Virus record (IMG/VR): IMGVR_UViG_3300044981_000204
Span: 1 to 64,000 of that record
Direction: 5' to 3' (one strand)
DNA from: a virus
DNA: 64,000 nucleotides
Shown: positions 1-64,000 of the stretch, piece by piece
How the letters are laid out: each line of letters starts with the position of its first letter
Position numbering within the stretch: the first letter of the stretch is position 1
The notes under the pieces: model-generated
What the model saw: the letters and a program-made list of their open reading frames with translations, nothing else
The model's database searches: none
What the model was told of the DNA's origin: nothing
Made by a program: the position numbers and the translations under genes

Positions 1-360
1 CTCCTTCCTCAGCTGGTACTTGCGCCCAGCCTTGACCGAGCGGACCCCCTGGACAGGGGGTTTGCCTAGCTCAGCTTCGACGAGGCCCAACGCGTCCGGC
101 GCCCAGCAGGCGAGGTCCTTGGCGCCGCAATCGTAACACCACCACGTGAAGCCGCTAAACTGTGGGTCATAGGCTCGATAGATATTTAGCCCGGTGAGGT
201 AGCGCAAAACAAACCCACCGGACTTCGTCTCCACCTCCTCGGTAATTGCACAAAAGGCGCAGCCCTTGAACACTGAGCCGCACCGGTATCCCACCTTGGA
301 CAGCGCCAAAGCCTGTCGCCGCGGGGAAGACTCCTTCATCGCGGCTTGTAGTCTGGTCAT
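1..360 (-). CDS. Hypothetical early protein, 3' end outside window; paralog of 2729-3148 and 1206-1745
   Basis: Translated by hand: open for 120 codons from ATG 360, which overlaps the stop of the previous gene (ATGA). Ends ...PPVQGVRSVKAGRKYQLRKE, matching PPVQGAVKK...RKYVLL of 2729-3148. Confidence 0.75.
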   Translation of the reverse strand, partial: MTRLQAAMKESSPRRQALALSKVGYRCGSVFKGCAFCAITEEVETKSGGFVLRYLTGLNIYRAYDPQFSGFTWWCYDCGAKDLACWAPDALGLVEAELGKPPVQGVRSVKAGRKYQLRKE

Positions 361-680
361 TTTACCTCCTCACCTAACTTCGCGATCTGCCTCGGCACAT
401 CGCCGCTGTAGTCCCACAGCCCAAAGCCGGGATCCTCACCATAGGTGAGCCACCCCTCATCGCTGTTGTGGGCCATGGTCTCAACGTGCAGCTCACTCTG
501 CAGCGTCACAATTAGCCTTGCTCGCTCGCCTCCTGGCCAATCTAGTTTGTCGACGACCTCGTTCCATAAGTCGCTGGGGAACTTGCCATCCTCGAATTGA
601 ACGTCAAGGTCGAACTCCTCCTTTCCCTTCATAACTTCTACATCATTTTCATCAAACACCAGATAATTTACCTTCAACAT
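357..680 (-). CDS. Hypothetical acidic protein
   Basis: ORF 357-761; likely start is ATG 680 (MLKVNY) after AAGGAAGG; coupled to the next gene. Confidence 0.7.
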   Translation of the reverse strand: MLKVNYLVFDENDVEVMKGKEEFDLDVQFEDGKFPSDLWNEVVDKLDWPGGERARLIVTLQSELHVETMAHNSDEGWLTYGEDPGFGLWDYSGDVPRQIAKLGEEVK

Positions 681-763
681 ATCCTTCCTTCTAGCCTGAT
701 CTTCAACCCGCGGAGGCCATCCCGCGGGGACGGGGCGACTAGCGCGCTCGCCCCGTTTCACTG

Positions 764-1195
764 CTAGTTGTCTTCTTCCTCACCTCCATGTAGATCGTCG
801 TACACCGCGCCGCCAAACTTCCCGGTTGCCTTGAGCTCGGCGATGACTGCTTGGTCGCAGCCGTGACAACTGTACTCATCGATTAAGTCAGCATCGATGA
901 GGTCCCCCAACAAGCCCTGCGCATGGTCGTACTCCAGTCCATCATACATGAAGTTGTTGACGGCGAACTCCTTGAGGAAGACCTGGTCGTTGAGGATCTT
1001 CTCACGCAGCTCGTCGCTGATCAAGCGCTCCGGTTCCTCGACAACGTTGAAGGTCTCCTTTGCGACGTCGACCACTGCAGCAGTAAATGTGCTGCAGTGA
1101 GCATTGAGCGAAGGATCTCGCCTCAGCGCCTCCCAAACGTCCTCGGCCAACTTCTCGACGTGGACGCGCCAAATAGTCTGCTTCTTGTTTTCCAT
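764..1195 (-). CDS. Hypothetical acidic protein
   Basis: 143-aa ORF with AAGGAG SD, within the leftward operon. Confidence 0.75.
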   Translation of the reverse strand: MENKKQTIWRVHVEKLAEDVWEALRRDPSLNAHCSTFTAAVVDVAKETFNVVEEPERLISDELREKILNDQVFLKEFAVNNFMYDGLEYDHAQGLLGDLIDADLIDEYSCHGCDQAVIAELKATGKFGGAVYDDLHGGEEEDN

Positions 1196-1205
1196 GGCTT
1201 CTCCT

Positions 1206-1745
1206 TTAGCTGTTGACTCGCTCGATGTTGCCGTGCGCCTCGAGCCCGCGGCTGTGCTTCCCCTTGTAGTACTCCCAGATCCGAACGCCGCCCTGCCTCG
1301 TGGCCAGGACCCTCTCGTTCGCGACCATCATCTTGTGGATGTCCTCCTCGGCGACGACCTCACCGACTCGGACGTGCGCGCCCAAGATCTGGACGATGGT
1401 GTGCACCTGCGGAGTCGCACACCACCTGACCTCTGTGCTGAGCAGGCGGTACTTCGCCGTGCTTACCCGCTTCTCGACGACGGTCGGCGGAGGAACCCCC
1501 CTCACCGCCCCAGCCTCGACCAGCAGCTCCTCCAGCTGCCTCCTGGCCTCAGCGAGCTCAGCGCTGGGCGCCAGCTTGCGCAGCCTTGGCACGTTCCTCT
1601 TCATGGTCGCGACCACGTCGGGGTCGTCGGCGTAGGCCCTGTTCTCCTCGCTCGCGAGCAGGTCGCACGCGATCGCCTTGAACTCCGCGCAGGACTCGGC
1701 CTCGCCGAACTCCGCGATGATTGCTTGCTTTCTTTCTTGATTCAC
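1206..1745 (-). CDS. Hypothetical early protein (KY-LL...PQ...YY-G paralog family)
   Basis: 179-aa ORF; start overlaps the stop of 1742-1990; C-terminal half resembles 2729-3148. Confidence 0.75.
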   Translation of the reverse strand: MNQERKQAIIAEFGEAESCAEFKAIACDLLASEENRAYADDPDVVATMKRNVPRLRKLAPSAELAEARRQLEELLVEAGAVRGVPPPTVVEKRVSTAKYRLLSTEVRWCATPQVHTIVQILGAHVRVGEVVAEEDIHKMMVANERVLATRQGGVRIWEYYKGKHSRGLEAHGNIERVNS

Positions 1746-1990
1746 TTGGTCATCCTTTCTAGTCTTCGAATTTGGTAGAAGGCTTCCCTAGCACTGCTGC
1801 CGCAGAAGGCCTCCTCTGCACTAAATGATGAGCACACCTTCGGCCTCTCAGGTCGACCGAACAGTGAGCAAAGTCCATTGGTCAAGTTCACGCACCGAAC
1901 GCCGGCAGGTTTCCCTGCCGGCATCCCAGGTATGGGTGAGCTGATCGAGATCGCGACACAGCAAGCACCGCACCCAGTCCTGCAGTCCAT
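1742..1990 (-). CDS. yeiW: YkgJ/YeiW (UPF0153) cysteine-cluster, putative Fe-S/Zn-binding protein
   Basis: [27 protein letters not shown]...C...RPKVC...CG matches the E. coli YeiW pattern as recalled. Confidence 0.85.
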   Translation of the reverse strand: [82 protein letters not shown]

Positions 1991-1992
1991 GG

Positions 1993-2184
1993 CTACCTCG
2001 CTATCACCACCAGCGCATCATACAGCTGGTCCATCTCAACCTGCGTGCTCCTCGGGTACGACGCACAGCCGCGGATCGACTCCTCGCGCCGCCGGTACTC
2101 GTCGACCAGCGCCTTGGCATATGCAGGAACCTCCCGCTCGCCGCGGATGTACTCAACAACTACGGTCTCTCTGTCATTCTGCAT
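1993..2184 (-). CDS. Hypothetical protein
   Basis: 63-aa ORF with AAGGAG SD, downstream of the repeated leader element. Confidence 0.7.
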   Translation of the reverse strand: MQNDRETVVVEYIRGEREVPAYAKALVDEYRRREESIRGCASYPRSTQVEMDQLYDALVVIAR

Positions 2185-2212
2185 TTGGTTTGTTCTCCTT
2201 AAGACTGTTGAA

Positions 2213-2290
2213 GGAGGGCAGACTAGCGCTCTCCGCCCTCCGTTGGTCGCTCATTCGCCCCACCCATGGTCTCCCATCGAGCAGCGAGGG
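2213..2290 (-). repeat. Repeated early leader/promoter element, copy 1 (core CACCCATGGTCTCCCATCGAGCAGCGAGGG plus GGAGGGC/GCCCTCC hairpin)
   Basis: The 30-nt core at 2261-2290 is identical to 2522-2551; its first 19 nt recur at 3776-3794. Confidence 0.85.
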
Positions 2291-2303
2291 ACTAACATGT
2301 CGA

Positions 2304-2447
2304 CTAATTTTCTTCTATCAAATAGTCAACATTCTCAATTGCTGGACTTAATCCAGCGACGTCGACTAGAACCTTTATGATTGATTCAAACCCTTCTTTC
2401 GACAACTCCGGGGACTTGTCTAAGTAGACTGTGATAGTTGCTTTCAT
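2304..2447 (-). CDS. Small hypothetical protein (47 aa, MKATITVYLDKSPELSKEG...)
   Basis: Translated by hand; AGGAG SD; fills the space between repeat copies 1 and 2. Confidence 0.65.
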   Translation of the reverse strand: MKATITVYLDKSPELSKEGFESIIKVLVDVAGLSPAIENVDYLIEEN

Positions 2448-2472
2448 TTTGCTTTTCTCCTATTTAGTTATG

Positions 2473-2551
2473 GGAGGACGAGTGTCGCTCTTTAGCCCTC
2501 CATCGATTTGCTGTTTGCCCACACCCATGGTCTCCCATCGAGCAGCGAGGG
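2473..2551 (-). repeat. Repeated early leader/promoter element, copy 2
   Basis: Same core as copy 1 and a similar hairpin with one mismatch. Confidence 0.85.
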
Positions 2552-2565
2552 GCTTTTCCGCATAG

Positions 2566-2709
2566 CTAGTTCAGTTGCTCTAGTGCTTCCTTGCACTCGA
2601 AGAGTTGCTGCTGGACCCAGTCACAGTCGACCGGCTCCTCATTGTCCCTCGCAGAACCTACGTGGATCCAGACATCCCACATCTTGTCGATGATCTGTTG
2701 CTTGTTCAT
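2566..2709 (-). CDS. Small hypothetical protein (47 aa)
   Basis: Start MNKQQII at 2709 after AAAGGAG SD. Confidence 0.65.
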   Translation of the reverse strand: MNKQQIIDKMWDVWIHVGSARDNEEPVDCDWVQQQLFECKEALEQLN

Positions 2710-2728
2710 TATTTCTCCTTTTTCTTCG

Positions 2729-3148
2729 TTAACCCTTGATGAAGTTCCGCGCGACGAACCCTGCTCGCACCCCATCGTTCTTCAACCCCCTGTAGTACCT
2801 AAACACGTACGTGGGGTCCTGCTTGCTCTTGCAGAGGCTGGGGTACTCGCCGCTACCATCCACCAGCATGGCGAAGACCTCCGGCTCAGCGTACTCGCGG
2901 TTGAGCTCCATGCCCTTGCTGAGTATCGCCGCGACGTCGGCCTGCTGCTGCGGAACCTTGCCCCAGGACTGCATCGACTTCGCGAGGAGGACGTACTTCC
3001 TAGTTGGGTCCGCCTTGCCTGGGCGCTGGTTCTTCTTGACCGCCCCCTGGACAGGGGGGTTGGCTTGGTCCTGCTCCTTGGTGAGCTCGGCGAGCTGCTT
3101 GCGCAGCAGGGCGAGCTGGACGTCTTCTACCTGCTCTATGTTGATCAT
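2729..3148 (-). CDS. Hypothetical early protein (paralog family)
   Basis: 139-aa ORF, AAGGAG SD; PPVQG...RKYVLL...W...PQQ...VFRYYRG. Confidence 0.78.
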   Translation of the reverse strand: MINIEQVEDVQLALLRKQLAELTKEQDQANPPVQGAVKKNQRPGKADPTRKYVLLAKSMQSWGKVPQQQADVAAILSKGMELNREYAEPEVFAMLVDGSGEYPSLCKSKQDPTYVFRYYRGLKNDGVRAGFVARNFIKG

Positions 3149-3149
3149 G

Positions 3150-3389
3150 CTAGTTCTCCTTTGCTTCTTTCATCAGTTTCTCATGCAACACCTTGAAGAA
3201 GTACTTGCCGCCGAGTGGCGCCGCAATCCCTCCCCTCAGCAGCTCCGCCTCCTCGCAAGCCGCCATGTAGGTGAACGACCTGCCGAAGTAGTCCAGCCAC
3301 TGCTGCCTGACCACCTTCCCGTCGACCGACGTGAGGCAGTAGGCGACGCGGAAGCGGGCCTTCTTGACGAGCTCACTCTTTTGGCTCAT
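3150..3389 (-). CDS. Hypothetical protein
   Basis: 79-aa ORF, AAGGAGG SD, ATGA coupling. Confidence 0.7.
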   Translation of the reverse strand: MSQKSELVKKARFRVAYCLTSVDGKVVRQQWLDYFGRSFTYMAACEEAELLRGGIAAPLGGKYFFKVLHEKLMKEAKEN

Positions 3390-3589
3390 ACAGCCTCCTT
3401 CTTACTATTGTACTCCATGCTGCCGACGAATGACACGGAATAGCCAGTTGCCATGTCCACTCTGATGCCTGCCGGGCCCTTCAGCCTCGGCCAAGAGACG
3501 GGCTTGCGGCGGAGTTTGTATCCTGAGCGGCGGAGGGCGTCTGCCATCGCACTGCTCTTTACTGTTGAGTTGATTCCTACTAAGCTCAT
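3386..3589 (-). CDS. Hypothetical basic protein
   Basis: Likely start MSLVGIN at 3589 (AAGGAG SD, ATGA overlap). Confidence 0.65.
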   Translation of the reverse strand: MSLVGINSTVKSSAMADALRRSGYKLRRKPVSWPRLKGPAGIRVDMATGYSVSFVGSMEYNSKKEAV

Positions 3590-3744
3590 GCGTTCTCCTT
3601 CTTCTGCAATACCACTAGTCCAATCACCAGGACGAGTACGACCGCGCCCACGGCGCGCCACTCCTCGCCAAAGCCAACACTCTTGGGCGCGAAGGTCAGG
3701 ACCAAGCCCAACACGGCGCCGACAGCTGCTGTTAACATAGTCAT
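3586..3744 (-). CDS. Small two-TM membrane protein
   Basis: MTMLTAAVGAVLGLVL...AVGAVVLVLVIGLVVL; AAAGGAG SD after repeat copy 3. Confidence 0.65.
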   Translation of the reverse strand: MTMLTAAVGAVLGLVLTFAPKSVGFGEEWRAVGAVVLVLVIGLVVLQKKENA

Positions 3745-3775
3745 GTTCGTTTCTCCTTTATTGATCAGAGGGCCC

Positions 3776-3803
3776 CACCCATGGTCTCCCATCGCGCGCG
3801 AGG
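3776..3803 (-). repeat. Repeated early leader/promoter element, copy 3
   Basis: CACCCATGGTCTCCCATCG-CGCGCGAGG. Confidence 0.8.
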
Positions 3804-3815
3804 AGCCCCTCGGTC

Positions 3816-3959
3816 CTACCTTACCTCGAACCACCACAGCACGACCCTCGCGTTCAGCACGATGGCCATGACCACGTTGTTGTTCCGCAGTTTCTCGATC
3901 GCGCGAGTCAGGGACATCTTTCCCACGACCGCACCATTCTCCAACTTCAGTGAGTACAT
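3816..3959 (-). CDS. Small hypothetical protein (47 aa, MYSLKLENGAVVGK...)
   Basis: Translated by hand; AAAGGAG SD; first gene of the leftward block. Confidence 0.6.
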   Translation of the reverse strand: MYSLKLENGAVVGKMSLTRAIEKLRNNNVVMAIVLNARVVLWWFEVR

Positions 3960-4018
3960 TCGAATTCTCCTTTAGGTTCATCAGCAAAACTTCACACGCG
4001 AGTCGGCACGCGGCCTCA

Positions 4019-4040
4019 GCATGGTCAGGGATGACCATGC
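4019..4040. promoter_or_regulatory. Perfect 9-bp inverted repeat GCATGGTCA-GGGA-TGACCATGC (candidate operator)
   Basis: Seen directly upstream of the leftward operon; function is inferred. Confidence 0.45.
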
Positions 4041-4763
4041 AGGGGGTCAGGTGTGTAAGATTGTGTAAAGAATCGCCTCAGCCCTGCGAACGCTTATGGG
4101 GCGAATAAAGGAAGATCTGATTTGTAAATTTGGGTAAACTATATCGGGGGTTGTGGTTGCTATATATAATCGCGCGCGTCACGCCCGAGCGTATATTATG
4201 TGTACGGAGAAAAAACGAAGACAAGAACAAGACGCGAGGGATTGACCCCCTGTTAAAGTGTGATTTTCTATGTTTTCAACAAGTTATTTGTAAGATATTG
4301 AGGCTTTATTGGATGTTGGAAAGAGTCAAGTCGTTTTTTTTCTTAAACATAGGTGCGCGTACGATTGGGGGATTGGACTATTGACTCCCTCGACCGGATT
4401 TTAGAAAAAATCCTATAAAACTCTTCGAATCAATACGCCAATAAACTGATTTCTAACTTGTTGGAATTGTTGAGCTCGACACTGCGCTTGAACCAATTTT
4501 TCGGCAATACTTGCCAATATTGGAAGCGTCCAAGTTGTTGAACCGAAAGAACAAGGCACTTGAACCGATCCAATATCGTATTCGCTTGTGCGAGGTTGTT
4601 CTGTGTTTTGGGGACGATGCGCGATGGAGGGAACTGCTCTTGTCGCACCAGGACCATACTATCCCCTGTTGAGCCCAAAGTAAACGACAACGTTCCCAAC
4701 TAGTCGCTCGTTGGAGCCCCGCGTTCCCGACTTAGCCGACCTTGCCCATGCTACGATGGTGGG

Positions 4764-4958
4764 GTGACAGCACACCCCACCCCCTTCGCCTGCCCGTGCT
4801 GTCGCGGTCCCCTCGAGCAGCTCGGCGACGTCGTCGTCCCAAGTGTCGAAGACCCCGAGGTGTGGGTCCCGTCGAACCTCTACCGCTGTCAGGACTGTCC
4901 GTTCGGGAAGAACCGCTATCGCCTCGACGACCGAGGGAAACTGGTGGCCGTAATTTGA
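4764..4958 (+). CDS. Small Zn-ribbon-like protein (CPCC...CQDC)
   Basis: 64 aa; TACGAT -10 box lies 6 nt before the GTG start. Confidence 0.6.
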   Translation: MTAHPTPFACPCCRGPLEQLGDVVVPSVEDPEVWVPSNLYRCQDCPFGKNRYRLDDRGKLVAVI

Positions 4959-4996
4959 CCGATGTTGGCGAACGGTCGCGTGGTACTATGGCCTTC

Positions 4997-5161
4997 GTGA
5001 AGAAGGTCGACCCATCTATTCGATGCGCCTACTGCGGCGGCCCGCACGACGAGGAGGTGTGCCCGAAGACCTGGCCTGGGTCGGTCGCTAGGCGCGACCT
5101 GAGGTGCTCGTATTGCGGCTCGAGGGAGCACGACTACGAGGACTGTCCCAAGCACGCGTAG
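4997..5161 (+). CDS. Small tandem CCHC zinc-knuckle protein
   Basis: CAYCGGPHDEEVC and CSYCGSREHDYEDC; start is GTG 4997 (7 nt after TACTAT) or ATG 4988. Confidence 0.7.
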   Translation: MKKVDPSIRCAYCGGPHDEEVCPKTWPGSVARRDLRCSYCGSREHDYEDCPKHA

Positions 5162-5223
5162 GCAACTTATCCACGCCGTCGCGCGCCCTCCCGTGGTACT
5201 ATATTGCTGGGAGGAACCAACCA

Positions 5224-5499
5224 ATGTCTTGGAGCGTGGGAGCCGTGGGGCGGACGCCAGCCGTGGCGGATGACCTAGTTAGGCAGTTGAACCAGTACAA
5301 GTGCAGCGAACCGGAGGAATCAGTCAAGCAGGCGGCCGGCGCAACCCTGGCGGCGGCCCTGGCCGCGCAGGAGCCGGGGACGGTGGTGAAGGTGCTGGCG
5401 TCGGGAAGCCAGAGCCAGTACCAGGGGAAGGACGGTTCGCCAGTCTATAAGAACCAGCTCAGCCTCTCAGTCGAACCCCTATACAACTTCATCGAGTAG
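5224..5499 (+). CDS. Hypothetical protein
   Basis: GGAGG SD before ATG 5224; upstream TACTAT at 5197. Confidence 0.7.
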   Translation: MSWSVGAVGRTPAVADDLVRQLNQYKCSEPEESVKQAAGATLAAALAAQEPGTVVKVLASGSQSQYQGKDGSPVYKNQLSLSVEPLYNFIE

Positions 5500-5558
5500 G
5501 CCCTGCGTCCCGAAGATTTCTCCGACATCGCTACTAGATCCCATGGTATGATCATATC

Positions 5559-6059
5559 ATGCTACTGGTAAAGACGACGGCCTTGGCGAGGCTTGTCCTC
5601 GTCGGGACTTTTTCGTGGGTTTTTCTATGGTCGGAATCCCCAAAACCTTCAGCGGGTCCAACATACGTCAGGGCCACCGTCGCGGACCTGTTGGTTCTAC
5701 AGGCAGCCCTGCCCGTGCTGGACCAGGTTGAGGCGCCAACATTTAGGGCGGCCCAAAGGATCGCGCAGTTCAAGGCGGCCGCGACCGCCGCCATAGCTGC
5801 CGCCAACAAGGCGAAGATGGACCTGTTCAAGAAGTGGGGAAAGGACGACGGCAGGGGAAATATCCAGGTTCCGCCGGAGAAGATGGACGAGTTCCAGCCG
5901 GCGCTCCAAAAACTCCTATCGGAGCGGGTGGACGTTCAGCTGGAGCCCTTGCCGGTGTCGCTCCTGGACGGGATGACGAAGGTGCGCGTTGAGCTGGCGA
6001 CCGTGCTCGCGCCCTTCCTCGTAGACGACGCCAAGGCCCCCGCTGCGCCCGTCAAGTGA
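5559..6059 (+). CDS. Hypothetical protein (helical C-terminal part)
   Basis: 166-aa ORF; TATGAT lies 6 nt before the ATG. Confidence 0.65.
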   Translation: MLLVKTTALARLVLVGTFSWVFLWSESPKPSAGPTYVRATVADLLVLQAALPVLDQVEAPTFRAAQRIAQFKAAATAAIAAANKAKMDLFKKWGKDDGRGNIQVPPEKMDEFQPALQKLLSERVDVQLEPLPVSLLDGMTKVRVELATVLAPFLVDDAKAPAAPVK

Positions 6060-6123
6060 CCTAGGAAATTTTGGGAAAAATTTTTCCGAGCGCAGTTGGG
6101 TCGATCGATGGTACAATGGTCGC

Positions 6124-6852
6124 ATGCGTGAACTAGATAGGCGGTCGCTGTTGATGATGTCTATGGGGCTTCCCGTCGCCATATCTTCTGCTGTTCCAAA
6201 TGACTACCCGAGCCTTGGCGGTTCGGTCGGCTTCGCCGGCTACGCTCTTGGCGCTGTGCGGCGTCCCTCGTCGCTGGTTGAGGTGGACGGCTCGGTCGAG
6301 GTCGCGGAGCGGTCGGAAGATGGCGCAGTAGTAGGTCCTGGGCCCGAGCTTGCCGGTTTTAGGCCCGATCTCGCCCACCCGATCATATTAGACGTGGAGG
6401 CGCTCGTCCGGACGATCGCCGAAGAGGCGTCGATCGCGCTCATGGAGGGGCTGCAGGGGGAGTGCCCCCTAGTGCGGCCGAACTTCTGGTGCGTTGCTAG
6501 GCGAGGGGACCGGGTCTGGGTTGATCTTCCAGACGGCCCTTGCGCTGTGCCGCTCGACCGCTCCATCGTCGCCAGGGTCCGCCTGCGCGACGGCCTCAAG
6601 CTGTTCGACCGGGCGTACCGGTCGCTCGTTTGCGGACCCGCCCATCAGGCGCTGGTCAACTACGTGGCCAAGGTCCTCCGCGGGTCCATCGCGTGCGTGT
6701 CCGCTAGTCAACAGGTTCCCCTTGTTGGGGCAGTGGGCGCCGTGTCGTCGCCGGTCGGCTCCCCGTGGAGGGTCCGCGCGGTGCTGTACTATGATCCTGA
6801 AACCCTAACTCAGCGGCTTGACTTCGATCTGCTGCTGGGGGTGCTGTCGTGA
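6124..6852 (+). CDS. Hypothetical protein with twin-arginine-like N-terminus (DRRSLL)
   Basis: 242-aa ORF; TACAAT lies 6 nt before the ATG. Confidence 0.65.
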   Translation: MRELDRRSLLMMSMGLPVAISSAVPNDYPSLGGSVGFAGYALGAVRRPSSLVEVDGSVEVAERSEDGAVVGPGPELAGFRPDLAHPIILDVEALVRTIAEEASIALMEGLQGECPLVRPNFWCVARRGDRVWVDLPDGPCAVPLDRSIVARVRLRDGLKLFDRAYRSLVCGPAHQALVNYVAKVLRGSIACVSASQQVPLVGAVGAVSSPVGSPWRVRAVLYYDPETLTQRLDFDLLLGVLS

Positions 6853-7046
6853 TGGTGGGCGACGTCCTCGTCACCGCGTCCAAGAAGCAGTTCAGGGTCG
6901 TTGAATCGCAGCTCGTCGTCGAGGGCCAGGACTCCGAGGTCTTCGAAAAGTTGGAGGGGTCAGGTGCCACGGTGGGGGCGTTCGTCAGCGTGTTGCTGAG
7001 GGGGACTGGTTTCGTGGGGACCATTCGGTTCAAGAGGCTGGAGTAA
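6849..7046 (+). CDS. Hypothetical protein
   Basis: 65 aa; GTGA overlap with the previous gene. Confidence 0.55.
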   Translation: MMVGDVLVTASKKQFRVVESQLVVEGQDSEVFEKLEGSGATVGAFVSVLLRGTGFVGTIRFKRLE

Positions 7047-7056
7047 CGATCGTTGG

Positions 7057-7395
7057 TTGGGGTGTCCGTTGTTGGTTGGTTGGAAAAAATTCAAGCAGCT
7101 GGAGGCGAAGGTGGACGCTAACGCGCAAGCATTGGCCGCGGTGCAGTCCGCGGTGGCGAAGTACTCGGGGGACGTGGGTAAGCTGTTGTCCGACGTAAAG
7201 GACGCCCTGGCAAGGGCCCAGGCGTCGTTGGACTCGCTTAAGGCCCAGATAGCTGCCGGTAGTTCTGACGTGTCGGGGCCGCTCAACGAACTGGCTCAGG
7301 CGCTGGGACAGGCCGATTCTGCCGCGACTACCGCGGACTCGACCGTGGTGGCGTTCGACGTGCCTCCCGCGGCACCCGCGCCGGTCCCAGCTTAG
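7057..7395 (+). CDS. Ala-rich coiled-coil protein
   Basis: Heptad-like sequence with a Pro-rich tail; start uncertain. Confidence 0.65.
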   Translation: MGCPLLVGWKKFKQLEAKVDANAQALAAVQSAVAKYSGDVGKLLSDVKDALARAQASLDSLKAQIAAGSSDVSGPLNELAQALGQADSAATTADSTVVAFDVPPAAPAPVPA

Positions 7396-7403
7396 GGACC
7401 ACC

Positions 7404-7640
7404 ATGAAGAAGTTGACGATGATGGAGTTTCGCAAACAACCCGGCGAACGGATTACCGACATAGTTCGCAACGGCGACTCGTTTCTTATCACGAAACAAG
7501 GAAAACCTGTCGCCATCCTTGCGCCTCCTCAACTGCTCAAGGACTTGGATGAGCGAGAATGCGTCATCCGTTCAGATGGGAGTTTTTCGGGCGGCGTCCC
7601 CCTCACCTTTAGGCGAAACCTTGGGGAGGGCGGGTACTAG
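7404..7640 (+). CDS. Phd/YefM-family antitoxin-like DNA-binding protein (no adjacent toxin)
   Basis: MKKLTMMEFRKQPGE-I--IV-NGDSFLITKQGKPVAIL fits the Phd N-terminal signature. Confidence 0.75.
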   Translation: MKKLTMMEFRKQPGERITDIVRNGDSFLITKQGKPVAILAPPQLLKDLDERECVIRSDGSFSGGVPLTFRRNLGEGGY

Positions 7641-8347
7641 TGGCTACCTTCGACCGTGACCAGTGCGTCAGGGAGCTCCTTCCCCTCGCCATGGCAGCGT
7701 ACTCGTTGGACCCCGGGTCGCAGCTTCCCTCGGGCTGGGGGTTGGTCTCAACAATTCAGCCCGACAACTTTGGGTTCATCGCCTCGAGGGTTGATGGGTC
7801 GGCCGGGTGCGCCTCTTTTAGGGGAACTAGGCAGCTGGACGAGTGGCTGGAGGACGCCGACTTCATCCCCACAGACTTCCTCTACGGCCCAGGCATCGTG
7901 CACTCCGGGTTCCAGGAGGCGTATGAGAAGGTGAGGCAGAGCGCCATGTCGGGCGTCGCATCGTTGTCGAAGGCTGCCGAACTTTGGGTGGTCGGGCACT
8001 CCCTAGGCGGCGCCCTAGCTCAGCTGCTTGCGGCAGAGCTGACGAGGGCCAGGACATGGACCTTCGCTTCCCCTCGGGCCGGCAAGGCGTCTTTCGCCGG
8101 GCAGTTCGCGAACCGCGAAGTCTGGAGGATCGCCAACGACCTGGACGTGGTGCCGCACCAGCCGAACACCTTCCTTGGGTATGCGGACGTTGGCAGCACT
8201 GTCCTGGTGCACCATTCCCCCACTCCCGAAGACGTTGCCAAGCTGTCTGGCCACCACGCAGCGTGGCTATCGGCCGTGCACTCGCTGGAGATCTCGTACC
8301 TCCCGGGCCTCCTTGCCTGGGGCGGCGCGCCCACGCCGGGCGCCTAG
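7640..8347 (+). CDS. Lipase class 3 (alpha/beta hydrolase)
   Basis: SFRGT...EWLED, VHSGF, GHSLGGALA nucleophile elbow, TFASPRAG, NDLDVVP and a C-terminal His. Confidence 0.9.
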   Translation: MATFDRDQCVRELLPLAMAAYSLDPGSQLPSGWGLVSTIQPDNFGFIASRVDGSAGCASFRGTRQLDEWLEDADFIPTDFLYGPGIVHSGFQEAYEKVRQSAMSGVASLSKAAELWVVGHSLGGALAQLLAAELTRARTWTFASPRAGKASFAGQFANREVWRIANDLDVVPHQPNTFLGYADVGSTVLVHHSPTPEDVAKLSGHHAAWLSAVHSLEISYLPGLLAWGGAPTPGA

Positions 8348-8406
8348 CGCGGTCGGGCAACTTCCCAGTGTACTCGCGGTCCCGCCGCGCCGTACTATGG
8401 TAGTCG

Positions 8407-9090
8407 ATGGCCACGAACCAAACACCGGTCCTCCCGGGCTACAGCGGCGTGGTGGACCTATCACACTGGCAGGCCGAGGTGGACTTCGCGGCGGCGAAGG
8501 AGGGCGGCATCGTCGCCGTGGTCGTAAAGTGTACCCAGGGCACGAACTGGCTGGACGCGAAGTACTATGAGAGGTTCCAGGCGGCGACCGAGGCGGAACT
8601 CCTCGTCGGCAGCTACCACTTTGGTACCAACGAACCGGTAGCAGATCAGGTGGCGAACTTCCTCTCCCACGCCCACCACGGGCCAAGGGACCTGCTCGCC
8701 CAGGACTTTGAGTGGTTCGCCAAGTCCCAGGAGTCGCTGGACCAGGCGAGGGATTTCGCCGCGGAGGTTGAGCAGAAGGTTGGGAGGCCCATGGTCCTCT
8801 ACTCGGGCGCGGCGTTCCTCAAGCAGATGGGCGAGTTCGCCGCCGACTCGGTGCTCAACAGGTGCCCGCTGTGGGTTGCCGACTACAGGGTCCTCCCACA
8901 ACCCCCCGTTCCCCCTGGTTGGTCCACCTGGACCATGTGGCAGTACACTGATGGGTCGTCGGGTCACCATCCCCACGCGACCAAGGGTGTTGGGCCGTGC
9001 GACAGGAGCACGTTCAATGGATCGGCGGAGGACCTGGCCGCGTTCTTTTCGTCGGGAGGCGTGGTGCTGCCGCAGGTGGCGGGTGGCTGA
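8407..9090 (+). CDS. GH25 muramidase endolysin
   Basis: VDLSHWQ, KCTQG, GSYHF, DFE, PLWVADY, WTMWQYT, CDRSTFNG. Confidence 0.92.
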   Translation: MATNQTPVLPGYSGVVDLSHWQAEVDFAAAKEGGIVAVVVKCTQGTNWLDAKYYERFQAATEAELLVGSYHFGTNEPVADQVANFLSHAHHGPRDLLAQDFEWFAKSQESLDQARDFAAEVEQKVGRPMVLYSGAAFLKQMGEFAADSVLNRCPLWVADYRVLPQPPVPPGWSTWTMWQYTDGSSGHHPHATKGVGPCDRSTFNGSAEDLAAFFSSGGVVLPQVAGG

Positions 9091-9361
9091 GGCTAGCAAC
9101 GGCGGGAGGCGGGTCTCGCTGAGCGTTGCGGTGCTGGGGCCGCTCGTGGCGGTCGTGTTGTGGCTCTTGGCTGATCGGTTCGTGGTGGGTACCCAGCTGA
9201 CGGCTGTTTCCGTCCGAGTCGCGGTCGTCGAGGAGGATTTTAGGCACTTCAGGGACCTGTGGGAGGTGCACATGCGGGACCATAGGTCCATAGAAGAGGG
9301 GCTGTCGACCATCAAGCAGCGCCAGAACCAGGTGTTCGACAAGCTCAAGATGTCTAGGTAA
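9083..9361 (+). CDS. Single-TM plus coiled-coil protein (holin/spanin-region)
   Basis: GTG 9083 overlaps the end of the lysin gene; hydrophobic VAVLGPLVAVVLWLLA. Confidence 0.6.
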   Translation: MAEASNGGRRVSLSVAVLGPLVAVVLWLLADRFVVGTQLTAVSVRVAVVEEDFRHFRDLWEVHMRDHRSIEEGLSTIKQRQNQVFDKLKMSR

Positions 9362-9375
9362 GTTGGAGGGTTGGT

Positions 9376-9730
9376 ATGTCGAACTTGCAAGATCCCCAGC
9401 GCCTGCTCGGCGACCTGTTGGGTCCGTGACGGTACAGATTGAGCAGTTGAAGGTTGCCTGGAGGGAGGTGTCGGACGCGGCCGCCGAGCTCAGGGCACTG
9501 GATGAGCATGTCGTTGCCCTCCGGAGGACTGGGGCCGCGGTGACGGCCGCTGACATGGCCGCCGTCGACAGGAGTTGTCCGGCCTGGTGAGGAAGCTCTC
9601 GACCGCCGCGGCGAGGCTGGTGGCGGCGATCGGCAACCTTGAGAACGCGGTGGCGGCGGCAATCCTGCCGCTGTCCCTGCCCGACCCGGCACTTTCCACC
9701 GCTGTCCCGGTCTTGTCGGCTAAGAAGTAA
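9376..9730 (+). pseudogene. Probable frameshifted coiled-coil protein gene (two apparent 1-nt deletions near 9421 and 9566)
   Basis: GGAGG SD and ATG 9376. Three successive -1 frames join into MSNLQDPQRLLGDLL/GSVTVQIEQLK...MAAV/QELSGLVRKLSTAAARLVAAIGNLENAV...AKK*. Confidence 0.45.
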
Positions 9731-9740
9731 GGAGGCTCGC

Positions 9741-9929
9741 GTGATAGTTCTGATACCTGTGTTCGTGCTGCTGGTGGGCTTGCTGATGTACGTCATGTCG
9801 GCTAGGCCCGAGATAAAGATGATGGGGATTATCCTGTTTGCCTGCGGGGCCCTGGTGACCACTGAGTGCTTGGCGGGGGTCTGGGTGAAGCCACTCCCGG
9901 GGTCGAGCCAGGGCTCGGGCGGAAGGTAG
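9741..9929 (+). CDS. Small two-TM membrane protein
   Basis: AAGGAGG SD and GTG 9741; two hydrophobic segments. Confidence 0.65.
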   Translation: MIVLIPVFVLLVGLLMYVMSARPEIKMMGIILFACGALVTTECLAGVWVKPLPGSSQGSGGR

Positions 9930-9938
9930 GCTGAGCTG

Positions 9939-10439
9939 GTGGACTGGATAAAGCAGATATTGTTGCTCTTTATAGGCGGCTTGGTGAGCGCGAGCGTTGC
10001 GCTGTACCTATACAATAAGAAGCAACAAAACGAGAAGGAGAAGGACATCGCCCAGGACCACGAGAGGTTGGAGCGGCGCGTCGTGGAGCTTGAGAAGGCC
10101 CTGGCGTTGGTTAGTCAGACAGTTCTGCCGATATCCACTGTCTACCAAGCTATGTTGGTGCGGGAGTTGACGCACGCCCACACCCCCGTCGTCGATGCCC
10201 TGTTGGCGAAGGTTGGCATCCCCGGTGCCCTGTCCGAGCAGGACATGTTGGAACTTCAGAAGGCCCTCGAGCGACGCTATTCTGAGGTAGATCCTCAAAT
10301 TGGCGACGACGAGAGGGATGCGGCCAGGATATTCCCCATCATCATGAAGCGCGCGAAGGTTGAGCAAATGGTCATTGGGGCAGGACCGCTCAAGATAAAG
10401 TTTGCGACGGTTGCGGCTATTCCGCTGGAGGTCAAGTAG
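9939..10439 (+). CDS. N-terminal TM plus coiled-coil protein
   Basis: 166 aa, in the lysis cluster. Confidence 0.7.
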   Translation: MDWIKQILLLFIGGLVSASVALYLYNKKQQNEKEKDIAQDHERLERRVVELEKALALVSQTVLPISTVYQAMLVRELTHAHTPVVDALLAKVGIPGALSEQDMLELQKALERRYSEVDPQIGDDERDAARIFPIIMKRAKVEQMVIGAGPLKIKFATVAAIPLEVK

Positions 10440-10460
10440 TGGGGGTTCGAGGGAGGCAGT

Positions 10461-10814
10461 GTGTCGGTTAACCTTGGCAACTTCGGCAGGTTGGACTTCG
10501 GCGACTGGCTCTATGGCCTGTTCGCCGCGATCATCGGCGGCGGCGCCACGGTTGTGGCATCGGCGTTTGGGCTCGTCATGATCGATCCTTCCCACTTCAA
10601 CCTACAGTCTCCGCAGTTCTACAAGGCCATCGGGACCATGTTCTTGGCAAGTGGCATCGTCAACGGCTTCATGTTCCTGCGCACGAAGCCACTGCCTGAT
10701 AAGGTAAAGACCACCGTCTTCACTAGCGAGAAGACCGACACGTCCGTTCCAAAGGTCAAGGAAGTCATGACCGTGAGGGAGACCACGGTGGAGAGCGTTC
10801 CTCCCGAAAAATAG
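10461..10814 (+). CDS. Putative holin (2 TM, charged C-tail)
   Basis: Two hydrophobic helices, hydrophilic tail, near the endolysin. Confidence 0.55.
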   Translation: MSVNLGNFGRLDFGDWLYGLFAAIIGGGATVVASAFGLVMIDPSHFNLQSPQFYKAIGTMFLASGIVNGFMFLRTKPLPDKVKTTVFTSEKTDTSVPKVKEVMTVRETTVESVPPEK

Positions 10815-10863
10815 TTGTTCGCCATCCCGCAACCCGATCGCCTCACCGTGGTAGTATGGTATT

Positions 10864-11283
10864 ATGGTGGATATCAAGGATAGGCTGAGGTCGATGTTTC
10901 GGCAAGGGCCCGAGGGGCACTGGTTCTTGGAGGGGCGGGAGGTCGTTAGGCTAGATTCGGGCGAGGTCGTAACCACCATGCGGGCCGTGCACGCGGCATT
11001 CCTTGGACCGGTCCCGGGCGACGCTTGTGTAGTTTCGTCGTGTGATTTTAGGCTGTGCGGGGCCCCGGACCACCTCAAGCTTAGGCCGTCGAGTCGCAGG
11101 ATGCGGCCCCTAGACCTCAGCAATGTCGCAGGAGAACAAGGACGAGCGCAACAAGAGGTAGCCCCGAAGCACGGCGTGGCGCGGGAAGTGGGGAGGTTGT
11201 TCGACCTGGGAAATAGCCCGTCGCAGATTGGTTTGCGCCTCAACATCCCACTCGTGGACGTCCTCAAGTCGCTGAATTCTTGA
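10864..11283 (+). CDS. Degenerate HNH-endonuclease-like protein with C-terminal HTH
   Basis: RAVHAAFLGPVPGD--V-SSCDFRLCGAPDHL resembles phage HNH (H-CD...CVNPDHL) but lacks the first His and the Asn; SPSQIGLRLNIP is HTH-like. Confidence 0.55.
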   Translation: MVDIKDRLRSMFRQGPEGHWFLEGREVVRLDSGEVVTTMRAVHAAFLGPVPGDACVVSSCDFRLCGAPDHLKLRPSSRRMRPLDLSNVAGEQGRAQQEVAPKHGVAREVGRLFDLGNSPSQIGLRLNIPLVDVLKSLNS

Positions 11284-11376
11284 GGATCGAGGCGCGGTTG
11301 GCAACTTGTTGTGTTCGCGCAAGACAACTTGGCGCTACAATGGGGGTGTTGTCGACTTTGTTAGGAGGTGGTTCAT

Positions 11377-11499
11377 ATGGCAGACGATGGCGGCGAGGTT
11401 CCTCCGGTTCCCCCAAATTCTCCCGTTCCCCCAGAAGCTTCTCCTGCTCCTGTTTCCGATCCTGTTGAGCAGGAAGATGGCGACGAAGACGGTAAGTAG
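11377..11499 (+). CDS. 40-aa Pro-rich acidic peptide (MADDGGEVPPVPPNSPVPP...EQEDGDEDGK)
   Basis: Not in the ORF track; strong TAGGAGGT SD and upstream TACAAT at 11336. Confidence 0.55.
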   Translation: MADDGGEVPPVPPNSPVPPEASPAPVSDPVEQEDGDEDGK

Positions 11500-11505
11500 C
11501 GTCCG

Positions 11506-11925
11506 ATGTCGTCTAGCGGTGACGGCGGTGGCTTCAGCTGGCCCATTTGGTTGGCTGGGATAGTTGGCATGGCCGTCACCGCCGCGCTCAACATCCTATA
11601 CAAGGCGCTGAGTATCCCTAGGCCCAAGGGGTTGGACCTAAGGAATGGTAGGAATGGGTCCGAGGAGTACTACAACTATGTGAGGAAGGTTAGACAGGAC
11701 CTGATGTCCGAGATCGCTGCGCTGAGGAACCAACGCGACAACGCGGCAGTTGAGTCGGACTCTAAGTTCTTGGACCTTAAGGAAGCCATGTCGTGCATAG
11801 AGCGCCAGCACCAGAAGGATAGGAGGGACATGCTGGAGAAGCTGGACGAGGTGGAGAGGACCCAAGCGGCCATCAGGAGGTTGCTTGAGTCTGGCGGGCC
11901 TTCGAGGTCCTCAGTACCACTATGA
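11506..11925 (+). CDS. Single-TM plus coiled-coil protein
   Basis: 139 aa; WPIWLAGIVGMAVTAALNILY TM segment. Confidence 0.65.
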   Translation: MSSSGDGGGFSWPIWLAGIVGMAVTAALNILYKALSIPRPKGLDLRNGRNGSEEYYNYVRKVRQDLMSEIAALRNQRDNAAVESDSKFLDLKEAMSCIERQHQKDRRDMLEKLDEVERTQAAIRRLLESGGPSRSSVPL

Positions 11926-12532
11926 CCCAAGCAATGAGGCACGAGAACCTAACGATGGCGAATGCCAGGTGGACCGTGAGCCACTTGATGTCTTCTCCTT
12001 TTTTGATGTTGACCATCCCAAGTAGGGCGTAGTTCATCAACCATAACGCTGTTATTCTTAGGTTCGAGGTCCCTGGTGGTCTGACTATGGTTGGCCTAAC
12101 TACCCAGTATGCTGCGGTAGAAACCGCAACGGTCGCAGCCGCGACGTAGAACCCTTGCCTATAGCTGTATAGTATGCTGAGGTTGAACTGGCTCTTGTAC
12201 GCTAGCATGGTTGAGGTCGTTACTCCCACGGCGAATAGGAGGCTCAACTTGAGAACGTAGGTTGGTTCGGTCTTCTTGAGGATGTACACAGTCCTCATGT
12301 GAAGCACTTCTGACGACTTGTAGCTTGCCTCAAGTATCATCAACACCTGGGAGGGGATCACCGCCACTAGGTCCATCCAGGCCCACGCGACGTAGCTGAA
12401 TTCGGCCGAAACTTGGGCTATTAGGTCAATCGCCATGCATAGCGTTAGGGACGGGAACTCGTAGCATAGTTTTGTCCTGAACACCAATAGGTATAGGAAG
12501 TACATGTGTGGTAGGTAGCAAGCCCTAATCAT
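11873..12532 (-). CDS. Polytopic membrane protein (about 6-7 TM), moron-like
   Basis: 219 aa and hydrophobic throughout; has its own TATAAT and AAGGA upstream; on the opposite strand to its neighbours. Confidence 0.7.
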   Translation of the reverse strand: MIRACYLPHMYFLYLLVFRTKLCYEFPSLTLCMAIDLIAQVSAEFSYVAWAWMDLVAVIPSQVLMILEASYKSSEVLHMRTVYILKKTEPTYVLKLSLLFAVGVTTSTMLAYKSQFNLSILYSYRQGFYVAAATVAVSTAAYWVVRPTIVRPPGTSNLRITALWLMNYALLGMVNIKKGEDIKWLTVHLAFAIVRFSCLIAWVIVVLRTSKARQTQATS

Positions 12533-12627
12533 GTGAATCCTTGCTATTATACAACACCTTTATGTGGTGTTTTCATCTTTGTTTTGGCAACTTAGCCAAT
12601 TACCCAAGGATTTCAGCAGTATATAAT

Positions 12628-15600
12628 ATGTCCGTGACCGGACGATCCTGGATCTACCTAATAGTCTCGGTATGGGTGCTAGCTCTTGCGTTGGTTGGTC
12701 AAGAAACCGTCGACTATAGGGGCGCCGAGCGGGTTTTTCCTTATCCCCTAAAAGAGAGGGAGCCAGGAACTTGCACCACGAGTCAATTTTACATAAATTC
12801 TGTCACGGGAAAAATAAGGTATTGTCTTGCTGCTAACCAATGGGTTGATTATCCCTATTTGGTGGGGGCAATGCTTGGAACTGATCAAGCTACCCCGTCT
12901 GTTGCTCCTCCTGCTGGAGAAACTTGGCTATACCCTAAGGGAGGAAAGTGGTGCTCACTTTCTCCTGCGCTTGTTGAGGCGTGCACTGGCGGGAGCGGCG
13001 GTGGGGGTGGTGCCACGATACCCTCAACTACGCACGTTATAGTTGGTGATGGCGGCGGCAATGGCGCAGATTCCAAGGTGGCGCTAACGGCGCCAACTAC
13101 TCTTTGGACCATAACCCCTGTAGCAGATAATCAGTCAACGATAATCCCAGGCGGAACGCTGTTCAACAATTCTCGAGCCATAAACACCTCGGCGCCCCTT
13201 GCTGGGGGTGGTGCTCTATCGTCTGACCTAACACTAACGTGCGGGGTTGCGTCTGGGTCGTCGGCTGGGTGCATCTCTGCTGCCGATTGGACGACGTTCA
13301 ACAACAAGGTTCCTACGTCTACTACTGTGAACGGTCACGCGCTATCGTCCAACGTGACTGTCACGCAGACCGATGTGGGGCTCGCTAGCGTTACAAACGA
13401 CGCGCAGACCAAGGCCTCCGTAATGCCGAACACTGCGCCATTGGCCGGGCAATTTCCGGTCGGTAACGCGGGAGGAACAGCCTATGCTCCCGTCACACTA
13501 TCGCAAGACTGTACCCTTACTAGCGCTGGAGCGATCACGTGCTTGAAAACTAACAATGTTGCGTTTGGTACTGCGGCAACGCAGAACACCGGAACTAGCG
13601 GGGCGACGTTGGGCTTGCTAAACGGCAACCTGACTTTTGGAGGAACGAACGCCTACGGGACTCCGGCGAGTATTACGCTCACGAATGCGACCGGACTTCC
13701 TTTGGGAGGAATGGCGAATCTCGCGGCTAATAGTTTTATCGGCAATAACACTGGGTCTCCAACAACTCCGCTCGCGTTAACGATCGCACAAAGTAAGTCG
13801 CTCTTGGCAATTGCCTGTGGGGACCTGACCAACGCTACGGTTCTCTGTTCAACTGCTCCCGGAACTGGAGTCGCAACGTTTCTGATCACACCGAGTGGCG
13901 CTAATCTCGCATCGGCTCTGACAAGTGCGTTGACGGTTCCGGCAGGCGGTACTGGGGCGGGAACATTTATCGCGAATGCTCCACTGATTGGTAATACGAC
14001 CGGCGCGATCGGGGTCGGCACACGCTCCGGTAACACAACCAGCTTCGCGACGACAAGCGGAACTCTAACGAACGGTCATTGCACTCAGATCGACGCCAGT
14101 GGCAATATCGTGGATTCGGGTTCGTCCAACTGCGGTGGCGGTGGATCGACGGCGTGGTCCGCGATCTCAAACGCGGCTGGCGCGCTGACGCTTGCAAACG
14201 GCACAAACGCGACTACATTCAATCAGACCAATGCCACGGTTTGGACCTGGGCCAACACTACCGCGGCAGTGGTCGGCACCAGTCAGAGTTCTCCAATTGC
14301 GACTTGGTGCGGCACGGCATTTCACGGCAGCGCGAGCGTCCAGGACTGCTTGACGCTTCAGAATCAGCCGGGTAACGGCAACGACGCGGCCATTACGTTC
14401 GCGGTCGGCCACACGGGAACCAGCACCGGCACCGTGACAACGACGTTTCCCGGACCAATAACGGCCACATCGGTGACGAGCAACGGCAGTTCCGCTGGAA
14501 TGTTGTCACTAACCAATAGCGCCACTCCCAGCAGCGTGGTTGCAAACTCCTGGGGCTGGACAGGCAACGCTAGTACAACAACGTCTTGGTATGGACAGAA
14601 TCCAAATGCAAGTCCTGTCGCGAACCAGATCATGCTGTTCCCGGCTCCCACGAGCAGCGTGAGTCAATGGGCATGGACAACGTTCAGCAGTACAAATCTG
14701 ACCGATACGGCAAGCCTAGTCCGCAATAACGCGGCGAACACCTATACAACTGGCGCGCAAGACTTTACCTCTGCTACCAGCATTCTCGTCTCAACGCAAA
14801 CCGCGTCGGACAATTCCACCAAGGCCGCTTCGACGGCATATGTCACGACCGGGATCGCGAATGCTATTGCCGCTGTTGATCCAGCCGTCGCAGTACAAGC
14901 GGCGAGTGCGGCAGTTCTTCCAAATACACCAACTTATAGCAATGGCGTGGCCGGTGTGGGAGCCACGCTCACCTCCGCGACCAATAGCGCCTTGGTTGTG
15001 GACGGCTACACGGTGCTGCTCAACGATCGTGTGCTGGTCAAGAACCAGGCGACGGCGGCGAATAATGGGGTCTACACCCAGACGACACTGGGCGTGGGCG
15101 GATCAGTTGCCTGGGTGCTGACGCGTGCGACTGATTTCAACTCCTCTACCAACATGAACAACACGGGCGCGATCCCGGTCGTGAACGGAACGGCCAACGC
15201 CTCAACCCAGTGGCTTTTGACCTCTAAGGTCACAACGGTAGGCACCGATGCCGTGACGTTCACAGAATTTGCCTTGAATCCGACGACGCTTGTAACAACG
15301 ACTGCAACTCCAAGCGCAGGTGTAGGGCACTTCGCAGGTAGCACGCAGACAATCACGAGTTCGGCGGTCAATCTAGCGGGTGGATCGACCGAAGTTACGG
15401 GTGTACTCCCAACGGCAAATATAGCCGTGGCGCTCGCCAACCAGACCAGCATCAACGGCCTTGGAATCACGGCGAGCACTGGAACGCTCACAATAGCAAA
15501 CGCGAAAACGCTGACAGCGAGCAACACGTTAGAAGTTGCGGGAAGTGCTGCGGATAATGGAGGGGTTGTCTGGTCGAATGCGAGCGGTTATGTAATACTC

Positions 15601-16353
15601 GCTCACACCACGACCGCGAATCTCCCTTTGCTGTCCGGTAACGCCGCAACTCCGGCATGGGCGGCAATTACCTATCCAACGAGTGCGACGAGCGGTGGCG
15701 TCCCGTACTTCTCCTCAACGACTGCAATGGCATCGAGTGCGGCGGGAACGGCCAAGCAATTAATGCTCTGGGGTGGTGCGGGATCTGCTCCGACCGCCAT
15801 CGACTTTCCAGAGCGATACATGATCCCGTTCGCGAATTGCAATAATACGACCGCAGCCGCCGGTGTCTCGATTGGATCTGGAGGAACGGTCACCTGCCGC
15901 GCTGGTACGAATAACCTTGGCGGTTATGTTTCGATCACCGATACTGCCTCAACGTTCGCACAGTTTCAAATCTCGATTCCGACCGACTGGGACACGGCGA
16001 CCAATCCGTACATCTCCTTCGCGTTTATCTCCGTCACCGATACGACCAACGGTCACACGGTCATTCCGCAGATCAAGGTCTCCTGCCCAACAGCGACCAA
16101 CGGGACGGTTACTGACGACCACGCCTTTGCAGCGGCTCACAGCGCAACGACAGTGACCTTCGGGGCGAGCGCGGTGGCAAACGGGTTCTACACCACGTCG
16201 GTCCAGATGAACTCGACAGACATGACCGGCTGCGTGGCCGGTGGAATGATGATTGTGCAGGTTGGGAGGGCTACCGACACGGCGACTGGAACGATCGGAT
16301 TCGAGTATGCTGATGTCACGTTCCCGAGATTGCTAGTGGTGCAGGCAAACTAA
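12628..16353 (+). CDS. Large Thr/Ala/Gly-rich fibre-like protein with predicted signal peptide
   Basis: Start is ATG 12628 or GTG 12634 after TATAAT; hydrophobic N-terminus then QE; DRVLVKNQ...NNGVY...WVLTRATD motif typical of phage fibre proteins. Confidence 0.75.
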   Translation: MSVTGRSWIYLIVSVWVLALALVGQETVDYRGAERVFPYPLKEREPGTCTTSQFYINSVTGKIRYCLAANQWVDYPYLVGAMLGTDQATPSVAPPAGETWLYPKGGKWCSLSPALVEACTGGSGGGGGATIPSTTHVIVGDGGGNGADSKVALTAPTTLWTITPVADNQSTIIPGGTLFNNSRAINTSAPLAGGGALSSDLTLTCGVASGSSAGCISAADWTTFNNKVPTSTTVNGHALSSNVTVTQTDVGLASVTNDAQTKASVMPNTAPLAGQFPVGNAGGTAYAPVTLSQDCTLTSAGAITCLKTNNVAFGTAATQNTGTSGATLGLLNGNLTFGGTNAYGTPASITLTNATGLPLGGMANLAANSFIGNNTGSPTTPLALTIAQSKSLLAIACGDLTNATVLCSTAPGTGVATFLITPSGANLASALTSALTVPAGGTGAGTFIANAPLIGNTTGAIGVGTRSGNTTSFATTSGTLTNGHCTQIDASGNIVDSGSSNCGGGGSTAWSAISNAAGALTLANGTNATTFNQTNATVWTWANTTAAVVGTSQSSPIATWCGTAFHGSASVQDCLTLQNQPGNGNDAAITFAVGHTGTSTGTVTTTFPGPITATSVTSNGSSAGMLSLTNSATPSSVVANSWGWTGNASTTTSWYGQNPNASPVANQIMLFPAPTSSVSQWAWTTFSSTNLTDTASLVRNNAANTYTTGAQDFTSATSILVSTQTASDNSTKAASTAYVTTGIANAIAAVDPAVAVQAASAAVLPNTPTYSNGVAGVGATLTSATNSALVVDGYTVLLNDRVLVKNQATAANNGVYTQTTLGVGGSVAWVLTRATDFNSSTNMNNTGAIPVVNGTANASTQWLLTSKVTTVGTDAVTFTEFALNPTTLVTTTATPSAGVGHFAGSTQTITSSAVNLAGGSTEVTGVLPTANIAVALANQTSINGLGITASTGTLTIANAKTLTASNTLEVAGSAADNGGVVWSNASGYVILAHTTTANLPLLSGNAATPAWAAITYPTSATSGGVPYFSSTTAMASSAAGTAKQLMLWGGAGSAPTAIDFPERYMIPFANCNNTTAAAGVSIGSGGTVTCRAGTNNLGGYVSITDTASTFAQFQISIPTDWDTATNPYISFAFISVTDTTNGHTVIPQIKVSCPTATNGTVTDDHAFAAAHSATTVTFGASAVANGFYTTSVQMNSTDMTGCVAGGMMIVQVGRATDTATGTIGFEYADVTFPRLLVVQAN

Positions 16354-17067
16354 ATGAGATATCTATTTTTGGCGCTATTTCTATTGTGCGGAAGCGTATC
16401 ATATTCTCAGTACGTTTCATCTGCTTACAATAGCGGCGCTGGCGCTGGCGGAACCTGGACGCTTACGCAAAATCCTACCGGTGTAGCCTCCTCGGGGGGC
16501 ACCTGCGTGATCTCCACCGGAAGCAATGTCACTTTGGGAAACCTCCTCGTTGCTTCTGGCTTAATTGGAGCATCGGCAACTTTAACAATCGCGGACAACC
16601 ACGGCAACACGTGGACGCAGGTGCAAAAAAACGGTTTTGTGGGCATGTGGTTTCTAATAGCGCCGTCCACACAATCCATGATTGTGACCATCACTTTTAC
16701 CGGTTCTGGGGCCGGTAACGCCTGCGTGCTCCAAGAGTGGAACGGAAATAAGGCGTCTAGCCCTCTTGATACTTCAGGAATCGCGACGGCTTCTGAGGCG
16801 GGAGGGGCCGTGTCGGTCACGACAGCGGGCAACCTCACGGCAAACAGCGACCTCTTACTGGGATGGATCTTTGGAGACAATGGGGGGATTTCTTCAACAT
16901 CCAACGGAGCGGGATTTACCGCCCCCGCTGTGAATCATTTTAACAACTACGGGATGCAGGAATATCAAGTCTTGACTACCGGCTCTGGTGCTACGGCATC
17001 GGCGACTTGGACAACGACTGGCACGGAGTCAAATTACAAAATCGTAGCCGCGTTTCTTCACTCATGA
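16354..17067 (+). CDS. Secreted beta-rich protein; paralog of 51961-52629
   Basis: Signal peptide MRYLFLALFLLCGSVSYS-Q; shares the (I/V)xDxxGNT(W/Y)T and xEx(N/S)GxxxxPxD pattern. Confidence 0.75.
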   Translation: MRYLFLALFLLCGSVSYSQYVSSAYNSGAGAGGTWTLTQNPTGVASSGGTCVISTGSNVTLGNLLVASGLIGASATLTIADNHGNTWTQVQKNGFVGMWFLIAPSTQSMIVTITFTGSGAGNACVLQEWNGNKASSPLDTSGIATASEAGGAVSVTTAGNLTANSDLLLGWIFGDNGGISSTSNGAGFTAPAVNHFNNYGMQEYQVLTTGSGATASATWTTTGTESNYKIVAAFLHS

Positions 17068-20012
17068 AAGTCCTCAGCATATTATTCTTCAGCGTGCTAG
17101 CAGGCGCTCAGGGATTCGTAGTAGAGAACTTCTCTGGCGGAGTAAACGGCACGAACCCAACGGCCACGCAAATTGCCAAGGGCTACTTCGGCTCACTAAG
17201 CGGGATTAATGACAATAGTGCGTGTAACTTGGCATCATCCTCTACCAAGTGCCTTGACATCGGGTCCAACAACAACAGTTTCACCGCGATCAGTCTCACA
17301 AACACGTGGCGTTGCTCGGACGGCATTCCCTCCAACAGCGGCGGCTCCTCTGCGCTGTACTTCGACTATGACGGCTCAGTCGGTGGTGGTCATCAGAACA
17401 TTTATATAGGTTTTGAACTTCCCAGTTCGGACAACGGCGGCAGCGCGGTCCAGATGTTAGTCGAGTGGACTTGCATCCCCACGTTGATGACCAACAGCGG
17501 CACAATTGACGATGCGACGATCACCGGTACCGGAACGAGCGCGCTGTCCAACCTAGTGTTCTCTGGCGGCACGGGGCATTATCGGCTGGAAGGAACCTGC
17601 GGGCAAAACGGCTGGCCAGCGGGAGACTGCGACATACCGGCTCCGATCAACACGACCTTTCAGCTCGCCGTCTATCTCCCGATCAAGGGCGCGTGCAGCG
17701 GCACGATCAACACGATTGCGGATGCGGTCGCCGCGAGTTGCATTATCATTGCGACCTACGACAGAACCGGTAGTTTGCTCGGGTTCGCCTACAAGTCCAC
17801 GGGAGGCACCCCTGGAACGGCGTGCAGCGGTACTTGCCAGCCGACCGGCTTCACAATGGGTGATCTCAACGGCGCCATCACGTCAAGCGGGCACATCCAG
17901 CACGCGAACCTGAAGATGTGTCAGGTTGGCTGCACATCCTCTCAATTTCCGTTGCTTGAAACCCCAGTTCCATTATGGGACGGAATTATCACGCCGCCGC
18001 GCGCCACGGACTGGACGCAAGCCGGAATCTCGGGTGGAATCCCGTCTGGCAGTTGGACGCAGTGCGGCAGCACGTTGGCGGCGGGTTCCTATAACGGCTC
18101 GACGATCACTACCACGCTCGCCGGATGTGGAGCGAACACATACTACCTTCTCGGATCAGGTACGTTCAATGTTAGTGGCGCGATTCAACTACCCACTGCC
18201 GGGCATGTGGAGTTGAGAGGATCGGGATCGAACTCGACCTTTCTCGTGATGAGCGGAACCATCGCCACGTGCGGGCAGGTAGCGAGCGCGGTTTGCATGG
18301 TGAGTTCCGATACGACATACTCACAGACGCCTCCGGCCAATACGTTTACGTGGACAGCGGGGTTCGCACAATCCAGCACTTCAGTGACGCTCTCTACCTT
18401 AGCTGGATCTGGTCCGACGGCGATCAGCACGACAAACCCCACGCTAATCTGGTTCGACCAGTGCGACACGGGTTATAGCGGCGTAGCGTGTGCTACGGGA
18501 AATGCCACCGATAATTCGCAGATGTACGTCTGCGGCGACACCTATAACGCCACTGGTCCGCATGGCTGCTCAGCGAACGGCGGCGGAAGCGGGGCGCGTC
18601 CGCATCGTGACCAGCTTGAGGTTCACATCGCAACTGCCGTCAACACGGGAACAGGTGTTGTAACGCTGGCCACGCCGATCATTGGACCAAACTGGGTGTC
18701 GGGGCAGAACCCGCAGGCGTGGCTGGTCAATCCAGCGACCCAACTCGGAGTGAGCAATCTGTCCATCGACCCGAGTGGAGCGACGAGCGGAGGTACAGGC
18801 AAGGCGTGCGTAGACGGATTCAACCTTTACCAATTCTGGGTCTCGCAGGTCCGGTGCATCAATCCTAACAACCGTGGTATCAACATCGCCGAGTCGGCCT
18901 CTGGGATCGTTGTCAGCAATTACGTTTATGGCACAACAGGGACGCAGCCGTCAATCTACGGAATCCGCATGAACGGGGTTGGACTAGTTCGTGTCGAGAA
19001 CAACATCCTGCAACAGTCAGGCCCGATCTTTCACGACGGCGCAGCTTCTGGTAACGTAATCGCCTACAATTTTTGCCAGAACGGTTCTTCGTTCATCGAC
19101 CCGAGCAATGCGCTTACCGCGTGCATCACGGACCACGCCTACGACTATTTCAATCTGTTTGAGGGAAATGTAGTCAATCAAGTCGGCAGTGACGATATCC
19201 ATGCATCAGCCGACATGGAGACGCGCTTTCGGAACTTCCTAACTGGCTGGGATTCAGTTCCAAGTGCCCCGATCACCAGCTTTACTAACTCCGTTGGAGA
19301 CTTTGCCTATGCCCGCTACGCGAACAACATTGCGAGCGTTATGGGCACCCCGACTTACCACACTGGCTATTCAGCAGCCTCAAACGCCCTGGACATCTAT
19401 TGGGAAGGCGGTGGCCCCGGTAGCGTTCCGACCGATAGCCTGACAAAATCCACATCAATCTTCTGGGGAAGCTACGACACAGTTACCGCGGCAGTTCGAT
19501 ATTGCGGAAATTCTACCGACACTGGATGGAGCACGACCTGTTCGAGCACAGCGGAGAGCGCATTCTCAGCGAGCACCTACCCCGGATTCGTCCCGGTCCT
19601 CGGTGACACCTCAGCGGGCCAAGACGCACTCCCGGCATCCCTTTATCTCAGCACCAAGCCCTCCTGGTGGTTTCCCCTTACGATCCCATTCCCAGCGGTC
19701 GGGCCCGACATCAGTAGCGGCAACGTTGGAGTGTGTTCGGGAACCATTAACACGGTGGGGCACTATTCGGGAGTTCCAGCTACGGCCAACGGTCAATGCA
19801 CTGGGACTTCCTTGATGGCGAGCGCTTGGGGTGGACACGTAAACGCGATCCCGGCGATGAACTGCTACCTCAACACGATGTCGGGTCCGCCAGATGGAAG
19901 CGGGAGTGCCCTTAGCTTCGACGCGGGCATCTGCTACGCCGGCACCAATGCAGCAGGCGGCAGCACCGCGGGCGGCTCCGTCACAATCAGCGGCAGCGCT
20001 CAGGTACACTAA
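17064..20012 (+). CDS. Secreted right-handed beta-helix (pectin-lyase-like) protein, Cys-rich
   Basis: ATG 17064 with ATGA coupling; signal peptide; DWTQAGISGGIP, VELRGSG, VENNI, GNVIAYN and NLFEGN beta-helix motifs. Confidence 0.75.
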   Translation: MKVLSILFFSVLAGAQGFVVENFSGGVNGTNPTATQIAKGYFGSLSGINDNSACNLASSSTKCLDIGSNNNSFTAISLTNTWRCSDGIPSNSGGSSALYFDYDGSVGGGHQNIYIGFELPSSDNGGSAVQMLVEWTCIPTLMTNSGTIDDATITGTGTSALSNLVFSGGTGHYRLEGTCGQNGWPAGDCDIPAPINTTFQLAVYLPIKGACSGTINTIADAVAASCIIIATYDRTGSLLGFAYKSTGGTPGTACSGTCQPTGFTMGDLNGAITSSGHIQHANLKMCQVGCTSSQFPLLETPVPLWDGIITPPRATDWTQAGISGGIPSGSWTQCGSTLAAGSYNGSTITTTLAGCGANTYYLLGSGTFNVSGAIQLPTAGHVELRGSGSNSTFLVMSGTIATCGQVASAVCMVSSDTTYSQTPPANTFTWTAGFAQSSTSVTLSTLAGSGPTAISTTNPTLIWFDQCDTGYSGVACATGNATDNSQMYVCGDTYNATGPHGCSANGGGSGARPHRDQLEVHIATAVNTGTGVVTLATPIIGPNWVSGQNPQAWLVNPATQLGVSNLSIDPSGATSGGTGKACVDGFNLYQFWVSQVRCINPNNRGINIAESASGIVVSNYVYGTTGTQPSIYGIRMNGVGLVRVENNILQQSGPIFHDGAASGNVIAYNFCQNGSSFIDPSNALTACITDHAYDYFNLFEGNVVNQVGSDDIHASADMETRFRNFLTGWDSVPSAPITSFTNSVGDFAYARYANNIASVMGTPTYHTGYSAASNALDIYWEGGGPGSVPTDSLTKSTSIFWGSYDTVTAAVRYCGNSTDTGWSTTCSSTAESAFSASTYPGFVPVLGDTSAGQDALPASLYLSTKPSWWFPLTIPFPAVGPDISSGNVGVCSGTINTVGHYSGVPATANGQCTGTSLMASAWGGHVNAIPAMNCYLNTMSGPPDGSGSALSFDAGICYAGTNAAGGSTAGGSVTISGSAQVH

Positions 20013-20016
20013 CCAT

Positions 20017-20136
20017 ATGCGAATCCTTCTCACCATCCTCGCACTCGCCGCTGGCCTCGCGGCACAGGACACGACCAGCGGAAAACTATCAGCATCAGGT
20101 GTTGGCACGGTGACAATAACTCGCCATGCTCATTGA
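20017..20136 (+). CDS. 39-aa signal-peptide ORF, possibly a truncated remnant
   Basis: MRILLTILALAAGLAA-QD followed by a short tail ending at an AT-rich junction. Confidence 0.45.
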   Translation: MRILLTILALAAGLAAQDTTSGKLSASGVGTVTITRHAH

Positions 20137-20255
20137 GACTTATTTCTCATATCCACATTTCGAAAATAGATAATCTTGAAGATTCGTCATCTGTAATTTT
20201 CCTATGTACTATGGTTCGTGCTTCGTGATATAGTGTTCTTGGAGGTTCGAGAGCT

Positions 20256-20600
20256 ATGGCATATAGGAGGAGTGTTCGTATTGCTGCCCGAGAGGCGATG
20301 CAGAAGTTCAACTACGACCCCCTGGATGTATTGGTGCAGTTTGCTCAGCTTGAGACGACCAACCAAGACACCAAGCTCGAGATTGCTCAAACGCTCTTGC
20401 CGTACATGTATCCTAAGCTCTCAAACGTGACCATGGACGCTGAGGTGTCGGTCAACGAGAGGTCCGACAACCAAGCGGCGCTTCTTAGGCGCATCCTTGA
20501 GAATCCGGAACTTGCAGACGCTGCCCAGCGACTCAGCATAGCGGCGGCTGAGGCCTCCCTTGAGTTGGATAGCTCAAGCGTCGGTGGTATGATTCAGTAG
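20256..20600 (+). CDS. terS: Putative terminase small subunit
   Basis: Lies upstream of terL; DPLDVLVQFA...LLPYMYPKLS pattern recalled from phage TerS-like proteins. Confidence 0.55.
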   Translation: MAYRRSVRIAAREAMQKFNYDPLDVLVQFAQLETTNQDTKLEIAQTLLPYMYPKLSNVTMDAEVSVNERSDNQAALLRRILENPELADAAQRLSIAAAEASLELDSSSVGGMIQ

Positions 20601-20615
20601 AAAGGAGAAAACAAG

Positions 20616-20804
20616 GTGGACGAGAAACAATTCCTTGAGTCGTTCGTTCGACTCACGTTGAACTACTTCAAGAAGCACGGCGACGTGCACGACTTCGATG
20701 CGGCGGACGACCTCTTGGCGCAGATGGATGTGCTGTTTCCTAAGTCAGAAGCAGTTCCTGTGCCGGTGGTCGAGGGTGAGCAAGAACCTGCTGCTGAGCA
20801 GTGA
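20616..20804 (+). CDS. Hypothetical protein
   Basis: 62 aa with AAAGGAG SD. Confidence 0.65.
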   Translation: MDEKQFLESFVRLTLNYFKKHGDVHDFDAADDLLAQMDVLFPKSEAVPVPVVEGEQEPAAEQ

Positions 20805-20859
20805 AAGACGAGGCTGATTGGGAAGTTCGTCCGAGCACCTTAATCTAGCCTAGGAGAGC

Positions 20860-20982
20860 ATGATCGAGGTTGGTCCCACCACTCAGATGATGATGGAGGG
20901 CGGACTTTTTTCGTCCGTTCTTTGGAAGGCTTCACCTGCGTCCATGGTTGTGCTTCTCTTTAGTGGAAAAAGCAATTCATGA
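20860..20982 (+). pseudogene. Truncated duplicate of the terL 5' end (40-aa leader ORF coupled to the endonuclease)
   Basis: MIEVGPTTQMMMEGGLFSSVLWKASPASM is 25/29 identical to the terL start at 21655; has an AGGAG SD; its TGA overlaps the endonuclease ATG (ATGA). Confidence 0.9.
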
Positions 20983-21662
20983 AAAAGTTTTTTTGTCGAA
21001 GTGATGTTTTTCAAGTGCTTACTCCTGAAGCTTGTTATTGGGCGGGAGTGTTGGCTTCAGATGGCTGTATTCGTATTAAGGGAAAAAACTCGCGAATAGT
21101 TGTATTGAAGGTCGATGATCGATCTTTGGTTGATTCATTCAAAAGTTTTCTTCAGTCTGAAGCAACAATCTTTTCGGGGGAAAGGTTTAATGGGAAGCAT
21201 TGGTACTTACTTCAAGTTTCTGATAGTCAGATTTTCTTTGACTTATGTACTCAGGGAATTGTCCCTAATAAGTCGTTGACTTTGAAAGTTTCTCAAAGAT
21301 TGGCCATGGACCGTGATTTTTGGCGAGGTGTCATGGATGGGGATGGTTGTCTTTGCATCAAGTCGAGTGGATACTTCTCCTTGCTGCTTTGCTCTGCTTC
21401 ATGGGATTTTATCCTTCAATTTAGTGATTTTCTTGGTAGTTTGGGAATTGTTCGTAAAATTACAGTTGATAGCCGTAAGCGTTCACCATTGTACAGTATT
21501 CAACTTTCTGGTTGGCAAGCTAGAACACTTGTTAAGGAGCTATACCGCGATTGTTGTATGGCTTTGGATAGGAAGTTGAGTATAGCTGAAGCAGTGATGG
21601 ATGCAAAAGGTGTACGGATGGTCGGCGTAACCGCTAAGGAGGAACTTGGGCATCATGATTGA
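20979..21662 (+). CDS. Free-standing double-motif LAGLIDADG homing endonuclease
   Basis: YWAGVLASDGCI and FWRGVMDGDGCL motifs, GIVPNKS, LDRK; visibly more AT-rich than the flanks. Confidence 0.9.
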   Translation: MKKFFCRSDVFQVLTPEACYWAGVLASDGCIRIKGKNSRIVVLKVDDRSLVDSFKSFLQSEATIFSGERFNGKHWYLLQVSDSQIFFDLCTQGIVPNKSLTLKVSQRLAMDRDFWRGVMDGDGCLCIKSSGYFSLLLCSASWDFILQFSDFLGSLGIVRKITVDSRKRSPLYSIQLSGWQARTLVKELYRDCCMALDRKLSIAEAVMDAKGVRMVGVTAKEELGHHD

Positions 21663-23325
21663 AGTCGGACCTACTACGCAAATGATGTTGGAGGATAGTA
21701 TGTTTTCATCTGTGCTTTGGAAGGCATCTCCTGCATCAATGGCCGTGAAATTGAGTGGTGGACAGTTTAAGACCTGGAATTATGTTCAGTTGTTGTCTAG
21801 GAAGTTGATTGATGTTGCAGTTGGTCGCTGTAGGCGATTGATAGTCGTGATGCCCCCGTGATCGCGTCATGGTAAATCAGAAATGGTCTCTAAGTGGTTT
21901 CCCGTGTGGTATTTGGAGACCTTCCAGGATAAGCGATTCATTTTAGCATCATACGAGATGGAGTTCGCGTCTAGGTGGGGGGCTAAGGCGAGGGACATAG
22001 TTGCTGAGAACCAGGACTTGTTAACATTGCGGTTTAAAGACAAGAATCCCGCTCGACATCACTGGGAGACAACAGCCGATGGTTCTATGGTGTGCGCAGG
22101 GGTTGGCGGCCCTCTTACCGGCAAAGGAGCCGATGTTTTAGTCATCGACGATCCGTGTAAGAACAGTGAGGAAGCTAACTCACTCACAATGAGGGAGAAA
22201 GCTTGGGATTGGTACACGTCGACCGCCAGGACAAGGTTGGAGCCCGGTGGTTCTATAGTGGTGATGTCCACTCGCTGGCATTCTGACGACTTAGTGGGTC
22301 GCCTCATCAATCCTGAGTTTTCTAGCAATAAGGGAGTAAGGGAGGAGTGGGAGGTGTTTTGTTTTCCTGCGTGTGCTGAACCGGAGTCTGAGAGGCACTA
22401 CCTCAACTTTGGCGCCAGGACCAATGACCTTAGGACCGGGGCTGTGTCTACGACTGCAGATCATAGGTCGAGGTCTATAAGGGACGTACTTGCTGAAGAA
22501 GCCAACCCAGAGTGGCGCGATATGTTAGGTCGCCGACGCGGACAGGCTTTGTGCCCCGATAGGTTCGACGAGGACGACCTGGCGAAGTTTCGCAGCGTTA
22601 GCCTTAGTGATTGGTTCGCAATGTATCAACAGCGCCCTGGGGATGAGGCCGATGAGGGGAACGTGTATCATCGGTTTGATGAAAAGACCCACTGCAGGCC
22701 GTTGAATCGCGAGGAAGGCATGCAGCTGTTTGTGGCGATGGACTTCAACGTCGACCCTATGTCGGTGCTGATTGGCCAGTACGACCGTGGTAGTGGGGTT
22801 CGTCAAATGGAGCGTTGCGAGTTCTTGGAGGAGCTTATACTTCCAAATAGCAACACCCCCTCCATGATGATGGAATTGCTGCAGCTGCTGAAGAAGTACC
22901 AGTACGGGTACACGCTTGAGGTTGAGGTGTATGGAGATGCTGCTGGTACCCAGAGGTCTTCGCAGAGCCAGAAGAGCAATTGGCAGATAGTTGCGGAGTA
23001 TTTCCAACTTGATGGAACCATACACTACGCCTTCCGTCGGCGCAAGGCAAACCCCATGATAGTGGACAGGGTCGGCGCAGTCAATACGATGCTTAAGTCG
23101 GCGGATGGCACCGTTAGGATGTGGGTAGATGACGTTAGGTGCCCCGAGTTGGTCAAGGACCTGAAAAAGGTTCGGTGGCAGGTTGATTCCGGAGGAAGTA
23201 GCACTGGACTCTTGGATAAGTCCGACAAGCGCCGAACGCACGTTAGTGACGCGGCAGGCTATGCTGTCGAGTACTTGTTCAGTTTGAGGGTTCGCGGCGG
23301 TGAGCGAAAAGGTATCTTACAATAG
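21655..23325 (+). CDS. terL: Terminase large subunit with in-frame TGA (21859-21861) inside the Walker A motif
   Basis: AAGGAGG SD and ATG 21655; LIVVMPP*SRHGKS, LTGKGADVLVIDDP (Walker B), STRWHSDDL, nuclease AMDFNVDP...HVSDAAGY. Both parts are in the same frame. Confidence 0.92.
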
Positions 23326-23341
23326 GATTTGGAGGTTTTCG

Positions 23342-23650
23342 ATGCTCTGGGTTGGACTTGGGAAGGTTGCCGTTGCTACTGCTGGAGTTCCAGTGCCTCT
23401 CAGCACCCTATACGCTCCCACGTTGAAGGTCAACACTGTGATGGTGACATACGACCCTGCTGATGGATCGTCGACCGTCATCGTGAAGGATAGGGCGGGA
23501 AACATCATGGCCAATATGTCCTCCGTGCAGGCGCCTCCAACCGTGTTTACTGCTCCTGGAGGAGACCAGTTGGACCTCCGCGATTTCCAAATAGACGTTG
23601 CTAGTGGGTCGAATGGCAAGGGGCCTACCGTTGCCCTGGGCATCAATTGA
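23342..23650 (+). CDS. Small hypothetical protein, possibly virion-associated
   Basis: GGAGG SD and ATG 23342. Confidence 0.65.
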   Translation: MLWVGLGKVAVATAGVPVPLSTLYAPTLKVNTVMVTYDPADGSSTVIVKDRAGNIMANMSSVQAPPTVFTAPGGDQLDLRDFQIDVASGSNGKGPTVALGIN

Positions 23651-23847
23651 CGATGGCGCAAAAGAAGTCGTACCAGTACAAGGCCGAGGTCGTAGACGAT
23701 CGCGGGCACCTCGATGACCCCGAATTTCTCGCCATGTTGAACAAGGAGGGAGCCGAGGGTTGGAAGCACAAGGAGGATCAGCCCAAGGGGTCGAGGCAGC
23801 TAGTGGTCTTGCTTGAGAGGGAAGTCCTGGTAGACGATGACAAATAA
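23647..23847 (+). CDS. DUF4177-like small protein
   Basis: YQYK...LNKEGAEGW...LLERE pattern. Confidence 0.55.
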   Translation: MTMAQKKSYQYKAEVVDDRGHLDDPEFLAMLNKEGAEGWKHKEDQPKGSRQLVVLLEREVLVDDDK

Positions 23848-24226
23848 GCTATTGATCAAGGTTGAGTTGATCGACCACGTTGACCAGCGGTATCCTACGG
23901 CCGGGGACTGGCAATATGACCAGGACGGGGTCCTTTGCGTGAGGGTCTCAAACACCGGCATTGAGCTGGATTCTATCTTGGTCGGCATCCACGAGGTTGT
24001 CGAGGCTGTCCTTTGCAAGGTGCACGGGGTCAGGGAGGCGGACGTTGATGCGTTCGACTCGACATTCGCAGGCGATGGTGAACCTGGTGAAGACCCGTTA
24101 GCCCCGTACAGGAATGAGCACGCCGTGGCAGATGTCGTGGAACGAGCGGTTGCTCAGGCGGCTGGGGTGCCATGGGCGGAGTACAACGACAGGGTGGAGG
24201 GTTTGTTCGTTAAGGAGGACCGTTGA
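23837..24226 (+). CDS. Hypothetical protein with HExxE putative metal-binding motif
   Basis: QRYPTAGDW, IHEVVEAVLC, EPGEDPLAPYRNEH; coupled to the PurD-like gene. Confidence 0.7.
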   Translation: MTNKLLIKVELIDHVDQRYPTAGDWQYDQDGVLCVRVSNTGIELDSILVGIHEVVEAVLCKVHGVREADVDAFDSTFAGDGEPGEDPLAPYRNEHAVADVVERAVAQAAGVPWAEYNDRVEGLFVKEDR

Positions 24227-25563
24227 AGTTCCTTATTGTTAGCAATGCAGCAGAGGGTGCCCACATTGGCAAGATCATTGCTAACGAGGGCAACGACGTT
24301 GAGCTCTACATCCGTGAGCCGGGCTACCGCCAGTGCTGGAACGGGCTCCTTCCCAAGGCGAAGAAGATCAACCCGAGCAAGGACACGGTCGTGATATTCG
24401 ATCAGAGCGGCATGGGGGCCGAGGCGGATAAGTTGAAGAAAGCAGGCCATTTCGTGGTGGGGGCGTCCAAGTGGGCCGACCGGCTCGAACACGACCGTGA
24501 GTTCGGGTTCGAGGTCATGGAACAGTGCGGCATAAAGTTTCCGTTCACTACCGAGTTCGACGACTTTGGTCGGGTGGGAGAATTCTTGAAGGAGAATGAC
24601 GAAGACGATGATGGGTGCCCGAGGAGGTTCGTCTTCAAGCCCGAGGGCGACGACCTGCCGGCCCACCTGACATATTGCTCCCTTGACAGCGAGGACTTGT
24701 TGAAGTACCTTGAGTACGTGAAGAAGAACTACTCCAAATCGGTAAAGAACTTCATACTTCAGGAGTTCGTCGAGGGATCCGTGGTTTCGTCGGAGATGTG
24801 GTCCGACGGGTCCCGGTTCATCCGACCCTCGAACCACACGGTTGAGGCGAAGAAGTTCATGGACGGGGACCTTGGTCCCGCCACTGGTTGCAGTGGCAAC
24901 TTGGTCTGGGTTGAGGACGGATCTTGCAGGATCGTGTCGAATGGCATACTTAAGCTTGAGGAATTGGCTGCTGAGGAAGGTCACGTTGGACCCTTGGACC
25001 TCAATGCGGTCGTGAACGATGAGGGAGTTTTTGGCCTCGAGTGGACTCCCCGCTTTGGTTATGCTGCCACCCCCACTCTGATGTTCCTCATGCACGATGG
25101 ATCAATAGGTAAGTTCTTTAGTGATCTAGCAAGAGGCCAGGTGTCGGGGGATATGCCGCTGCGTGACATGTTTGCGGCGGCAATAACAGTGTCCATACCT
25201 CCTTATCCCTTAGAGGCGCCTAGCGTTGAGGATGTCCAGAGGGTTAGGCCAAACGTCGGAATACCTATAAGGGGGTTGGACAATAAGAATGCTGGCTCAT
25301 TCTACTTCTACGAGGTGGAGGAGCAAGATGGTCAGCTGCTCCACTCGACCGGTTCAGGCGCCCTCGGCCTGGCCGTGGGCGTCGGTGAAACCCCCTGGGA
25401 GGCCTTCCGTGGACCTTGTCACGCCTTGGGGGAGTTGATGGTGCCGGAAAAGCAGTACCGAACGGACCTATGTGAGGTTCTATCGTGGCAGTACGAGATG
25501 GTTGAGCACCAGGACGCCATGTCCCTAGGGACTTTGCCTGGTGTTGAGCTTGGGGCGGATTGA
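24223..25563 (+). CDS. PurD (GAR synthetase)-like ATP-grasp ligase
   Basis: LEHDREFG, FVFKP, FILQEFVEG, E-KKFMDGDLGPATGCSG, GPLDLN, LEWTPRFGY. Confidence 0.8.
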   Translation: MKFLIVSNAAEGAHIGKIIANEGNDVELYIREPGYRQCWNGLLPKAKKINPSKDTVVIFDQSGMGAEADKLKKAGHFVVGASKWADRLEHDREFGFEVMEQCGIKFPFTTEFDDFGRVGEFLKENDEDDDGCPRRFVFKPEGDDLPAHLTYCSLDSEDLLKYLEYVKKNYSKSVKNFILQEFVEGSVVSSEMWSDGSRFIRPSNHTVEAKKFMDGDLGPATGCSGNLVWVEDGSCRIVSNGILKLEELAAEEGHVGPLDLNAVVNDEGVFGLEWTPRFGYAATPTLMFLMHDGSIGKFFSDLARGQVSGDMPLRDMFAAAITVSIPPYPLEAPSVEDVQRVRPNVGIPIRGLDNKNAGSFYFYEVEEQDGQLLHSTGSGALGLAVGVGETPWEAFRGPCHALGELMVPEKQYRTDLCEVLSWQYEMVEHQDAMSLGTLPGVELGAD

Positions 25564-27248
25564 TGTCTTCAGCCATTAGTCCGATATTGTCGTTTCCAGC
25601 AAATTACATGAGCCAAGTGCTCAATGAGGGTGGTGCAGCTGGAGGACCTGGGCCAGGTAATGTAAAGGTGAAGGACCTCGACGTGAGGCATCCCGAGTAT
25701 GAGGCGAGGTACGGTGCTTGGTTGGACCTGAGCCTCTTGTATGAGGGTGGGGCGGCCCTCAAGGCCCAAGCTGACCGACTCTTGAAGAAGAGACCGAGGG
25801 AAGATGACGACGTCTATACGGCTCGATTGGACAGGTTCACATACCAGAACATACTAGGGACCGGGCTCGGTTGGTACGGGGCAGCGATGTTCGACACGGT
25901 TCCCGAATTCTTCTTCAACGGTGGATCTGGCTCAAAATTCTATACCGATTTTTTGCAAGATTGCGACGGAGTGGGCACGACGTACGTTGACTTCTTCAAG
26001 AGGGCGTTCCAGGCGCAGTTGACTTACGGCGCGTGTTGGGTTCTCACGGACTTGAGGTCTTTGGGAGAAGGCGAGGAGGAGCCCCGTACTTTAGAAGACC
26101 AGAGATCAAGGGGCTTACTGGATCCGCATGTGGCTTACTACACCCCACTGAACGTGATCAATTGGCAGGTGGACGCACTAGGTCAGCTTAGGTGGGCCGT
26201 GGTGAGGGTCGAGTCCCAGAGGCAGGAGTTCTTGGGTGAGCCCATGGTGGTCACCGCGTGGTACTACTACGACCGAGTTGGTTACAAGGTTTATGAGGAC
26301 GTGAGGAGCGTCGAGGAGCAGGTAAAGGTTGCTAGGGATGAGGGGAGGATGGCAAAATTGGTGAGGAGCGGTACCCATTGCCTGCAGCATGTGGAAAGGG
26401 TGCCTTTGAGGCGGTTGGCCTTGAGCGGTGGTCTGTGGATAGCCAACAGGTCCTACCTACTGTTGGTTGACCACTTGAACCAGGACAATACCCTCGGCTG
26501 GGCGCTGTTTATGTCCAACCTCGCTATGCCGGTGATAATTGGGGATTTTGATGCGTCGGGCATGACCGCTAATGAGGCGGGATTTATGCAGTTTCCTGCT
26601 GGCACGACCTATGAGTGGTCTGAGCCAGAGGGAAAGAGCTTCATACACTCGGCGAAGAGGGTTGAGTCGCTGCGCGAGGAATGCTTTAGGTCGATGAACT
26701 TGCAAGCCCAGGGCAGGAGCATGAAGGCCACTCCCGCTATGCAGTCGGGAAGGAGTAAGATCCTTGAGATGGCCCCCGCTAAGCAGATCTTAGCGGGGAT
26801 GGGGGACGACCTAAGGCAGCACATGCAAGATGTGCTGAACGATGTCAAGGACGCGCGCAGGGAACCCGAAGTGGAACCGGACGTTAGGGGGTTTAGCTTT
26901 CAGGACGACATGAGCACCGAGGAGGTGTTCGCCGTAAATTCTCTTATAAGCATGAAGATACCTTCCCCAACCCTGGAGCGCTACGTCTATAGGAAGGTAG
27001 CCAAGGCCTGGATGCCGGACGCCAACCGGGATCAACTCAAGAAAGTGTACGATGAGATCGAAGAGGGTCCAACTCGTGAGGAGAGGGAGAAGCAGGAATT
27101 AGGCGACCGTGTGGAGTTGGCAAGGTCGGGAATGGCGGAGGCCCTCAAGGATAAGGGACAACCCTTGCAACCTCCGGGTCGCGGGGGGTCGGGACCATCG
27201 GTAAAATCAAAGTCCGCGGGAAAGAGTACTAACGTAAAGGAGAAGTAG
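25563..27248 (+). CDS. Portal protein
   Basis: About 560 aa between terL and scaffold; HPEY...LYEGG...L--R--E-DD-Y-ARL and VINW pattern (DUF4055-like portal). Confidence 0.85.
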   Translation: MSSAISPILSFPANYMSQVLNEGGAAGGPGPGNVKVKDLDVRHPEYEARYGAWLDLSLLYEGGAALKAQADRLLKKRPREDDDVYTARLDRFTYQNILGTGLGWYGAAMFDTVPEFFFNGGSGSKFYTDFLQDCDGVGTTYVDFFKRAFQAQLTYGACWVLTDLRSLGEGEEEPRTLEDQRSRGLLDPHVAYYTPLNVINWQVDALGQLRWAVVRVESQRQEFLGEPMVVTAWYYYDRVGYKVYEDVRSVEEQVKVARDEGRMAKLVRSGTHCLQHVERVPLRRLALSGGLWIANRSYLLLVDHLNQDNTLGWALFMSNLAMPVIIGDFDASGMTANEAGFMQFPAGTTYEWSEPEGKSFIHSAKRVESLREECFRSMNLQAQGRSMKATPAMQSGRSKILEMAPAKQILAGMGDDLRQHMQDVLNDVKDARREPEVEPDVRGFSFQDDMSTEEVFAVNSLISMKIPSPTLERYVYRKVAKAWMPDANRDQLKKVYDEIEEGPTREEREKQELGDRVELARSGMAEALKDKGQPLQPPGRGGSGPSVKSKSAGKSTNVKEK

Positions 27249-27249
27249 C

Positions 27250-27477
27250 ATGGCACAGCTGAACTATACAAGGTTGACCACCGCCGCGTTGAATACCTTG
27301 AACGCGACGACGTTGGGAAACCTTCAACCGTACCAGATCAAGCAAGTCCAGGAGTACCTCAACAGGGTCAACTGGGGAAACGCCAATAGCGTCGCGGGGG
27401 AGGGATCCCAGTCTGACGTAGGTTCTCAACCCACTATCGCTCAGATCGTGACGTTGATGGGTTCCAATAACCCGTAG
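27250..27477 (+). CDS. Small hypothetical head-region protein
   Basis: 75 aa with AAGGAG SD. Confidence 0.65.
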   Translation: MAQLNYTRLTTAALNTLNATTLGNLQPYQIKQVQEYLNRVNWGNANSVAGEGSQSDVGSQPTIAQIVTLMGSNNP

Positions 27478-27498
27478 CGCAAAGACCGCAATTGGGTC

Positions 27499-27549
27499 GG
27501 CAACATAGTTGTTTCAACTGACCCGAAGATGGGGTACAATAAGGACTTA
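27499..27549 (+). promoter_or_regulatory. Putative late promoter for scaffold/capsid (GGCAACAT..TTGTTTCA..GGGGTACAAT..GGACTTA)
   Basis: A near-identical architecture occurs at 32550-32591. Confidence 0.55.
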
Positions 27550-27568
27550 GGGAAAAGGAGGGCGCCCA

Positions 27569-28333
27569 ATGGGGGTACTCGACGGTAAGAAGAAGGAAGA
27601 TGGGTCGGGAGAAGGTGGTGGGTTGACCCTAGAAGCGGTCATGGCCAAGGTCAACGAGGTCTTGGATGTAAAGGTAAGTGCCAAGTTCGACGACTTCGCC
27701 AAGACGAAACTACCTGATCAGATCAAGGCCCAGATCCAGCCGGTGAACGACCAGCTCACGACGATGAATGAGTCGTTGGCGAAGCTGGTTGGTGGGCAGG
27801 GTCAAGGTGGCCAAGGTGGTGGCCAGGGCGGCGACGGCAAGGGGATTTCTCCCGAAGTCAACCAAACCATCAAGACCATGCAGGATAGGCTGAAGCTTCA
27901 GGATGAGAAAATCACCGGACTCCAGACTGCGAAGGAAGAGGCCGAGAAGCGAGCAGAACAGACGGATCGGCATTCGAACATTCGTACCGTTCTTACCGGG
28001 TTGAACTTCGTCAATGAGCAGGCGGCCAGGACCGCTTTTGGTATCATCGAGCCCCACGTGAGGCGCCTCGACGACGGCAGCTTGGTGGCGGGGATCGATG
28101 GTGACAATTTTCCGGTCGATGCCTTTACCAAGGACTACCTCCAGAAGGAGCACAGCTACCTTTTCAAGCCCACCGGGTCGTCGGGATCCGGGGTGCCGCA
28201 GAGTGGTGGCGGCATCAGGATGGGGGCAAAGGCCGACACCAACATGATCAAGTCGGGGATGAAGCCCGCTGAACGAGAGGCTGTGGTAGCAGGCATCCAA
28301 AATGCGTTAGCTTCCGTGGGCGTTGAGTCGTAA
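27569..28333 (+). CDS. Capsid scaffolding protein
   Basis: Coiled-coil with Gly-rich linkers and a YLFKP-GSSGSG motif; immediately before the capsid gene. Confidence 0.8.
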   Translation: MGVLDGKKKEDGSGEGGGLTLEAVMAKVNEVLDVKVSAKFDDFAKTKLPDQIKAQIQPVNDQLTTMNESLAKLVGGQGQGGQGGGQGGDGKGISPEVNQTIKTMQDRLKLQDEKITGLQTAKEEAEKRAEQTDRHSNIRTVLTGLNFVNEQAARTAFGIIEPHVRRLDDGSLVAGIDGDNFPVDAFTKDYLQKEHSYLFKPTGSSGSGVPQSGGGIRMGAKADTNMIKSGMKPAEREAVVAGIQNALASVGVES

Positions 28334-28405
28334 TAGCTCGACGGGAGTTTGTTTTGTGCCGCCAGCGCGGTGCGTGAGTTGTGTAGAACATAAGGAGAAA
28401 AAGAG

Positions 28406-29305
28406 ATGGCGGCAATTACGTCGGCGAATGTTGCGGACGCTATAGTAAAGTTGGTTGCTGTTGATGCGTTGCCTGCGCTAGTGGGCAACCTCGTGATGGG
28501 CAACCTGGTAAACAGGAGCTTTGAGGCAGACCTGGCCAACCAGGGGGACACCGTCAACATACCGATCCCACCGACGATGGCCGCTAACAACGTGGCGGAG
28601 GGCGGGTCGGTGACTCCCCAAACTCCCTCGCTCGGTAATGCGCAGGTGGTCATCAACACGCACGCTGAGTCCTCGTTCCAAATCCCCGACGTGACGAGGA
28701 TCCTCGCCCATCCGGCACTCCTCGAGATGTACATGATGCCGGCTATCATCTCCCTCGCGGAGCGGATTGAGCAGGACCTCTTGCAGCTGTACCTGAACCT
28801 TACGGCCAACGCCGCATCCGGTACCTCCAACACCACGATCACTGAGTCGGTGGTGGACAGCGCTGAGACGACTCTCTTTAGCGCCAAGGTTCCGGAATCC
28901 TTGCCAAAGTTCTTGGTGGTCAGCGCCGGTACGTATTCCGACATGCGTCAGATCCAGAGGTTCTCGGAGGACAAGGTCTCCCCCGAGATGGCCAGCGTCA
29001 TACCGAGTGGGCAGGTTGGCAAGCTGAAATCGTTCTACGTCATGCGGTCGCAGTACGTGCAGAAGGTTGTGAACACCACGTACAACCTTGGGTTTGCGCG
29101 TGATGCGTTCGCGTTGGTCATGCGCCAGTTGCCCCGACCCCTTCCCAATACTGGCGCCGTCGCGGAGTACGCCACCATGGGCAACTTCGGGATGCGCGTG
29201 GTGTTGAGTTATGCTCCGAACACGCTAGCTCAGCAGTTCACCGTGGATTGCTTGTATGGCGTAGCGGTTCTCCGCAACGTGTACGGGCTGCAGGTTCTAT
29301 CGTAA
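28406..29305 (+). CDS. Major capsid protein (P22 coat-like family, HK97 fold)
   Basis: NR-FE...GDTVNIPIP, FARDAFALVMRQLP, DCLYGV; strong SD. Confidence 0.9.
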   Translation: MAAITSANVADAIVKLVAVDALPALVGNLVMGNLVNRSFEADLANQGDTVNIPIPPTMAANNVAEGGSVTPQTPSLGNAQVVINTHAESSFQIPDVTRILAHPALLEMYMMPAIISLAERIEQDLLQLYLNLTANAASGTSNTTITESVVDSAETTLFSAKVPESLPKFLVVSAGTYSDMRQIQRFSEDKVSPEMASVIPSGQVGKLKSFYVMRSQYVQKVVNTTYNLGFARDAFALVMRQLPRPLPNTGAVAEYATMGNFGMRVVLSYAPNTLAQQFTVDCLYGVAVLRNVYGLQVLS

Positions 29306-29315
29306 GGAGTGACAG

Positions 29316-29726
29316 ATGGATTTGCGACAGTACTACAAGGACCTTCGAGAGACCGAGGCGAAGCTAGAAAGGGAGTTCCCTAGCGGCGAGGTGCACGTGA
29401 CGTCCCTGTTCCACAGGGAGCGGGCCTCCACTGCCGGAAGTACGGTCAGTGCCACTTGTCGGAATGCGGCAAGGGTAATCACCGACGGCACTCACCGCCT
29501 GGCGAATGAGGATGAGATCAGGGAGTTCTTGCTTCATCAGCAGCGGGAACTTCGCAAGAACACCCTCATGGAGCAGCAGAAGAAGCGCCAGTATATCACG
29601 GTGATCGCTGGCGAGGAAGATCCCGTCGAGGCCATCACCGGGGTTCCCGGGATGGTGGCCCGCAAAGGGGTGAGGATCCGGCAGGGCCCGGCTACCGTGG
29701 GTGAGGAAGCTCAAACCTCGGCATAG
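29316..29726 (+). CDS. Conserved post-capsid hypothetical protein
   Basis: MDLRQYY...AARVITDGTHRLA; AAGGAG SD. Confidence 0.75.
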   Translation: MDLRQYYKDLRETEAKLEREFPSGEVHVTSLFHRERASTAGSTVSATCRNAARVITDGTHRLANEDEIREFLLHQQRELRKNTLMEQQKKRQYITVIAGEEDPVEAITGVPGMVARKGVRIRQGPATVGEEAQTSA

Positions 29727-29803
29727 ACGTTTGGCGCCAGGTGGTGCCTAGGTAGTCAATTTGAGAAGGAGGCAACGGAAACGACCCTCCAGGAGTATGT
29801 AAG

Positions 29804-30163
29804 ATGACCCTTACTGAAGTTCAATCGCGCACCACTAAGACGGCGTCCTTTACCGGGTCCGGGCTCGATGTTTCCGGAATCACGGGAGATTGGACCATCA
29901 AGTTCCAGCTGGAGTCGCTGACGGCGGCTAAGCAAGCCAGGTTCACGTTCGAGGACACGATCACAGACTACACGGCATCGCTCGCCGGTCCAACCATCAA
30001 CTTCAAGGGTGAGACCGAAAAGTCCTACGACCGAGTCAAGAGCTTCAAGAAGCAGGATTTTCCGGGTCTTCGGCTCGGCGTTGCGAGCGCCCAGCTCAGG
30101 TTGAAGTTGTCGGACATGGACTCCGGCGCGACCGCGATATACCGCTCTTGGCTTGAGTACTAA
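29804..30163 (+). CDS. Hypothetical virion protein (possible head decoration)
   Basis: 119 aa, beta-rich; AGGAG SD. Confidence 0.65.
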   Translation: MTLTEVQSRTTKTASFTGSGLDVSGITGDWTIKFQLESLTAAKQARFTFEDTITDYTASLAGPTINFKGETEKSYDRVKSFKKQDFPGLRLGVASAQLRLKLSDMDSGATAIYRSWLEY

Positions 30164-30188
30164 AGAAAGTCCAAATTCGCAAGGATCG

Positions 30189-30234
30189 CCAACATGGGGC
30201 GCTGCGCAACGCGCGGTCGCCCCATCTTGGTTTT
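30189..30234 (+). terminator. Intrinsic terminator-like hairpin after the capsid block
   Basis: CCAA-C-ATGGGGCG...CGCCCCAT-C-TTGG long stem followed by TTTT. Confidence 0.6.
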
Positions 30235-30246
30235 GGGCCACAACCA

Positions 30247-31224
30247 ATGCTAATGACCGACAGCATATACGTAACCAGCAGCGATCTCTCTCGGATAGAT
30301 TCTGAGGTGGCGACGGTTGCTGCTGCCGAGGGAATCACCCTAGACGGTGCCGGTGGACTCATACGCGGGGCCGTTGAGGAGGTAGCCAACGAACTTTCCA
30401 AGTTGATAGTCGCCTTTGGCGGGTACCTGTCTGGCGGCGATTGGTCTGTGAACCACTTGGCTGCCGTGTTCAACTACGGCCTGGGCACCTCGGTGAAGAT
30501 GAAGGCAGCCCTCTCCCAGGTCGTGGTGTCCGGAAACTCATCTAGTGAGTGGAACCACGTAAAGCAGTGGGCTGTCTTTTGGACCCTGAGGTCCTTCTAC
30601 CGAGACGCCTTCGGGCGCACTGTGAAGGACAGGTACAAGGACAAGATGGTTTTCTTCAAGGAGGAGATAGACAGGAGGCTGAAGGCGAACCTTTGGACCC
30701 TCGGCGTGCCTTGCGTGATACGGCCGCTAGCACGACCTGCGGCGATGTTCGAGAGGGGCTCCGGTTCCTGGTCCACGTCTAACATCTCGCTGGTGGCGGG
30801 ATCTGGCACTAGGACCGACAAGGTGGATGTGGCCATAACGTACGTCGACATGTCGCAGCCCAACTTCTATGCCAGTGAGTCTAGTAACGGGAACTCTGAA
30901 TCTGATGCTTCGGACACCTTGACGCAGCTGATGGTAGCGGGACACAACTTGCACGTCGATATCTCGACCCTGAATCCGCCGACGGGAGTGCAGGACAAGT
31001 CACAGCAACTGATCGTCGTGATAGCCCCGCTCAAGGCAACGCACTGGAACGTGTGGGCTGGAACAAGCGGCAGTACCCTGTACCTGCAAAATGCCGCTCC
31101 AATATCCATAGCGACGACGAGCTACACGCTACCGGCGGACCCATTGCTAAGTGGTCCGGCTGTCGGGATTGGTCAGTATTCTGATCGAAGGCTGGCGCTC
31201 TTGCCACTGAGGCAGAGGGCCTAG
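30247..31224 (+). CDS. Putative head-tail adaptor/neck protein
   Basis: 325 aa; assigned by position only. Confidence 0.55.
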   Translation: MLMTDSIYVTSSDLSRIDSEVATVAAAEGITLDGAGGLIRGAVEEVANELSKLIVAFGGYLSGGDWSVNHLAAVFNYGLGTSVKMKAALSQVVVSGNSSSEWNHVKQWAVFWTLRSFYRDAFGRTVKDRYKDKMVFFKEEIDRRLKANLWTLGVPCVIRPLARPAAMFERGSGSWSTSNISLVAGSGTRTDKVDVAITYVDMSQPNFYASESSNGNSESDASDTLTQLMVAGHNLHVDISTLNPPTGVQDKSQQLIVVIAPLKATHWNVWAGTSGSTLYLQNAAPISIATTSYTLPADPLLSGPAVGIGQYSDRRLALLPLRQRA

Positions 31225-31226
31225 CC

Positions 31227-31994
31227 ATGCTATCGTCGGTCGCTGTGGAGGCCCACGCTTCGTTGGTGGACGAGGCCGTGGAGTCCTTCGTGAACTATGT
31301 TTCTGTGGAAGTGGAGTCCGTGGTGGGTGAGGTCTCCCACTACATAGGTAAGCTATCCTCTAGGCGCGCCAAGGTCTTGCTTGAGTTGGCTTCGGTGGGC
31401 GACACTTTCGAGAGGTCCCTTGCCTCGTCGAACTACTTTCCAGCCATACTGGCCTTTGCGGCAAAATTCGTCGATCAGGTTGATGCGTTCGAAGGGATGT
31501 ACTCCGACATGGCGTCCGGCCTAGGGTTGCCGGAGTTCGTGATTACGGACCACGGTAGGTCGGTGTTGTCGGAAAAAGCCGCAGAGGCGGTGACCTCCAT
31601 AGAGGGGGTGTCTCGCAGGGTTGGCCTCACCTTGCAAAGGTACTTGGGCCGCTCCATTGGTGAGCCAATGACCCAAGCCATGGCCAATGGTGCCATAGAT
31701 ATCGTTCGGAAGACGCGTGAGGTGGGGCTCGTGGCAAGGGATAGTATTATGTCATGGTTTAGGACCTTGTGCGGTCTCGTGTATAGGAACTTGGAAGATT
31801 CTGGCACTAGGCTGAGGTATGCCTACGTTGGTTCTTTTGTCAAGGACTCGCGCGATTTCTGCTCTAACTTGATGGGGAAAGTTCTTACGCTCGGTGAGGT
31901 GGACTCCTTAGAAAATGGCCAAGTTCCTGGTGCTATGGCGAATGGCGGCGGGTATGGGTGCGTGCACTTTTGGTCGATAGTCGGGAGGATTTAG
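31227..31994 (+). CDS. Minor head protein (Mu gpF/SPP1 gp7-like C-terminus)
   Basis: Y-G---KDSRDFC...GGYGCVHFW motif. Confidence 0.6.
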   Translation: MLSSVAVEAHASLVDEAVESFVNYVSVEVESVVGEVSHYIGKLSSRRAKVLLELASVGDTFERSLASSNYFPAILAFAAKFVDQVDAFEGMYSDMASGLGLPEFVITDHGRSVLSEKAAEAVTSIEGVSRRVGLTLQRYLGRSIGEPMTQAMANGAIDIVRKTREVGLVARDSIMSWFRTLCGLVYRNLEDSGTRLRYAYVGSFVKDSRDFCSNLMGKVLTLGEVDSLENGQVPGAMANGGGYGCVHFWSIVGRI

Positions 31995-31997
31995 CCG

Positions 31998-32528
31998 GTG
32001 TCACTAAACGCTCTGTCTAGTCAGGTATTGAACGCCGTCTACGCTCGACTTAGTGCGTCGGGCTCGGGGTTCAACGACGGCGTGGTCGCCAACGCGCCAA
32101 ACTACGGGCTTCCGGTAGACTTCATCTCGGTTGATTGGACCACGTCCAGTCTCAACTTCATGAAGGCCCAAATAGACCCCCAGTTGCTCGAGAAGTCCGG
32201 GACCTTCAAGTACCCGTTCTCGTGCTTGTACGTGCTTGAGTCGAACTTTACGGGGGAGCAGAAGTTCAACCAATGGTCGGGGTCTGTGATATGCGTATTT
32301 GACGTGTACCTATCTTGGGTTCCGATAAAGGGTCTCCAAAACCATGAGGCCTATAGCTTGTGCGTTGAGGACGTGGTGACCGACGTCATCAACAGAAAGG
32401 AAAACCAGAACTGGTCTCCCGTGGTGTACAACGGAATGATAAAGTGCAGGAGGGGTCCGCTCGACTTCGGCGGTGAGAACTTTAAGCAGAGGGTGGCCTT
32501 CGCCATGACCTTTGGGCTGCACCAATGA
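31998..32528 (+). CDS. Putative tail terminator/completion protein
   Basis: 176 aa with YPFSCLY; lies before the tail tube gene. Confidence 0.5.
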   Translation: MSLNALSSQVLNAVYARLSASGSGFNDGVVANAPNYGLPVDFISVDWTTSSLNFMKAQIDPQLLEKSGTFKYPFSCLYVLESNFTGEQKFNQWSGSVICVFDVYLSWVPIKGLQNHEAYSLCVEDVVTDVINRKENQNWSPVVYNGMIKCRRGPLDFGGENFKQRVAFAMTFGLHQ

Positions 32529-32549
32529 TGTTTGCCACTTAGCAAAATT

Positions 32550-32591
32550 TTGTTTCACTTGCGGGGGGACGTCGGGGTACAATTGGACTTA
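32550..32591 (+). promoter_or_regulatory. Putative late promoter for the tail operon
   Basis: TTGTTTCA...GGGGTACAAT-TGGACTTA, followed by AGGAG. Confidence 0.55.
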
Positions 32592-32601
32592 AGGAGTTGA
32601 A

Positions 32602-32964
32602 ATGGTAAAGTGTCGGTATGTTGGAGGAGACTGTTCGACCATCGGTCTTGGCGATGGTGAGGTGGAATACGACACGATTGGTCAGAGAGCCACGATGACC
32701 GAGCGAGGGTTTCGAGAGGCTGTGCTAGGCGGCGCTCCGTTCATCCCAGATGAGTACTTCGACAGGGTCGATTTCACTCCCCAAGAGCTGTCGCAGTGGG
32801 GACAGGTGGGAGTGCGCGTCGACACCTCGACTAGGTTCGAGGAGAAGCTGGGAGTCGCCCAAGAGATGTTCAGGGACCTCTGCGCGCGGATGCGAGCTAA
32901 CCAAAGTCTGACGCTTGCGGAGCTCCTTGACCGCGGCGTTTCCGAAGTTGAGCTGGTTGGTTGA
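32602..32964 (+). CDS. Hypothetical protein
   Basis: 120 aa with AAGGAG SD. Confidence 0.7.
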   Translation: MVKCRYVGGDCSTIGLGDGEVEYDTIGQRATMTERGFREAVLGGAPFIPDEYFDRVDFTPQELSQWGQVGVRVDTSTRFEEKLGVAQEMFRDLCARMRANQSLTLAELLDRGVSEVELVG

Positions 32965-32984
32965 TAGCAGGAGACACATAGAAG

Positions 32985-34274
32985 ATGCCGAACTATTCTT
33001 TCTCGCGCCTAGAGCGTGCATACCTACAAAATCAACCGGTGTTTGGCACCATTCCCAACGCGTCCGGGACCGCTTCTGTCGGCAACTCAAACGCGTGCCG
33101 CTTCATGAAGATGGAGCTGCAGAACGAGGTTGCGCTGCTGGAGCGCCCCGACAAGACAGGCACCAGGTCGATGGAGGGGATGGTCGGTGGTAGGAAGGTT
33201 GGTAGGTGGAGCATAGAGATGTCCACTGCCGCGAACGGCGTCTCTGGCGTCGTGCCGGACTGCGACCCCATACTGGAGGCCGCGTTTGGGCAGGCCGCCG
33301 CGGTGGGTGCGGGGACCACGGCCATAACGAGCTCGACCGATGCTACCCCAATTGTTCTGACTTGCGGGAGCGCCCATGGCATAGCGTCCGGGGCGTTCGA
33401 GGTTGTGTCGGTGTCGGGCCACACCACCAACACCAACGCCAACGGGGTATGGTTGGCGTATGCGCCCAGCACCACCACTCTTACGCTTGTTGGTTCTGCT
33501 GGCAACGGCAACGGCGCAGGAGCTAGCGGAAATGTTAGCAGGGTCAAGGTGACGTACACCTTCGTAGACGCGATTACGCACTTTACGCTTTGGTCGTTCA
33601 GGACTGCCGCAACGTTGGATCAAAGGGTGGCGCACACCTGCGTAGTCACTGAGATGACGTTCAACCTCAACCAGGACGTGGCCACGTGGCAGGCGAACGG
33701 GGATTGTCTGTGGGTCTTACGAAGCAAGGACTTTGGCGTGTCGGACGTCACGCAGAAGGGGGGGCTCGGGGCGTTCCCAACCGAACCGTCCGCGCCAGTC
33801 ACGAACGGCAACCTATTACCCGGGTTCGCCGGCAGGTTCGTCGCAGGCCAGTCGGTGGCCTCGTCGACGGCGGCCGGGTTCGCCGCTGGCGCGTCCACGT
33901 TTCCCACCATAAGGAACGTGACCGTTCGCATCCAGACCCAGAACATGCTGGTGAAGGACACGTTCGGGTCATACTATGCGACGCTCACCGAGGGCGATGT
34001 GCGGAACATCTCGGTTTCGTTCAACATCTACGACGACGATTCGGTCGCCACAAACCAACTAAAGACCTACGGAGACAACAAGACTCCAGTGGACTTGGTG
34101 TTGAACCTCGGCACGGTGATTGGCACAGTCCACGTCTTCTACCTCAAGAACGTGTACCTAGCGTCCCACGTGCTGGGGGACGGGCAGCTGAGGTTCGACG
34201 CTAGCTACGGCGATAGTCGCGCCACGACGACCACACTGAGCGTGAGGGATGAGTTCGAACTAGACATCGTTTAG
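32985..34274 (+). CDS. Major tail tube protein with inserted E1-FCCH-like beta domain
   Basis: Lies before the chaperone and tape measure genes; D-ILEAAFG motif; insert ITSSTDATPIVLT--SAHG...VSG---NTNANG-W. Confidence 0.75.
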   Translation: MPNYSFSRLERAYLQNQPVFGTIPNASGTASVGNSNACRFMKMELQNEVALLERPDKTGTRSMEGMVGGRKVGRWSIEMSTAANGVSGVVPDCDPILEAAFGQAAAVGAGTTAITSSTDATPIVLTCGSAHGIASGAFEVVSVSGHTTNTNANGVWLAYAPSTTTLTLVGSAGNGNGAGASGNVSRVKVTYTFVDAITHFTLWSFRTAATLDQRVAHTCVVTEMTFNLNQDVATWQANGDCLWVLRSKDFGVSDVTQKGGLGAFPTEPSAPVTNGNLLPGFAGRFVAGQSVASSTAAGFAAGASTFPTIRNVTVRIQTQNMLVKDTFGSYYATLTEGDVRNISVSFNIYDDDSVATNQLKTYGDNKTPVDLVLNLGTVIGTVHVFYLKNVYLASHVLGDGQLRFDASYGDSRATTTTLSVRDEFELDIV

Positions 34275-34287
34275 GAAGGAAGGATCT

Positions 34288-34830
34288 GTGGAACCCTACA
34301 AGTACACAACTACCCGAAAGGTCGAGTCTGAGGCATTTCCAGGCGTGTCGTACGTCCTTCGGAAGATGACCGAGGGTCGGCGCATGGAGCTCAGGAAGAC
34401 CATGGGTGAGGCCAATAGGCGTATTCGTGAGATCATGCGCGAGCAGGCGGTCATCGAGAAGCAGCCCGAGGAGTCCAAGGACCTGGTGAAGTGGCTGGAG
34501 CTGCAGGACGAGTTCGACATGATCCGCCTGGAGGTCGTCAACCCCGCGTGGATCCAGTGGGGGGTCAAGCAGATCGAGGGACTTGAAGCTGATGGTGTGG
34601 TCCTGGGGGTTGAAGACTGGAGCTCGTGGCCGTCCGCCCTGGTAGAGGAGGTCGCGAGCGCAGTGCAGGCCGAGTCTGATTTGTCGGGCCAGGAAAAAAA
34701 ACCATTAAGCTCTCCTATCACTTCTGGCGGACAGGAGCCTCCGAAAGCCCACTTTTCGACTGCGTCGAGTGCAAGCGAAGAGGGTATTACAGAGATCGAA
34801 ACTGCTCCTGGTATTTCCCAGATCGTGTAG
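34288..34830 (+). CDS. Tail assembly chaperone (gpG-like)
   Basis: Lies between the tube and tape measure genes; GAAAAAAAAC slippery run at 34693-34702. Confidence 0.8.
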   Translation: MEPYKYTTTRKVESEAFPGVSYVLRKMTEGRRMELRKTMGEANRRIREIMREQAVIEKQPEESKDLVKWLELQDEFDMIRLEVVNPAWIQWGVKQIEGLEADGVVLGVEDWSSWPSALVEEVASAVQAESDLSGQEKKPLSSPITSGGQEPPKAHFSTASSASEEGITEIETAPGISQIV

Positions 34831-35159
34831 ACCCAAACAGAAATATCTGTTGGGAAGCTTCCTATAGGAGCAGCAATGGAAATCAGTTCGTAATCTTCGA
34901 CAGTGCGACTAACGACTGTCCTCAAATCGTATCAGCTCCGTTCACAGAGTTGATACAATTGTTCGCCCGGTCTAAGCTGATGAAAGAGGCCGTTGGCGCA
35001 GCCCCATACGGCGGGGATCTTAATAAATGGCCGTCACGCCTAGTGGACGCGTTCATCATCCTTCAAGGTGAGGCGCAGAGGGTTGACCACATGATGGTTG
35101 CTCCTCAAGCGACTCAGCAGCAAAATCCCAGACAACCTATTCCTATGAGACGAAGATAG
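34695..35159 (+). CDS. Tail assembly chaperone -1 frameshift extension (gpGT-like)
   Basis: The -1 frame is open from the A-run (KTIKLSYHFWR...DCVECK...) into the 34950-35159 ORF without a stop. Confidence 0.8.
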   Translation, partial: KKTIKLSYHFWRTGASESPLFDCVECKRRGYYRDRNCSWYFPDRVDPNRNICWEASYRSSNGNQFVIFDSATNDCPQIVSAPFTELIQLFARSKLMKEAVGAAPYGGDLNKWPSRLVDAFIILQGEAQRVDHMMVAPQATQQQNPRQPIPMRRR

Positions 35160-35196
35160 TGTACGGTATCATCTATCTTATAACGAACATAATCAA

Positions 35197-38100
35197 ATGC
35201 CTCTTAATGATTCTTTTTTAGGACAAATTACTGATGCTTTAGTGAATAGGGTTGCGGAACCAAATAAGCTTGAAGATGTTACTGTAAAGATCCGTGAGGT
35301 CGTCTCCAGCCTCCAGCGTTCGGCTACCGTCTTTGACAAGTTCAGCGCTCAGATCTCAAAGGACTTCTCATCGGCAGTAAAAGCAGCTCAACGCGCCCCG
35401 GGGGCCAAGCCCCTCGACTCCCGCGAGATCCACGACGCCTTTAAGAAGTTGGTCGTACCCCTGCGGGACGAGGTCCAACTACTTTCGAGGATGACCAGGG
35501 CCCAGGTGACCCCCGCCACCAACACTAAGCAGAGGGAGTTCGAGCGGTCCGTGAGGGACTCGTTCGTGAGACTGCAAGCAAGGCTTGAGTCGAGGGAGTC
35601 ACGTACCGCCTCTAGGGCCTCCCTTCCAGAGGACGTCAAGTCGATACAGTCGCAGCTCAGGAGGTCCTGGCAAGAACTGCAGAAGTCGACGACCGACCTA
35701 AGTCGCACCACTAAGAAGTCCGCTATTGGTATCGCGGCAGTGGTCGACACCGAGACCACCTATAGGAAGTCCCAGGCGAGGTTGACCAGTTCCATGAAGC
35801 ACCTTGAGAACCAGGTCCTTCAGGTCGGAGTGCAGCTGTTGTCATACAGCAAGAGGACTGGCCAGATCCTCAACGAGAACGTCGCCTCATACCACGGCAT
35901 GCACGAGCTGAACAAGAAGCTCTTGCGTGACTCAGATGTCCTGTACAGTAAGCAGGTTGCAGCGGCGGCAGTCGGGCAGAGGATAGACTGGGGCAAGGTA
36001 AGGGCACTCCTCAACGTGGCGGACTTTGCCGTGGCGCACAACGCGGCATTCGACAAGTCCTTTACCCAGGCAAGGGTTGCTTCCGCAGGGAACATGCCGT
36101 GGTTGGACTCAATGCGGGGTGTGCCCTGGCGTGAGATTGGTCACGCAGGTAGGGCGCTGCAGTCCCTCCTCCCCGCGTATGGTATACGCCCCGGACAAGC
36201 TCACACTGCGTCTGCCGACGTCCAGTCCCTCGTCTCCCTGCTCAAGGCCCGTACCGAGGGAGTGCCGCACATGGCGATGCTCCTCGGGTCGCAGGGACCA
36301 CTGAACCAGTCCCAGCGCCTCCTGTCTGTGGTCGGGGAGCAGGTCAAGTCCCTCCGCGCTGACATCGAGACCAGGCTCGGTAGGGAGAGGTCGCAGTATG
36401 TGCGCAACGCCCAGGGGGACCTCGAGGTTAGGCCAACTGCCAGGGCCCAGTACAGGACCCCCTCCCGGGTGATCGGCGCTGGAAACATATCTTCTCAGAT
36501 CATTGAAGCCATAGAGGGTGGCATAGAGGCAAGGGCGAGGAGGCCTGCTCGCTCCACAGACTACGGAACCAAGTTCGGTTCGGGCGAGGCGCCGGAGTCA
36601 ACTCCCGGGCTGGTTGGTACCGCCGCCATCGGCCTAGACCGGCACATCGGGACTATCAACACCTTCCTGCGCAACATGGCCATTTTGTCCGGCCCAGCCG
36701 CATCTGAGAAGCTCCTGTCGGTCATCACAGAGCAGCAGAGCTTCCAGGAGGGCGTGCAGGCCCACAGGGGCAGGGGCCTACAGACCAAGGCCAACATCCG
36801 CACCGCAGAGGGCCTCCAGCTCGCGATGATGTCGGGCGTGAACACGCGCCTTGAGAACGAGCGACTCGGCGTCCCGAAGAACTTCCAGGACCCGTTCGAG
36901 CAGTCGGACAGGAGGATGGCGCTGCGCAGGGAGCAGTTTGCGGCTCAGCTGGCCTCACAGCCGTGGGCAAGGCCCACCAGGGCTTTCGGCGAGGGCGAGG
37001 TCGCCGAGTTCGTTGGCAGGTTCGGCGGAACAACCCCCTGGCCCCCTGGCACAGGCCACCGGGGCATCATCAGCAGCGCAGCGCAGATGGCAACCTCCGT
37101 GGGCCCTGGGCACCCCCACTTCGACGCCTTGACCGGTATCATCACGAGGGGGCAGATGCGCGGGCGTGCGGCCAACTTCGCCCAGGCCGAGGCCGAAAAG
37201 CAAAGGGCGGTGGAGCTATTGGCCGGGGGCGTACCTCCCGCGGGCGGGTCCAGGTTCGGGAGGTTCGCCAAGGAGCTGTTGAGCGGTGAGGAGGGGTCGA
37301 TCAACCTTACTCGCATTGGTGAGCTCCTTGGTAGGTTCAAGAGGCAGAGGGGGCAGGCCGCGCGAGCTGAGTCGGCCATGGGCTATGGTGATCGAGCCAG
37401 GGGCGATATCCCCTACCCCACGGACCTGCGGGCGCAGCTGCGCCGCGACGTCCTCGACTCCAAGCTCAAGAAGCTGGCCGACGGCGCCGAGGGTGCTGCC
37501 AAGGCACTCAAGCAGTTCGAGGCGGCGGCGGGTGGCAAGGCCAAGGAGGCGATCGGCAGGGGGGCGCTGAGGGACCAAGGCATATCCAGCGCGCTGACGG
37601 ATAAGCAGGCCTCCTTGGACGCTAAGGTCGCCGCCATCTCTGAGCGGAGGGCCAGGTCCCAAGCGGCCTCCATGAGGCGCGAGAACGACGTCAGGGAGGC
37701 GTCCACAGCCAAGTACACCAACCTGGCCAAGGCCGAGCTGAGGGCGTCAGAGTCGTACGATGCTGCGCTGGCCAGGCAGGACAGACTGAGGGCCCGACTT
37801 GGTTCCTCCAAAGCCTACCAGAACATTACTCCAGAAGAGAAGAACAGGATGCTGGAGTCGGTGGTCAGGCCGTCGCTGATGAGGCTGACGAGGGCCAGGT
37901 ATGAGGCAACGGCCTCAGAAGTCACCGATCCTGAGCAGCTGGCGAAGTTGAGGTCGTCCGTGGCGGCTAGGGCCGCCATACAGAGGTTTGGGTCGGGGTC
38001 GGGCGAGGCAACCTACCAGGGGCGGGTGAGGCCCCTTGAGGAGCTCCGCAAGGAGTACAGGGACCGGGTCGCCCAGTCCCTCGGCGGCAGGACGGTCGCC

Positions 38101-41100
38101 CAGGCGGAGGCCGAGAAGGTTGGCAGGATCAGGGAGGAACAGGCCCTCAAGCAAAAGGCCTACGATGAGCAGGAGGTCGGCGTTGCGCAGAAGAGGGCCT
38201 CGGCGGAGGAGGGGGCATCCAGGAAGAGGTCCGAGAACGCCCAGAAGGTGAATGCAACCGTTGGCCGGCTCGAGGAGCAGGTAAACCAGCGCAGGGAGAA
38301 ATCTCAGAAGAAGCAAGTCGATGCTGAGGAGAAGATCCACCAGCTGAAGGTGGCGCACCTGAAGAGGGAGGATATCGCTTCTGGAGGAGGCGGGGGAGGG
38401 GGTGCTGGTGGGGCTGGGGGAAGGGGCCAGTTCGCGAGCCGCACAGGGATGGGGATGGGGCTCGGGTTTGCTGCATTTGCTGGGGCGTCGAAGGGCTTGT
38501 GGGACCTGGTGAAGGCCGCGACTGAATATTCCGCTAGGACTGAGGTGATGGCCTTTACGACCGCCAACATGGCGAAGGTTAACAAGCTAAACGTCGACGA
38601 GGTGAATGCAGAAGTTGAGGCAATCAAGAACCTCAACCTGACCACGCAGGCTGCACACACCACTGTCCAGAAGATGATGTTTGCGCAGTTGGACCTTGCC
38701 AAGGCCTCTAAGTTGGCGAGGGTCGCGCAGGACGTCGCGGTCATGGGAGGCATCGACCCGTCCGAGGCGCTGGAGAAGTTGATACGCGGTGTCACGACGG
38801 GGTACACCATACAGCTGCACAGGATGGGTTTGCTGATTAGCCAGATCCAAACCATCAGGGAACTCAAGATAGAGAAGCGGGCTAAGGGAGAAGCGGGTGA
38901 GCCGACCGAAGTTGAGAAGCGCCAAGCCCTGATGAACAAGGTGCTCATCGAGGGCGCTAAACTAACTGGGGCGTATGAGAAGTCGATGCTGTTGGTTGGC
39001 GGCAGGTTTGCGTACCTCTCGAAGGAAGTCCAAGAGGCCAAGAACGCGCTCGGTTCTGCATTCTTGCCGACGTTCAACAAGTTCGTCACCATGGTCACCG
39101 GGGGTGCTAGGTTCGTGCAGCAGCACGGTGACGCGGTCGCGGCGCTGACTAAGCAGCTGATGTCCCTTGGGGCTGCCGCAGGGACCATCGGCACCCTGGC
39201 CTTCTTCAGGTGGCTGATGATGTCCGGCAGCGTGCCGATATGGGCCAAGGTCGCTGGCGGGGTGGTGTACGCGCTGACCAACATCGGGTTGAGCGCCAAC
39301 GCGTCGTCCGAGGCGATGAAGAACGCCAAGGATCAGATGGATGCCCTCGAGAAGAAGATCAAGGAGCTGAGGGAGGAGCGCAAGGCCTTGTTCAAGGCCC
39401 CCGAAAAGGGAAGTGAGTGGCAGTCGCAGGTCGATGCCAACTATCAGGCGTTGAAGTCGGCGTCGGAGATGGAGGTCGACATAGTCAAGGACACCACCCG
39501 GAAATTGGCCGCGGAGTGGCAGAAGCAGGTCAATGACAAGAAGAATGCTGTCTCCGCTTTGGCGAACGAGGACCTCTTTAGGCAAGGTTTCGGGCTTCCC
39601 CCCTCTCAGAAACCGATCAAGGACGTGCGTAAGCAGATTGAGGCCATGGATGATGACTACTTCACAGTTAGGGGCATGTCGAAGAAGGACGTCTTGGCCG
39701 AGTTCGACCGCCAGCAGCGGGAGAAGGAGCGCCTGAAGCAGCCAGGGGCTGCTCAGATAGTTAACAAGGAGAATGAAAAGGCTGACAGAATTAAGTCGGA
39801 CCTACTCGAGCTCGAGACAGAATTAACGAAGCTCGACTTGGCGCAGTCGGAGCGCGGTCGAGCTGGCCTTAAGGCTCGCAAGGCCTTCGGCACCCCCAGG
39901 GAGAAGATACAGCTCGATTATGAGTTCGAGATTGCGAAGATAAAGGACCGAGACAAGGAGATCAGGAAACTCCAAGAGGACGCAGCTAAGGGGGACGTTA
40001 GTGCGCAGGCCGTGCTTGAGCGCGTTTATTCTGGCACCCCCGGGGGAAAGGAGGGGGTTGAAGCGTCGCTTGCTAAGCAGGGGATTGCCGTAGATGAGGC
40101 GGCCAAGAACAGGGACATCGAGCTTGGGAAGCTTACAGCTCAGACCAACGCGCACATCAAACAGATCCAGTCGCAGACGGCCATCGAGAGGATCCTTGGA
40201 CAGGTGGTGCAGGGGAACTACACCTCGGAGCAGAATGCTGTTGAGCAGGTCTTCAACGCCCGCAAGAAGTTGCTTGACTCTATCAAGGAAACGATCGGGG
40301 TCGACGAGTACAGGAAGCAGTTGGAGGAGGCGGAAGCTGAGCGTGCCAAGTCCTTGTTGGATGTTGAGAAGAGGCGTCGGGATGCGAACAGGGAAAGGAC
40401 CCTGGACGAGGCGAAGTATCCAGCGGATCGTGGGGCGCAGGACATCATGGAGGGGCCGAGGTCGGCCGAGGTAGCTACACACCTTGCATTCGACCTGAAG
40501 CGACAAGCAGCTGCGCTCGACCTGGACGAGGAGCGCAGGATAGATAGGATCATCGAGCTGAACCGCGAGGAGGACGAGGCAATCAAGCAGCTGGGGCGCG
40601 ACAAGGCAAAGATGAATGCCGAGTCGAGGATCGATGAGTTCAAGAACCTGCAGCAACTGCAGTCAGAAGTGGACCGCATCGTGTATGGTCGAGGGAAGGG
40701 CTCGGACACCCAGGAGGCGATGGCCGAGATTGAGAGGAACAGGCTCAGGGCTTGGGCTGCTGCTTCCTTTGAGTTCACCCAAAGGATGGGTTTGCCACAC
40801 ACAGCTATACAAGGAGCTGATTTAGCGGAGTCGAGGGTTGCAGCTGAGCGTGCGGCAGATGTTCAAGCGACAGTGGACACCGTCAAGCGCCTCGAGCAGC
40901 ACGAGGAGTCCTCCCGCTCCAAGCTCCAGGACACCTACCAGCGACAGCTGCAGCAGGCGTCGCGCGTAGGTGAGCTGCAGGCGGTGAACATTGCCGACCA
41001 AGACGCGGCCGCCCACCGCGCCTACCTGATGCGGCTGGAGTTCATCAAGAAGGAGTTCGAGGCCAGCAAGCAAGCTGTCGAGGACGTCCACAAGCGCGAC

Positions 41101-42579
41101 CTCGAGCTCCAGCAGGCGGAGTTCGACGAGTGGCAGCGGCTGCAGGAGCAGAAGAAGCAGAAGCTGGAGGAGCTGCGCGGGTTCTCGGGCAACATCTTCG
41201 ACATCGTCACCTCGAGGACCCCTGACAGGGCGCGGCAGGCCAGGGACTATGCCATCGGGCTGGGCAAGGGCGTGGGGCGGACGGTGTTCCAGAACCTTTC
41301 TGTTGAGACGTTTAAGAACGTGGGCGGTATGCTGGGGAACGTGATACCCCAAGGCACGCAAGGTCACCCGAACTTCATCGCTAAGCTACTCGGCGGTACT
41401 CCGTTCGCTAAGCAGTACGACCCACAAGCTCAGCTGGCGAAGGCCACGATAGATAGTACTTCTGCTGAACAGGACCTGACGAAGGCCATTCAGAGCTTGG
41501 ATGAGGCGGTGAGGAGCGTGGGTGGGCTTCCTGGAGGAGTCCCAGGATCGGGATCGACCGGTTCGGGCCTATCGTTCGTTCCCGGCGTTGGGACGTTCAT
41601 GAACGCAATCAGCGCTGGAGGAGGTGTGCCGGCCATGTCTGCAGTTCCGGGGTTGGGATCCTTTATGTCTGTCGCATCTACAGCGGGTTCCTTGGCCAGG
41701 GTACTGCAGGGTTCTGGCGGTAGTGGGTCGACTTCCGGCTTATCGCTTGTTCCAGGAATCGGCACATTGATGGACTTAGCTAGCTCAGGGACTAGCTCTG
41801 GAGGGGGAGCTCCGGCTGATGCAATAGTTTCTTCCGGCATATTGGGGAATAAGGGTGGTGGAATGGGTAAGGTCGCCGGCATAGGGATGGCGGCAGGCGG
41901 GGCCTACCAGGCGATCACCGGATTTAAGAAGGGTGGGGTTGGGGGCATATCTAGCGGCATAGGAGGAGTACTATCTTCGGCGGCAGGAATAACGGCCATG
42001 ATACCCGGGGCCCAGATAGCTGCGCCATTCCTCATGGCGGGATCCATGATAGCGGACTTCATAGGGTCCATGTTCGGCAACTCAAGGGAGCAAAGGGCCA
42101 TCGACATACAGAAATACTCCGACCAGAGCAAGTACATCGCCCCCGTGCAGATAAATAGGGAGATGAGCGCCAGCGGCGACTTGCTCAGCTACAACAAGTA
42201 CGGGATGGCCCGCGACTCGGGCATAGGGGCGTTCCCGATACCGATCTCTCCTACGCAGTACGGCAGGACGCCGTCTAAGACGTGGGCGAACCCGAACATT
42301 CCAGAGTACTACACGATCCCGGGTCAGGTTGTTCCTCCCTCCTCGTCGGCACCCGGCGGGGTGGGGTCCTCCTACATCTCCCCCGGGCAGGTGCCGTCGA
42401 CCGTAACGGCGCCAAGTGGTGGAGGGGGCCACACCACCATCATAAACATCCCGGTCCACGCCATCGACGCAAAAGACATCATGTCTCGGTCCGCCGTCTT
42501 TGCTCAGGCCATAAACAAGGAGCTCAAGAGTGGATCAGATCTTGCCATAGGAATTACCCAGGCGGTATTCGGGGCATAG
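35197..42579 (+). CDS. Tape measure protein (2460 aa) with embedded DEDDh 3'-5' exonuclease domain
   Basis: Long helical Ala/Glu/Arg-rich ORF after the chaperone, with a Gly-rich C-terminus; VVDTETT, AHNAAFD and AHTASAD motifs. Confidence 0.9.
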   Translation: MPLNDSFLGQITDALVNRVAEPNKLEDVTVKIREVVSSLQRSATVFDKFSAQISKDFSSAVKAAQRAPGAKPLDSREIHDAFKKLVVPLRDEVQLLSRMTRAQVTPATNTKQREFERSVRDSFVRLQARLESRESRTASRASLPEDVKSIQSQLRRSWQELQKSTTDLSRTTKKSAIGIAAVVDTETTYRKSQARLTSSMKHLENQVLQVGVQLLSYSKRTGQILNENVASYHGMHELNKKLLRDSDVLYSKQVAAAAVGQRIDWGKVRALLNVADFAVAHNAAFDKSFTQARVASAGNMPWLDSMRGVPWREIGHAGRALQSLLPAYGIRPGQAHTASADVQSLVSLLKARTEGVPHMAMLLGSQGPLNQSQRLLSVVGEQVKSLRADIETRLGRERSQYVRNAQGDLEVRPTARAQYRTPSRVIGAGNISSQIIEAIEGGIEARARRPARSTDYGTKFGSGEAPESTPGLVGTAAIGLDRHIGTINTFLRNMAILSGPAASEKLLSVITEQQSFQEGVQAHRGRGLQTKANIRTAEGLQLAMMSGVNTRLENERLGVPKNFQDPFEQSDRRMALRREQFAAQLASQPWARPTRAFGEGEVAEFVGRFGGTTPWPPGTGHRGIISSAAQMATSVGPGHPHFDALTGIITRGQMRGRAANFAQAEAEKQRAVELLAGGVPPAGGSRFGRFAKELLSGEEGSINLTRIGELLGRFKRQRGQAARAESAMGYGDRARGDIPYPTDLRAQLRRDVLDSKLKKLADGAEGAAKALKQFEAAAGGKAKEAIGRGALRDQGISSALTDKQASLDAKVAAISERRARSQAASMRRENDVREASTAKYTNLAKAELRASESYDAALARQDRLRARLGSSKAYQNITPEEKNRMLESVVRPSLMRLTRARYEATASEVTDPEQLAKLRSSVAARAAIQRFGSGSGEATYQGRVRPLEELRKEYRDRVAQSLGGRTVAQAEAEKVGRIREEQALKQKAYDEQEVGVAQKRASAEEGASRKRSENAQKVNATVGRLEEQVNQRREKSQKKQVDAEEKIHQLKVAHLKREDIASGGGGGGGAGGAGGRGQFASRTGMGMGLGFAAFAGASKGLWDLVKAATEYSARTEVMAFTTANMAKVNKLNVDEVNAEVEAIKNLNLTTQAAHTTVQKMMFAQLDLAKASKLARVAQDVAVMGGIDPSEALEKLIRGVTTGYTIQLHRMGLLISQIQTIRELKIEKRAKGEAGEPTEVEKRQALMNKVLIEGAKLTGAYEKSMLLVGGRFAYLSKEVQEAKNALGSAFLPTFNKFVTMVTGGARFVQQHGDAVAALTKQLMSLGAAAGTIGTLAFFRWLMMSGSVPIWAKVAGGVVYALTNIGLSANASSEAMKNAKDQMDALEKKIKELREERKALFKAPEKGSEWQSQVDANYQALKSASEMEVDIVKDTTRKLAAEWQKQVNDKKNAVSALANEDLFRQGFGLPPSQKPIKDVRKQIEAMDDDYFTVRGMSKKDVLAEFDRQQREKERLKQPGAAQIVNKENEKADRIKSDLLELETELTKLDLAQSERGRAGLKARKAFGTPREKIQLDYEFEIAKIKDRDKEIRKLQEDAAKGDVSAQAVLERVYSGTPGGKEGVEASLAKQGIAVDEAAKNRDIELGKLTAQTNAHIKQIQSQTAIERILGQVVQGNYTSEQNAVEQVFNARKKLLDSIKETIGVDEYRKQLEEAEAERAKSLLDVEKRRRDANRERTLDEAKYPADRGAQDIMEGPRSAEVATHLAFDLKRQAAALDLDEERRIDRIIELNREEDEAIKQLGRDKAKMNAESRIDEFKNLQQLQSEVDRIVYGRGKGSDTQEAMAEIERNRLRAWAAASFEFTQRMGLPHTAIQGADLAESRVAAERAADVQATVDTVKRLEQHEESSRSKLQDTYQRQLQQASRVGELQAVNIADQDAAAHRAYLMRLEFIKKEFEASKQAVEDVHKRDLELQQAEFDEWQRLQEQKKQKLEELRGFSGNIFDIVTSRTPDRARQARDYAIGLGKGVGRTVFQNLSVETFKNVGGMLGNVIPQGTQGHPNFIAKLLGGTPFAKQYDPQAQLAKATIDSTSAEQDLTKAIQSLDEAVRSVGGLPGGVPGSGSTGSGLSFVPGVGTFMNAISAGGGVPAMSAVPGLGSFMSVASTAGSLARVLQGSGGSGSTSGLSLVPGIGTLMDLASSGTSSGGGAPADAIVSSGILGNKGGGMGKVAGIGMAAGGAYQAITGFKKGGVGGISSGIGGVLSSAAGITAMIPGAQIAAPFLMAGSMIADFIGSMFGNSREQRAIDIQKYSDQSKYIAPVQINREMSASGDLLSYNKYGMARDSGIGAFPIPISPTQYGRTPSKTWANPNIPEYYTIPGQVVPPSSSAPGGVGSSYISPGQVPSTVTAPSGGGGHTTIINIPVHAIDAKDIMSRSAVFAQAINKELKSGSDLAIGITQAVFGA

Positions 42580-42580
42580 C

Positions 42581-42985
42581 ATGCCAACCTTTCCAACCCT
42601 ATCTTCCGGATCCATGGTCGTGGCACCATCCCTGTCCGGCCAAGCGATCGCCATGTACCCCGCGACCCTTAGGAGCTCGTTCGTCACGAGGGTAATCAAG
42701 TTCGTCAACGACACGGAGCAGCGGTGGGTTGTGAGGGGTAGGTTGTTCTCGGCCGTGTTACAGTTACACGACCTCAATGGGTACGACACAAGCCTATTGG
42801 TGAACTTCTTCAACACGATGAGGGGTGAGTATGTCGATGCGGCGCTGACCAATGTTTTCGACATCACCATCGACGGCGTTCAGTACTTCTGGTGCGTCTT
42901 CGACCAAGACGTTTTGCAGGTGCAGGAGGAGCCAGGCCTCAAGTATTCTTTCCAAATGGCGATCAGGCAATTGAGGCCCAACTAG
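42581..42985 (+). CDS. Distal tail protein-like (DUF2460-like)
   Basis: MPTFP-L, EQRW and FF--MRG motifs; follows the tape measure gene. Confidence 0.65.
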   Translation: MPTFPTLSSGSMVVAPSLSGQAIAMYPATLRSSFVTRVIKFVNDTEQRWVVRGRLFSAVLQLHDLNGYDTSLLVNFFNTMRGEYVDAALTNVFDITIDGVQYFWCVFDQDVLQVQEEPGLKYSFQMAIRQLRPN

Positions 42986-42987
42986 TC

Positions 42988-43845
42988 ATGCCAACATATT
43001 TTCCTCAAATAAACAGCAATCTTATAATGACCCAGCTCCCGTACTCGACTGATCAGGGGTTTGGCACGATAGTCCAGGACGTGGAGAGTGGTCCGAGGTT
43101 CACGTACCCCATGAGGGGTGCTGGCCACTCCGGGTTTCCCACGGGGCCGCTTGGCAGGTTCAACTTGAATTTTCCGAACATAACGGACGCTGAGGTATCG
43201 ACGCTTAAGGCGTTCCACGCCTCCATGAGTGGGCGGTGGGGGGCGTTCAGGTTCCTTGACCCGGGAGGCAACTTGCTGCAGTACAGCGAGGACTTCACAC
43301 AGACATATTGGGACAAATCCAACGGGCCAGTAACCGTTGGCGGCTTGGTTGCTGATCCGCTTGGCGGAGGACAGTGCTACTCACTAACGTCTGGAGCTAG
43401 CATATCAGCTGTGCTTGGGCAAGTTGGGCCTGCCGACGGTGGGATGTCCGGGTTCATCATGTGCGTTTCGGCCTGGATACAGGTTCAGGACCCAAATCAG
43501 CTCATATTCATTGGCTTCGCGAATTCGTCGTTCGTGCTGAGGGGGGAGTACTACCGACCTACCCAGGGGGTTTGGGTGAGGATCAAGCACACGGAGGTTT
43601 TGTGGGACAACAACGCGTTCAGGGCTATCATAGGAGGGGCGCAGTCAACGTTCCAGGGAGGTAGGCAGATGTATGTCTTCGGCGCCCAGGTGGTTCCAAT
43701 GAAGGGGGAAGGAGCAAGGGTGGCGGCGCCTAGTCGCTGGGGTTATCACGCCAATTGTCGATTTGACGTGGACATGTTCGAGAGACAGGTTGGGGGACCA
43801 AATCAGAACACTCTGTCGCTTCCGGTAGTGGAGTTCAATGTTTAG
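42988..43845 (+). CDS. Second Dit-like protein with inserted carbohydrate-binding-like domain
   Basis: F--M-GRWGAFRFLDP, then an NLLQYSEDF insertion, then CRFD. Confidence 0.65.
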   Translation: MPTYFPQINSNLIMTQLPYSTDQGFGTIVQDVESGPRFTYPMRGAGHSGFPTGPLGRFNLNFPNITDAEVSTLKAFHASMSGRWGAFRFLDPGGNLLQYSEDFTQTYWDKSNGPVTVGGLVADPLGGGQCYSLTSGASISAVLGQVGPADGGMSGFIMCVSAWIQVQDPNQLIFIGFANSSFVLRGEYYRPTQGVWVRIKHTEVLWDNNAFRAIIGGAQSTFQGGRQMYVFGAQVVPMKGEGARVAAPSRWGYHANCRFDVDMFERQVGGPNQNTLSLPVVEFNV

Positions 43846-43901
43846 GCTTCCTGAGCGAGGGGTCTGGTTCCGTGCCATAATGATAAAGGAAATCACTTAA
43901 G

Positions 43902-46900
43902 ATGGCTTCAATCGGATCTATTCTTACCGCAAAAGAGCAATCTCAGACCTATCGTCCTCTTCTCCTATGTGAATTTACGTTCAAATCAGGCCGCATCCTT
44001 CGCGTGTCTACAGATCCTCTCTCTTCAACTTACTATGGGACTCCTACAGCCGGTACATATGAGTTCCAAGGAGCCCCTTGGTATCCACGTGTTTTGAATC
44101 AGGACATTGGTGCCACGCAAAGTATGAGTGATGTGGGAATTGATACTGTTCCAACTGTCACTATCGTGTTGGATGATCCTGACAAAAATTTGTACTTGAA
44201 CTGGGAGCAGAATGAGGGGTTTAAGGGGAGCACGCTTCGGCTCTATAGTACGATGTGGGACCCCACGAACAGGGCAACCGGTTCTTTCTCCAGTGATGGT
44301 TTGACCTTGATCAAATTTATCGGGATTTGCAGCAGTCCAAGCATGGACGATCGAACGTTGACCGTTTCCGTGACTTCACTGCTTAATATGACGCAATCCC
44401 AAATGCCGGCCCTGCGCATACAACCTCTCTGCTCGTGGACGTTTGCAGGAACTCCTGCGAATCAGATCGATGGTCAGAGCGATGATTCTAGTCCGTTTTT
44501 CCAATGTGGTTATGGGTACGGTGTTGGTGGGCCCGGAAATCCTTCTTCTGGTACAGCGGCATTTACCTTTTGCACGTACGATTTTGACGCTTGCATATCT
44601 AGGCTTGGTAACGCCGGCGCGCCCATACCTATTCTGCAGGATCAGTTTGGCAATCATACTGGTAGGTTCGGAGGGTTTAGGTTCGTGCCGAGCTTGAATG
44701 TTGGGCTCCAAAGACCCTATGTTTCAGGTAAATGGGAACAGATCATAAACGTAAACGCCAATGACACCAAGTATGGCGACGCGGTGCCGTTGGCCTATGG
44801 AACGACTTGGGTTACGCCTCCGGTCATGGGAGTATGGGGCGATGGCAACTACACGGGCATAGAGGTCCTACTCTCATTTGGCCAGATAAATCGCGTTAAG
44901 AAGGTGGTCGTGAACGGGCACGAGGTCGCCCAGATCGCGGACGAGTTCTCCACGCAGCCGAACAACTACCTTCCCAGCGACGCTACGGTGTCTGACTTCA
45001 AGAACGGCTTCTGGAAGACCGTCAACAATGGCCAGCGAAACGGCACCCCTAGTCCGCAACCGGGCTGGCAGAGCCTTGGGGATCCGTATGGCAGCACGTG
45101 CGCGATCTACATAGAGGTCCTTCGGCAAATAGCTTCAGAAGGGTCCCTTCCACAGGTTCAGGTGCTTGTGGAGGGCCAGCAGCTTCGGGTCTATACGAAC
45201 CCTACGACGTTCACTAAGATCTTTACGCAGAATCCTGCCTGGATCCTCTTGGACGTGCTGACGTGGGCCACGTGGCGCTACCAGGACATCGACCTCCAAT
45301 CGTTCATAGATGCTGCGCAAATCTGTGATCAGCAAATAAACTTCTTTAGGATGGACGGGATTTTCTCAAACGTTTATTCCGACTCTGGAAACCCTCCGTA
45401 TGCCAAGTACTCCGTGGGTTTTTGTATTCAGCAAAGGACCTCCATAGGGGAACTAGTCCGTGGGTTGCGCAACGCCATGAAGGCGATGTTGTTCTTCGAC
45501 TACCAATCTGGTAAGTTGAAGCTGGTCATCAAGCAGACAATAGCGTCACAGCAGCCCAATCCTATCCCCGGCTCTAACTTCAACACCCCTGTTCCATCTG
45601 TGACCGTGGCGGGCGTCTCTCAGACTGGCTATGTGGCATATAGTTTTGACGCAAGCAACATTACTAAGTCGGACGACGGTCGCCTTTCCCTGAATATCAG
45701 GCAACTGACGAACCAGGACGCTGCGAGCAAGGCGTCAGTTACGTTCCAGAACCGCGAGAACTCGTTCTCACAAGATAGCGCGACCATAGTCGACACTGAA
45801 GATGTTGCTAGGCTTGGGTTCGAGGTTGCGTCCGGCAACTTCACGGTGGTGGGACCTCAAACCTTCGACCACGTTAGACGGGTGGTTCTGACGTGGATGG
45901 CTGAGAACTACAGGGGAAATGCTCGGTTGGACTATACCGGATCTGCCATAGGTGATACTGGCGGCACGTTGATCGCTGAACTAGAGACCACAGTGAAAGC
46001 GATCCATCTTGTGGTTGGTCACATAGTGATGTTGTCCGACCTCCAGCATGGGTTGGTGAACCAGCCATTTCGCATCATTAAGGTGCAACCGTCTGTCAAC
46101 TTTGAAACGTGCAAGGTCACGATGACGTTTCACAACGACAATTGGTTTCAAGATTCATATGGTCAGGCAAACCAGCCCAAGTACTCCCGAGTCCAGACCC
46201 TGGTCACCAGACCCCCGTTTGCCTTGCGTCCCGGCATAGAGCAGCCAATAGTTGGTGACGCATACTATGGCAGGACGGACCTTGGGTTCGGGGTGCAGGA
46301 GTCGTTCACCGTAGCGGCTGACAAGAGCGTGATCGCGCAGGTTCTTGTGACCACGAAGGTCCCCGTGAACTCATTCCCAACCGCACCCGGGCGACCCAAG
46401 TTGGAGCTGGCGGGAGCGCAGGCAAGTGGTGGCGGCTACCCGCCAAGCACCACGTATTATGCGGCCTTATCAGCACTGCAGGGGGTCGGGACGTCGTCGC
46501 TAATGTCGGCGCTTTCCGACCCTGTTCCGATCACCCTCGACGGGTCCCACGGGGCCCTGAGCTTCAGCGTGCAGCACTGGCCGGACAACCCATCCGGGTA
46601 CTTCGCGTTCGCGGGGGACGACCCGTTCGACATGTCGTACCAAGCCCAATCGACCGCTAACCCCTCGTCAGTGGTGCTGACCAACAACTACAACAAAGCG
46701 TCGTGGGGACCTCCAGATGAGGCCGCGTCCAATTTTAGGTGGGAGATATTTCGCATTCGACACTCGGGAGTTTGGGGTGCCTCGGTCTTAGCAGTGTCCT
46801 CAACCACCATCCAGGTACCGGTTTTCCCGGGGTGGGGCTTCTTGAGCAACCAGTGGGCGGGTAGGGTGTTGTCTGTGCTCGGGATAGCTACAACGGACGC

Positions 46901-47996
46901 GAGTCCCGAACCGTTCGTGCCAATTGCCAACTTCCCCGTGGTGAGCAACACCTCGGATACCATGACGTTGTCTGCTGGGGATCCTACCACGTGTGTTCAG
47001 GGCGCTTCCCTAAAGGCTGGCGACGTGGTGGTCATGAGATCCTTGTTCACGTTCGGCCAGGACTCGGTAGGTAATTACTTCGAAGACCTGCTGTGGGTCA
47101 ATGCGCTAAATCCTCTCTTCGACCCGTGGCAGGTGTCAGGCGCCACGAACGCATCCCCCATCGTTCTGACCATAGCGGTTCCCACTGGTGAAGCGTTCCC
47201 ATTCTCTAATGGGGACACGGTAGTTGCGCAAGGGGTGCAGGGCAATTCGGCGGCGAATGGTGGATGGGTGGCTGCGAACGTGGATGCTGTGGCAGGAACG
47301 CTCGAGCTGTCTGGGTCAACAGGCAGCGGTGCTTATACCCTTGGAGGAACCGTTGCTAAGCAGGACAGGGGTTTGAAGCCAAACGACGAGGTCGGAGCCT
47401 TTGCGTTCATCATCGCCGGCACGGGACGTGGCACCGGGGCAAAGATCAAGTACAACACGAGCACTCGGATCTACATCTCGGGCGATTGGCCAATTGCTCC
47501 AGATTCCACCAGCCAGATAATCATCATAGAGGGAACTTCCGTGGTCGATACGCCATCGAAGCCTTTCAGCAACCAAACCCCTCAACTTGTTGTTAGTTAC
47601 GGCGTTGACGTCAGCAACTTCGAGGACGAGCCCCTCTTGGTCAGGGTCCACGTGCAGTCCCAGAATGGCACCGTAAACCCGATGCCGCTATCTCCGTTCA
47701 GGGAAATGTGGGCATTTGGTCAGGGGAGTCAGACCCTTTCGCTGACAGTGGTGTCCAATACAGTCCTTGTTGATGCTACATATGGCATCATAAATTGTGA
47801 TGCTTCGGCCGGACCATTCACAGTAACCATGCCGCCGGGCGCGTCATTCGTGGGCGAAAGTATAGTTTTGAACAAGGTTGATGCTACCGCAAACATCGTC
47901 ACCGTACAGGCCAATGGGTCCGAAACCTTCGCGTTTGGGACCAGCATGCAGCTGCAGCTGCAGGGTGACTCTGTGGCAATCTTCGGCGATCATTAG
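43902..47996 (+). CDS. Tail tip / baseplate hub (central fibre) protein
   Basis: C-W-F, C-Y, FCTY---C--R, FGGF, VPLAYG, NPAWILLDVL and IDLQSF-DAAQICD motifs. Confidence 0.85.
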   Translation: MASIGSILTAKEQSQTYRPLLLCEFTFKSGRILRVSTDPLSSTYYGTPTAGTYEFQGAPWYPRVLNQDIGATQSMSDVGIDTVPTVTIVLDDPDKNLYLNWEQNEGFKGSTLRLYSTMWDPTNRATGSFSSDGLTLIKFIGICSSPSMDDRTLTVSVTSLLNMTQSQMPALRIQPLCSWTFAGTPANQIDGQSDDSSPFFQCGYGYGVGGPGNPSSGTAAFTFCTYDFDACISRLGNAGAPIPILQDQFGNHTGRFGGFRFVPSLNVGLQRPYVSGKWEQIINVNANDTKYGDAVPLAYGTTWVTPPVMGVWGDGNYTGIEVLLSFGQINRVKKVVVNGHEVAQIADEFSTQPNNYLPSDATVSDFKNGFWKTVNNGQRNGTPSPQPGWQSLGDPYGSTCAIYIEVLRQIASEGSLPQVQVLVEGQQLRVYTNPTTFTKIFTQNPAWILLDVLTWATWRYQDIDLQSFIDAAQICDQQINFFRMDGIFSNVYSDSGNPPYAKYSVGFCIQQRTSIGELVRGLRNAMKAMLFFDYQSGKLKLVIKQTIASQQPNPIPGSNFNTPVPSVTVAGVSQTGYVAYSFDASNITKSDDGRLSLNIRQLTNQDAASKASVTFQNRENSFSQDSATIVDTEDVARLGFEVASGNFTVVGPQTFDHVRRVVLTWMAENYRGNARLDYTGSAIGDTGGTLIAELETTVKAIHLVVGHIVMLSDLQHGLVNQPFRIIKVQPSVNFETCKVTMTFHNDNWFQDSYGQANQPKYSRVQTLVTRPPFALRPGIEQPIVGDAYYGRTDLGFGVQESFTVAADKSVIAQVLVTTKVPVNSFPTAPGRPKLELAGAQASGGGYPPSTTYYAALSALQGVGTSSLMSALSDPVPITLDGSHGALSFSVQHWPDNPSGYFAFAGDDPFDMSYQAQSTANPSSVVLTNNYNKASWGPPDEAASNFRWEIFRIRHSGVWGASVLAVSSTTIQVPVFPGWGFLSNQWAGRVLSVLGIATTDASPEPFVPIANFPVVSNTSDTMTLSAGDPTTCVQGASLKAGDVVVMRSLFTFGQDSVGNYFEDLLWVNALNPLFDPWQVSGATNASPIVLTIAVPTGEAFPFSNGDTVVAQGVQGNSAANGGWVAANVDAVAGTLELSGSTGSGAYTLGGTVAKQDRGLKPNDEVGAFAFIIAGTGRGTGAKIKYNTSTRIYISGDWPIAPDSTSQIIIIEGTSVVDTPSKPFSNQTPQLVVSYGVDVSNFEDEPLLVRVHVQSQNGTVNPMPLSPFREMWAFGQGSQTLSLTVVSNTVLVDATYGIINCDASAGPFTVTMPPGASFVGESIVLNKVDATANIVTVQANGSETFAFGTSMQLQLQGDSVAIFGDH

Positions 47997-48004
47997 ATAG
48001 ACCC

Positions 48005-51000
48005 ATGCCTACCTTAACTCCCAACTTAGTTGTCATCGGCACCAGCGGAACCCCCTTGTCTCCTGCCTCCCCACCAGCTCCTCCCGGAGTCGTGTCTGTC
48101 GGTCCTCCTACCATAACCGTAGACAACGCCGGTCAGGTCCGACTGGACTTCAACGTCGTGTATCCTGCCATACTTGGAACAATGACGGACTTGAACGTGC
48201 GCGTGGAGATGCCATACTCGGGCAATAAGAGCGGGGACACTTCCGTCAATGTCCCGCCCCAGACTACCGTGGACGTGCAGGGACCTTACCCATTGGCCGT
48301 AGTTTTGGGGGTTGTTCAGAACCCGGTCGCGACGGTGATTGAGCCAGCACCTGCTACTCCCCAGACCTGGGCAGCTTGGTTCTACACGTCGTCCAAGGTG
48401 TATAGCAACCTTTACACTGACCCAAGCGCTGTGCTAGTGACGTTCGAGGTTGATCCAACTACCGGACTTACGGCGGGTGCCGAATGGGCCCCCAACCCCC
48501 TCAACCTACAACTAACGGTCGATCGCCAGGTGCGGGTCGGAGCGGAGCAGTGGTGGAGACCGAACCTAGCTTGGGTGGACCCAAACACCGACCCTTTGTT
48601 TAGCAACGTTGCGAAGTGGAACATCGGACTCTTGGACCCCCTCATCGGGGCACTGGACGTGGAGGACGACATCATCACGCTGGGGTCCGTGACGCCCGAC
48701 AATACCAGCTATCAGTCGGGGTGGATCAAGGTTGGGGATGGTCCAGTCGACTTCGTCCTGATGGTCCGTCCCGTGACGGCTGATGGGTTCCAAAACTCGT
48801 ATGTTCCGGGCACTACGGCGGCGATCAAGGTCACCATTGGACCGACGGCCCCGCTGCAGGATGTGTCGGGGTTCTCCGTGTCTGCCTCGTATGGCTCGTT
48901 CGATGCGACCGGGAAGACGGCATTGATCGTAGTACCGAACTTTGTGCCGCCTGCTGATGACCCGACTTGGGCCAACATCGACTTCTGGTGGCAAGACCCT
49001 TCTGGCGCCTGGAAGGTGCTCAACTCCCCCGCAGTTGGGGGAGTGGCTAGTGAGGCGGTCATTTCTCAGCTTCCCACGGCGGCGTTCTCCACCAACTTTT
49101 TAGCGGTGTCGAAGGACGCGAACGGACTGGATAGGGACGGCAATGCCTCGACCGACCCGACGATGCCACCAGCCGGCACTCCCGCGTTCGGCCCCCTGAA
49201 CATAGAACCCCCCAATGTTGCTGTTCCGCTGAGCGATGTTACTAACTTCTCGGTATCGTTCACCTATAGCGCTCCCGACAACGACGGTAAGTTCAACCTG
49301 CTCGAGGTTCCCTCATTCACGCCCCCCGTCTCAACGCAATGGGGTTGGATAGAGTTCTGGGGGACGGACGCGGGGCAATCGTGGCGAGTTTTGGGGGATC
49401 CGTCTAGTCCGGGGGCAGCGGGGGAGGCCGTGATACCGCAACTACCCTCTGCCGCGTTCAACGCCGTGTTTTTGGCGGTCTCACAGGACGTAAACGGAAA
49501 AGATAAGAATGGCAATGCTGCTACTCCCACTGGGCACTGCAACACGTCCGGCAACATGGTAGCGTGGGTCGATGGTATAACTTTTACGGCGGCGATGAAT
49601 GGAAAAACTTTCTGGATTGGTAATACTGCGTATATGGTCGCGGCGAGCGGGTTCATCGACCAGCACAACTTGACCCTGACATCTAGTCCCGGGAACCAAT
49701 CTGGTGCCAGCTGGGTATGTCCAGCGCAAGGCACGCCGTCGTTCGGCCCCCTGACCATCACGCCGCCAGGGTTAGGGAGCTTGGGTCAGGAGTTTGCGGG
49801 GGTCGTCACTGGGCAAGGCATCTCCATAGGCCCGAATCAGCCAAGGGCGGACGGGTCCTACAACCAGCCCATTACACCAACGTTCATTCCTCCCGCGAAC
49901 GACACCAGGTGGTTCTCGGTCGACATCGTGATCAAATATGCAGATGGATCTGTGTGGACTCTCGCTAGGGCGGTGCGCAACAGCGGTGAGACGTTCACCT
50001 GGAACGTGGTTGCGGGATCTCAGACAGCGCGCTTCTACTTCGTGTCGCGTAATGTTGCGGGAGACAAGAACTCTATACAGGATCCGGGGGTTACTCCCTT
50101 CGTCGACAAGGTGGTTGGTAGCACCTCGCAGCTTGACTTCAGTCAGGCTAAGCTATCGTCCTTTAACCAGAACCAATTGCGCATCAATCCGTCAACAGGC
50201 CAATTTGAGGCCTACACCATTGACTCCGCCATCATTGGGTTCCTCCAAATAGGTGGCGGAAATGCGAACGGACTCTGCAGCACCACGACCGCAAACAACA
50301 TAGTAACTAGCACGTCTGGGTCGTTCGGATCCTATATGCCGCACACCCTCCTATGGATCAGGGGGGTGAACTACGTAGTTACGGCATTCATCGATGCCGC
50401 GCACGTGATAATAGACCGCAACGCAGGAAACTCAACCAACGTCCCTTGGTCGTGGGGCATGAATCCCCAGCTCAAGGTATTCGATCGGGGAGGGTTGCAG
50501 ATAGGTTTTTGGGGGGACGACTCGTTCAACACCGGGTTCGTGGGGCTGTTCGCCGGGCGAAACGTTAGGCTCGGCGGAACCATTAGCAGCCCTATTTTGC
50601 AGGTAGACTCGGCTGGAGCGGTCACCATAAACGGTGCAACGTTCACACTCGTGCTGAACGGGGTTATGACTCAAATAAATAATCAAGCTGGATTTGGCCC
50701 CGGAGGAGGCTATGTGGGGGGCTTGGTGGTGACGCACCAAGCAACTGGATTGGCCATAGGTATAACCGGCAATTCGATGATATTTGTCGGTTCTTCTTTT
50801 GTTAGTGGAGGAACCTCCGGGTTTTTCAGGACAGGGTCTGGTTGGTCGTTGCTCATGGACCAGGTTTCCTGCTTAACGCTGGTTGGGTCGACCCTAAAGT
50901 TTCTTCAAAACATACCAGCTCCTACTACAGCAACAGGAGGTAGTGGGGTGCTCCCAACAAATCCCGTAGGATTTTTGCTATTTACTGATACCTCCGGAAA

Positions 51001-51031
51001 CACGAGGAAGATACCGTACTATGCTAATTGA
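48005..51031 (+). CDS. Tail fibre / host-specificity protein with internal repeats
   Basis: Two repeats of about 120 aa; C-terminal LPTNPVGFL...RKIPYY fibre-tip motif. Confidence 0.75.
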   Translation: MPTLTPNLVVIGTSGTPLSPASPPAPPGVVSVGPPTITVDNAGQVRLDFNVVYPAILGTMTDLNVRVEMPYSGNKSGDTSVNVPPQTTVDVQGPYPLAVVLGVVQNPVATVIEPAPATPQTWAAWFYTSSKVYSNLYTDPSAVLVTFEVDPTTGLTAGAEWAPNPLNLQLTVDRQVRVGAEQWWRPNLAWVDPNTDPLFSNVAKWNIGLLDPLIGALDVEDDIITLGSVTPDNTSYQSGWIKVGDGPVDFVLMVRPVTADGFQNSYVPGTTAAIKVTIGPTAPLQDVSGFSVSASYGSFDATGKTALIVVPNFVPPADDPTWANIDFWWQDPSGAWKVLNSPAVGGVASEAVISQLPTAAFSTNFLAVSKDANGLDRDGNASTDPTMPPAGTPAFGPLNIEPPNVAVPLSDVTNFSVSFTYSAPDNDGKFNLLEVPSFTPPVSTQWGWIEFWGTDAGQSWRVLGDPSSPGAAGEAVIPQLPSAAFNAVFLAVSQDVNGKDKNGNAATPTGHCNTSGNMVAWVDGITFTAAMNGKTFWIGNTAYMVAASGFIDQHNLTLTSSPGNQSGASWVCPAQGTPSFGPLTITPPGLGSLGQEFAGVVTGQGISIGPNQPRADGSYNQPITPTFIPPANDTRWFSVDIVIKYADGSVWTLARAVRNSGETFTWNVVAGSQTARFYFVSRNVAGDKNSIQDPGVTPFVDKVVGSTSQLDFSQAKLSSFNQNQLRINPSTGQFEAYTIDSAIIGFLQIGGGNANGLCSTTTANNIVTSTSGSFGSYMPHTLLWIRGVNYVVTAFIDAAHVIIDRNAGNSTNVPWSWGMNPQLKVFDRGGLQIGFWGDDSFNTGFVGLFAGRNVRLGGTISSPILQVDSAGAVTINGATFTLVLNGVMTQINNQAGFGPGGGYVGGLVVTHQATGLAIGITGNSMIFVGSSFVSGGTSGFFRTGSGWSLLMDQVSCLTLVGSTLKFLQNIPAPTTATGGSGVLPTNPVGFLLFTDTSGNTRKIPYYAN

Positions 51032-51034
51032 CCG

Positions 51035-51193
51035 TCACTTGCAGGTGTGCGTCCAAAAGCATGGTGGTACTGCCAAGGGTGGACACGTTGGGCAGTATTG
51101 GTTTCCCCAAGGAGGAGGATTTCCCGGCTCGCATCCCGTGAGGGATAGCATGAAAACTATCACTATTGCAAGAAAGAGGGTTTTGAGTCTCAT
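51035..51193 (-). CDS. Small Pro/Cys-rich lipoprotein (52 aa)
   Basis: MRLKTLFLAIVIVFMLSLTG-C lipobox; TACAAT lies 7 nt before ATG 51193. Confidence 0.65.
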   Translation of the reverse strand: MRLKTLFLAIVIVFMLSLTGCEPGNPPPWGNQYCPTCPPLAVPPCFWTHTCK

Positions 51194-51297
51194 GCAACCC
51201 ATTGTACATCGGACCCTATGTCGGGTGAGGTATTTGTGCCATCCACGGACCTTTTTGGTTTCCGCCCTGAGTTCTAGTGTTACAATCAAGGTTTAGC

Positions 51298-51588
51298 ATG
51301 CGTACTTTAATAGCACCACATGTCGCTGATCGAATCCGCCACTTGCAGAGTCAAATAGCTACCTTGACCAACGCCAGTGCCCAGGTAGCCATGTACGTGG
51401 CCTGGAGTGAGGAGTTAGCGGTTCGTAAGCGGGAGGTGGTCCTTGCTGCTGGGCGTAGGCCAGACGAGTTCTTGGGAGTCGACTTCATCGAGTCGCCTGA
51501 GGGGATGGTGGGTGAAGCGCAGGAGAGGCCAACTCTAGCTAGTGTTGAAGCGTCCGATGAGCGGGACCGCCCCGGGGAGGACAACTAA
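51298..51588 (+). CDS. Hypothetical protein (possible fibre chaperone)
   Basis: ATG 51298 downstream of TACAAT; coiled-coil N-terminal half. Confidence 0.6.
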   Translation: MRTLIAPHVADRIRHLQSQIATLTNASAQVAMYVAWSEELAVRKREVVLAAGRRPDEFLGVDFIESPEGMVGEAQERPTLASVEASDERDRPGEDN

Positions 51589-51592
51589 TCCT

Positions 51593-51961
51593 ATGCATGC
51601 TGTGGTTGAGTGGGGGGTGGTCGATCGCCCACAGAGGTACCCTGAGTTCATCTGCGGCAATATCTTCGTCCGCCCCAATTGTCTCACAAACGTGGGGGAT
51701 AGGCTGCCCGGTCATACCCACAACTTCGACCACGTGATGTTGGTCCTGAAGGGTTCCTTCCTAATCACTGTGAAGTACCCGGACGGCACCGCTAGGGGTA
51801 GGACGTTCAAGGCCCCGAGCTGGGCACTCATACGGGCCGAGATGGAGCACGAGGTCGAGGCGCTCGAGAAGGACTCAATCTTCTGGTGTGTGTACAGCCA
51901 CCGTGACCCGCAGGGTCGGGTCACGCAGGAAGTGACTGGTTGGGAGGAGGCCTACTCCTGA
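51593..51961 (+). CDS. Cupin-domain protein
   Basis: GHTHNFDH--LV-KG...AP---I-AE-EH---ALE...C---H. Confidence 0.8.
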   Translation: MHAVVEWGVVDRPQRYPEFICGNIFVRPNCLTNVGDRLPGHTHNFDHVMLVLKGSFLITVKYPDGTARGRTFKAPSWALIRAEMEHEVEALEKDSIFWCVYSHRDPQGRVTQEVTGWEEAYS

Positions 51962-52629
51962 TGTCCTGGGCGTTCGTGCAAGGGAAGGAAGGGGCCGTGT
52001 CCCAGGCCTCCAACTTCACCATAGTTCTACCCGGGAACACGGTTGCGGGCGACACCATCATCGTCATGTTCAACCAGGACGTGGGCGGAACCCCGTCGGT
52101 GACGGACTCGCAGGGCAACACCTATACGTCCTGCGGAACTCAGCCATCCATATCTCTGCCAACTACTGAGGTATTCTTCATCTTTACTGCTCCCGTATCC
52201 TCTAGCGCCGCGTGCACCATCAACATCAACGTTGGGGGAGCTACCGTGAGGACCTCGTGGGCCCTCGAGTACTCTGGGCTGGTGTCAAATCCTTACGACG
52301 TCCAGAGTGCGACAGCAAATAGCGCCAACGACTGCGTGACGGGGGCCATGACCACGGCAGCAACAAATGAGCTGGTAATCTCCTATTTTGCTGCTGCAAC
52401 GTCTCCTACGTTCACGTTCGGCAGCGGCACGACGAGGCTAACCAACACCAATAATCAGATATGTCAAGATCAGAACCAAGCGAGCGCTGGATCCGTGAAT
52501 CCTCAAGCTACGGCCTCATCAGTCAGCGGTACGTATAGGGTCGGCGCATATGGTGCAACGTTCAAGCAGACAGCTGCGGCAGGGGGAGTTCGCCGCTCTG
52601 GGTTTGACGGGGGATTCCGAGGGATTTGA
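51961..52629 (+). CDS. Beta-rich virion-type protein; paralog of 16354-17067 without a signal peptide
   Basis: GGAGG SD and ATG 51961; VTDSQGNTY, LEYSG, TTAATNELVI. Confidence 0.7.
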   Translation: MSWAFVQGKEGAVSQASNFTIVLPGNTVAGDTIIVMFNQDVGGTPSVTDSQGNTYTSCGTQPSISLPTTEVFFIFTAPVSSSAACTININVGGATVRTSWALEYSGLVSNPYDVQSATANSANDCVTGAMTTAATNELVISYFAAATSPTFTFGSGTTRLTNTNNQICQDQNQASAGSVNPQATASSVSGTYRVGAYGATFKQTAAAGGVRRSGFDGGFRGI

Positions 52630-52644
52630 CGAGGTGAAGACCTG

Positions 52645-53952
52645 ATGAAGATAATACTCAAGCAAGGGCAGACAAGTCAGCGAATAGTGGTGTTCATCCA
52701 GGATTCTTCGGTAACCACCGGTGCTGGGCTGACGGGACTTACATTCAGCAGCTCTGGGTTGGTCTGGTACTACTGGAGGGAGGACTCCGGAAACGCGGGA
52801 GGCACCTCCGTGACCCTTGCTACCGCCACTCGGGGCACGTGGTCCACCGGAGGATTCATTGAGATCGACTCCGCCAACCTTCCCGGGTTCTACGAGCTAG
52901 GCGTTCCTAACGCTGTTCTCTCGGCATCCAACACACCCAAGTGGGCGGTCATGATGCTGAAGGGCGCCGCGAACATGGTGCAGACCGCGGTCGAGGTTCA
53001 ACTCGTTCCTTGGGATCCTACGGACGCGGTTAGGTTGGGGCTCTCGGCTCTTCCCAACTCAGCAGCAGCCTCGGCCGGGGGATTGCCAACGGTGGGCACC
53101 GGGGCCTCCCAACTGGATGTAGACGCGAGCGGTCGAGTCAACATTGGCAAGATCTTGGGAGGGGTGGTGCCGGCACCCAACGTCACCGGCATTCCCAAGG
53201 TGGACGTAAGCGATTGGCTGGGAGTCGCGCCAAACGTCCTTATCAGCGGACGAGTGGACGCGAGCACCGGAGCCGTAGGAGATAAGACCGGCTACTCCCT
53301 GTCTGCGCTAGAGTCGCCAATAGTTGAGTCAGGAACCGCCCAGGCAGGAGCTTCGTCGACCATCACGCTGCGCTCTGGGGCGTCGGCCACAGACAATCTG
53401 TTTCGTAGTCTGGAGATAAAGATCTATGGCGGTACCGGCGCTGGTCAGGCGAGGACCATCACCGGCTATGTCGGCAGCACTAAGGTGGCAACGGTCGACA
53501 ACCCTTGGATAACCAATCCGGATGTGACGTCCACGTATGCAATCAGCGCACATCCGCTTGCAAAGCTCGATGGATCTCAGCAGGTCACGGCTGCGGCAGT
53601 AGCTAGCGTCTCGGGCTCGGTGGGCAGCGTAGCGGGTGCTGTCGGAAGCGTCACGGCTCCCGTGACCGTGGCATCTCAGCAGATACAAATCAAAAAGAAC
53701 GTCGCCCTTACCCTACCATTCTTCATGTTCGACTCGACGCTGCACCAATTGGTCACTGGAAAAACGGTCACCGTCAAGTACTCCATCGACGGCGGTGCGC
53801 AGTCATCGACAAGCAACGGAGTTGCCGAGGTTGGCGGCGGTGAGTACCGCATCGCGCTGTTGGCCGCAGAAATGAACGGCACGATCATAGCCTTGACCAT
53901 GACCGCGAGCGGATGCGACGACCAGGCGGTGACCATCTTCACTCAAGCGTGA
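52645..53952 (+). CDS. Putative virion structural protein
   Basis: 435 aa, Thr/Gly-rich; SGTAQAG..GTGAGQAR-ITGY-GSTKVATV module. Confidence 0.7.
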   Translation: MKIILKQGQTSQRIVVFIQDSSVTTGAGLTGLTFSSSGLVWYYWREDSGNAGGTSVTLATATRGTWSTGGFIEIDSANLPGFYELGVPNAVLSASNTPKWAVMMLKGAANMVQTAVEVQLVPWDPTDAVRLGLSALPNSAAASAGGLPTVGTGASQLDVDASGRVNIGKILGGVVPAPNVTGIPKVDVSDWLGVAPNVLISGRVDASTGAVGDKTGYSLSALESPIVESGTAQAGASSTITLRSGASATDNLFRSLEIKIYGGTGAGQARTITGYVGSTKVATVDNPWITNPDVTSTYAISAHPLAKLDGSQQVTAAAVASVSGSVGSVAGAVGSVTAPVTVASQQIQIKKNVALTLPFFMFDSTLHQLVTGKTVTVKYSIDGGAQSSTSNGVAEVGGGEYRIALLAAEMNGTIIALTMTASGCDDQAVTIFTQA

Positions 53953-53955
53953 GCT

Positions 53956-54885
53956 ATGCCGATAACATTACTATCTCCAGCAGTTTCGTGGCGTCGCCGA
54001 CCTGGCGTGGCGACCCCCATCACTTTTCCGCCTCCAGCATTCGCGTTTCTTCCGGCAGGGTCTGCTCCGGGGAGCCACACCGTTGACCAACCCACGTGGG
54101 ACGGACTTAGGCAGGCGACCAACACGGACTGGACGGACCGCAACGGGGCTAGTAAGAAGTACACCAACATCCAGGACATCTACTTCAACCGTTGGCTCGT
54201 GTCTAGGTCTGGCGCGGTTGGCATAGCGAACGCGCAAGCTTACAACTTCGTCGCGGCCCAGGGGGTGACGGTCCCCGACCACGGTCACTATGGGGTGTCC
54301 GTTGCCGGAGGGTCCATGACAGCCGGAATATCCGCCACCTTGACCTTGACCCCGGTGCCGTGGGGCGTCAACGGCGCCGACGTGGGGCATTCTATCACCA
54401 TCAATGATGGAGGAGCCACCGAAGTCGTCACGATAACGGGGGGAACTGCGGTCGCTGGCTCAAGCTCCGGCACCATAACTATCTTGCCTGCCCACAACCA
54501 CGTCGGAAGCACTTGGACCGTGGGGAGCGCGACGGCCGGGCTGTATGAGGCAAAGAACGACCTTCCTACGGACCTCACCAAGCTAAATGGCGCCCTCCTA
54601 CTAAGCAACGGGGTGCCGCAGTACTTCCAAGGTGGCGCTTGGCAGACGTTTAGCGGAGGTGGTGGCGGTAGACCGACCCAGCAAGACCTTAGCACTCCAT
54701 ACAACGCGGGAACCCTAACGTTGGCCATTAGTGGGGCGGCAACAATCCTGAACGTTTATAGGAACGGGCTTAAGCTGTTCGTAGGGGTTCATTACACGTT
54801 CGTGGGGGGAGCTAGCACCTTCACGATGATCCTTGGTCCGAGTTCTTCCCTAGATGACCAACTATTCGTGGAGTGGTGGGCATGA
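53956..54885 (+). CDS. Putative virion structural / fibre-associated protein
   Basis: 309 aa; C-terminal VYRNGLKL..G-HYT motif common in phage structural proteins. Confidence 0.65.
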   Translation: MPITLLSPAVSWRRRPGVATPITFPPPAFAFLPAGSAPGSHTVDQPTWDGLRQATNTDWTDRNGASKKYTNIQDIYFNRWLVSRSGAVGIANAQAYNFVAAQGVTVPDHGHYGVSVAGGSMTAGISATLTLTPVPWGVNGADVGHSITINDGGATEVVTITGGTAVAGSSSGTITILPAHNHVGSTWTVGSATAGLYEAKNDLPTDLTKLNGALLLSNGVPQYFQGGAWQTFSGGGGGRPTQQDLSTPYNAGTLTLAISGAATILNVYRNGLKLFVGVHYTFVGGASTFTMILGPSSSLDDQLFVEWWA

Positions 54886-56816
54886 TGCGGCATATTGGGC
54901 TATTAACTTTCCTGGTTCCTTGTTCATTGCTTTCGCAGCCAATAGATTGGGTTACCGACATAAAAAACAAGCCCCTGTCTCCCTTGTCCGTTTCTTCGAC
55001 CTATTCGGCCACGGTCGCGAACTTCCAACAGTGCCGCACCATCGTGGTCCCGAGCGGCACATTTCCCATCACCTTGGTTCCTGCGGGATCTCAGCCTGCC
55101 AGGGCACAGTGCCTCGACGTCATCAACTTTGGGTCTGGCATAGTGACCGTGCAGAGGAACGGGCAGAGCATCAACGGGGGAGTGGCCCCAGTCCCTATTC
55201 CTGCCGGTTCGGCCGCTTCGCCGGCCTATGCCCACATAGTGTCAGATGGAGCAAACTACTTCATGGGCGTGTCTAGCACCGCGCTACCTGTCCCATTAAC
55301 TTTAAGCCGCAACGCGGGGTCTCCCAGCATTCCCGCTGGGGTAACCGCCAACGGCAACCTCTTCCTGCTAGGAGCAGATAACTCTTCTCCCGGGAGTGGC
55401 GTGTTTTCCTACGGAACAGGATTCGGGAGTACGCAGTTCTTTAGGGCGCGAGGAACGGGAGTTTCTCCATCGGCTGTGCAGGTGTTGGACGTGCTGGGCG
55501 GCGTGAGCGCCTCAGCATACGGCGCCACGGGGTTCAACGCAACGCCGGCAGGTTGCTACTTCGTACTAGTGGAAAATCCTCAGGCCACTGACACCGCGTC
55601 TGGAACGAGGTTCGATTGCTGGGTCATCAAGGACGGAACTACGACCCCACTGAATAGTCTCACGCTGGAGCACGACGGCAGCATCAAGATGGTGTCCATG
55701 TCGTCGCCCGGTACGCCTCCCGCTGGCTTCGCTAGGCAGTACGTGGACGCCACTAGTAAGAACGCGGCCGTCAAGAACGATGCTGGTACGATCAACCACA
55801 TGGTCCAGACTCAGTCGTGCCCGGGGGGCCAGGCTGCGGTCGGGATAAACGACGATGGGACCGTTTCATGCGCTGCGTTCTCGGGAGGTGGAGGCGCGGC
55901 GAGCGCCCTAACCGACTTTTCCATAGCTCGCACGTCATCCTCACTGGTCACTCTCACAACACCAACAGGTGGCAGCAACGTGTCGTTTGGGCCGGTCGTA
56001 AGGACCTTTGCCTCTGGTACTGCTACGATCTCGCTGGGTGCGGGATCCTGCGCTGCATCCGGCCTGATGTGGCTCGGGGCGAAATCGGACGGATCGCTCC
56101 AACTGGATGCCAACAGCAGCGTCACGTTCTCCAACGTCACTGTCTCAGGCATCACGAAGGTGTCTAACTCCGCGACCACAAACCCCCCCGACCTAAAAGC
56201 GCTGTACAAGATCGCGTGCGGCAACAACGCCGTGCCAACCGCGGCCGACCACTTCGACGTTGCCCCATTCACTGATTTTAGGGCCTTCCTCAGCATGCGC
56301 AACATTGGCGGGGGAACCTACGTGATCGCGACCGAGGACGCCTTGGGTAAGGTGACCGTGGACCTAGACCCCACCAAGGCCACCAACCTCATCACCCAAA
56401 CTTGCGTCATCCGCTTTGGTAAGGACAACGGGTCGGCGCTCGTGACGGGGGACATCCAACCCCAGAAGTCCGACTGTCAAGCCGCTGTTCCGTCCACGGT
56501 GAACGTCATCATAGTTAAGGCGAATGCGGGAGCTTCAACGGTCCAACTGGGATATAGGCACTCGACGGGCGGCTCCCCTTCTACTACTAGCTATACTTCT
56601 GCTGTGATGACGCCGACCACGGTCACCAACGTAACAGACAAGGTTGTGTGCGCAAATGCGGGCGGCACCTCGATCACGATCGACGGAGTGTCGGTCACGT
56701 GCGGCACCCTCGCTACGCAGGTTTGGAACGCTGGGGACTCCATAGAGACGGTCGGTGGTGCGGCGGACGCCACTACCGCAAGGCTCGTCATCTTTGTCCA
56801 GTATTCGGTGAACTAG
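54882..56816 (+). CDS. Fibre-like protein with predicted signal peptide
   Basis: MMRHIGLLTFLVPCSLLS-QP; RARGT--SP-AVQ--D-LG fibre motif; CPGGQ---GI--DGTV-C. Confidence 0.72.
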   Translation: MMRHIGLLTFLVPCSLLSQPIDWVTDIKNKPLSPLSVSSTYSATVANFQQCRTIVVPSGTFPITLVPAGSQPARAQCLDVINFGSGIVTVQRNGQSINGGVAPVPIPAGSAASPAYAHIVSDGANYFMGVSSTALPVPLTLSRNAGSPSIPAGVTANGNLFLLGADNSSPGSGVFSYGTGFGSTQFFRARGTGVSPSAVQVLDVLGGVSASAYGATGFNATPAGCYFVLVENPQATDTASGTRFDCWVIKDGTTTPLNSLTLEHDGSIKMVSMSSPGTPPAGFARQYVDATSKNAAVKNDAGTINHMVQTQSCPGGQAAVGINDDGTVSCAAFSGGGGAASALTDFSIARTSSSLVTLTTPTGGSNVSFGPVVRTFASGTATISLGAGSCAASGLMWLGAKSDGSLQLDANSSVTFSNVTVSGITKVSNSATTNPPDLKALYKIACGNNAVPTAADHFDVAPFTDFRAFLSMRNIGGGTYVIATEDALGKVTVDLDPTKATNLITQTCVIRFGKDNGSALVTGDIQPQKSDCQAAVPSTVNVIIVKANAGASTVQLGYRHSTGGSPSTTSYTSAVMTPTTVTNVTDKVVCANAGGTSITIDGVSVTCGTLATQVWNAGDSIETVGGAADATTARLVIFVQYSVN

Positions 56817-59800
56817 GTGCACAAACTAATCCTTCTTATTGCTGTGACTGGGCCCCTTTGGGCGACTAGTCCTCGAAACGTACGCGGCAGTGCCACAGCT
56901 CAGCAGTATGTTCTGGACTTCGACGTGGCTGTACCAACAGATGTGCTCACTTGCACTGTGGCGGTCTACGTAGATTCTGCAAGATCTACCATGATTGTTG
57001 ATTCCAACGCGGCCGTAGAGACCAACGCGCAGAAGTGCAACAGGGGGCTTTTGAGGTCCGATCTTTCGTCAATAGTCAGCGGCACGCACGTGCAGTTCAT
57101 AGTCGGTCGACGGGCGACGATGAAGAGCCAAGCAACAAACCTCCTAGCCTCGCTGTCGCTCTCACCCTCAACCCATTACTATGGCACGATTACGTCCGGA
57201 GGTGGTTCGGTGAACTTCGAGTTCGTCACGCTCAACATAGCGACGGGGCACAACTTCCCAGAGCAACCGCTATATGACTCGACGAACACCAACGTCCACG
57301 GTCTCCAATACCCTAACATGGTGGGTGGAGGACTTGTCACTGACCCTGTGACGGGACTGCAGGTTGCAATGGTTCCTAGCGCTCGCAACGACATGGCCAA
57401 CTCGGGGCCCGTCGCCCTGGGTACCACGGCGATAGACGTCACGGGGGGCAAGTGGACCAACGTACAGAACTGCGGCACAAACAACTCCTCAACCTGCTCA
57501 TCCACCGGGGCTGGTGCCACGGACTACTTGTTCGTGCCGCTTCCGAACATAGCCAATTATTCGGGGTGGAACCCTCAATATGTGGTGCAGGACATAGTCT
57601 TCTACATCTACTGCTCATCGCCCACAACTCAGCAGACTCTTAGGGTTTGGCTCACTCGCGACAGCAGTCAAACGGCAGATAGTGGCAATTTTTTCTCCGC
57701 CACGTGCCCCGTAGGATCTACGTCAACGACGACGATGTCCGACACAACCAACGGTTACCCACACCCGTGGTTCAGTCAGTGGGCTCCGTCGACTAAGTGG
57801 ATAAAGCCAGAGGTCGTTCCCGGGGCGGGGTCAGTCACTACGTCCAGCACCGCAGTAACGCGCGTGTCGGGAGATCCATTCATCACGTCGGTGCCGTCCG
57901 GCTCCAAGATCCTGATAAATGGCTCTTACTACACCATCTCTAGTTTTACCGATAGCTCTCACCTAACCCTGACAGGGTCAGCTGGCACGCAGTCGTCGCC
58001 TGTGGCATACCGCATGGCGGCCTCGGGGCTTCGCATCGCCAACGTGACTGGGACAGACAACGTCACCCTTAGCATCGGCTACAACGCCGCTACCACCACT
58101 CAGCCTGGCTACAGCACGTACAACGCGGACAAGCCAACCTGCAACCTTAATAGCACTTCGATCACCCACGACGCGTCAGGAGCCCCGATACCTGCTACCC
58201 CCGGGTACCTATGCTCGGACCTCGAAGGTTCCGTGTACCTGTACGTGCCGCAGAACGCAGACGGAACGGCGCGCCTCGAGATGCGGCCCCTCTCGCGCCT
58301 GACGTTCACGCCCGGGAGCCACGTCGATATGAATGGCGACGGAGCAAACCCGTTTGGGAACGGCACCAACGTGCTGTTTGGCGGGTGGGATTCGACCGAC
58401 CCCCTAACGCTGTACGGTTGGGTAGCTTACTACGGAGGTCGGCCAATAGTGAGGGCCCACTACGACACTACGATCAGTTCGGACTGCGCGAACTTCAAGG
58501 CTTATTCCAGTGGTCCTGCCAACGGATTCTCCGTCGGGTTGATCAACCCAGACTGCTTCTTGTACACGGTCATTACGCCAGCTCTTTCCATCCCTAGCAA
58601 GGCCGGCCGCTCCCAGGTGATAGCCGCCTATCCCACCGGCATCAACCAGTTGGGCCAGCAGGTTGGTGCCGCCCACCCGATCATGGGGGACGTTGGTTGG
58701 TTCCTCTACTTCGGCGACGGGTCGGGACTTGGCGTGGTTGGTTCCGCGGGGTGCATGCCGATGTTTTCGGAGACCGAGGGATTCAGCCTCAACGCGTGCT
58801 TCGACCTCAACACAGGGGTGCTCAAATCCTTGGTAGATAGCTTCAGCACGTGGCCGGCGATCGGCGGGGGTTCGCACGGGTGGAACGCACTAGCGGTCGG
58901 GGGGCTCACTTGGACCGAGGGAGGAGACCCTCCGGTGTTCGACGGATACAACCCCCTCATCCCGTTCAATCGACCCTTTCAAGCTGCCGTCTCACAGGTG
59001 AACCTAGCCGGCTTCGGCAGCCCCCCGAGCTGGACGTCCACCACCACGCTCCCATCCACCACTCAGCTAACATGCCCCCCGTTCACCGACCCAAAGGTCG
59101 CCACCTACTTTGGTGCGTACTCCGGCACCAACAACTGCGTACAGGTCCGCCTCAGCAGTCCCCTGTGCTCCCACGTTCCAGCGCCTAATGCTTCAGGTGG
59201 GGGGTATGACTTCGCGGGCGGAAAGTCAGAATCGCAAGCTTACCCGTGCAGCACTCCCGGGTTCGGGGTGTCCTCCTCGTCCCCTGACGCTACTGGGTGG
59301 TCCAAGTTGTGGGACATCTTCCCAGGCATGTGGCTTTGGGACATGGTTGGGACTCCCACCACCGGCGATAAGTATGGTGAAAACTTCGTCGTGGCAGCGG
59401 CGCCAACGTATAACGCAGCTAACAGCATCGACGTGTGGCTTCTGCGGTCGGTGAAGGCGAAGTACATGGTGCCTCGCAACGGGCCCACTCAGACTGATCC
59501 AGTCTGCGACGACTCGGGCGCGTCCTACGCCAACCACGCCAACGGTTGGACCCTGTCAGTCTTTCCGCCGTTCGCCTGCGGCTTCGTGGGTTACTGGTAC
59601 GACGTAAACGATCCAACAGCTCAGATGTTCTGGGGAAATACCCAAACTGGGCACGGGGTCATAGGCAATGGGTCCGTAGCCAACACGTTCACGGCCATAA
59701 GCTATGGCAATAACGGGTACTACTACGAGGTCCCGAACCAACCAGCGGGGGCGGACCCGAACGGGTTCATCAACGCCATCCCTGGCACGTTCATACCTAC

Positions 59801-60902
59801 GGTGGTGAAGTTTTCTAACTACTCGGGAACGTTCAATGGGTCGAGCATAGGCGGCACACAGTCCTATGGCAACATGACCTCGGCCACCACAGTGGCGGGG
59901 CCAAACGACAGGAAGTTCATCGACAATCGCGCGATCAACCCGACCCTAGGCATACTTGCTGAGGTTACTTCGGCTTCGGGTTGCTTCACCCCCCCGGGAG
60001 CGGCGGCACTACCAGCACCGCTTGCCGGAACGTCTCAGACGTACCTCTTGGCCGACGCCACGTCGACGGTGGCCCCCACCGACCCGCACAAGAGCACATT
60101 GACGGGTTGGGCTGGGTCGCACTACCTCAAGGACTACTCCAGCCCGGCGACGGGAAACGTTTTTGGCGACGCTCAGTCGTTCGGTTACTGCTTAGCTTGG
60201 CAGGCGGGGGAGTGTAGGTCCGGTTCGTCTGCTGGCAGCGCATATGTCAGCGTGCCCCTAGCCGAGAGTCCGAACTCGTGCATGCAGTCGGACCAAAACT
60301 CGATGGCGGTGCCGGGGTTGTTCAACCTTGCGTCGATCGCCGGACAAACCCTTCAAGCTGACCCGTATGCGTTCGACCCAAACCAGTTATTTGCTAGGAA
60401 GCTCGGGTTCGGGCTCAGGGCTCCCGGGATGCAGTACTCGTATCAGCACACGTGGGGCATGCCCGATGGCAAGGCCATAATGGGGAGGGTGGACTGGGCC
60501 GATGGCGTGGTGTCGGGACTATATTTGGCCGGAATACCTTCGTGGCCGAACCCGAGCAGTTCTACCTCTGGAGACTACCAAAAATATGAGATCTCCCTAG
60601 GACCTGGTCCGTCGGGATCTAACGCTAGAGCCTTGTTGGGGTACGACGAGGATGGTTCGACGCCCTCTGCTCTGTACTGCGCGTCGAGGAAGGATGCTTG
60701 CTCAACTGAGGCGACAGGATCCAACCCCTTCGCCTTCATTGGTACGTCGGGGGAAAGAACACTCGAGGCGTGCGCCGGAGGGTGCACGCTCACCGTGCCC
60801 ATCATACCGGGTAGGGTGGCATACTATCAGGTCCAGAGACTGGATGCCTCCGGGGTTTTGGTACTTTCCTCGGGCCCCATCACGGCCGTTGCCGCGCCGT
60901 AG
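56817..60902 (+). CDS. Large secreted Cys-rich beta protein (1361 aa)
   Basis: Signal peptide MHKLILLIAVTGPLWA; many Cys; Ser/Thr/Gly/Pro-rich. Confidence 0.72.
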   Translation: MHKLILLIAVTGPLWATSPRNVRGSATAQQYVLDFDVAVPTDVLTCTVAVYVDSARSTMIVDSNAAVETNAQKCNRGLLRSDLSSIVSGTHVQFIVGRRATMKSQATNLLASLSLSPSTHYYGTITSGGGSVNFEFVTLNIATGHNFPEQPLYDSTNTNVHGLQYPNMVGGGLVTDPVTGLQVAMVPSARNDMANSGPVALGTTAIDVTGGKWTNVQNCGTNNSSTCSSTGAGATDYLFVPLPNIANYSGWNPQYVVQDIVFYIYCSSPTTQQTLRVWLTRDSSQTADSGNFFSATCPVGSTSTTTMSDTTNGYPHPWFSQWAPSTKWIKPEVVPGAGSVTTSSTAVTRVSGDPFITSVPSGSKILINGSYYTISSFTDSSHLTLTGSAGTQSSPVAYRMAASGLRIANVTGTDNVTLSIGYNAATTTQPGYSTYNADKPTCNLNSTSITHDASGAPIPATPGYLCSDLEGSVYLYVPQNADGTARLEMRPLSRLTFTPGSHVDMNGDGANPFGNGTNVLFGGWDSTDPLTLYGWVAYYGGRPIVRAHYDTTISSDCANFKAYSSGPANGFSVGLINPDCFLYTVITPALSIPSKAGRSQVIAAYPTGINQLGQQVGAAHPIMGDVGWFLYFGDGSGLGVVGSAGCMPMFSETEGFSLNACFDLNTGVLKSLVDSFSTWPAIGGGSHGWNALAVGGLTWTEGGDPPVFDGYNPLIPFNRPFQAAVSQVNLAGFGSPPSWTSTTTLPSTTQLTCPPFTDPKVATYFGAYSGTNNCVQVRLSSPLCSHVPAPNASGGGYDFAGGKSESQAYPCSTPGFGVSSSSPDATGWSKLWDIFPGMWLWDMVGTPTTGDKYGENFVVAAAPTYNAANSIDVWLLRSVKAKYMVPRNGPTQTDPVCDDSGASYANHANGWTLSVFPPFACGFVGYWYDVNDPTAQMFWGNTQTGHGVIGNGSVANTFTAISYGNNGYYYEVPNQPAGADPNGFINAIPGTFIPTVVKFSNYSGTFNGSSIGGTQSYGNMTSATTVAGPNDRKFIDNRAINPTLGILAEVTSASGCFTPPGAAALPAPLAGTSQTYLLADATSTVAPTDPHKSTLTGWAGSHYLKDYSSPATGNVFGDAQSFGYCLAWQAGECRSGSSAGSAYVSVPLAESPNSCMQSDQNSMAVPGLFNLASIAGQTLQADPYAFDPNQLFARKLGFGLRAPGMQYSYQHTWGMPDGKAIMGRVDWADGVVSGLYLAGIPSWPNPSSSTSGDYQKYEISLGPGPSGSNARALLGYDEDGSTPSALYCASRKDACSTEATGSNPFAFIGTSGERTLEACAGGCTLTVPIIPGRVAYYQVQRLDASGVLVLSSGPITAVAAP

Positions 60903-60983
60903 TTTGCCGTATGTTGCCGCGCGCCCCAATGGCCCGTTCACTTCCCACAAACTTTGCGCTATAATGGTGCTGGAGGAACCTAA

Positions 60984-61799
60984 GTGTCGACCCAATCTCC
61001 AACGCTAAGTACAAAAGACCCGCAACTACTCAACAAGGTGTTGGCGCTGTACCCAGCGCCGCAGCTCCCAGACCTATCGCAGACCATCAAGGTCTCAAAC
61101 CCCAAGGAGGGAGGCGAACTAACCCCCGAGATGTCCCAGTTCGTGGACTCAAACGGGCCTGGTTCTGCCATATTCAACCAGAACTTCAACCAGGCTGTGG
61201 AGTACGAGATGCGGGTCCCCAACTCACAAGCTTACGACGACTTCAACAATAGGCTGCACCAGTGGTGGTCGTCCTTGAACACCGACCACTCGCAGTTCTT
61301 CCCGAATCCCCCGCGGTACAAGGTGCTTGATCCCGCCCAGTACGTGCAGTGGTGGTCGCTGCTGCTCAGCAACATCACGCAGAACTTCATGGGGGCCGGG
61401 ATACCCGACGTGAATCCGCCGCACTTCTACCTAGTCGATGCTCCCACGCCTGTTGTTCCCACTATTTCCGATTCTCCTGCTGTTCCAGCCGCCTCGGCGT
61501 CATCGCCGGTAGGAAATTACATCGGCTCCGGACTCTGGGCGGCCACGGACATGGCCCGCCTATTTCCCGACGGCGAGCCGTGGCCGGCCCCTGACCAGAA
61601 CTCACCCACTGGCTGGTTGAAGCTAGTCTCGTACGTGTCGCCGTTTACCTTAGCCGTCGGCGTCCAGTACTGGGAGGTGGGGCCCGCGCCAGCATCAGCG
61701 ACCACGGCCGCTAGCCTACAGGCGGCGCTGCAGAACGTGTTGAATACCGCGCCAAAATCGGCTCCGGACGCCGTCAAGTCGGCTTTGACGACCACTTAG
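60984..61799 (+). CDS. Hypothetical Pro/Trp-rich protein
   Basis: 271 aa; TATAAT and GGAGG upstream. Confidence 0.7.
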   Translation: MSTQSPTLSTKDPQLLNKVLALYPAPQLPDLSQTIKVSNPKEGGELTPEMSQFVDSNGPGSAIFNQNFNQAVEYEMRVPNSQAYDDFNNRLHQWWSSLNTDHSQFFPNPPRYKVLDPAQYVQWWSLLLSNITQNFMGAGIPDVNPPHFYLVDAPTPVVPTISDSPAVPAASASSPVGNYIGSGLWAATDMARLFPDGEPWPAPDQNSPTGWLKLVSYVSPFTLAVGVQYWEVGPAPASATTAASLQAALQNVLNTAPKSAPDAVKSALTTT

Positions 61800-61819
61800 T
61801 CGGCGCAGAGGAATCCTGC

Positions 61820-62497
61820 ATGATTAGGCCAATGATCTTGTTGCTTGCGCCGTTGGCCCTAGCGGTGTCGCAGCCCACGGTGCAGCCCGGTGGCGTTCGC
61901 CATGTGACCGTCTCATTCAGCGCCCAGGGGGCGTTGGGGTCCTCCCTCACCGGGTTGAGCTTCACGGGCTATAGTGCCACGGTGTGCAGTGCAGATGGCC
62001 AGGGCATCGACGTGGGCGGTGGGAGGGTTTGGCAGGCGGCTGAGTCCTTGGGGTTGAGGCTCGTCACGCCCCACGTTGCCTCTCTAGCCGCAACACAAGC
62101 TAAGGCCAGATCAAAGTGGCAGATAATGGCCGTGTTGGGTGCTGAGCTGATGTTCGACATGGCCGTAGTAGCTGGCGCAGACATCGTTCACGTGAACCCT
62201 GCTAAGGTCGTTGGCAAGGTTTGGCGAATCACCCCAATCATCCTCAATAAGAAGCTGGGGGATTGGAACGCTCAGCAGGCCCTGGTCCACCCGGACCTGG
62301 TCTCATCCTTCGGAGACCTTGCCCTGTACCCGGACCACATCATCAGCGTGTCGTCCGGCGGAAACTGCCCACAGAGGCTGTTCCTCGCATCTTCGGGAGG
62401 ACCGGATGGTGGCTCGGTGGATCTGCAGATAGCTGTGCTGCCACCAGCAGTGGTGTTCGCCCCCACCCCACAAGCTGCTCCCGTTCTCGGGAAATAG
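61820..62497 (+). CDS. Hypothetical secreted protein
   Basis: MIRPMILLLAPLALA signal peptide; GAGGA SD. Confidence 0.65.
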   Translation: MIRPMILLLAPLALAVSQPTVQPGGVRHVTVSFSAQGALGSSLTGLSFTGYSATVCSADGQGIDVGGGRVWQAAESLGLRLVTPHVASLAATQAKARSKWQIMAVLGAELMFDMAVVAGADIVHVNPAKVVGKVWRITPIILNKKLGDWNAQQALVHPDLVSSFGDLALYPDHIISVSSGGNCPQRLFLASSGGPDGGSVDLQIAVLPPAVVFAPTPQAAPVLGK

Positions 62498-62621
62498 TTC
62501 GCCGAGATTTCTCAACAAAAATTGACATAGTATATATCAATTTCAATTGGTTGGTTTCGGAAGGATATTCCTCTCATTCGGAGGGAATGGCCCAAGTTGA
62601 CGTCCCTTGTCACCCGGCCCG

Positions 62622-64000
62622 TCAATTTTGGGTGCCCTGGGCCGACACCCCCAGCAACCACTGCCAGTTAGAAGCCACCACATCGTCGGACAGCTTCTTC
62701 TTTGCCTTGAGCACCCGGATTATCTTATCATCGACTGTGCCCCGGCAGCGTAGGTCGACGTAGACGACCGACTTAGTTTGCCCGATTCGGTGCGACCGAT
62801 CCTCGCTCTGAGACCTGTGCTCTAGGTTGTAGCTATTAGAGTAGTACACCACTAGCTCTGGCTCGATCCACGTGTTTCCGAATTTTCCGGTGTCGGGGTT
62901 GGCGACTATCCACCGCACTGGTGAGCTAGGATCTTGGATGTTTCGCGTGGCCTCGCGCCTCTCGTCCTTGGTGGTCTCGCCGTAGTAGTGGGAGACCGAA
63001 TCTGCCCCAAATTTTTCTGATATTGCTGCAACTATCTGCCTGATGTTGTACCTGTAGGTCGCCCATATGATGGCCTTTCCACGGCATTGTGTGAGCAGTT
63101 CCATCAGTTGCTCCATCCGGTCGTTCGGTTCCCCGAACGGCACCTCGTCCATGTGGTCCGGCTTTATGAAGCCGCAGCTAATTTGATGGAGCCTCAGCAA
63201 CTGCGTCATGACCATGTTGGCGGTCACGTTCTGGGACTCGCTCAGCTGGATGAAGGCGTCCTCGCGCATCCTGCAGTAGGCTTCAGCCTGACGTGGGCCC
63301 ATCTCGACGTCGATGCTCTGGTAGATCTTTGGGGGGAGGTCGAGGCAGTCCTCCTTCTTTACGATGAATGAGAACTGACCCATAAGCCGCTTCAATGTGT
63401 CGAGGTCGCGATACCCGACGACGTGCTTGAATGATCGATTGCCGAACTTTTGGTCTTGCATCACCGCGAAGCGGTTGCGGAACGAGAAGTAGTTTCCGTA
63501 CCCCAGTATGTTGTGCCTGAGGAACTCGGCCTGACTATATAGGTCGAGCGGGCCATTTGGCATCGGGTTGCCGGAGCACACTCGACGGTACTCAGCATAC
63601 TTTCCCACGTTCGTGAGGATCTTAGTGCGCTTGGCGCTGGGGTTCTTGATGGTCGTCGACTCATCCACCGTGAGCATGCATGGGTACCGCTTCATGAAGG
63701 CCACGACCTCGTCCACGGCCCTCTCGCTGTTCATGGCCTCGACGTTGACGACGAGGGTCCTGAGGAAGTCGCCCTCCTCGTGGAGGTTCTTTAGGGATTT
63801 CTGCTCCTCCTTGTTGGCGTACGAGGACCAGTACGCCACCTTGGTTGGCACGGCCTCGGAGGTGTGGGCGGGAATCTGTTCTTCGGGCCAGCATAGGTAC
63901 ATACCCTTCGGGGCAACAACCACGCTCCCCCTGATCTTCCTGTTTAGGTAGAGGTGGCCAGCCGTGTCGATGACGACCTTCGACTTCCCCGTCCCCTGGT
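62622..64000 (-). CDS. SNF2-family (DExx-box) helicase/ATPase, 5' end outside window
   Basis: Frame is open to the window edge: QGTGKS (Walker A), DESTTIKN, SGNP, LDLPPK, QSEDRSHRIGQ. Confidence 0.92.
   Translation of the reverse strand, partial: QGTGKSKVVIDTAGHLYLNRKIRGSVVVAPKGMYLCWPEEQIPAHTSEAVPTKVAYWSSYANKEEQKSLKNLHEEGDFLRTLVVNVEAMNSERAVDEVVAFMKRYPCMLTVDESTTIKNPSAKRTKILTNVGKYAEYRRVCSGNPMPNGPLDLYSQAEFLRHNILGYGNYFSFRNRFAVMQDQKFGNRSFKHVVGYRDLDTLKRLMGQFSFIVKKEDCLDLPPKIYQSIDVEMGPRQAEAYCRMREDAFIQLSESQNVTANMVMTQLLRLHQISCGFIKPDHMDEVPFGEPNDRMEQLMELLTQCRGKAIIWATYRYNIRQIVAAISEKFGADSVSHYYGETTKDERREATRNIQDPSSPVRWIVANPDTGKFGNTWIEPELVVYYSNSYNLEHRSQSEDRSHRIGQTKSVVYVDLRCRGTVDDKIIRVLKAKKKLSDDVVASNWQWLLGVSAQGTQN

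What the first reader, a model, noticed from the sequence alone, without database searches (positions are those of the whole stretch)
20860..21882. Homing endonuclease plus bypass insert as a probable co-mobile cassette in terL
Seen: a free-standing LAGLIDADG gene ends about 200 nt upstream of the 6-nt insert, and both lie in one AT-rich tract (about 20940-22050) that contrasts with the GC-rich flanks. Established: homing endonucleases target conserved coding motifs, and in T4 the MobA endonuclease and the 50-nt gene 60 bypass sequence form a mobile cassette in which the insert protects the target site. Inference: this endonuclease cuts insert-less terL at or near the Walker A codons, and the 6-nt hop element acts as an intron substitute that gives self-immunity. 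A LAGLIDADG paired with a 6-nt bypass in a terminase gene is not a system I know to be described.
Basis: partly seen in the sequence, partly recalled or inferred. Interest (0 to 1): 0.9.

Follow-up and report, generated by a model that had tools for sequence, protein, structure and literature searches.

The report
Homing endonuclease plus terminase stop-hop
A selfish DNA-cutting gene sits directly in front of this soil phage's only DNA-packaging gene, which carries six extra bases with a stop codon inside its ATP-binding loop; ribosomes probably hop over them, which would make this a miniature counterpart of the phage T4 gene 60 cassette.

Summary
An intact two-domain LAGLIDADG gene (20979-21662) lies 196 nt upstream of a 6-nt insert (TGA TCG, 21859-21864). 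The insert sits between the PP and RHGKS codons of the Walker A motif of the phage's only terL. No homolog that spans the site has any spacing there.

New here:
- The endonuclease is flanked by a diverged duplication of the terL 5' end. This is a 29-codon resident remnant plus a low-GC replacement copy.
- The layout recurs in a relative about 70% identical: endonuclease, then an N-fragment ending ...MPP, then a C-fragment starting just after Walker A.
- All three close endonuclease homologs that I could link to a terL are linked to a terL gene call without its Walker A part.
- Split and unsplit alleles coexist among close relatives.

Best reading (0.5): this is a T4 MobA/gene 60-like cassette, and its insert is skipped by a CCG-UGA-UCG stop-hop.

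Limits and counter-evidence:
- Cleavage, immunity and hopping are untested.
- The relatives' DNA could not be fetched.
- A 40%-identical endonuclease sits beside an intact Walker A.

Published counterparts are T4 gene 60 and the phiHau3 terminase. This scan has already noted similar Walker A stop-led inserts on other DNA, in at least 18 genomes (AI notes, which I did not check).

The parts
20850..20952 (+). Copy 1 of a 103-nt direct repeat. It is the remnant of the resident terL start, comprising the ribosome-binding region plus 29 codons, with native-like GC3 of 0.62.
   Evidence: the repeat finder family D1; pairwise alignment; codon comparison giving 10 identical, 15 synonymous and 4 non-synonymous codons; GC3.
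20860..20982 (+). 40-codon remnant ORF. Its TGA overlaps the endonuclease ATG (ATGA at 20979-20982), so endonuclease translation is probably coupled to the old terL start.
   Evidence: ORF list; sequence. The coupling is inferred.
20979..21662 (+). Free-standing two-domain LAGLIDADG homing endonuclease gene (227 aa). The acidic residue is present in both motifs (…LASDG…, …MDGDG…).
   Evidence: Pfam, PHROG, PDB profile, model and Foldseek, conservation in homologs, two LAGLIDADG_3 matches in the genome search.
21636..21643 (+). AAGGAGGA ribosome-binding site for the new terL start. It lies inside the endonuclease codons for the conserved C-terminal GVTAKEE.
   Evidence: Sequence. GVTAKE is invariant in 5 of 5 close endonuclease homologs.
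21645..21747 (+). Copy 2 of the direct repeat. It is the donor-type, low-GC3 replacement of the terL start.
21655..21858 (+). terL codons 1-68, ending in MPP. The start overlaps the endonuclease stop by 8 nt.
   Evidence: All 14 positions that are invariant across the family are kept.
21856..21864 (+). Proposed 9-nt stop-hop site CCG UGA UCG: take-off Pro codon, stop codon, landing codon. Decoding would resume at CGU (21865).
   Evidence: Sequence; homolog alignments. The mechanism is inferred.
21859..21864 (+). 6-nt insert (TGATCG, or equivalently CGTGAT or GTGATC shifted by 1-2 nt) inside the Walker A motif. CGTGAT also occurs 11 nt upstream, at 21846-21851.
21865..23325 (+). Rest of terL: RHGKSE, then the 480-aa part that gene callers report from ATG 21883. 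This is the only terminase large-subunit gene in the 120-kb record.
   Evidence: Pfam Terminase_6N; PHROG terminase large subunit; no other match for PF03237, PF03354, PF04466 or PF17289.

Best explanation
This is a mobile cassette of the T4 MobA/gene 60 type, built from different parts. It has three components: a free-standing LAGLIDADG homing endonuclease gene, the 5' end of a donor phage's terL, and a 6-nt stop-led insert in the Walker A codons.

Shown:
- The cassette entered a resident terL by recombination. It left a 29-codon remnant of the old start upstream, and that remnant now feeds translation into the endonuclease gene.
- The endonuclease gene's 3' end carries the ribosome-binding site of the rebuilt terL.
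- The insert is absent from every homolog that spans the site.
- The same layout (endonuclease, N-fragment ending MPP, C-fragment starting after Walker A) exists in a relative about 70% identical.

Inferred:
- Ribosomes reach CCG with peptidyl-tRNA-Pro in the P site and UGA in the A site. Termination after Pro-Pro is slow.
- The tRNA unpairs and re-pairs 6 nt downstream on UCG, with a G-U pair at codon position 1, and decoding resumes at CGU. The product then has the family's exact MPP-RHGKS P-loop, so 9 nt encode one proline.
- The insert is kept because it breaks the endonuclease's target in the otherwise unchangeable Walker A codons. A revertant would then be cut again.
For: 1. The insert is real and sits at a site of fixed length. 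16 of 16 spanning homologs and 38 of 38 other loci with the motif have it contiguous. Of the 120 best homologs, 89 have zero spacing and none has 1-6 residues of spacing. The Logan contig is identical (same probable source).

2. terL is otherwise intact, and it is the only terminase large subunit in a record that is 92% complete.

3. TGA is an ordinary stop here. 39 of 88 non-overlapping long ORFs end in it, and no credible suppressor tRNA was found.

4. The break recurs at the same codon.
- Three N-fragments that are 65-71% identical to each other all end exactly at MPP: P0122, P0142 and P0123.
- All three keep all 14 positions that are invariant across the family.
- Six further gene calls start one or two codons after RHGKSE: P0053, P0057, P0064, P0069, P0070 and P0073.
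- These keep the invariant Walker B and nuclease residues.
- One split allele lies on a 138-kb contig.

5. Link with the endonuclease. The contig-length triple at 13,662 nt joins P0125, P0142 and P0053, and a 25-nt overlap between P0125 and P0142 is feasible against at most 11 nt in the controls. Pairs also exist at 6,968 and 17,503 nt. No intact terL is linked to a close homolog.

6. The distribution is sporadic. Intact P0136 is 97% and 87% identical to the split pair P0123 and P0069, and intact P0141 lies in the same 90% cluster as split P0064.

7. Import from a donor. The two terL 5' copies differ by 15 synonymous against 4 non-synonymous codons. GC3 runs 0.62 (remnant), 0.35 (endonuclease), 0.45 (terL codons 1-76) and 0.62 (the rest). 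In L083 a homologous endonuclease comes with a sharp low-GC3 tract that covers terL codons 1-319 (log-likelihood ratio 36).

8. Precedents, all read as passages.
- Synthetic 'stop-hops' in which 9 nt specify one amino acid, with 'no occurrences known' in nature (PMC5009743).
- The MobA element, whose bypass insert lies 20 nt from the nick and protects against it (bioRxiv 10.1101/2022.08.31.505936, section 12).
- The 10-nt gaps in the phiHau3 terminase gene (PMC10732093).
Against: - No DNA of any relative with the break could be read, so the length and sequence of their inserts are unknown. They could be longer elements.
- The take-off and landing codons are not identical (CCG and UCG).
- I saw no Shine-Dalgarno-like element near the site.
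- The local hairpin (21846-21871) would be inside the ribosome at take-off, and the 131-nt fold is not unusual (z = -1.9; 9 of 200 shuffles fold as well).
- UGA followed by U is, from memory, a strong stop context in E. coli.
- A 40%-identical endonuclease sits at the same place beside an intact Walker A in L083. A 29% homolog likewise shares a contig length with intact P0013. An endonuclease at this locus therefore does not need the insert.
- Split alleles on contigs of 15,786, 43,796, 3,183 and 3,910/138,037 nt have no linked endonuclease homolog. That search was limited to proteins of 124-398 aa that share 5-residue words with the query.
- In the 15,786-nt lineage the N-fragment is closer to the intact relative than the C-fragment is (97% against 87%). 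This is not what a freshly imported N-terminus predicts.
- The GC3 change point near the insert is weak (p = 0.12).
- The links between proteins rest on equal contig lengths, not on coordinates.
- There are no RNA or protein data.
Confidence: 0.5

Rival explanations
1. Stop-codon readthrough. A near-cognate tRNA, such as tRNA-Trp, reads UGA, giving full-length TerL with two extra residues (X-Ser) between PP and RHGKS. That protein would be active enough for packaging.
For: The insert is in frame, so readthrough needs no special movement of the ribosome. Pro-Pro before a stop slows termination (recalled). The review notes that a stop-hop and readthrough differ only by two residues in the product (PMC5009743, passages).
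Against: No homolog tolerates any extra residue here: 0 of 120, 0 of 38 and 0 of 16. The Walker A motif has fixed spacing, GxxxxGK[ST] (established knowledge). TGA is the commonest ordinary stop in this phage (39 of 88 ORFs). No suppressor tRNA was found.
Confidence: 0.12
2. Dead or dying terL. The stop is damage, for example a repair scar from endonuclease cutting, and the genome is defective or depends on another phage's terminase.
For: The cassette looks recently arrived, since the remnant is not yet decayed. CGTGAT is duplicated 11 nt apart, as a repair or slippage scar would be. Only one sample holds the genome.
Against: There is a single lesion in 556 codons. The same break point occurs in three N-fragments only 65-71% identical to each other, and six more gene calls start just after the motif. 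All of these keep the invariant residues. A break has also been kept together with an endonuclease that has itself diverged to 69% identity. The Logan contig of 117,753 nt has depth about 25.
Confidence: 0.15
3. The insert is skipped, but it is not this endonuclease's immunity device. Either it shields the site from the LAGLIDADG inteins that home into the same P-loop (GK^S, 12 nt downstream), or it throttles TerL synthesis. The free-standing enzyme cuts elsewhere, for example near codon 30, where the remnant ends.
For: The family carries inteins at Walker A (P0037, P0054, P0078, P0094, P0098) and after Walker B. Split alleles exist without a linked free-standing endonuclease. An endonuclease 40% identical lives beside an intact motif. 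The left junction at codon 29/30 fits a cut there as well as a cut at Walker A.
Against: All three linkable close homologs of this endonuclease go with a terL call that lacks the Walker A part, and none goes with an intact one. The low-GC3 tract ends at about the insert, though weakly. In the MobA element, loss of the endonuclease with retention of the bypass is documented, so split alleles without an endonuclease are expected.
Confidence: 0.2
4. The endonuclease sits in a self-splicing intron or intein, and the terL interruption is removed at the RNA or protein level.
For: The nearest GenBank relatives of the endonuclease (about 30% identity) include intron-encoded enzymes of Staphylococcus phages. 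Inteins are common in this terL family.
Against: No Rfam intron or other RNA family reaches significance in 20300-22600; the only match is E 0.17 to an unrelated sRNA. Only 32 nt lie between the remnant and the endonuclease ORF, and none lie after it. Six nucleotides cannot be an intron or an intein. The endonuclease shows no significant similarity to the intein endonucleases (E 0.12 or worse).
Confidence: 0.02

Closest known systems
Phage T4 MobA / gene 60 mobile cassette: HNH-type homing endonuclease plus a 50-nt translational bypass in the topoisomerase large subunit (bioRxiv 10.1101/2022.08.31.505936, abstract and section 12 read; Bonocora et al. 2011 recalled, not read)
   Same: - A free-standing endonuclease gene lies directly upstream of the interrupted gene.
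- A stretch of donor-type homologous sequence lies between the endonuclease gene and the insert.
- The untranslated insert begins with a stop codon right after the take-off codon, in a highly conserved coding region.
- The distribution among relatives is sporadic.
- Elements that have lost the endonuclease but kept the insert are known there, and are possibly seen here.
   Different: - The endonuclease family differs: LAGLIDADG here, HNH there.
- The target gene differs: terL Walker A here, topoisomerase there.
- The insert is 6 nt and in frame here, against 50 nt there.
- The take-off and landing codons are not identical here.
- No take-off stem-loop, Shine-Dalgarno element or nascent-peptide signal was identified here.
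- terL is not split into two working subunits. Instead its 5' end is duplicated.
- Cleavage, protection and bypass are experimentally shown for T4 and are untested here.
Candidate translational bypassing of two 10-nt UUA-led inserts in the Streptomyces phage phiHau3 large terminase (PMC10732093, passages read; Smith et al. 2013 as cited there, not read)
   Same: - Short non-coding blocks sit inside a large terminase gene.
- Their flanks are adjacent in homologs, at junctions with very low variability.
- The first junction is given there as GWG|KDPLL. I read this as the P-loop, but that is my own reading and is not stated in the passages.
- The bypass product was detected by MS/MS in E. coli.
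   Different: - The inserts there disrupt the frame (10 nt) and start with a rare sense codon, not a stop.
- The function proposed there is sensing the host's tRNA state.
- The paper does not mention homing endonucleases ('homing' occurs 0 times).
- The terminase family is different.
Synthetic 'stop-hops' in E. coli (Weiss et al. 1987, as described in PMC5009743, passages read)
   Same: The geometry is the same: codon, stop, matching codon, so that 9 nt specify one amino acid.
   Different: - Those were engineered constructs with matched codons. Here the landing codon pairs only through a G-U at position 1.
- The review states that no natural occurrence was known in 2016.
- Efficiency here is unknown.
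LAGLIDADG inteins in the terminase P-loop and after Walker B, seen in this same family (actinobacteriophage intein survey, bioRxiv 10.1101/2025.01.02.630785, passages read)
   Same: Selfish LAGLIDADG elements aim at the most conserved terL codons. The Walker A intein site (GK^S) is 12 nt from this insert.
   Different: An intein removes itself at the protein level and carries its own endonuclease. Here the endonuclease is free-standing, is not detectably similar to the intein endonucleases, and the insert is 6 nt.
'Collaborative homing' of a free-standing endonuclease with an endonuclease-less intron (cyanophage F-CphI with the psbA intron; recalled, not read)
   Same: A free-standing endonuclease next to its target gene is protected by a separate insertion that interrupts the target site.
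   Different: There the protecting insertion is a self-splicing group I intron. Here it is 6 nt that must be dealt with during translation.

Membership tests
LAGLIDADG homing endonucleases (monomeric, two-domain) | Two LAGLIDADG helices, each ending in an acidic residue followed by Gly | tested here: met
   …LASDG… and …MDGDG… are present. D120-G121-D122-G123 are invariant, and the first motif is conserved, in homologs. Two LAGLIDADG_3 matches fall within the ORF.
LAGLIDADG homing endonucleases (monomeric, two-domain) | Tandem alpha-beta-beta-alpha-beta-beta-alpha fold | tested here: met
   The model has pLDDT 86.7 and pTM 0.85 with this order of elements. Foldseek top hits are I-Tsp061I (E 1.6e-9), I-AniI and I-OnuI. 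The profile matches 2dch at E 3.1e-5.
LAGLIDADG homing endonucleases (monomeric, two-domain) | Site-specific cleavage of the endonuclease-less allele, followed by homing | not testable with these tools
   There are only indirect signs: the sporadic distribution, the duplicated donor-type terL 5' end, and the low-GC3 tracts beside the gene here and in L083.
Endonuclease plus bypass cassette (T4 MobA/gene 60 type) | The endonuclease gene lies next to a gene interrupted by an insert that homologs lack | tested here: met
Endonuclease plus bypass cassette (T4 MobA/gene 60 type) | The endonuclease and the insert are inherited together among relatives | tested here: inconclusive
   For: the 13,662-nt contig triple with a feasible overlap, and two further pairs. 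Against: L083 has a 40%-identical endonuclease beside an intact motif, and four split lineages have no linked endonuclease. The relatives' DNA was not seen.
Endonuclease plus bypass cassette (T4 MobA/gene 60 type) | [quoted passage not shown] | tested here: inconclusive
   UGA directly follows CCG. The landing codon UCG matches at positions 2 and 3 and could form a G-U pair at position 1. It is not an identical codon.
Endonuclease plus bypass cassette (T4 MobA/gene 60 type) | Stimulatory signals: take-off hairpin, Shine-Dalgarno-like element, nascent peptide | tested here: not met
   The fold of 21800-21930 has z = -1.9. The hairpin encloses the take-off codon in its loop. I saw no Shine-Dalgarno-like element when reading. 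For a 6-nt hop such signals may not be needed (inference).
Endonuclease plus bypass cassette (T4 MobA/gene 60 type) | The insert blocks cleavage by the cassette's own endonuclease, and the bypass product has been shown | not testable with these tools
No run on record as RNA holds the stretch.
Stop-codon reassignment or phage-encoded suppressor | TGA is avoided as a terminator, or a tRNA that reads UGA is present | tested here: not met
   39 of 88 long ORFs end in TGA. ARAGORN finds only one doubtful tRNA-like hit, with a 4-nt anticodon and a poor acceptor stem.
Group I/II intron or intein | A structured intron RNA, or intein splicing blocks, flank the endonuclease | tested here: not met
   No Rfam intron family was found in 20300-22600. 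Pfam finds only LAGLIDADG_3 in the ORF. There is no room for an intron core.

The most novel reading that the evidence does not exclude
This is a natural in-frame stop-hop, in which 9 nt (CCG UGA UCG) are read as one proline. It is kept in an essential gene as the immunity mark of a LAGLIDADG homing endonuclease. It would be one member of a wider, undescribed class of stop-led micro-inserts that selfish nucleases have left in the Walker A codons of phage terminases.
Probability: 0.4. Interest if true: 0.85.

Novelty: new variant of a known kind. Interest (0 to 1): 0.7.

Why it matters
- **Recoding.** The 2016 recoding review (PMC5009743, passages) says in-frame stop-hopping was shown only with synthetic constructs and that no natural case was known. 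If the hop is real, a 6-nt case in an essential, easily assayed enzyme would be a natural case. It would also be the smallest bypass to study.
- **Generality of the T4 cassette.** It would show that the T4 MobA/gene 60 arrangement of endonuclease plus protective untranslated insert is a general solution. It would have been reached independently, with another endonuclease family and another target gene.
- **Annotation.** Gene callers report such terL genes as a 68-aa and a 480-aa ORF, as seen. The genes are therefore taken for split or dead, which affects phage annotation and completeness calls.
- **Enzyme.** The endonuclease may recognise P-loop coding DNA, which could be of interest as a meganuclease scaffold.

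Tried and rejected
**Relatives' DNA.** I could not obtain it, for these reasons:
- The endonuclease found nothing in IMG/VR, either as a single protein or as an alignment.
They returned only three close loci, all with an intact motif: L003, L083 and L170/L171.
- The DNA pattern 'M-P-P-stop, 0-30 nt, R-H-G-K-S-E' found nothing in IMG/VR.
- The same pattern gave four matches in GTDB genomes, and all four lie in unrelated genes.
- GenBank phages hold no terL relative above 40% identity, and only endonuclease relatives of about 30%.

**Sequencing runs.** One run holds the stretch, and it is probably the source sample. No RNA holder is listed. Contigs cannot show rare variants, so the absence of insert-less or endonuclease-less variants says nothing.

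**Ideas rejected.**
- Intron or intein.
- Code reassignment or a suppressor tRNA.
- A second terminase gene.
- +1 or -1 frameshifting at CCCCCG: the other frames do not encode RHGKS (read).
- Re-initiation: there is no in-frame start codon between the TGA and RHGKS.

**Weak or negative results.**
- Promoter and terminator scans are at chance level.
- The terL profile has no PDB match by sequence.
- The imperfect inverted repeat around the CCCC (21846-53 and 21864-71) could be a pseudo-palindromic target. By my rough estimate it is not beyond chance, so I do not use it as evidence.
- The GC3 change point has p = 0.12.

**Literature.** Searches for a published LAGLIDADG-plus-terminase-insert system found only phiHau3, the T4 work and intein surveys. 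The search terms are listed. Supplements were not opened. Those of PMC10732093 and of the Manning and Atkins preprint may list further terminase or metagenomic cases.


Full report
**What is there.** The window is the first 64 kb of a 120,021-nt IMG/VR virus record rated 92% complete. Between 20850 and 23325 on the + strand the order of features is as follows.
- A 40-codon ORF (20860-20982). Its first 29 codons are a copy of the terL start.
- A 227-aa ORF (20979-21662). Its ATG overlaps the stop of that remnant (ATGA).
- terL, from ATG 21655, which overlaps the endonuclease stop by 8 nt, to 23325.

terL is one open frame except for TGA at 21859-61, and it reads ...RLIVVMPP-TGA-TCG-RHGKSE-MVSKWF.... 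Gene callers therefore report a 68-aa and a 480-aa protein (P0122 and P0002).

**The endonuclease.**
- The ORF matches Pfam LAGLIDADG_3 (E 1.3e-9) and a PHROG 'endonuclease' family (E 3.5e-27).
- A profile of it and four close homologs matches the solved I-Tsp061I (2dch, E 3.1e-5).
- An AlphaFold model (pLDDT 86.7, pTM 0.85) shows the tandem alpha-beta-beta-alpha-beta-beta-alpha fold. Its best Foldseek hits are I-Tsp061I, I-AniI and I-OnuI.
- Both LAGLIDADG helices end in Asp-Gly, and these residues are conserved in homologs.
- It is not detectably similar to the endonuclease domains of the inteins found in this terL family (E 0.12 or worse).
- No intron RNA family is found around it.

It is therefore a free-standing enzyme that looks active.

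**The insert.** terL belongs to Terminase_6N and to PHROG terminase large-subunit families.
- In an alignment with 24 homologs, all 16 that span the site read PP directly followed by RHGKS.
- Among 162 fetched loci, 38 others carry the motif, all of them contiguous.
- Among the 120 best database homologs, 89 have zero spacing and none has 1-6 residues. The other 31 are N-truncated, carry an intein or have a variant motif.

The six bases TGATCG are thus an insertion in a loop of fixed length. Their placement can shift by up to 2 nt, because CG flanks them on both sides. CGTGAT, one of the equivalent placements, also occurs 11 nt upstream. That hints at a local duplication as the origin; by my rough estimate the chance probability is about 3%.

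A second assembler's contig of the only run that holds this DNA is identical over 20000-23500 at depth about 25. That run is probably the source sample, so this excludes an assembler artefact but is not independent support.

**Is the stop an ordinary stop?** Yes.
- 39 of 88 non-overlapping long ORFs of the phage end in TGA.
- ARAGORN finds no credible tRNA. It reports one poor hit with a 4-nt anticodon, and one permuted tmRNA hit outside the window that I did not examine further.
- No other terminase large subunit is present.
- No in-frame start codon lies between the TGA and RHGKS, and the other two frames do not encode the P-loop.

A working TerL therefore needs either readthrough, which adds two residues, or a 6-nt hop.

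**The duplication.** A 103-nt direct repeat (20850-20952 and 21645-21747, 73% identity) places the terL ribosome-binding region and 29 codons on both sides of the endonuclease.
- Of the 29 codon pairs, 10 are identical, 15 differ only synonymously and 4 change the residue. The two copies therefore diverged while both served as working terL starts, that is, in different genomes.
- GC3 is 0.62 in the upstream copy, as in neighbouring genes (0.59-0.76). It is 0.35 in the endonuclease, 0.45 in terL codons 1-76 and 0.62 afterwards.

I read this as a cassette from a lower-GC donor recombined into a resident terL. The cassette consists of the endonuclease plus the terL 5' end, including the insert. 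The left junction is illegitimate and leaves a remnant. The right junction lies at about the insert. The best change point, at codon 76, is weak (permutation p = 0.12).

Expression looks chained: the remnant keeps the old start signals and ends on the endonuclease ATG. The endonuclease's conserved C-terminal GVTAKEE codons contain the AAGGAGGA in front of the new terL start. The coupling is inferred.

**Relatives, at the protein level only.** The following rests on gene calls and on equal 'longest contig' lengths.
- **N-fragments.** Two further N-fragments end exactly at MPP. P0123 (69 aa, 65% identical to ours) came. P0142 (69 aa, 71%) came. They and ours keep all 14 positions that are invariant across the family.
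- **C-fragments.** Six homolog gene calls start one or two codons after RHGKSE: P0053, P0057, P0064, P0069, P0070 and P0073. Because no start codon can lie within the RHGKSE codons and an ATG precedes PP, their breaks must fall within about eight codons of ours (inference).
- **Close endonuclease homologs.** There are four: P0125 (69%), P0126 (69%), P0127 (60%) and P0128 (72%).
- **Links by contig length.** P0125, P0142 and P0053 all have contig length 13,662. P0127 and P0073 share 6,968. P0126 and P0066 share 17,503, and P0066 is a terL call that starts about 50 codons further on. P0128 lies on a 1,649-nt contig.
- **Overlap test.** The tail of P0125 and the head of P0142 can be encoded by one 25-nt out-of-frame overlap. 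Sixteen other N-termini reach at most 11 nt, and the window's own 8-nt overlap is recovered as a control.
- **Intact homologs.** None of the 89 intact-motif homologs shares a contig length with a close endonuclease homolog.
- **Coexisting alleles.** Intact P0136 is 97% identical to P0123 and 87% to P0069. Intact P0141 is in the same 90% cluster as split P0064.
- **Genome size.** One split allele lies on a 138-kb contig.

**Evidence that cuts the other way.**
- In L083, whose terL is 71% identical with an intact motif, a 228-aa LAGLIDADG gene 40% identical to ours sits at the same place. Its stop likewise overlaps the terL start. An endonuclease at this locus therefore does not require the insert.
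- There the endonuclease comes with a very sharp low-GC3 tract covering terL codons 1-319 (0.44 against 0.79, log-likelihood ratio 36). This shows that these genes drag flanking terL sequence with them.
- A 29% homolog (P0134) shares a contig length with intact P0013.
- Four split lineages have no linked endonuclease. This could reflect loss, as documented for MobA elements, or the limits of a search confined to 124-398 aa and shared words.
- In the 15,786-nt lineage the N-fragment is closer to the intact relative than the C-fragment is.
- The family also carries inteins at GK^S, 12 nt from the insert, and after Walker B. Other nucleases therefore aim at these codons too.

**Mechanism.** I favour a stop-hop. 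With CCG in the P site and UGA in the A site, termination after Pro-Pro is slow (recalled knowledge). Peptidyl-tRNA-Pro could re-pair on UCG through a G-U pair at codon position 1 and resume at CGU. That gives exactly the family's P-loop. Readthrough would lengthen a loop that never varies in length.
- The 2016 recoding review describes synthetic stop-hops in which 9 nt specify one amino acid. It states that no natural case was known (PMC5009743, passages).
- Short bypass in a terminase gene has a published candidate in phiHau3. It has 10-nt UUA-led gaps, with the junction peptide found by MS/MS in E. coli (PMC10732093, passages).
- In the MobA element the bypass insert lies 20 nt from the nick. 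That insert protects against nicking, whereas the nearby polymorphisms do not (bioRxiv 10.1101/2022.08.31.505936, section 12).

By analogy, the insert here would protect Walker A codons that cannot change synonymously enough to escape. That step, the cut site and the hop are all inferences.

Against the hop:
- The flanking codons are not identical.
- I found no stimulatory signal.
- The local fold is unremarkable.

**Comparison and novelty.** The thing works like the T4 MobA/gene 60 cassette but shares none of its parts. The endonuclease is of another family, the target is another gene, and the insert is 6 nt in frame instead of 50 nt. My literature searches found no description of a LAGLIDADG gene paired with a stop-led insert in terL. 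Supplements were not read.

This scan has, however, already noted stop-led inserts of 5 to 57 nt in terL Walker A motifs, often beside homing endonucleases, in at least 18 other genomes. These are AI notes that I did not test, and I do not count them as evidence. They do mean this is one more member of a pattern already seen in the scan.

I rate it a new variant of a known kind, with interest 0.7 and confidence 0.5 in the full cassette-plus-hop reading.

Noticed in passing
L083:3303-5659: A relative's terL (71% identical, intact Walker A) is preceded by a 228-aa LAGLIDADG gene 40% identical to the window's. terL GC3 jumps from 0.44 to 0.79 at codon 319 (log-likelihood ratio 36). This is a very clear foreign tract made of the endonuclease plus about 1 kb of terL.
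   Followed up: partly
terL homologs P0037, P0054, P0078, P0094, P0098 (Walker A, GK^S) and P0032, P0044, P0048, P0055, P0056, P0060, P0071 (after Walker B); also L170/L171: This terL family carries LAGLIDADG inteins at two sites. One of them is only 12 nt downstream of the window's 6-nt insert.
   Followed up: partly
window 21846-21871: CGTGAT occurs twice, 11 nt apart, and the second copy is one placement of the insert. An imperfect 8-bp inverted repeat (21846-53 and 21864-71) brackets the CCCC, the take-off codon and the stop. It could be a target half-site symmetry or an RNA hairpin, but by my rough estimate it is not beyond chance.
   Followed up: partly
proteins P0136, P0123, P0069: The intact terL P0136 is 97% identical to the split allele's N-fragment but only 87% identical to its C-fragment. 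This suggests a recombination boundary at the Walker A codons in that lineage too.
   Followed up: no
window 62249-62345 (-): ARAGORN calls a 97-nt tRNA-like sequence with a 4-nt anticodon (aagg). The acceptor stem has several mismatches, so it is probably a false positive.
   Followed up: partly
window 20256-20804; L083:2467-3297; L003:2750-3097; L170:2608-2967: A conserved ORF of about 115 aa (PHROG 15261, unknown function) precedes terL in all relatives examined. The ORF between it and terL varies: 62 aa here, 158 aa in L083, an unrelated 132 aa in L003, and none in L170. I did not identify a small terminase subunit.
   Followed up: no
window 22543-22561: A second, equally weak GC3 change point lies in terL at about codon 296-302 (0.54 against 0.66). 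It is close to the position of the strong change point in L083 and may be an older exchange boundary.
   Followed up: no

What the first reader, a model, noticed from the sequence alone, without database searches (positions are those of the whole stretch)
21841..21882. 6-nt stop-containing insert in the terminase Walker A: candidate minimal ribosomal bypass (stop-hop)
Seen: ATG CCC CCG TGA TCG CGT CAT GGT AAA TCA, which reads MPP*SRHGKS. Removing exactly 6 nt gives MPPRHGKS, the usual Walker A of this terminase type, and a 554-aa protein from ATG 21655. The stop is flanked by near-matched codons CCG (take-off) and TCG (landing, a G-U pair at position 1 for tRNA-Pro), which is the geometry of stop-hopping. 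The site also lies in the loop of a possible GU-rich stem (GTCGTGATGC / GCGTCATGGT). The rest of terL is intact, and the downstream ORF starting at 21883 would lack the P-loop lysine, so it cannot be a working ATPase alone. Plain read-through would leave two extra residues in the P-loop. Established: translational bypassing occurs in T4 gene 60, and hopping over stops between matched codons has been shown in E. coli. Inference: packaging here depends on, and may be throttled by, a 6-nt hop.
Basis: partly seen in the sequence, partly recalled or inferred. Interest (0 to 1): 0.92.

Follow-up and report, generated by a model that had tools for sequence, protein, structure and literature searches.

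The report
Stop-containing mini-insert in terminase P-loop
A soil phage's essential DNA-packaging gene is cut in its ATP-binding loop by six extra bases holding a stop codon, related phages are cut at the same spot, and the likeliest way to make the working enzyme is for the ribosome to hop over the insert.

Summary
terL (21655-23325) has one in-frame TGA (21859-61). Fifteen of 15 relatives spanning the site read MPP-RHGKS without the two extra codons. A second assembler reproduces the site exactly.

The break is not private to this window. A phage about 65% identical in DNA, seen in four contigs, carries CCG TAG T CCG CGC at the same place. That is a 7-nt gap with identical take-off and landing codons and a frame change, so readthrough cannot rescue it. 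Ten distinct 68-70-aa N-fragments from public assemblies (one of them the window's own), plus that phage's, end exactly at ...PP-stop. Their downstream ORFs are intact.

No other related locus has any insertion between PP and RHGKS (151 of 151). No suppressor tRNA, intron, integrase or second terL was found.

Best reading (0.6): a programmed 6/7-nt hop of peptidyl-tRNA-Pro over the stop. No protein product was seen.

The proposed stem is not conserved. The link to the upstream homing endonuclease is suggestive only.

Closest precedent: the 7-10-nt terminase bypass of Streptomyces phage Hau3. A 2016 review says no natural stop-hop is known.

The scan's other notes concern this same window only.

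The parts
21655..21858 (+). terL segment 1: 68 codons, ending ...LIVVMPP. The last codon, CCG 21856-21858, is the proposed take-off codon.
   Evidence: ORF and translation. Aligns to residues 1-68 of full-length relatives. The same 68-70-aa fragment ends at PP in 9 other database proteins and in L006.
21859..21861 (+). In-frame TGA directly after Pro-Pro. It is the proposed slow A-site codon that triggers take-off.
   Evidence: L006 has TAG at the same position.
21859..21864 (+). The 6-nt coding gap TGATCG, absent from relatives. TCG 21862-21864 is the proposed landing triplet (G-U at position 1 for tRNA-Pro).
   Evidence: Two empty alignment columns in 15 of 15 spanning relatives. Codon-level comparison with L003, L004, L005, L083, L009, L087 and L089.
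21865..23325 (+). terL segment 2: it resumes at CGT (Arg of RHGKS), holds the rest of the ATPase and the nuclease domain, and stops at 23323-25.
   Evidence: There is no further stop in 486 codons.
21845..21872 (+). Possible hairpin (arms 21845-53 and 21864-72) with take-off codon and stop in the loop. Weak, and not conserved.
   Evidence: -11.7 kcal/mol, z -1.47, 14 of 200 shuffles as good. L006 has no equivalent (z +0.22).
20979..21662 (+). Free-standing LAGLIDADG homing endonuclease gene, overlapping the terL start by 8 nt. Context only; a possible partner of the insert.
   Evidence: PF14528 E 1.3e-9 and phrog_4645 E 3.5e-27. GC is 0.36-0.43 against about 0.55 in the flanks. A 40%-identical homologue sits at the same place in L083.
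20860..21045 (+). Decayed duplicate of the terL 5' end, upstream of and overlapping the endonuclease gene.
   Evidence: (57% identity to residues 1-58, one TGA).

Best explanation
The 6 nt TGATCG are a real, heritable, non-coding gap inside the Walker A (P-loop) codons of an otherwise intact large terminase gene.

Proposed mechanism:
- The ribosome reads ...Met-Pro-Pro and arrives with peptidyl-tRNA-Pro on CCG in the P site and UGA in the A site.
- Release at Pro-Pro-stop is slow (recalled knowledge).
- In a fraction of ribosomes the tRNA lets go of CCG, the mRNA slips 6 nt, and the anticodon re-pairs with UCG (two Watson-Crick pairs plus G-U).
- Decoding resumes at CGU, giving the canonical ...MPPRHGKS... 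554-aa TerL.
- The remaining ribosomes terminate and make a 68-aa peptide.

The same device exists in relatives as a 7-nt gap, CCG UAG U CCG, where take-off and landing codons are identical.

Shown: the insert, its recurrence at the same site, the stop, the matched triplets, and the intact flanks. Inferred: the hop itself, its efficiency, and why the insert is kept. The likeliest reasons for keeping it are protection of this conserved DNA site from a homing endonuclease or intein, or a limit on TerL dosage.
For: 1. Two diverged DNA alleles share the logic. Their terL DNA is about 65% identical.
- Window: CCG TGA TCG CGT.
- L006 family: CCG TAG T CCG CGC.
- The stop is kept although its letters differ.
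- The triplet just 5' of the Arg codon pairs with a CCG-reading tRNA in both.
- Gap lengths are 6 and 7 nt, so only a hop gives the same product in both.

2. The L006 allele is in four contigs that differ by 1-3 SNPs over about 7 kb. Its 434-aa downstream ORF (P0067) is on record on 11 contigs.

3. Of 12 short proteins matching the N-terminal profile, 10 end exactly at PP: the window's own plus 9 others, 57-71% identical to it. L006's own fragment adds an eleventh. Six of them share a longest-contig length with a C-fragment that starts at the first start codon after RHGKSE.

4. The only lesion is at this site. The flanks are open for 68 and 486 codons here, and for 472-491 aa in relatives.

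5. PP-to-[RQG]HGKS has no insertion in 151 of 151 other related loci that cover it (some loci are the same contig fetched twice). A 2-3-residue longer loop made by readthrough or frameshift has no natural counterpart.

6. The 120-kb record has no second terL and no tRNA other than one doubtful call. Other genes are long and open under table 11. There is no integrase or resolvase, and no relatives in 185,579 species genomes.

7. Precedent:
- 7-10-nt bypass in the phage Hau3 and prophage terminase genes, with an MS junction peptide (PMC10732093, passages read).
- Synthetic stop-hops where 9 nt give one residue (PMC5009743, passages read).
Against: - No protein, RNA or raw-read data: only contigs could be laid.
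- Only two alleles could be read as DNA.
- In this window the landing triplet is UCG, not CCG, and the gap is in frame. Low-level UGA readthrough would also give a full-length chain here.
- Un-stimulated stop-hops in E. coli are described as low-level (bioRxiv 10.1101/2024.12.09.627546, passage read).
- No conserved stimulator was found. The hairpin is not significant and not shared, and I saw no shared SD-like element in the sequences.
- The repeated CCG or CG could be a by-product of how the insert arose (a short target duplication) rather than a selected landing site.
- L006 also offers a CCC_C +1 slip.
Confidence: 0.6

Rival explanations
1. A different recoding event occurs in each allele, and TerL tolerates a longer P-loop. 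In the window, UGA is read through (for example as Trp) to give MPPWSRHGKS. In L006, a +1 slip on CCC_C, or a -2 slip at CCG with UAG in the A site, gives MP(P)RSPRHGKS.
For: The window's gap is in frame. L006 has a CCC_C run just before the stop, and its +1 frame is open through RSPRHGKS. CCC_N +1 slippage by tRNA-Pro is known (recalled).
Against: This needs two unrelated mechanisms for what looks like one homologous feature. The products would carry 2-3 extra residues in a loop whose length is invariant in 151 of 151 other related loci and in 15 of 15 close relatives. No suppressor tRNA was found.
Confidence: 0.12
2. These are dead alleles. The insert is a repair scar or footprint at a site repeatedly cut by a homing endonuclease or intein. 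The genomes are defective, or are carried by co-infecting helpers.
For: This terL clade is full of selfish elements:
- A LAGLIDADG gene abuts terL here and in L083.
- Inteins sit 12 nt downstream, after RHGK, in P0037 and P0098.
- The short direct repeats (CCG...CCG, CG...CG) look like a footprint.
- Split rows are scattered over the tree (7 changes among 58 rows).
Against: - A stop follows PP in all 11 N-fragments, where a random triplet would be a stop 3 times in 64.
- No second lesion appears in any allele.
- The same broken allele recurs with 1-3 SNPs in four contigs, and its C-fragment on 11 contigs.
- The record is 92% complete, has no integrase or resolvase and no second terL.
- The clade is absent from species genomes, so it is not a decaying prophage family.
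Confidence: 0.18
3. The 6 nt are removed before translation, by RNA editing, a tiny splice or DNA heterogeneity, or they are an assembly artefact.
For: CGTGAT is repeated 11 nt upstream, which could mislead an assembler or allow slippage.
Against: A second assembler gives the identical sequence at depth about 25. An analogous insert is found in four other assemblies. No intron or RNA family was found. I recall no splicing system that removes 6-7 nt.
Confidence: 0.05

Closest known systems
Proposed bypass of 10-nt (Hau3) and 7-nt (StrepC.1 and S. catenulae prophage) inserts in Streptomyces phage terminase genes (PMC10732093; passages read)
   Same: It is the same gene class, the large terminase. 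The inserts are very short and sit in a highly conserved junction. The flanks match contiguous sequence in relatives. A slow A-site codon lies at the 5' end of the gap. The same argument applies that frameshift products would add residues to an invariant motif. The paper's g6/g7 junction reads ...KGWG|KD..., which looks like a GK-type loop; that is my reading, not the paper's.
   Different: There the trigger is the rare sense codon UUA and the proposed role is sensing host tRNA state. Only 3 of 100 terminase genes surveyed carried it. Here the trigger is a true stop after Pro-Pro, the gaps are 6-7 nt, the terminase family differs (Terminase_6N clade), the hosts are unknown soil bacteria, and at least 11 lineages carry it.
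Synthetic 'stop-hops' in E. coli (Weiss et al. 1987, as cited in PMC5009743 and bioRxiv 10.1101/2024.12.09.627546; passages read)
   Same: The geometry is identical: codon, stop, then a matching codon, so that 9 nt specify one residue. No stimulatory signal is needed.
   Different: Those were engineered and low-level. The 2016 review states that no natural in-frame stop-hopping occurrences are known. Here it would be natural, essential and conserved. The window's landing codon is a near match (UCG) rather than an exact one.
Phage T4 gene 60 bypass with the MobA homing-endonuclease element (bioRxiv 10.1101/2022.08.31.505936; passages read)
   Same: There are take-off and landing codons with a stop right after take-off. 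An insert lies in a conserved coding site next to a homing endonuclease. The element supplies a replacement copy of the interrupted gene segment, as the duplicated terL 5' end does here. Some genomes keep the bypass after losing the endonuclease, as L006 does.
   Different: The T4 gap is 50 nt and needs a nascent-peptide signal and stem-loops, with about 50% efficiency. Its endonuclease is HNH, not LAGLIDADG. Here no stimulators were found, and the endonuclease-insert link is not consistent: L083 has the endonuclease but no insert.
Mitochondrial 'byps' of Magnusiomyces capitatus (mentioned in PMC5009743; passage read)
   Same: Many short non-coding inserts are corrected by translation, and they may be mobile.
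   Different: Those are 27-55 nt (length recalled), lie in many genes of a mitochondrial system, and are not confined to one site.
+1 frameshifting at a proline codon before a stop (Listeria phage PSA capsid and tail genes, CCC UGA; recalled, no paper opened)
   Same: Peptidyl-tRNA-Pro sits in the P site with a stop in the A site, in a phage late gene.
   Different: That is a 1-nt slip onto an overlapping codon to make a second, longer product. Here a non-overlapping re-pairing 6-7 nt downstream is needed to make the only functional product.

Membership tests
Large terminase subunit (Terminase_6N / phrog_38) | Sequence match to the family models over the ATPase and nuclease parts | tested here: met
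   PF03237 E 6.7e-9 (36.1 bits against a cut-off of 22). phrog_38 E 2.7e-53. phrog_10250 matches the C-terminal part. Relatives of about 550 aa are up to 74% identical.
Large terminase subunit (Terminase_6N / phrog_38) | Intact Walker A GK[ST] loop in one reading frame | tested here: not met
   The loop is split by TGA TCG between PP and RHGKS. It is met only if the 6 nt are skipped.
Stop-hop (short translational bypass over a stop) | [quoted passage not shown] | tested here: met
   CCG TGA here and CCG TAG in L006. All 11 N-fragments end right after PP.
Stop-hop (short translational bypass over a stop) | A landing triplet able to pair with the same peptidyl-tRNA, placed so that the next codon restores the protein | tested here: met
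   L006 has CCG...CCG|CGC, an exact match. The window has CCG...UCG|CGU, matching at positions 2 and 3 with G-U possible at position 1. The other lineages could not be read as DNA.
Stop-hop (short translational bypass over a stop) | A single protein product lacking the gap-encoded residues | not testable with these tools
   No proteomic or reporter data. No RNA run was listed.
T4 gene 60-type programmed bypass | A take-off stem-loop and other mRNA structures | tested here: not met
   The window hairpin has z -1.47 with 14 of 200 shuffles as good. L006 has z +0.22 and a different fold.
T4 gene 60-type programmed bypass | A nascent-peptide stimulator specific to bypassing alleles | tested here: inconclusive
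   The upstream LLSRKL..GRC.RLIV.MPP is conserved equally in interrupted and uninterrupted genes. Nothing is specific to the interrupted ones.
Homing endonuclease plus bypass cassette (MobA-like) | The endonuclease gene and the insert travel together | tested here: inconclusive
   Window: endonuclease and insert both present. L083: endonuclease present, insert absent. L006: insert present, with the endonuclease homologue about 6 kb away. L003, L004, L005 and L009: neither. The low-GC tract from the endonuclease gene runs on to about 21890, just past the insert.
Homing endonuclease plus bypass cassette (MobA-like) | The insert protects the DNA site from cleavage | not testable with these tools
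   Needs a cleavage assay. The window's endonuclease is not similar to the intein endonucleases (E 0.12 and 1.4).
Stop-codon reassignment (TGA as sense) | Many genes carry in-frame TGA; a suppressor tRNA is present | tested here: not met
   Long ORFs of up to 2460 aa are open under table 11. No suppressor tRNA. Rfam gave 0 hits. L006 uses TAG and changes frame.

The most novel reading that the evidence does not exclude
This would be the first natural family of 'stop-hops'. A clade of soil phages makes its only terminase ATPase by letting peptidyl-tRNA-Pro jump 6 or 7 nt over a stop placed inside the P-loop codons. It uses nothing but the intrinsic slowness of Pro-Pro-stop termination and a matching downstream triplet. 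The mini-insert persists and spreads patchily because it spoils a conserved DNA target of homing endonucleases or inteins. It would then be a minimal, 6-7-nt analogue of the T4 MobA/gene 60 cassette.
Probability: 0.5. Interest if true: 0.9.

Novelty: new variant of a known kind. Interest (0 to 1): 0.8.

Why it matters
Programmed bypassing is known from very few natural systems: T4 gene 60 and its relatives, yeast mitochondrial byps, and the candidate Hau3 terminase. The 2016 recoding review states that no natural in-frame stop-hop is known (PMC5009743).

Here an essential gene seems to depend on the smallest possible hop, and several diverged lineages offer natural variants: stop identity, gap lengths of 6 and 7 nt, and exact versus wobble landing. 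That gives a ready comparative and experimental system for asking what minimal signals let a ribosome skip bases, and whether Pro-Pro-stop pausing is enough.

It also bears on annotation. Such terL genes are now called as two ORFs or as pseudogenes, and genomes with them may be wrongly scored as defective.

If the insert proves to block endonuclease or intein homing, it would show how selfish-element conflict can force recoding into core genes.

Tried and rejected
- TGA reassignment or a phage suppressor tRNA: rejected. ORFs are long under table 11. ARAGORN finds only a doubtful 'tRNA-???' and a permuted tmRNA call, and Rfam has 0 gathering hits.
- A group I intron around the endonuclease gene or the site: no hit. 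The only E<1 match is a chance sRNA.
- A conserved take-off hairpin: not supported.
- A split two-chain terminase: rejected. No start codon precedes RHGKS in either allele, so a C-fragment would lack the P-loop.
- A second terL: none in the record.
- A prophage or temperate lifestyle: no integrase or resolvase, and no relatives in genome contigs.
- The endonuclease being derived from the terL inteins: not supported.
- More DNA alleles were sought in three places.
  - IMG/VR, by two DNA patterns and by two protein profiles: only the L006 family carries the break. Five of the 8 pattern hits are chance.
  - Metagenome contigs: L084 only.
  - Species genomes, by pattern: 12 hits, none with terL context.
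- A sequence search of solved structures gave only marginal T7-type TerL matches at the Walker B (E 0.24; none at 0.001). The P-loop assignment therefore rests on the GK[ST] motif, on the Pfam match starting at RHGKS, and on recalled knowledge.
- The profile search of 1.84 billion representatives added no PP-stop fragment outside this clade. The short hits I fetched (10 of 90) run through an intact PPRHGKS.
- RNA evidence: no RNA holder listed.
- Raw reads: only Logan contigs were available, so read-level heterogeneity could not be checked.
- Supplements of PMC10732093 (gap sequences, take-off and landing codons of Hau3) were not opened and may bear on the comparison.
- Print searches for a natural stop-hop or a terminase P-loop stop found nothing beyond the papers cited. 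The library lacks most subscription journals.
- Pro-Pro-stop pausing: one search and one paper look-up gave no usable passage, so it is cited as recalled.
- Tree caveats. I left out 10 intein-bearing proteins, all rows under 430 aa, and 6 rows without my anchor motif (P0043, P0049, P0063, P0066, P0067, P0074). P0068 was labelled 'split' by my script but is only a contig-edge partial, so the true count is 8 split rows. The tree is 'quick', LG+G4.
Full report
**What is there**

The window comes from a 120,021-bp virus record rated 92% complete. Positions 21655-23325 encode a large terminase subunit: PF03237 E 6.7e-9, phrog_38 E 2.7e-53.

The frame is open except for one TGA at 21859-61. It reads ...LIVVMPP*SRHGKSEMVSKWF.... 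RHGKS is the GK[ST] signature of the P-loop, and the Pfam match begins at that residue. VLVIDD, about 90 residues on, aligns to the Walker B of T7-type TerL (marginal).

In an alignment with relatives 59-74% identical, all 15 rows that span the site read [ML][PT]P-RHGKS with nothing in the two columns of TGA TCG.

**Is it an artefact?**

Logan's independent assembly of run X1 contains the stretch 21400-22600 in a 117,753-nt contig. There are no differences, and word depth is 24.8. X1 may be the source sample, so this excludes an assembler quirk but not a read-level minority.

The remaining genes are long and open under table 11, up to 2460 aa. There is no general loss of reading frames and no TGA reassignment.

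**The decisive comparison**

Among loci fetched from IMG/VR and metagenomes, one phage is represented by L006, L007, L008 and L084. These differ by 1-3 SNPs over about 7 kb. L285 and L287 are re-fetches of the contigs of L006 and L008.

Its terL DNA is about 65% identical to the window's. It reads ATG CCC CCG TAG T CCG CGC CAC GGC AAA AGT:
- The upstream frame ends MPP-TAG.
- RHGKS continues in the +1 frame.
- No start codon precedes RHGKS.

So a 7-nt gap sits at exactly the same codon boundary. It again begins with a stop (TAG instead of TGA), and the take-off codon CCG is repeated exactly as the triplet before the Arg codon.

Readthrough cannot rescue this allele. A hop of peptidyl-tRNA-Pro from CCG to CCG gives MPPRHGKS. 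The window's CCG TGA TCG CGT fits the same scheme, with a 6-nt move and a landing triplet that matches at positions 2 and 3 and can form G-U at position 1.

**How widespread is it?**

I therefore searched the protein database for short proteins matching a profile of the TerL N-terminus. Of the 12 hits:
- Ten end exactly at ...[VCT][MLE]PP: P0122 (the window's own), P0123-P0129, P0131 and P0133.
- One (P0130) ends four residues earlier and may be a contig end.
- One (P0132) is a contig-edge piece with an intact loop.

With L006's own fragment that makes 11 distinct N-fragments. The ten from relatives are 57-71% identical to the window's (63% for L006's by tblastn).

Six of them share their longest-contig length with a C-fragment that begins at the first start codon after RHGKSE. 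One partner begins just inside a Walker-A intein. The pairs are:
- P0125 / P0057
- P0127 / P0053
- P0123 / P0069
- P0131 / P0073
- P0128 / P0065
- P0133 / P0078

This pairing is an inference from equal lengths, not a seen contig. The C-fragments are intact for 472-491 aa.

A profile search of 1.84 billion representatives found no such fragment outside this clade.

On a quick tree of 58 C-terminal cores the interrupted genes are scattered among whole ones. The script's 9 'split' labels needed 7 changes, 6 of them forced by starred branches. One label, P0068, is only a partial.

**Why a hop rather than something else**

- The spacing between PP and [RQG]HGKS shows no insertion in 151 of 151 other related loci that cover it. 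These run down to about 30% identity, and some are the same contig fetched from two collections. Products with 2-3 extra loop residues therefore have no natural counterpart. Those products would be MPPWSRHGKS by readthrough here, and MP(P)RSPRHGKS by a +1 or -2 slip in L006.
- One mechanism explains both alleles. The rivals need two.
- The stop is conserved as a stop while its letters change.
- Each allele carries no other lesion.
- There is no suppressor tRNA, no intron, no second terL, no integrase or resolvase, and no relative in 185,579 species genomes. That argues against decaying prophages.
- From recalled knowledge, termination after C-terminal Pro-Pro is unusually slow in bacteria. That would give the pause a hop needs. 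I found no usable passage for this.

**What is not supported**

- The proposed GU-rich stem folds at -11.7 kcal/mol, but 14 of 200 shuffles do as well, and L006 has no equivalent.
- I saw no shared SD-like element. The window's GUGAU, 4 nt before the take-off codon, resembles part of an extended SD, but L006 lacks it.
- Efficiency and any 'throttling' are unknown.

**Context: selfish elements**

A LAGLIDADG endonuclease gene (20979-21662) overlaps the terL start. It is preceded by a decayed copy of the terL 5' end.

GC is 0.36-0.43 in that gene and 0.44-0.45 in the first 240 nt of terL (GC3 0.45-0.47). It rises to GC3 0.50-0.75 from 21895 on, just past the insert. This fits a co-acquired unit of endonuclease, replacement 5' end and insert, much like the MobA/HomR/bypass element of T4-like phages (bioRxiv 10.1101/2022.08.31.505936).

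The relatives do not bear this out cleanly:
- L083 has a 40%-identical endonuclease at the same place with an uninterrupted loop.
- L006 has the insert, with its endonuclease homologue about 6 kb away.
- Four other loci have neither.

Inteins occur in this clade 12 nt downstream of the insert, after RHGK (P0037, P0098). They also occur at a second site after VKN (P0032, P0048). One lineage (P0133/P0078) seems to carry both intein and stop.

The protection idea is plausible but untested.

**Comparison with what is known**

- The nearest precedent is the Streptomyces phage Hau3 terminase. It has two 10-nt frame-disrupting inserts headed by the rare UUA; two prophages carry 7-nt versions. A junction peptide was seen by mass spectrometry in E. 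coli when UUA was replaced by UAA (PMC10732093, passages read).
- Synthetic stop-hops, where 9 nt give one residue, have been known since 1987.
- The 2016 review states that no natural occurrences of in-frame stop hopping are known (PMC5009743).
- My four searches of the held library found no later report.

I therefore class this as a new variant of a known kind: natural, stop-triggered, 6-7 nt, in the P-loop of a different terminase family, and present in many lineages.

**Verdict**

The hop itself is inferred at confidence 0.6. The rivals are other recoding (0.12), dead alleles (0.18), and removal before translation or artefact (0.05).

Noticed in passing
window 20860-21662: A free-standing LAGLIDADG endonuclease gene is flanked by two copies of the terL 5' end. 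The upstream copy is decayed (57% identity over residues 1-58, with a TGA). The endonuclease ORF overlaps the real terL start by 8 nt. This is also the subject of earlier notes e1-6163100 and e1-6163101.
   Followed up: partly
window 24223-25563: A 446-aa ATP-grasp protein (GARS_A, E 8.7e-7, just above the cut-off) lies between terL and the portal gene (25560-27248, phrog_145).
   Followed up: no
window 62249-62345 (- strand): ARAGORN calls a 97-nt 'tRNA-???' with a four-base anticodon (aagg). Rfam finds no tRNA there, so it is probably a false call. A tRNA with an expanded anticodon would matter for hopping, so it deserves one look.
   Followed up: partly
G000 108606-109052 (outside the window): ARAGORN calls a permuted tmRNA with tag AAKKVVTMPVRPRVQPLVLAYAA. 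Not checked further.
   Followed up: no
relatives P0037, P0098, P0054, P0078, P0094; P0032, P0044, P0048, P0071: The terL clade carries inteins at two sites. One is after RHGK in the Walker A; these inteins start with non-Cys residues (E or P in the two whole examples). The other is after ...DDxVKN, near the Walker B.
   Followed up: partly
L083:3303-3989 and L287:8850-9449: Homologues of the window's endonuclease (40% and 36% identity). One lies directly upstream of an uninterrupted terL. The other lies about 6 kb downstream of the interrupted terL of the L006 phage.
   Followed up: partly
protein P0089 (relative, 62% identity): One source names it as a partial terminase of a 'Candidatus Sulfotelmatobacter' MAG, and run X1 is labelled soil metagenome. 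This is a weak hint that hosts may be soil Acidobacteriota.
   Followed up: no

Follow-up and report, generated by a model that had tools for sequence, protein, structure and literature searches.

A DEDDh exonuclease domain in the N-terminal extension of a putative giant tape measure protein from an uncultured long-tailed phage

Results

The tail gene locus

The window, a stretch of 64,000 nucleotides from the IMG/VR record IMGVR_UViG_3300044981_000204, carries on its plus strand a giant open reading frame (35197-42579) whose stop-free translation is 2460 amino acids long. The start of this ORF is backed by an alignment of homologues, in which D5 and N23 are invariant. The record behind the window is about 120 kb in length and represents an uncultured long-tailed phage; further very large unannotated ORFs (1364, 1008 and 1361 aa) lie downstream of the giant one.

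The giant gene lies directly 3' of a frameshifted tail assembly chaperone, between a tube gene and a tail-tip gene, the latter assigned on a weak match. The candidate tail tube protein (429 aa; 32985-34274, plus strand) was recognized in the ESM Atlas, where 29 of 30 feature matches fell in clusters with PF18906 (Phage_tube_2; score 0.97), a language-model lead rather than an alignment; it shows 72-77% identity to the equivalent proteins of L001 and L003, two syntenic phages, and has no direct match in PHROG or Pfam. The zero-frame, G-like product of the chaperone (180 aa; 34288-34830, plus strand) is encoded directly between this gene and the giant ORF; it shows 52-61% identity in the same two phages and matches no PHROG or Pfam family. 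Its 3' end is overlapped by a GT-like extension in the -1 frame (34680-35159 from stop to stop, plus strand), and a slippery heptamer, A_AAA_AAA (34695-34701, plus strand), is in phase for a -1 frameshift. The equivalent heptamer of L001 and L003 is A_AAA_AAC in the identical phase, and the three phages share 56-59% identity in the -1 frame peptide. On the downstream side, a 317-aa candidate distal tail protein (42892-43845, plus strand) is syntenic in L001 and L003, and its PHROG matches are all weak (distal tail protein, 3e-4; glycoside hydrolase, 9e-5).

None of the eight giant proteins was matched directly by the curated tape-measure models of Pfam, PHROG or NCBIfam, and an NCBIfam search with five pieces of the window's protein returned noise only. 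Because no tape-measure family matches the giants, the tape-measure call rests on gene position, the frameshift and one hhalign link of 96.6% probability (E 5.8e-10, 224 columns) between the family profile and a protein of L010 that itself matches eight tape-measure PHROGs. The conserved core in which the homology lies (aa 1085-1316; 38449-39144, plus strand) also aligns, at a probability of 76.6%, with a protein of L008 that matches phrog_3779 at 1.9e-18; hence homology of the core to tape measures was found through both proteins. The tube gene, the frameshifted chaperone, this remote homology and the weak distal-tail match together point to the giant ORF as a tape measure, and they place independently an identity that the original prediction had proposed. 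One could suppose instead that the giant ORF encodes some other ejected or internal virion protein and that a different gene sets the length of the tail. The failure of every tape-measure model on all eight giants speaks for such a protein, as do the very large unannotated ORFs further downstream, but it would have to be reconciled with a frameshifted chaperone directly upstream in three genomes, with the link to a protein of eight tape-measure PHROG matches, and with the flanking tube gene and weakly matched distal tail gene. We consider it very unlikely.

An extension added to the tape-measure body

In tblastn comparisons, L004, L005, L007, L008, L009, L010 and L016 matched the giant protein solely within aa 1094-1416. 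Core-only relatives of 723-1168 aa have no extension, and in L004, L007 and L016 some 65-140 aa separate the core from the beginning of the reading frame. The shorter relatives have only the core in common with the giant; therefore its N-terminal segment of about 1060 residues (aa 1-1060; 35197-38376, plus strand) is an add-on. At the junction of extension and body there is a Gly-rich linker (aa 1063-1077; 38383-38427, plus strand), whose residues G1065, G1068 and G1071 do not vary across the family. The giant would thus consist of a standard tape-measure body (aa ~1080-2460) preceded by the extension, with the linker as the joint. At roughly 0.15 nm of tail per residue, all 2460 aa would correspond to a tail of about 370 nm and the body without the extension to one of about 210 nm. 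An internal start at M1085, just after the linker, was considered and dropped; the GGAGG-like strings are some 50-65 nt upstream of it, which is too far.

Some members of the family carry other recognizable modules. The relative P0006 has a nucleoside 2-deoxyribosyltransferase-like domain in its N-terminal extension (aa 588-702), and in P0010 an endolysin-like segment (aa 2212-2316) lies close to the C-terminus. An ESM Atlas search with aa 366-700 of the window's protein gave no lead (best score 0.76).

Sequence of the exonuclease domain

Within the extension lies a DEDDh 3'-5' exonuclease domain (aa 173-365; 35713-36291, plus strand), delimited by profile matches, an AlphaFold model and structure alignments. 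The original prediction had located it correctly at 35725-36250, although the domain runs slightly further, to about 35713-36291. The catalytic residues are exactly those that had been claimed: the translation contains an ExoI motif VVDTETT starting at aa 182 (35740-35760; D184 at nt 35746, E186 at nt 35752), an ExoII motif AHNAAFD starting at aa 280 (36034-36054; H281, N282 and D286, the last at nt 36052) and an ExoIII motif AHTASAD starting at aa 335 (36199-36219; H336 at nt 36202, D341 at nt 36217), all on the plus strand. The D-x-E, D and H-x4-D signature of the superfamily is therefore complete, and it aligns with the motifs of 2p1j and DinG. In the window's protein, ExoI has lost the TTGL sequence, and about 11 extra residues are inserted after it.

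Profile searches bear out the proposed DnaQ-like identity. The NCBIfam model NF006615 ("3'-5' exonuclease") matches aa 173-364 over profile positions 45-224 of 307 (E 3.7e-21, 75.2 bits; 73.9 bits in the genome-wide search); the 207-bit cut-off of this model (PRK09182) is not reached, and the domain is a relative of that subfamily, not a member. PHROG 192 (DNA polymerase exonuclease subunit) matches at 5.9e-8 and the PADLOC model of Cas-associated DEDDh proteins at 1.5e-11 (positions 2-138 of 139). An HMM search for an RNase_T/DEDDh family, suggested earlier as a check, thus succeeded with NF006615 and PHROG 192 but not with Pfam RNase_T (PF00929), which gave no match to the window's protein as a whole, to aa 161-380 (E<=10) or in the genome search; the same Pfam model matches four of the eight giant-family members at E<=0.01 (best 2.4e-6). 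With the domain as a phmmer query against 1.84 billion representatives there were 1077 matches at E<=1e-3, 220 of them at E<=1e-10. The single domain sequence found nothing among PDB sequences by phmmer at E<=10, and a profile of 67 sequences (alignment A2) matched PolC-exo 2p1j (2.9e-24), DinG-exo (8.5e-18), ExoX (1.9e-14) and DnaQ (8.7e-13). Identity as a Pol III epsilon subunit was rejected: the domain lies inside a protein of 2460 aa and is not free-standing, no DNA_pol3_alpha match occurs in the 120-kb record, and the phage polymerase belongs to family A.

Predicted structure of the domain

An AlphaFold2 model computed from an alignment (pLDDT 86.6, pTM 0.84) has the DEDDh fold that the original prediction led one to expect. 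Superposed by VIA-align on E. coli Pol III epsilon (2gui), it gives Z 15.7 with an rmsd of 2.6 Å over 158 residues; 459 of 999 chains reach Z>=8, and the rows listed at the top are DEDDh enzymes. Foldseek assigns a probability of 1.00 to DinG, DnaQ, RNase T and TREX, at TM-scores of only about 0.45-0.57. The model and both comparisons agree on an RNase H-like alpha/beta fold. A single-sequence AlphaFold2 model, all-helical at pLDDT 54, was discarded. Profile matches and the predicted structure confirm, far beyond chance, that the embedded domain has a genuine DEDDh exonuclease fold.

Conservation and origin of the fusion

The survey of related tape measures that had been proposed found the same architecture in nine other giant proteins, seven of them cluster representatives and two from IMG/VR loci. 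With the window's own sequence included in each count, the family comprises three IMG/VR records and eight cluster representatives, to which one short metagenome contig is added. No cultured member is known. D184, E186, H281, N282, D286, H336 and D341 are invariant in all eight aligned giants, whose overall identity is 27-43%. Among the 67 rows of A2, D184 and E186 are invariant throughout, as are the ExoII H and D, and H336/D341 are kept in at least 90%. When the giants are divided into 11 segments, mean pairwise identity peaks in the exonuclease (0.53 vs 0.25-0.48).

In a phylogenetic tree, the ten tape-measure-embedded exonuclease domains are on one side of a single branch (SH-like support 98), a topology that fits a single old fusion. 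The family seems to be rare. A profile of the eight giants had no PDB match beyond the exonuclease. In GenBank phages, tblastn detected no tape-measure relative, all matches being free-standing "Pol III epsilon" genes (nine records with the domain as query, eight with the whole protein). Word-indexed protein searches, a method of limited sensitivity, returned the window's own protein or nothing. Scans of species genomes revealed no prophage with the family patterns and one core-only relative with the core patterns; a metagenome scan yielded one 1.9-kb fragment, and a C-terminal pattern scan of IMG/VR nothing beyond the two contigs already known.

This repeated architecture bears on the idea that the domain is a replication proofreader, or that an assembly artefact has joined a dnaQ-like gene to a tape-measure gene. 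It is the sole DEDDh match in the 120-kb record, the family A polymerase of the phage has no PF01612 exonuclease match, and the nearest annotated phage homologues are labelled Pol III epsilon. Yet seven other cluster representatives and three independent IMG/VR contigs show the architecture without a break, the exonuclease sits inside the protein, preceded by 170 aa and followed by about 2100, and the N-terminal region of the polymerase aligns from residue 61 with a 646-aa PDB Pol I chain. The recurrence of the architecture has largely refuted this idea, which we find scarcely credible.

Since its two-metal active site is complete and conserved, the domain most likely works as an enzyme on 3'-OH ends, which are probably those of DNA. 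It could otherwise be retained as a 3'-end-binding module, not a working nuclease, that holds the leading end of the packaged genome at the top of the tail and tows the DNA through the tube. DEDDh folds do bind single-stranded 3' ends in the structures listed, and a head-proximal N-terminus, as described for the T5 tape measure in part of PMC11784142, would bring the module next to the DNA end. Relatives that only bind, however, usually lack some of the catalytic residues, whereas the five catalytic residues and the ExoII HN are invariant in eight of eight giants; a purely binding role is distinctly improbable.

Discussion

Proposed delivery ahead of the genome

For the domain of the giant protein we infer activity, retention in the virion, delivery and a target; the resulting proposal, that the 2460-aa ORF is a tail tape measure protein whose N-terminal extension carries a DEDDh exonuclease delivered at infection, has in our view about an even chance of being correct. 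The original prediction, which had envisaged a virion-delivered nuclease with genome ends, host or defence nucleic acids or signals as candidate targets, is partly supported. [quoted passage not shown] By analogy, the giant would be expelled before the DNA, and its exonuclease would be the last of the tail-lumen contents to leave, just ahead of the leading genome end. Its action would then fall in the earliest moments of infection, when no phage gene is yet expressed.

Only a few copies of the enzyme would arrive per virion if, as in T5, the tape measure is a trimer, and such numbers favour a single-substrate job over bulk degradation. Processing of the 3' end of the entering genome, or of another low-copy 3' end, would be the likeliest task. 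There is a steric doubt: within the lumen, the T5 tape-measure density is only about 25 Å wide (PMC11784142, in part), and folded domains of about 190 aa would need to be stacked in series, partly unfolded or located outside the tube. Cleavage might also remove the extension, with the Gly-rich linker as one conceivable site.

Such cleavage is central to another explanation, in which extension and exonuclease work in the producing cell, outside the infectious particle. The fusion would serve late, stoichiometric expression; the extension would be cut from the body during tail assembly, perhaps near the linker, and the nuclease so released would have as its substrate host DNA or intermediates of replication and packaging. 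Proteolytic processing is known for tape measures, with lambda gpH as an example. The extension is a module separable from the body and missing from core-only relatives, and the conserved linker lies exactly at the junction. A folded domain also fits poorly in a lumen density as narrow as that of T5 (PMC11784142, in part). On the other hand, the fusion has been retained in ten sequences, down to 27% overall identity, and a split form was not found. A word-indexed search (of limited sensitivity) with aa 366-660 found nothing among shorter proteins, and all 142 non-giants among the 150 matches listed are generic exonucleases of at most 45% identity (E 3.5e-22 or weaker). Nor is it apparent why a nuclease acting late in the cytoplasm should be joined to a tape measure. 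We regard this explanation as rather unlikely.

Delivery at infection also draws on the polarity of the modules in P0006 and P0010, which counts in its favour because the substrates of nucleotide and nucleic-acid enzymes are cytoplasmic. A broader and more tentative view, towards which we do not lean, is that the extension is a cargo bay for enzymes that act in the cytoplasm and pass down the tail before the DNA, the tape measure being a protein-injection vehicle. The bay would hold the exonuclease in every member and the nucleoside 2-deoxyribosyltransferase-like domain in some, and its contents might disarm a host defence that relies on nucleic acids or nucleotides, or ready the genome end, before the first phage transcription.

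Comparison with known systems

The domain shares its fold, its ExoI, ExoII and ExoIII motifs and a His general base with DnaQ-like DEDDh enzymes (Pol III epsilon, PolC exo, S. aureus DinG and ExoX; profile E-values to PDB chains 2.9e-24 to 2.6e-8, Z 14.5-15.7). It differs from them in being internal to a 2460-aa virion structural protein, in its insertion after ExoI and in scoring below the cut-offs of curated families. The Cas2-DEDDh and Cas-associated DnaQ fusions are likewise DEDDh domains grafted onto an unrelated machine, where a few copies trim defined 3' ends, and their PADLOC model as well as the PDB entries 8h18/8h2f and 8fy9 match the giant's domain; but the host protein and its biology are entirely different. 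The likeness is generic to the superfamily and is no evidence for a link to CRISPR.

The cargo known from tape measures is muralytic; it is located internally or at the C-terminus, and its target is the cell wall. Like the tape measures with cargo (T5 pb2, mycobacteriophage TM4, TP901-1 type), the giant would be a long tail-lumen protein with an enzymatic module released on ejection, and the C-terminal endolysin-like segment of P0010 conforms to this type; unlike them, the giant has a nucleic-acid enzyme as its cargo, in an N-terminal add-on. Our literature searches retrieved no description of a DEDDh/DnaQ domain within a tape measure. Other virion-delivered enzymes, such as the virion RNA polymerases of phiKZ and N4, the inner-body proteins of phiKZ, T4 Alt and P1 Dar, are packaged in the head and not in the tail length ruler, and to our knowledge none of these is a 3'-5' exonuclease. 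The phiKZ comparison is drawn from part of a preprint (bioRxiv 10.1101/2024.03.24.586471).

Significance

Whether tape measures, whole or in part, reach the cytoplasm and have roles beyond opening the envelope is a poorly resolved question, on which a conserved nucleic-acid enzyme at the head-proximal end of such a protein offers a direct handle. If the extension is cleaved off, the finding shrinks to an unusual gene fusion. Our analysis suggests that some phages deliver a virion-borne, ready-made nuclease that enters the cell immediately before their DNA. Pre-expression effectors matter for the survival of a phage in the first seconds of infection. If delivered, the exonuclease would be, as far as is known, a new kind of such effector, a nuclease whose route is the tail lumen and not the head, and the N-termini of tape measures would be a natural site for protein cargo.

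Genomic Context and Identity of the Giant Protein

The plus strand of the window is open from 35197 to 42579, giving 2460 uninterrupted codons, in a linear IMG/VR virus record of 120,021 bp with an estimated completeness of 92%. Upstream of this frame are genes for the large terminase (21883-23325), the portal (25560-27248) and a P22-coat-like major head protein (28406-29305). Between terminase and portal, an odd position for such a gene, a 446-aa ORF (24223-25563, +) matches the GARS ATP-grasp domain (PF01071, 8.7e-7). A candidate tail tube protein of 429 aa (32985-34274) was picked out by ESM Atlas similarity, 29 of its 30 matches belonging to Phage_tube_2 (PF18906) clusters with a score of 0.97, which is a lead rather than an alignment. 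Directly after it comes a candidate tail chaperone of 180 aa (34288-34830), with an overlapping -1 frame at its 3' end that is open as far as 35159; a slippery heptamer, A_AAA_AAA, lies at 34695-34701 in phase with the chaperone frame. The chaperones of two syntenic phage loci, L001 and L003, have the heptamer A_AAA_AAC in the same phase, and across these three phages the peptides of the -1 frame share 56-59% identity. In long-tailed phages, a frameshifted chaperone of the G/GT type precedes the tape-measure gene, and the predicted arrangement found here matches that pattern. The -1 extension (window 34680-35159, +; L001 9193-9699; L003 ~6269-6700) also contains a conserved Cys-rich stretch, YHFWRTG..FDCV.CKR.GY...RNCS.YFP...CWEA, which looks like a small metal-binding module and would be unusual for a GT-type chaperone.

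Downstream of the giant frame are a candidate distal tail protein of 317 aa (weak similarity, 3e-4) and three very large plus-strand ORFs of 1364 aa (43902-47996), 1008 aa (48005-51031) and 1361 aa (56817-60902), whose family matches are absent or marginal and which presumably encode tail tip or fibre proteins.

The tape-measure models of Pfam, PHROG and NCBIfam matched neither the window's giant nor seven giant relatives. A scan of IMG/VR with the core (aa ~1100-1300), however, found relatives with shorter reading frames, three of which are recognised by PHROG tape-measure models: the 723-aa protein of locus L008 (phrog_3779, 1.9e-18), the 1168-aa protein of L010 (eight tape-measure PHROGs, best 9.3e-14) and the protein of L005 (phrog_28, 2e-4). 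The core relatives of L004 and L007 had no PHROG tape-measure match. In hhalign, a profile of eight giants aligned with the L010 protein over 224 columns (96.6% probability, E 5.8e-10) and with the L008 protein at 76.6% probability. From its gene position, the frameshifted chaperone before it and the homology of its core to these recognised tape measures, we accept the 2460-aa ORF as very probably a tape measure protein.

The Exonuclease Domain

The original prediction placed three DEDDh motifs within this protein, and translation locates all of them at the residues it had named: ExoI VVDTETT from aa 182 (D184, E186), ExoII AHNAAFD from aa 280 (D286) and ExoIII AHTASAD from aa 335 (H336, D341), the catalytic positions spanning nt 35746-36217. 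The profile searches it had proposed gave a mixed outcome. Pfam gave no match to the segment, whether searched with the full 2460-aa protein or with aa 161-380 alone, and a single-sequence search of PDB sequences with the domain found no match. Residues 173-364 do match NCBIfam NF006615 ('3'-5' exonuclease', E 3.7e-21) at 75 bits, far below the subfamily cut-off of 207 bits, so that by sequence the domain is a relative of that subfamily and not a member. PHROG 192 ('DNA polymerase exonuclease subunit', 5.9e-8) and the Cas-associated DEDDh model of PADLOC (1.5e-11, nearly the entire model length) match as well. In all, 91 records of plasmids, the majority belonging to Rhizobium and its allies, contain free-standing relatives annotated '3'-5' exonuclease', with ~25-30% identity among the 15 records listed.

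Structure prediction recovered the fold that had been foreseen. From the single sequence AlphaFold2 reached a pLDDT of 54; with a 67-row alignment (the query, seven giant relatives and 59 shorter proteins taken, solely for being <300 aa, from 142 listed phmmer matches) it reached a pLDDT of 86.6 and a pTM of 0.84. When this model was compared with the PDB by Foldseek, 225 of the best 500 matches had E<=0.001; DinG exonuclease, DnaQ, RNase T, PolC, epsilon and TREX1/2 headed them, with probability 1.00 and low TM-scores of 0.45-0.57. VIA-align superposed the model on E. coli epsilon (2gui) with Z 15.7 and an rmsd of 2.6 Å over 158 residues; Z was 14.5-15.5 for DinG, the S. thermophilus Cas-linked DnaQ domain and PolC, and at least 8 for 459 of 999 chains. 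With the 67-row profile, E<=0.001 was reached by 30 distinct PDB sequences; foremost were the T. maritima PolC-type exonuclease (2.9e-24), DinG (8.5e-18), PolC, ExoX (1.9e-14) and DnaQ, and the motifs pair residue by residue with those of the PDB exonucleases. The closest enzymes are thus DnaQ, PolC-exo, DinG-exo and ExoX, and on the predicted model aa ~173-365 form a real DEDDh exonuclease fold nearest the DNA-acting DnaQ/ExoX group. In the BFVD viral library, the model's matches were free-standing phage 'epsilon' or DEDDh proteins, with no tape measure among them.

Could such a domain be a replication proofreader? It is the sole DEDDh match in the 120,021-bp record, and Pfam DNA_pol_A_exo1 (PF01612) detects no 3'-5' exonuclease domain in the phage's 675-aa family A DNA polymerase (G000:C1:72468-73709; L012 1471-3498; minus strand, outside the window). 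But the N-terminal region of that polymerase can be aligned with a Pol I chain from the PDB, the record encodes this family A enzyme and no DnaE, and the domain lies inside a structural protein; proofreading is therefore unlikely.

Conservation of the Fusion

phmmer was run exhaustively against 1.84 billion cluster representatives and found 1077 matches at E<=1e-3. Eight of the 150 listed are giants of 2445-2824 aa, the window's own included, whose domain spans roughly residues 141-365 (E 1e-135 to 9e-23); the remaining 142 are proteins of 126-706 aa (E 3.5e-22 or weaker). Each of the seven other giants can be aligned with the query over its whole length (27-43% identity), and D184, E186, H281, N282, D286, H336 and D341 are invariant in the eight-protein alignment, so the survey of related tape measures that had been suggested finds both fusion and active site retained. 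Two further giants of 2666 aa and 2503 aa (open frame), on IMG/VR contigs of 116.8 kb and 131.8 kb, have the domain intact, and a 1.9-kb metagenome fragment holds one more partial member. The exonuclease-bearing family is rare.

Among 11 segments of the protein, mean pairwise identity is highest in the exonuclease (0.53), followed by the core (0.48), the others ranging from 0.25 to 0.46. In a FastTree phylogeny of 69 domain sequences, all rows retained, the ten tape-measure-embedded domains are set apart from the rest by a branch whose SH-like support is 98, the window's domain being the earliest-diverging of them. Among the window, L001 and L003, identity is 87% for the major head protein, 72-77% for the tail tube protein and only 32-34% for the tape measure, which across this region (window 28406-42579) evolves much faster than its neighbours. 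Since the active site is intact despite this divergence of the tape measure, its preservation argues for a functional domain.

An N-Terminal Accretion and Its Cargo

Core-only relatives align solely within aa 1094-1416 of the window's giant, and their 7-10 kb of upstream sequence holds no trace of the extension. They comprise the proteins of L004 (at least 940 aa), L005, L007 (942 aa, complete), L008 (723 aa), L009 (a short fragment), L010 (1168 aa) and L016 (1159-aa frame). Because these relatives lack any trace of it, the first ~1060 aa, closed by a conserved Gly-rich linker at aa 1063-1077, are judged to have been added to an otherwise standard tape measure. The L016 frame (9752-13228) comes from an Acidobacteriota MAG contig. 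Its core shares 45-48% identity with that of the window's tape measure, it lacks an exonuclease, and no tube or chaperone homologue lies near it. It could be the tape measure of a prophage, which hints weakly at Acidobacteriota as hosts of phages with this core.

Other giants carry further cargo. In the giant relative P0006, aa 588-702, inside the N-terminal extension, form a DUF4406/nucleoside 2-deoxyribosyltransferase-like domain (Pfam 3e-16; phrog_355 1.7e-24); the L001 giant (L001 9716-17716), which at ~aa 555-720 has residues that the window's protein lacks, aligns with P0006 unbroken over residues 1-2349. In some members the extension therefore houses a second nucleotide-directed enzyme. 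Near the C-terminus of another relative, P0010, aa 2212-2316 are an endolysin-like segment (phrog_873, 1.5e-13), cargo of the classical tape-measure type at the end opposite the exonuclease. The cargo may thus be polarised, wall-acting enzymes tip-proximal and nucleotide or nucleic-acid enzymes head-proximal, which would fit ends working in different compartments.

A Possible Role at Infection

The original prediction envisaged a virion-delivered nuclease; its DEDDh fold, tape-measure slot and conserved fusion have held up, while delivery and target are still conjectural. A study of T5 (PMC11784142) describes a tape measure that occupies the tube as far as the terminator, proximal tube density assigned to its N-terminus, a density ~25 Å wide compatible with a trimer, and expulsion upon receptor binding. 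By analogy with T5, the exonuclease of the virion would adjoin the leading end of the DNA, entering the cell just ahead of it. In a lumen as narrow as that of T5, three folded domains of ~190 aa each would meet serious steric difficulty, and cleavage of the extension from the body at the Gly-rich linker is a less likely but live alternative. If the domain is instead delivered with the tape measure, the few copies per infection would suit a stoichiometric task, for which bulk degradation of host DNA or signalling nucleotides fits less well. A candidate task is to trim or hold a 3' end of the incoming genome, one possibility being that complementary 5' strands of terminal repeats are exposed and the genome circularises; another would be attack on a low-copy host 3' end.

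Phages N4, T4 and P1 co-inject virion enzymes. A preprint reports the same of phiKZ (bioRxiv 10.1101/2024.03.24.586471). In these four phages the enzymes travel in the head, whereas here the domain is built into the tail tape measure. Tape measures are poorly covered by domain databases according to parts of PMC10684548, and those parts report no such fusion. A search of the full-text literature, a coverage outside which most subscription journals fall, found no published DEDDh/DnaQ exonuclease inside a tape measure, and in the passages that mention both a tape measure and a DEDDh enzyme the exonuclease is a separate gene. What appears to be new in this family is a tape measure whose N-terminal addition bears a putative nucleic-acid enzyme as its cargo.
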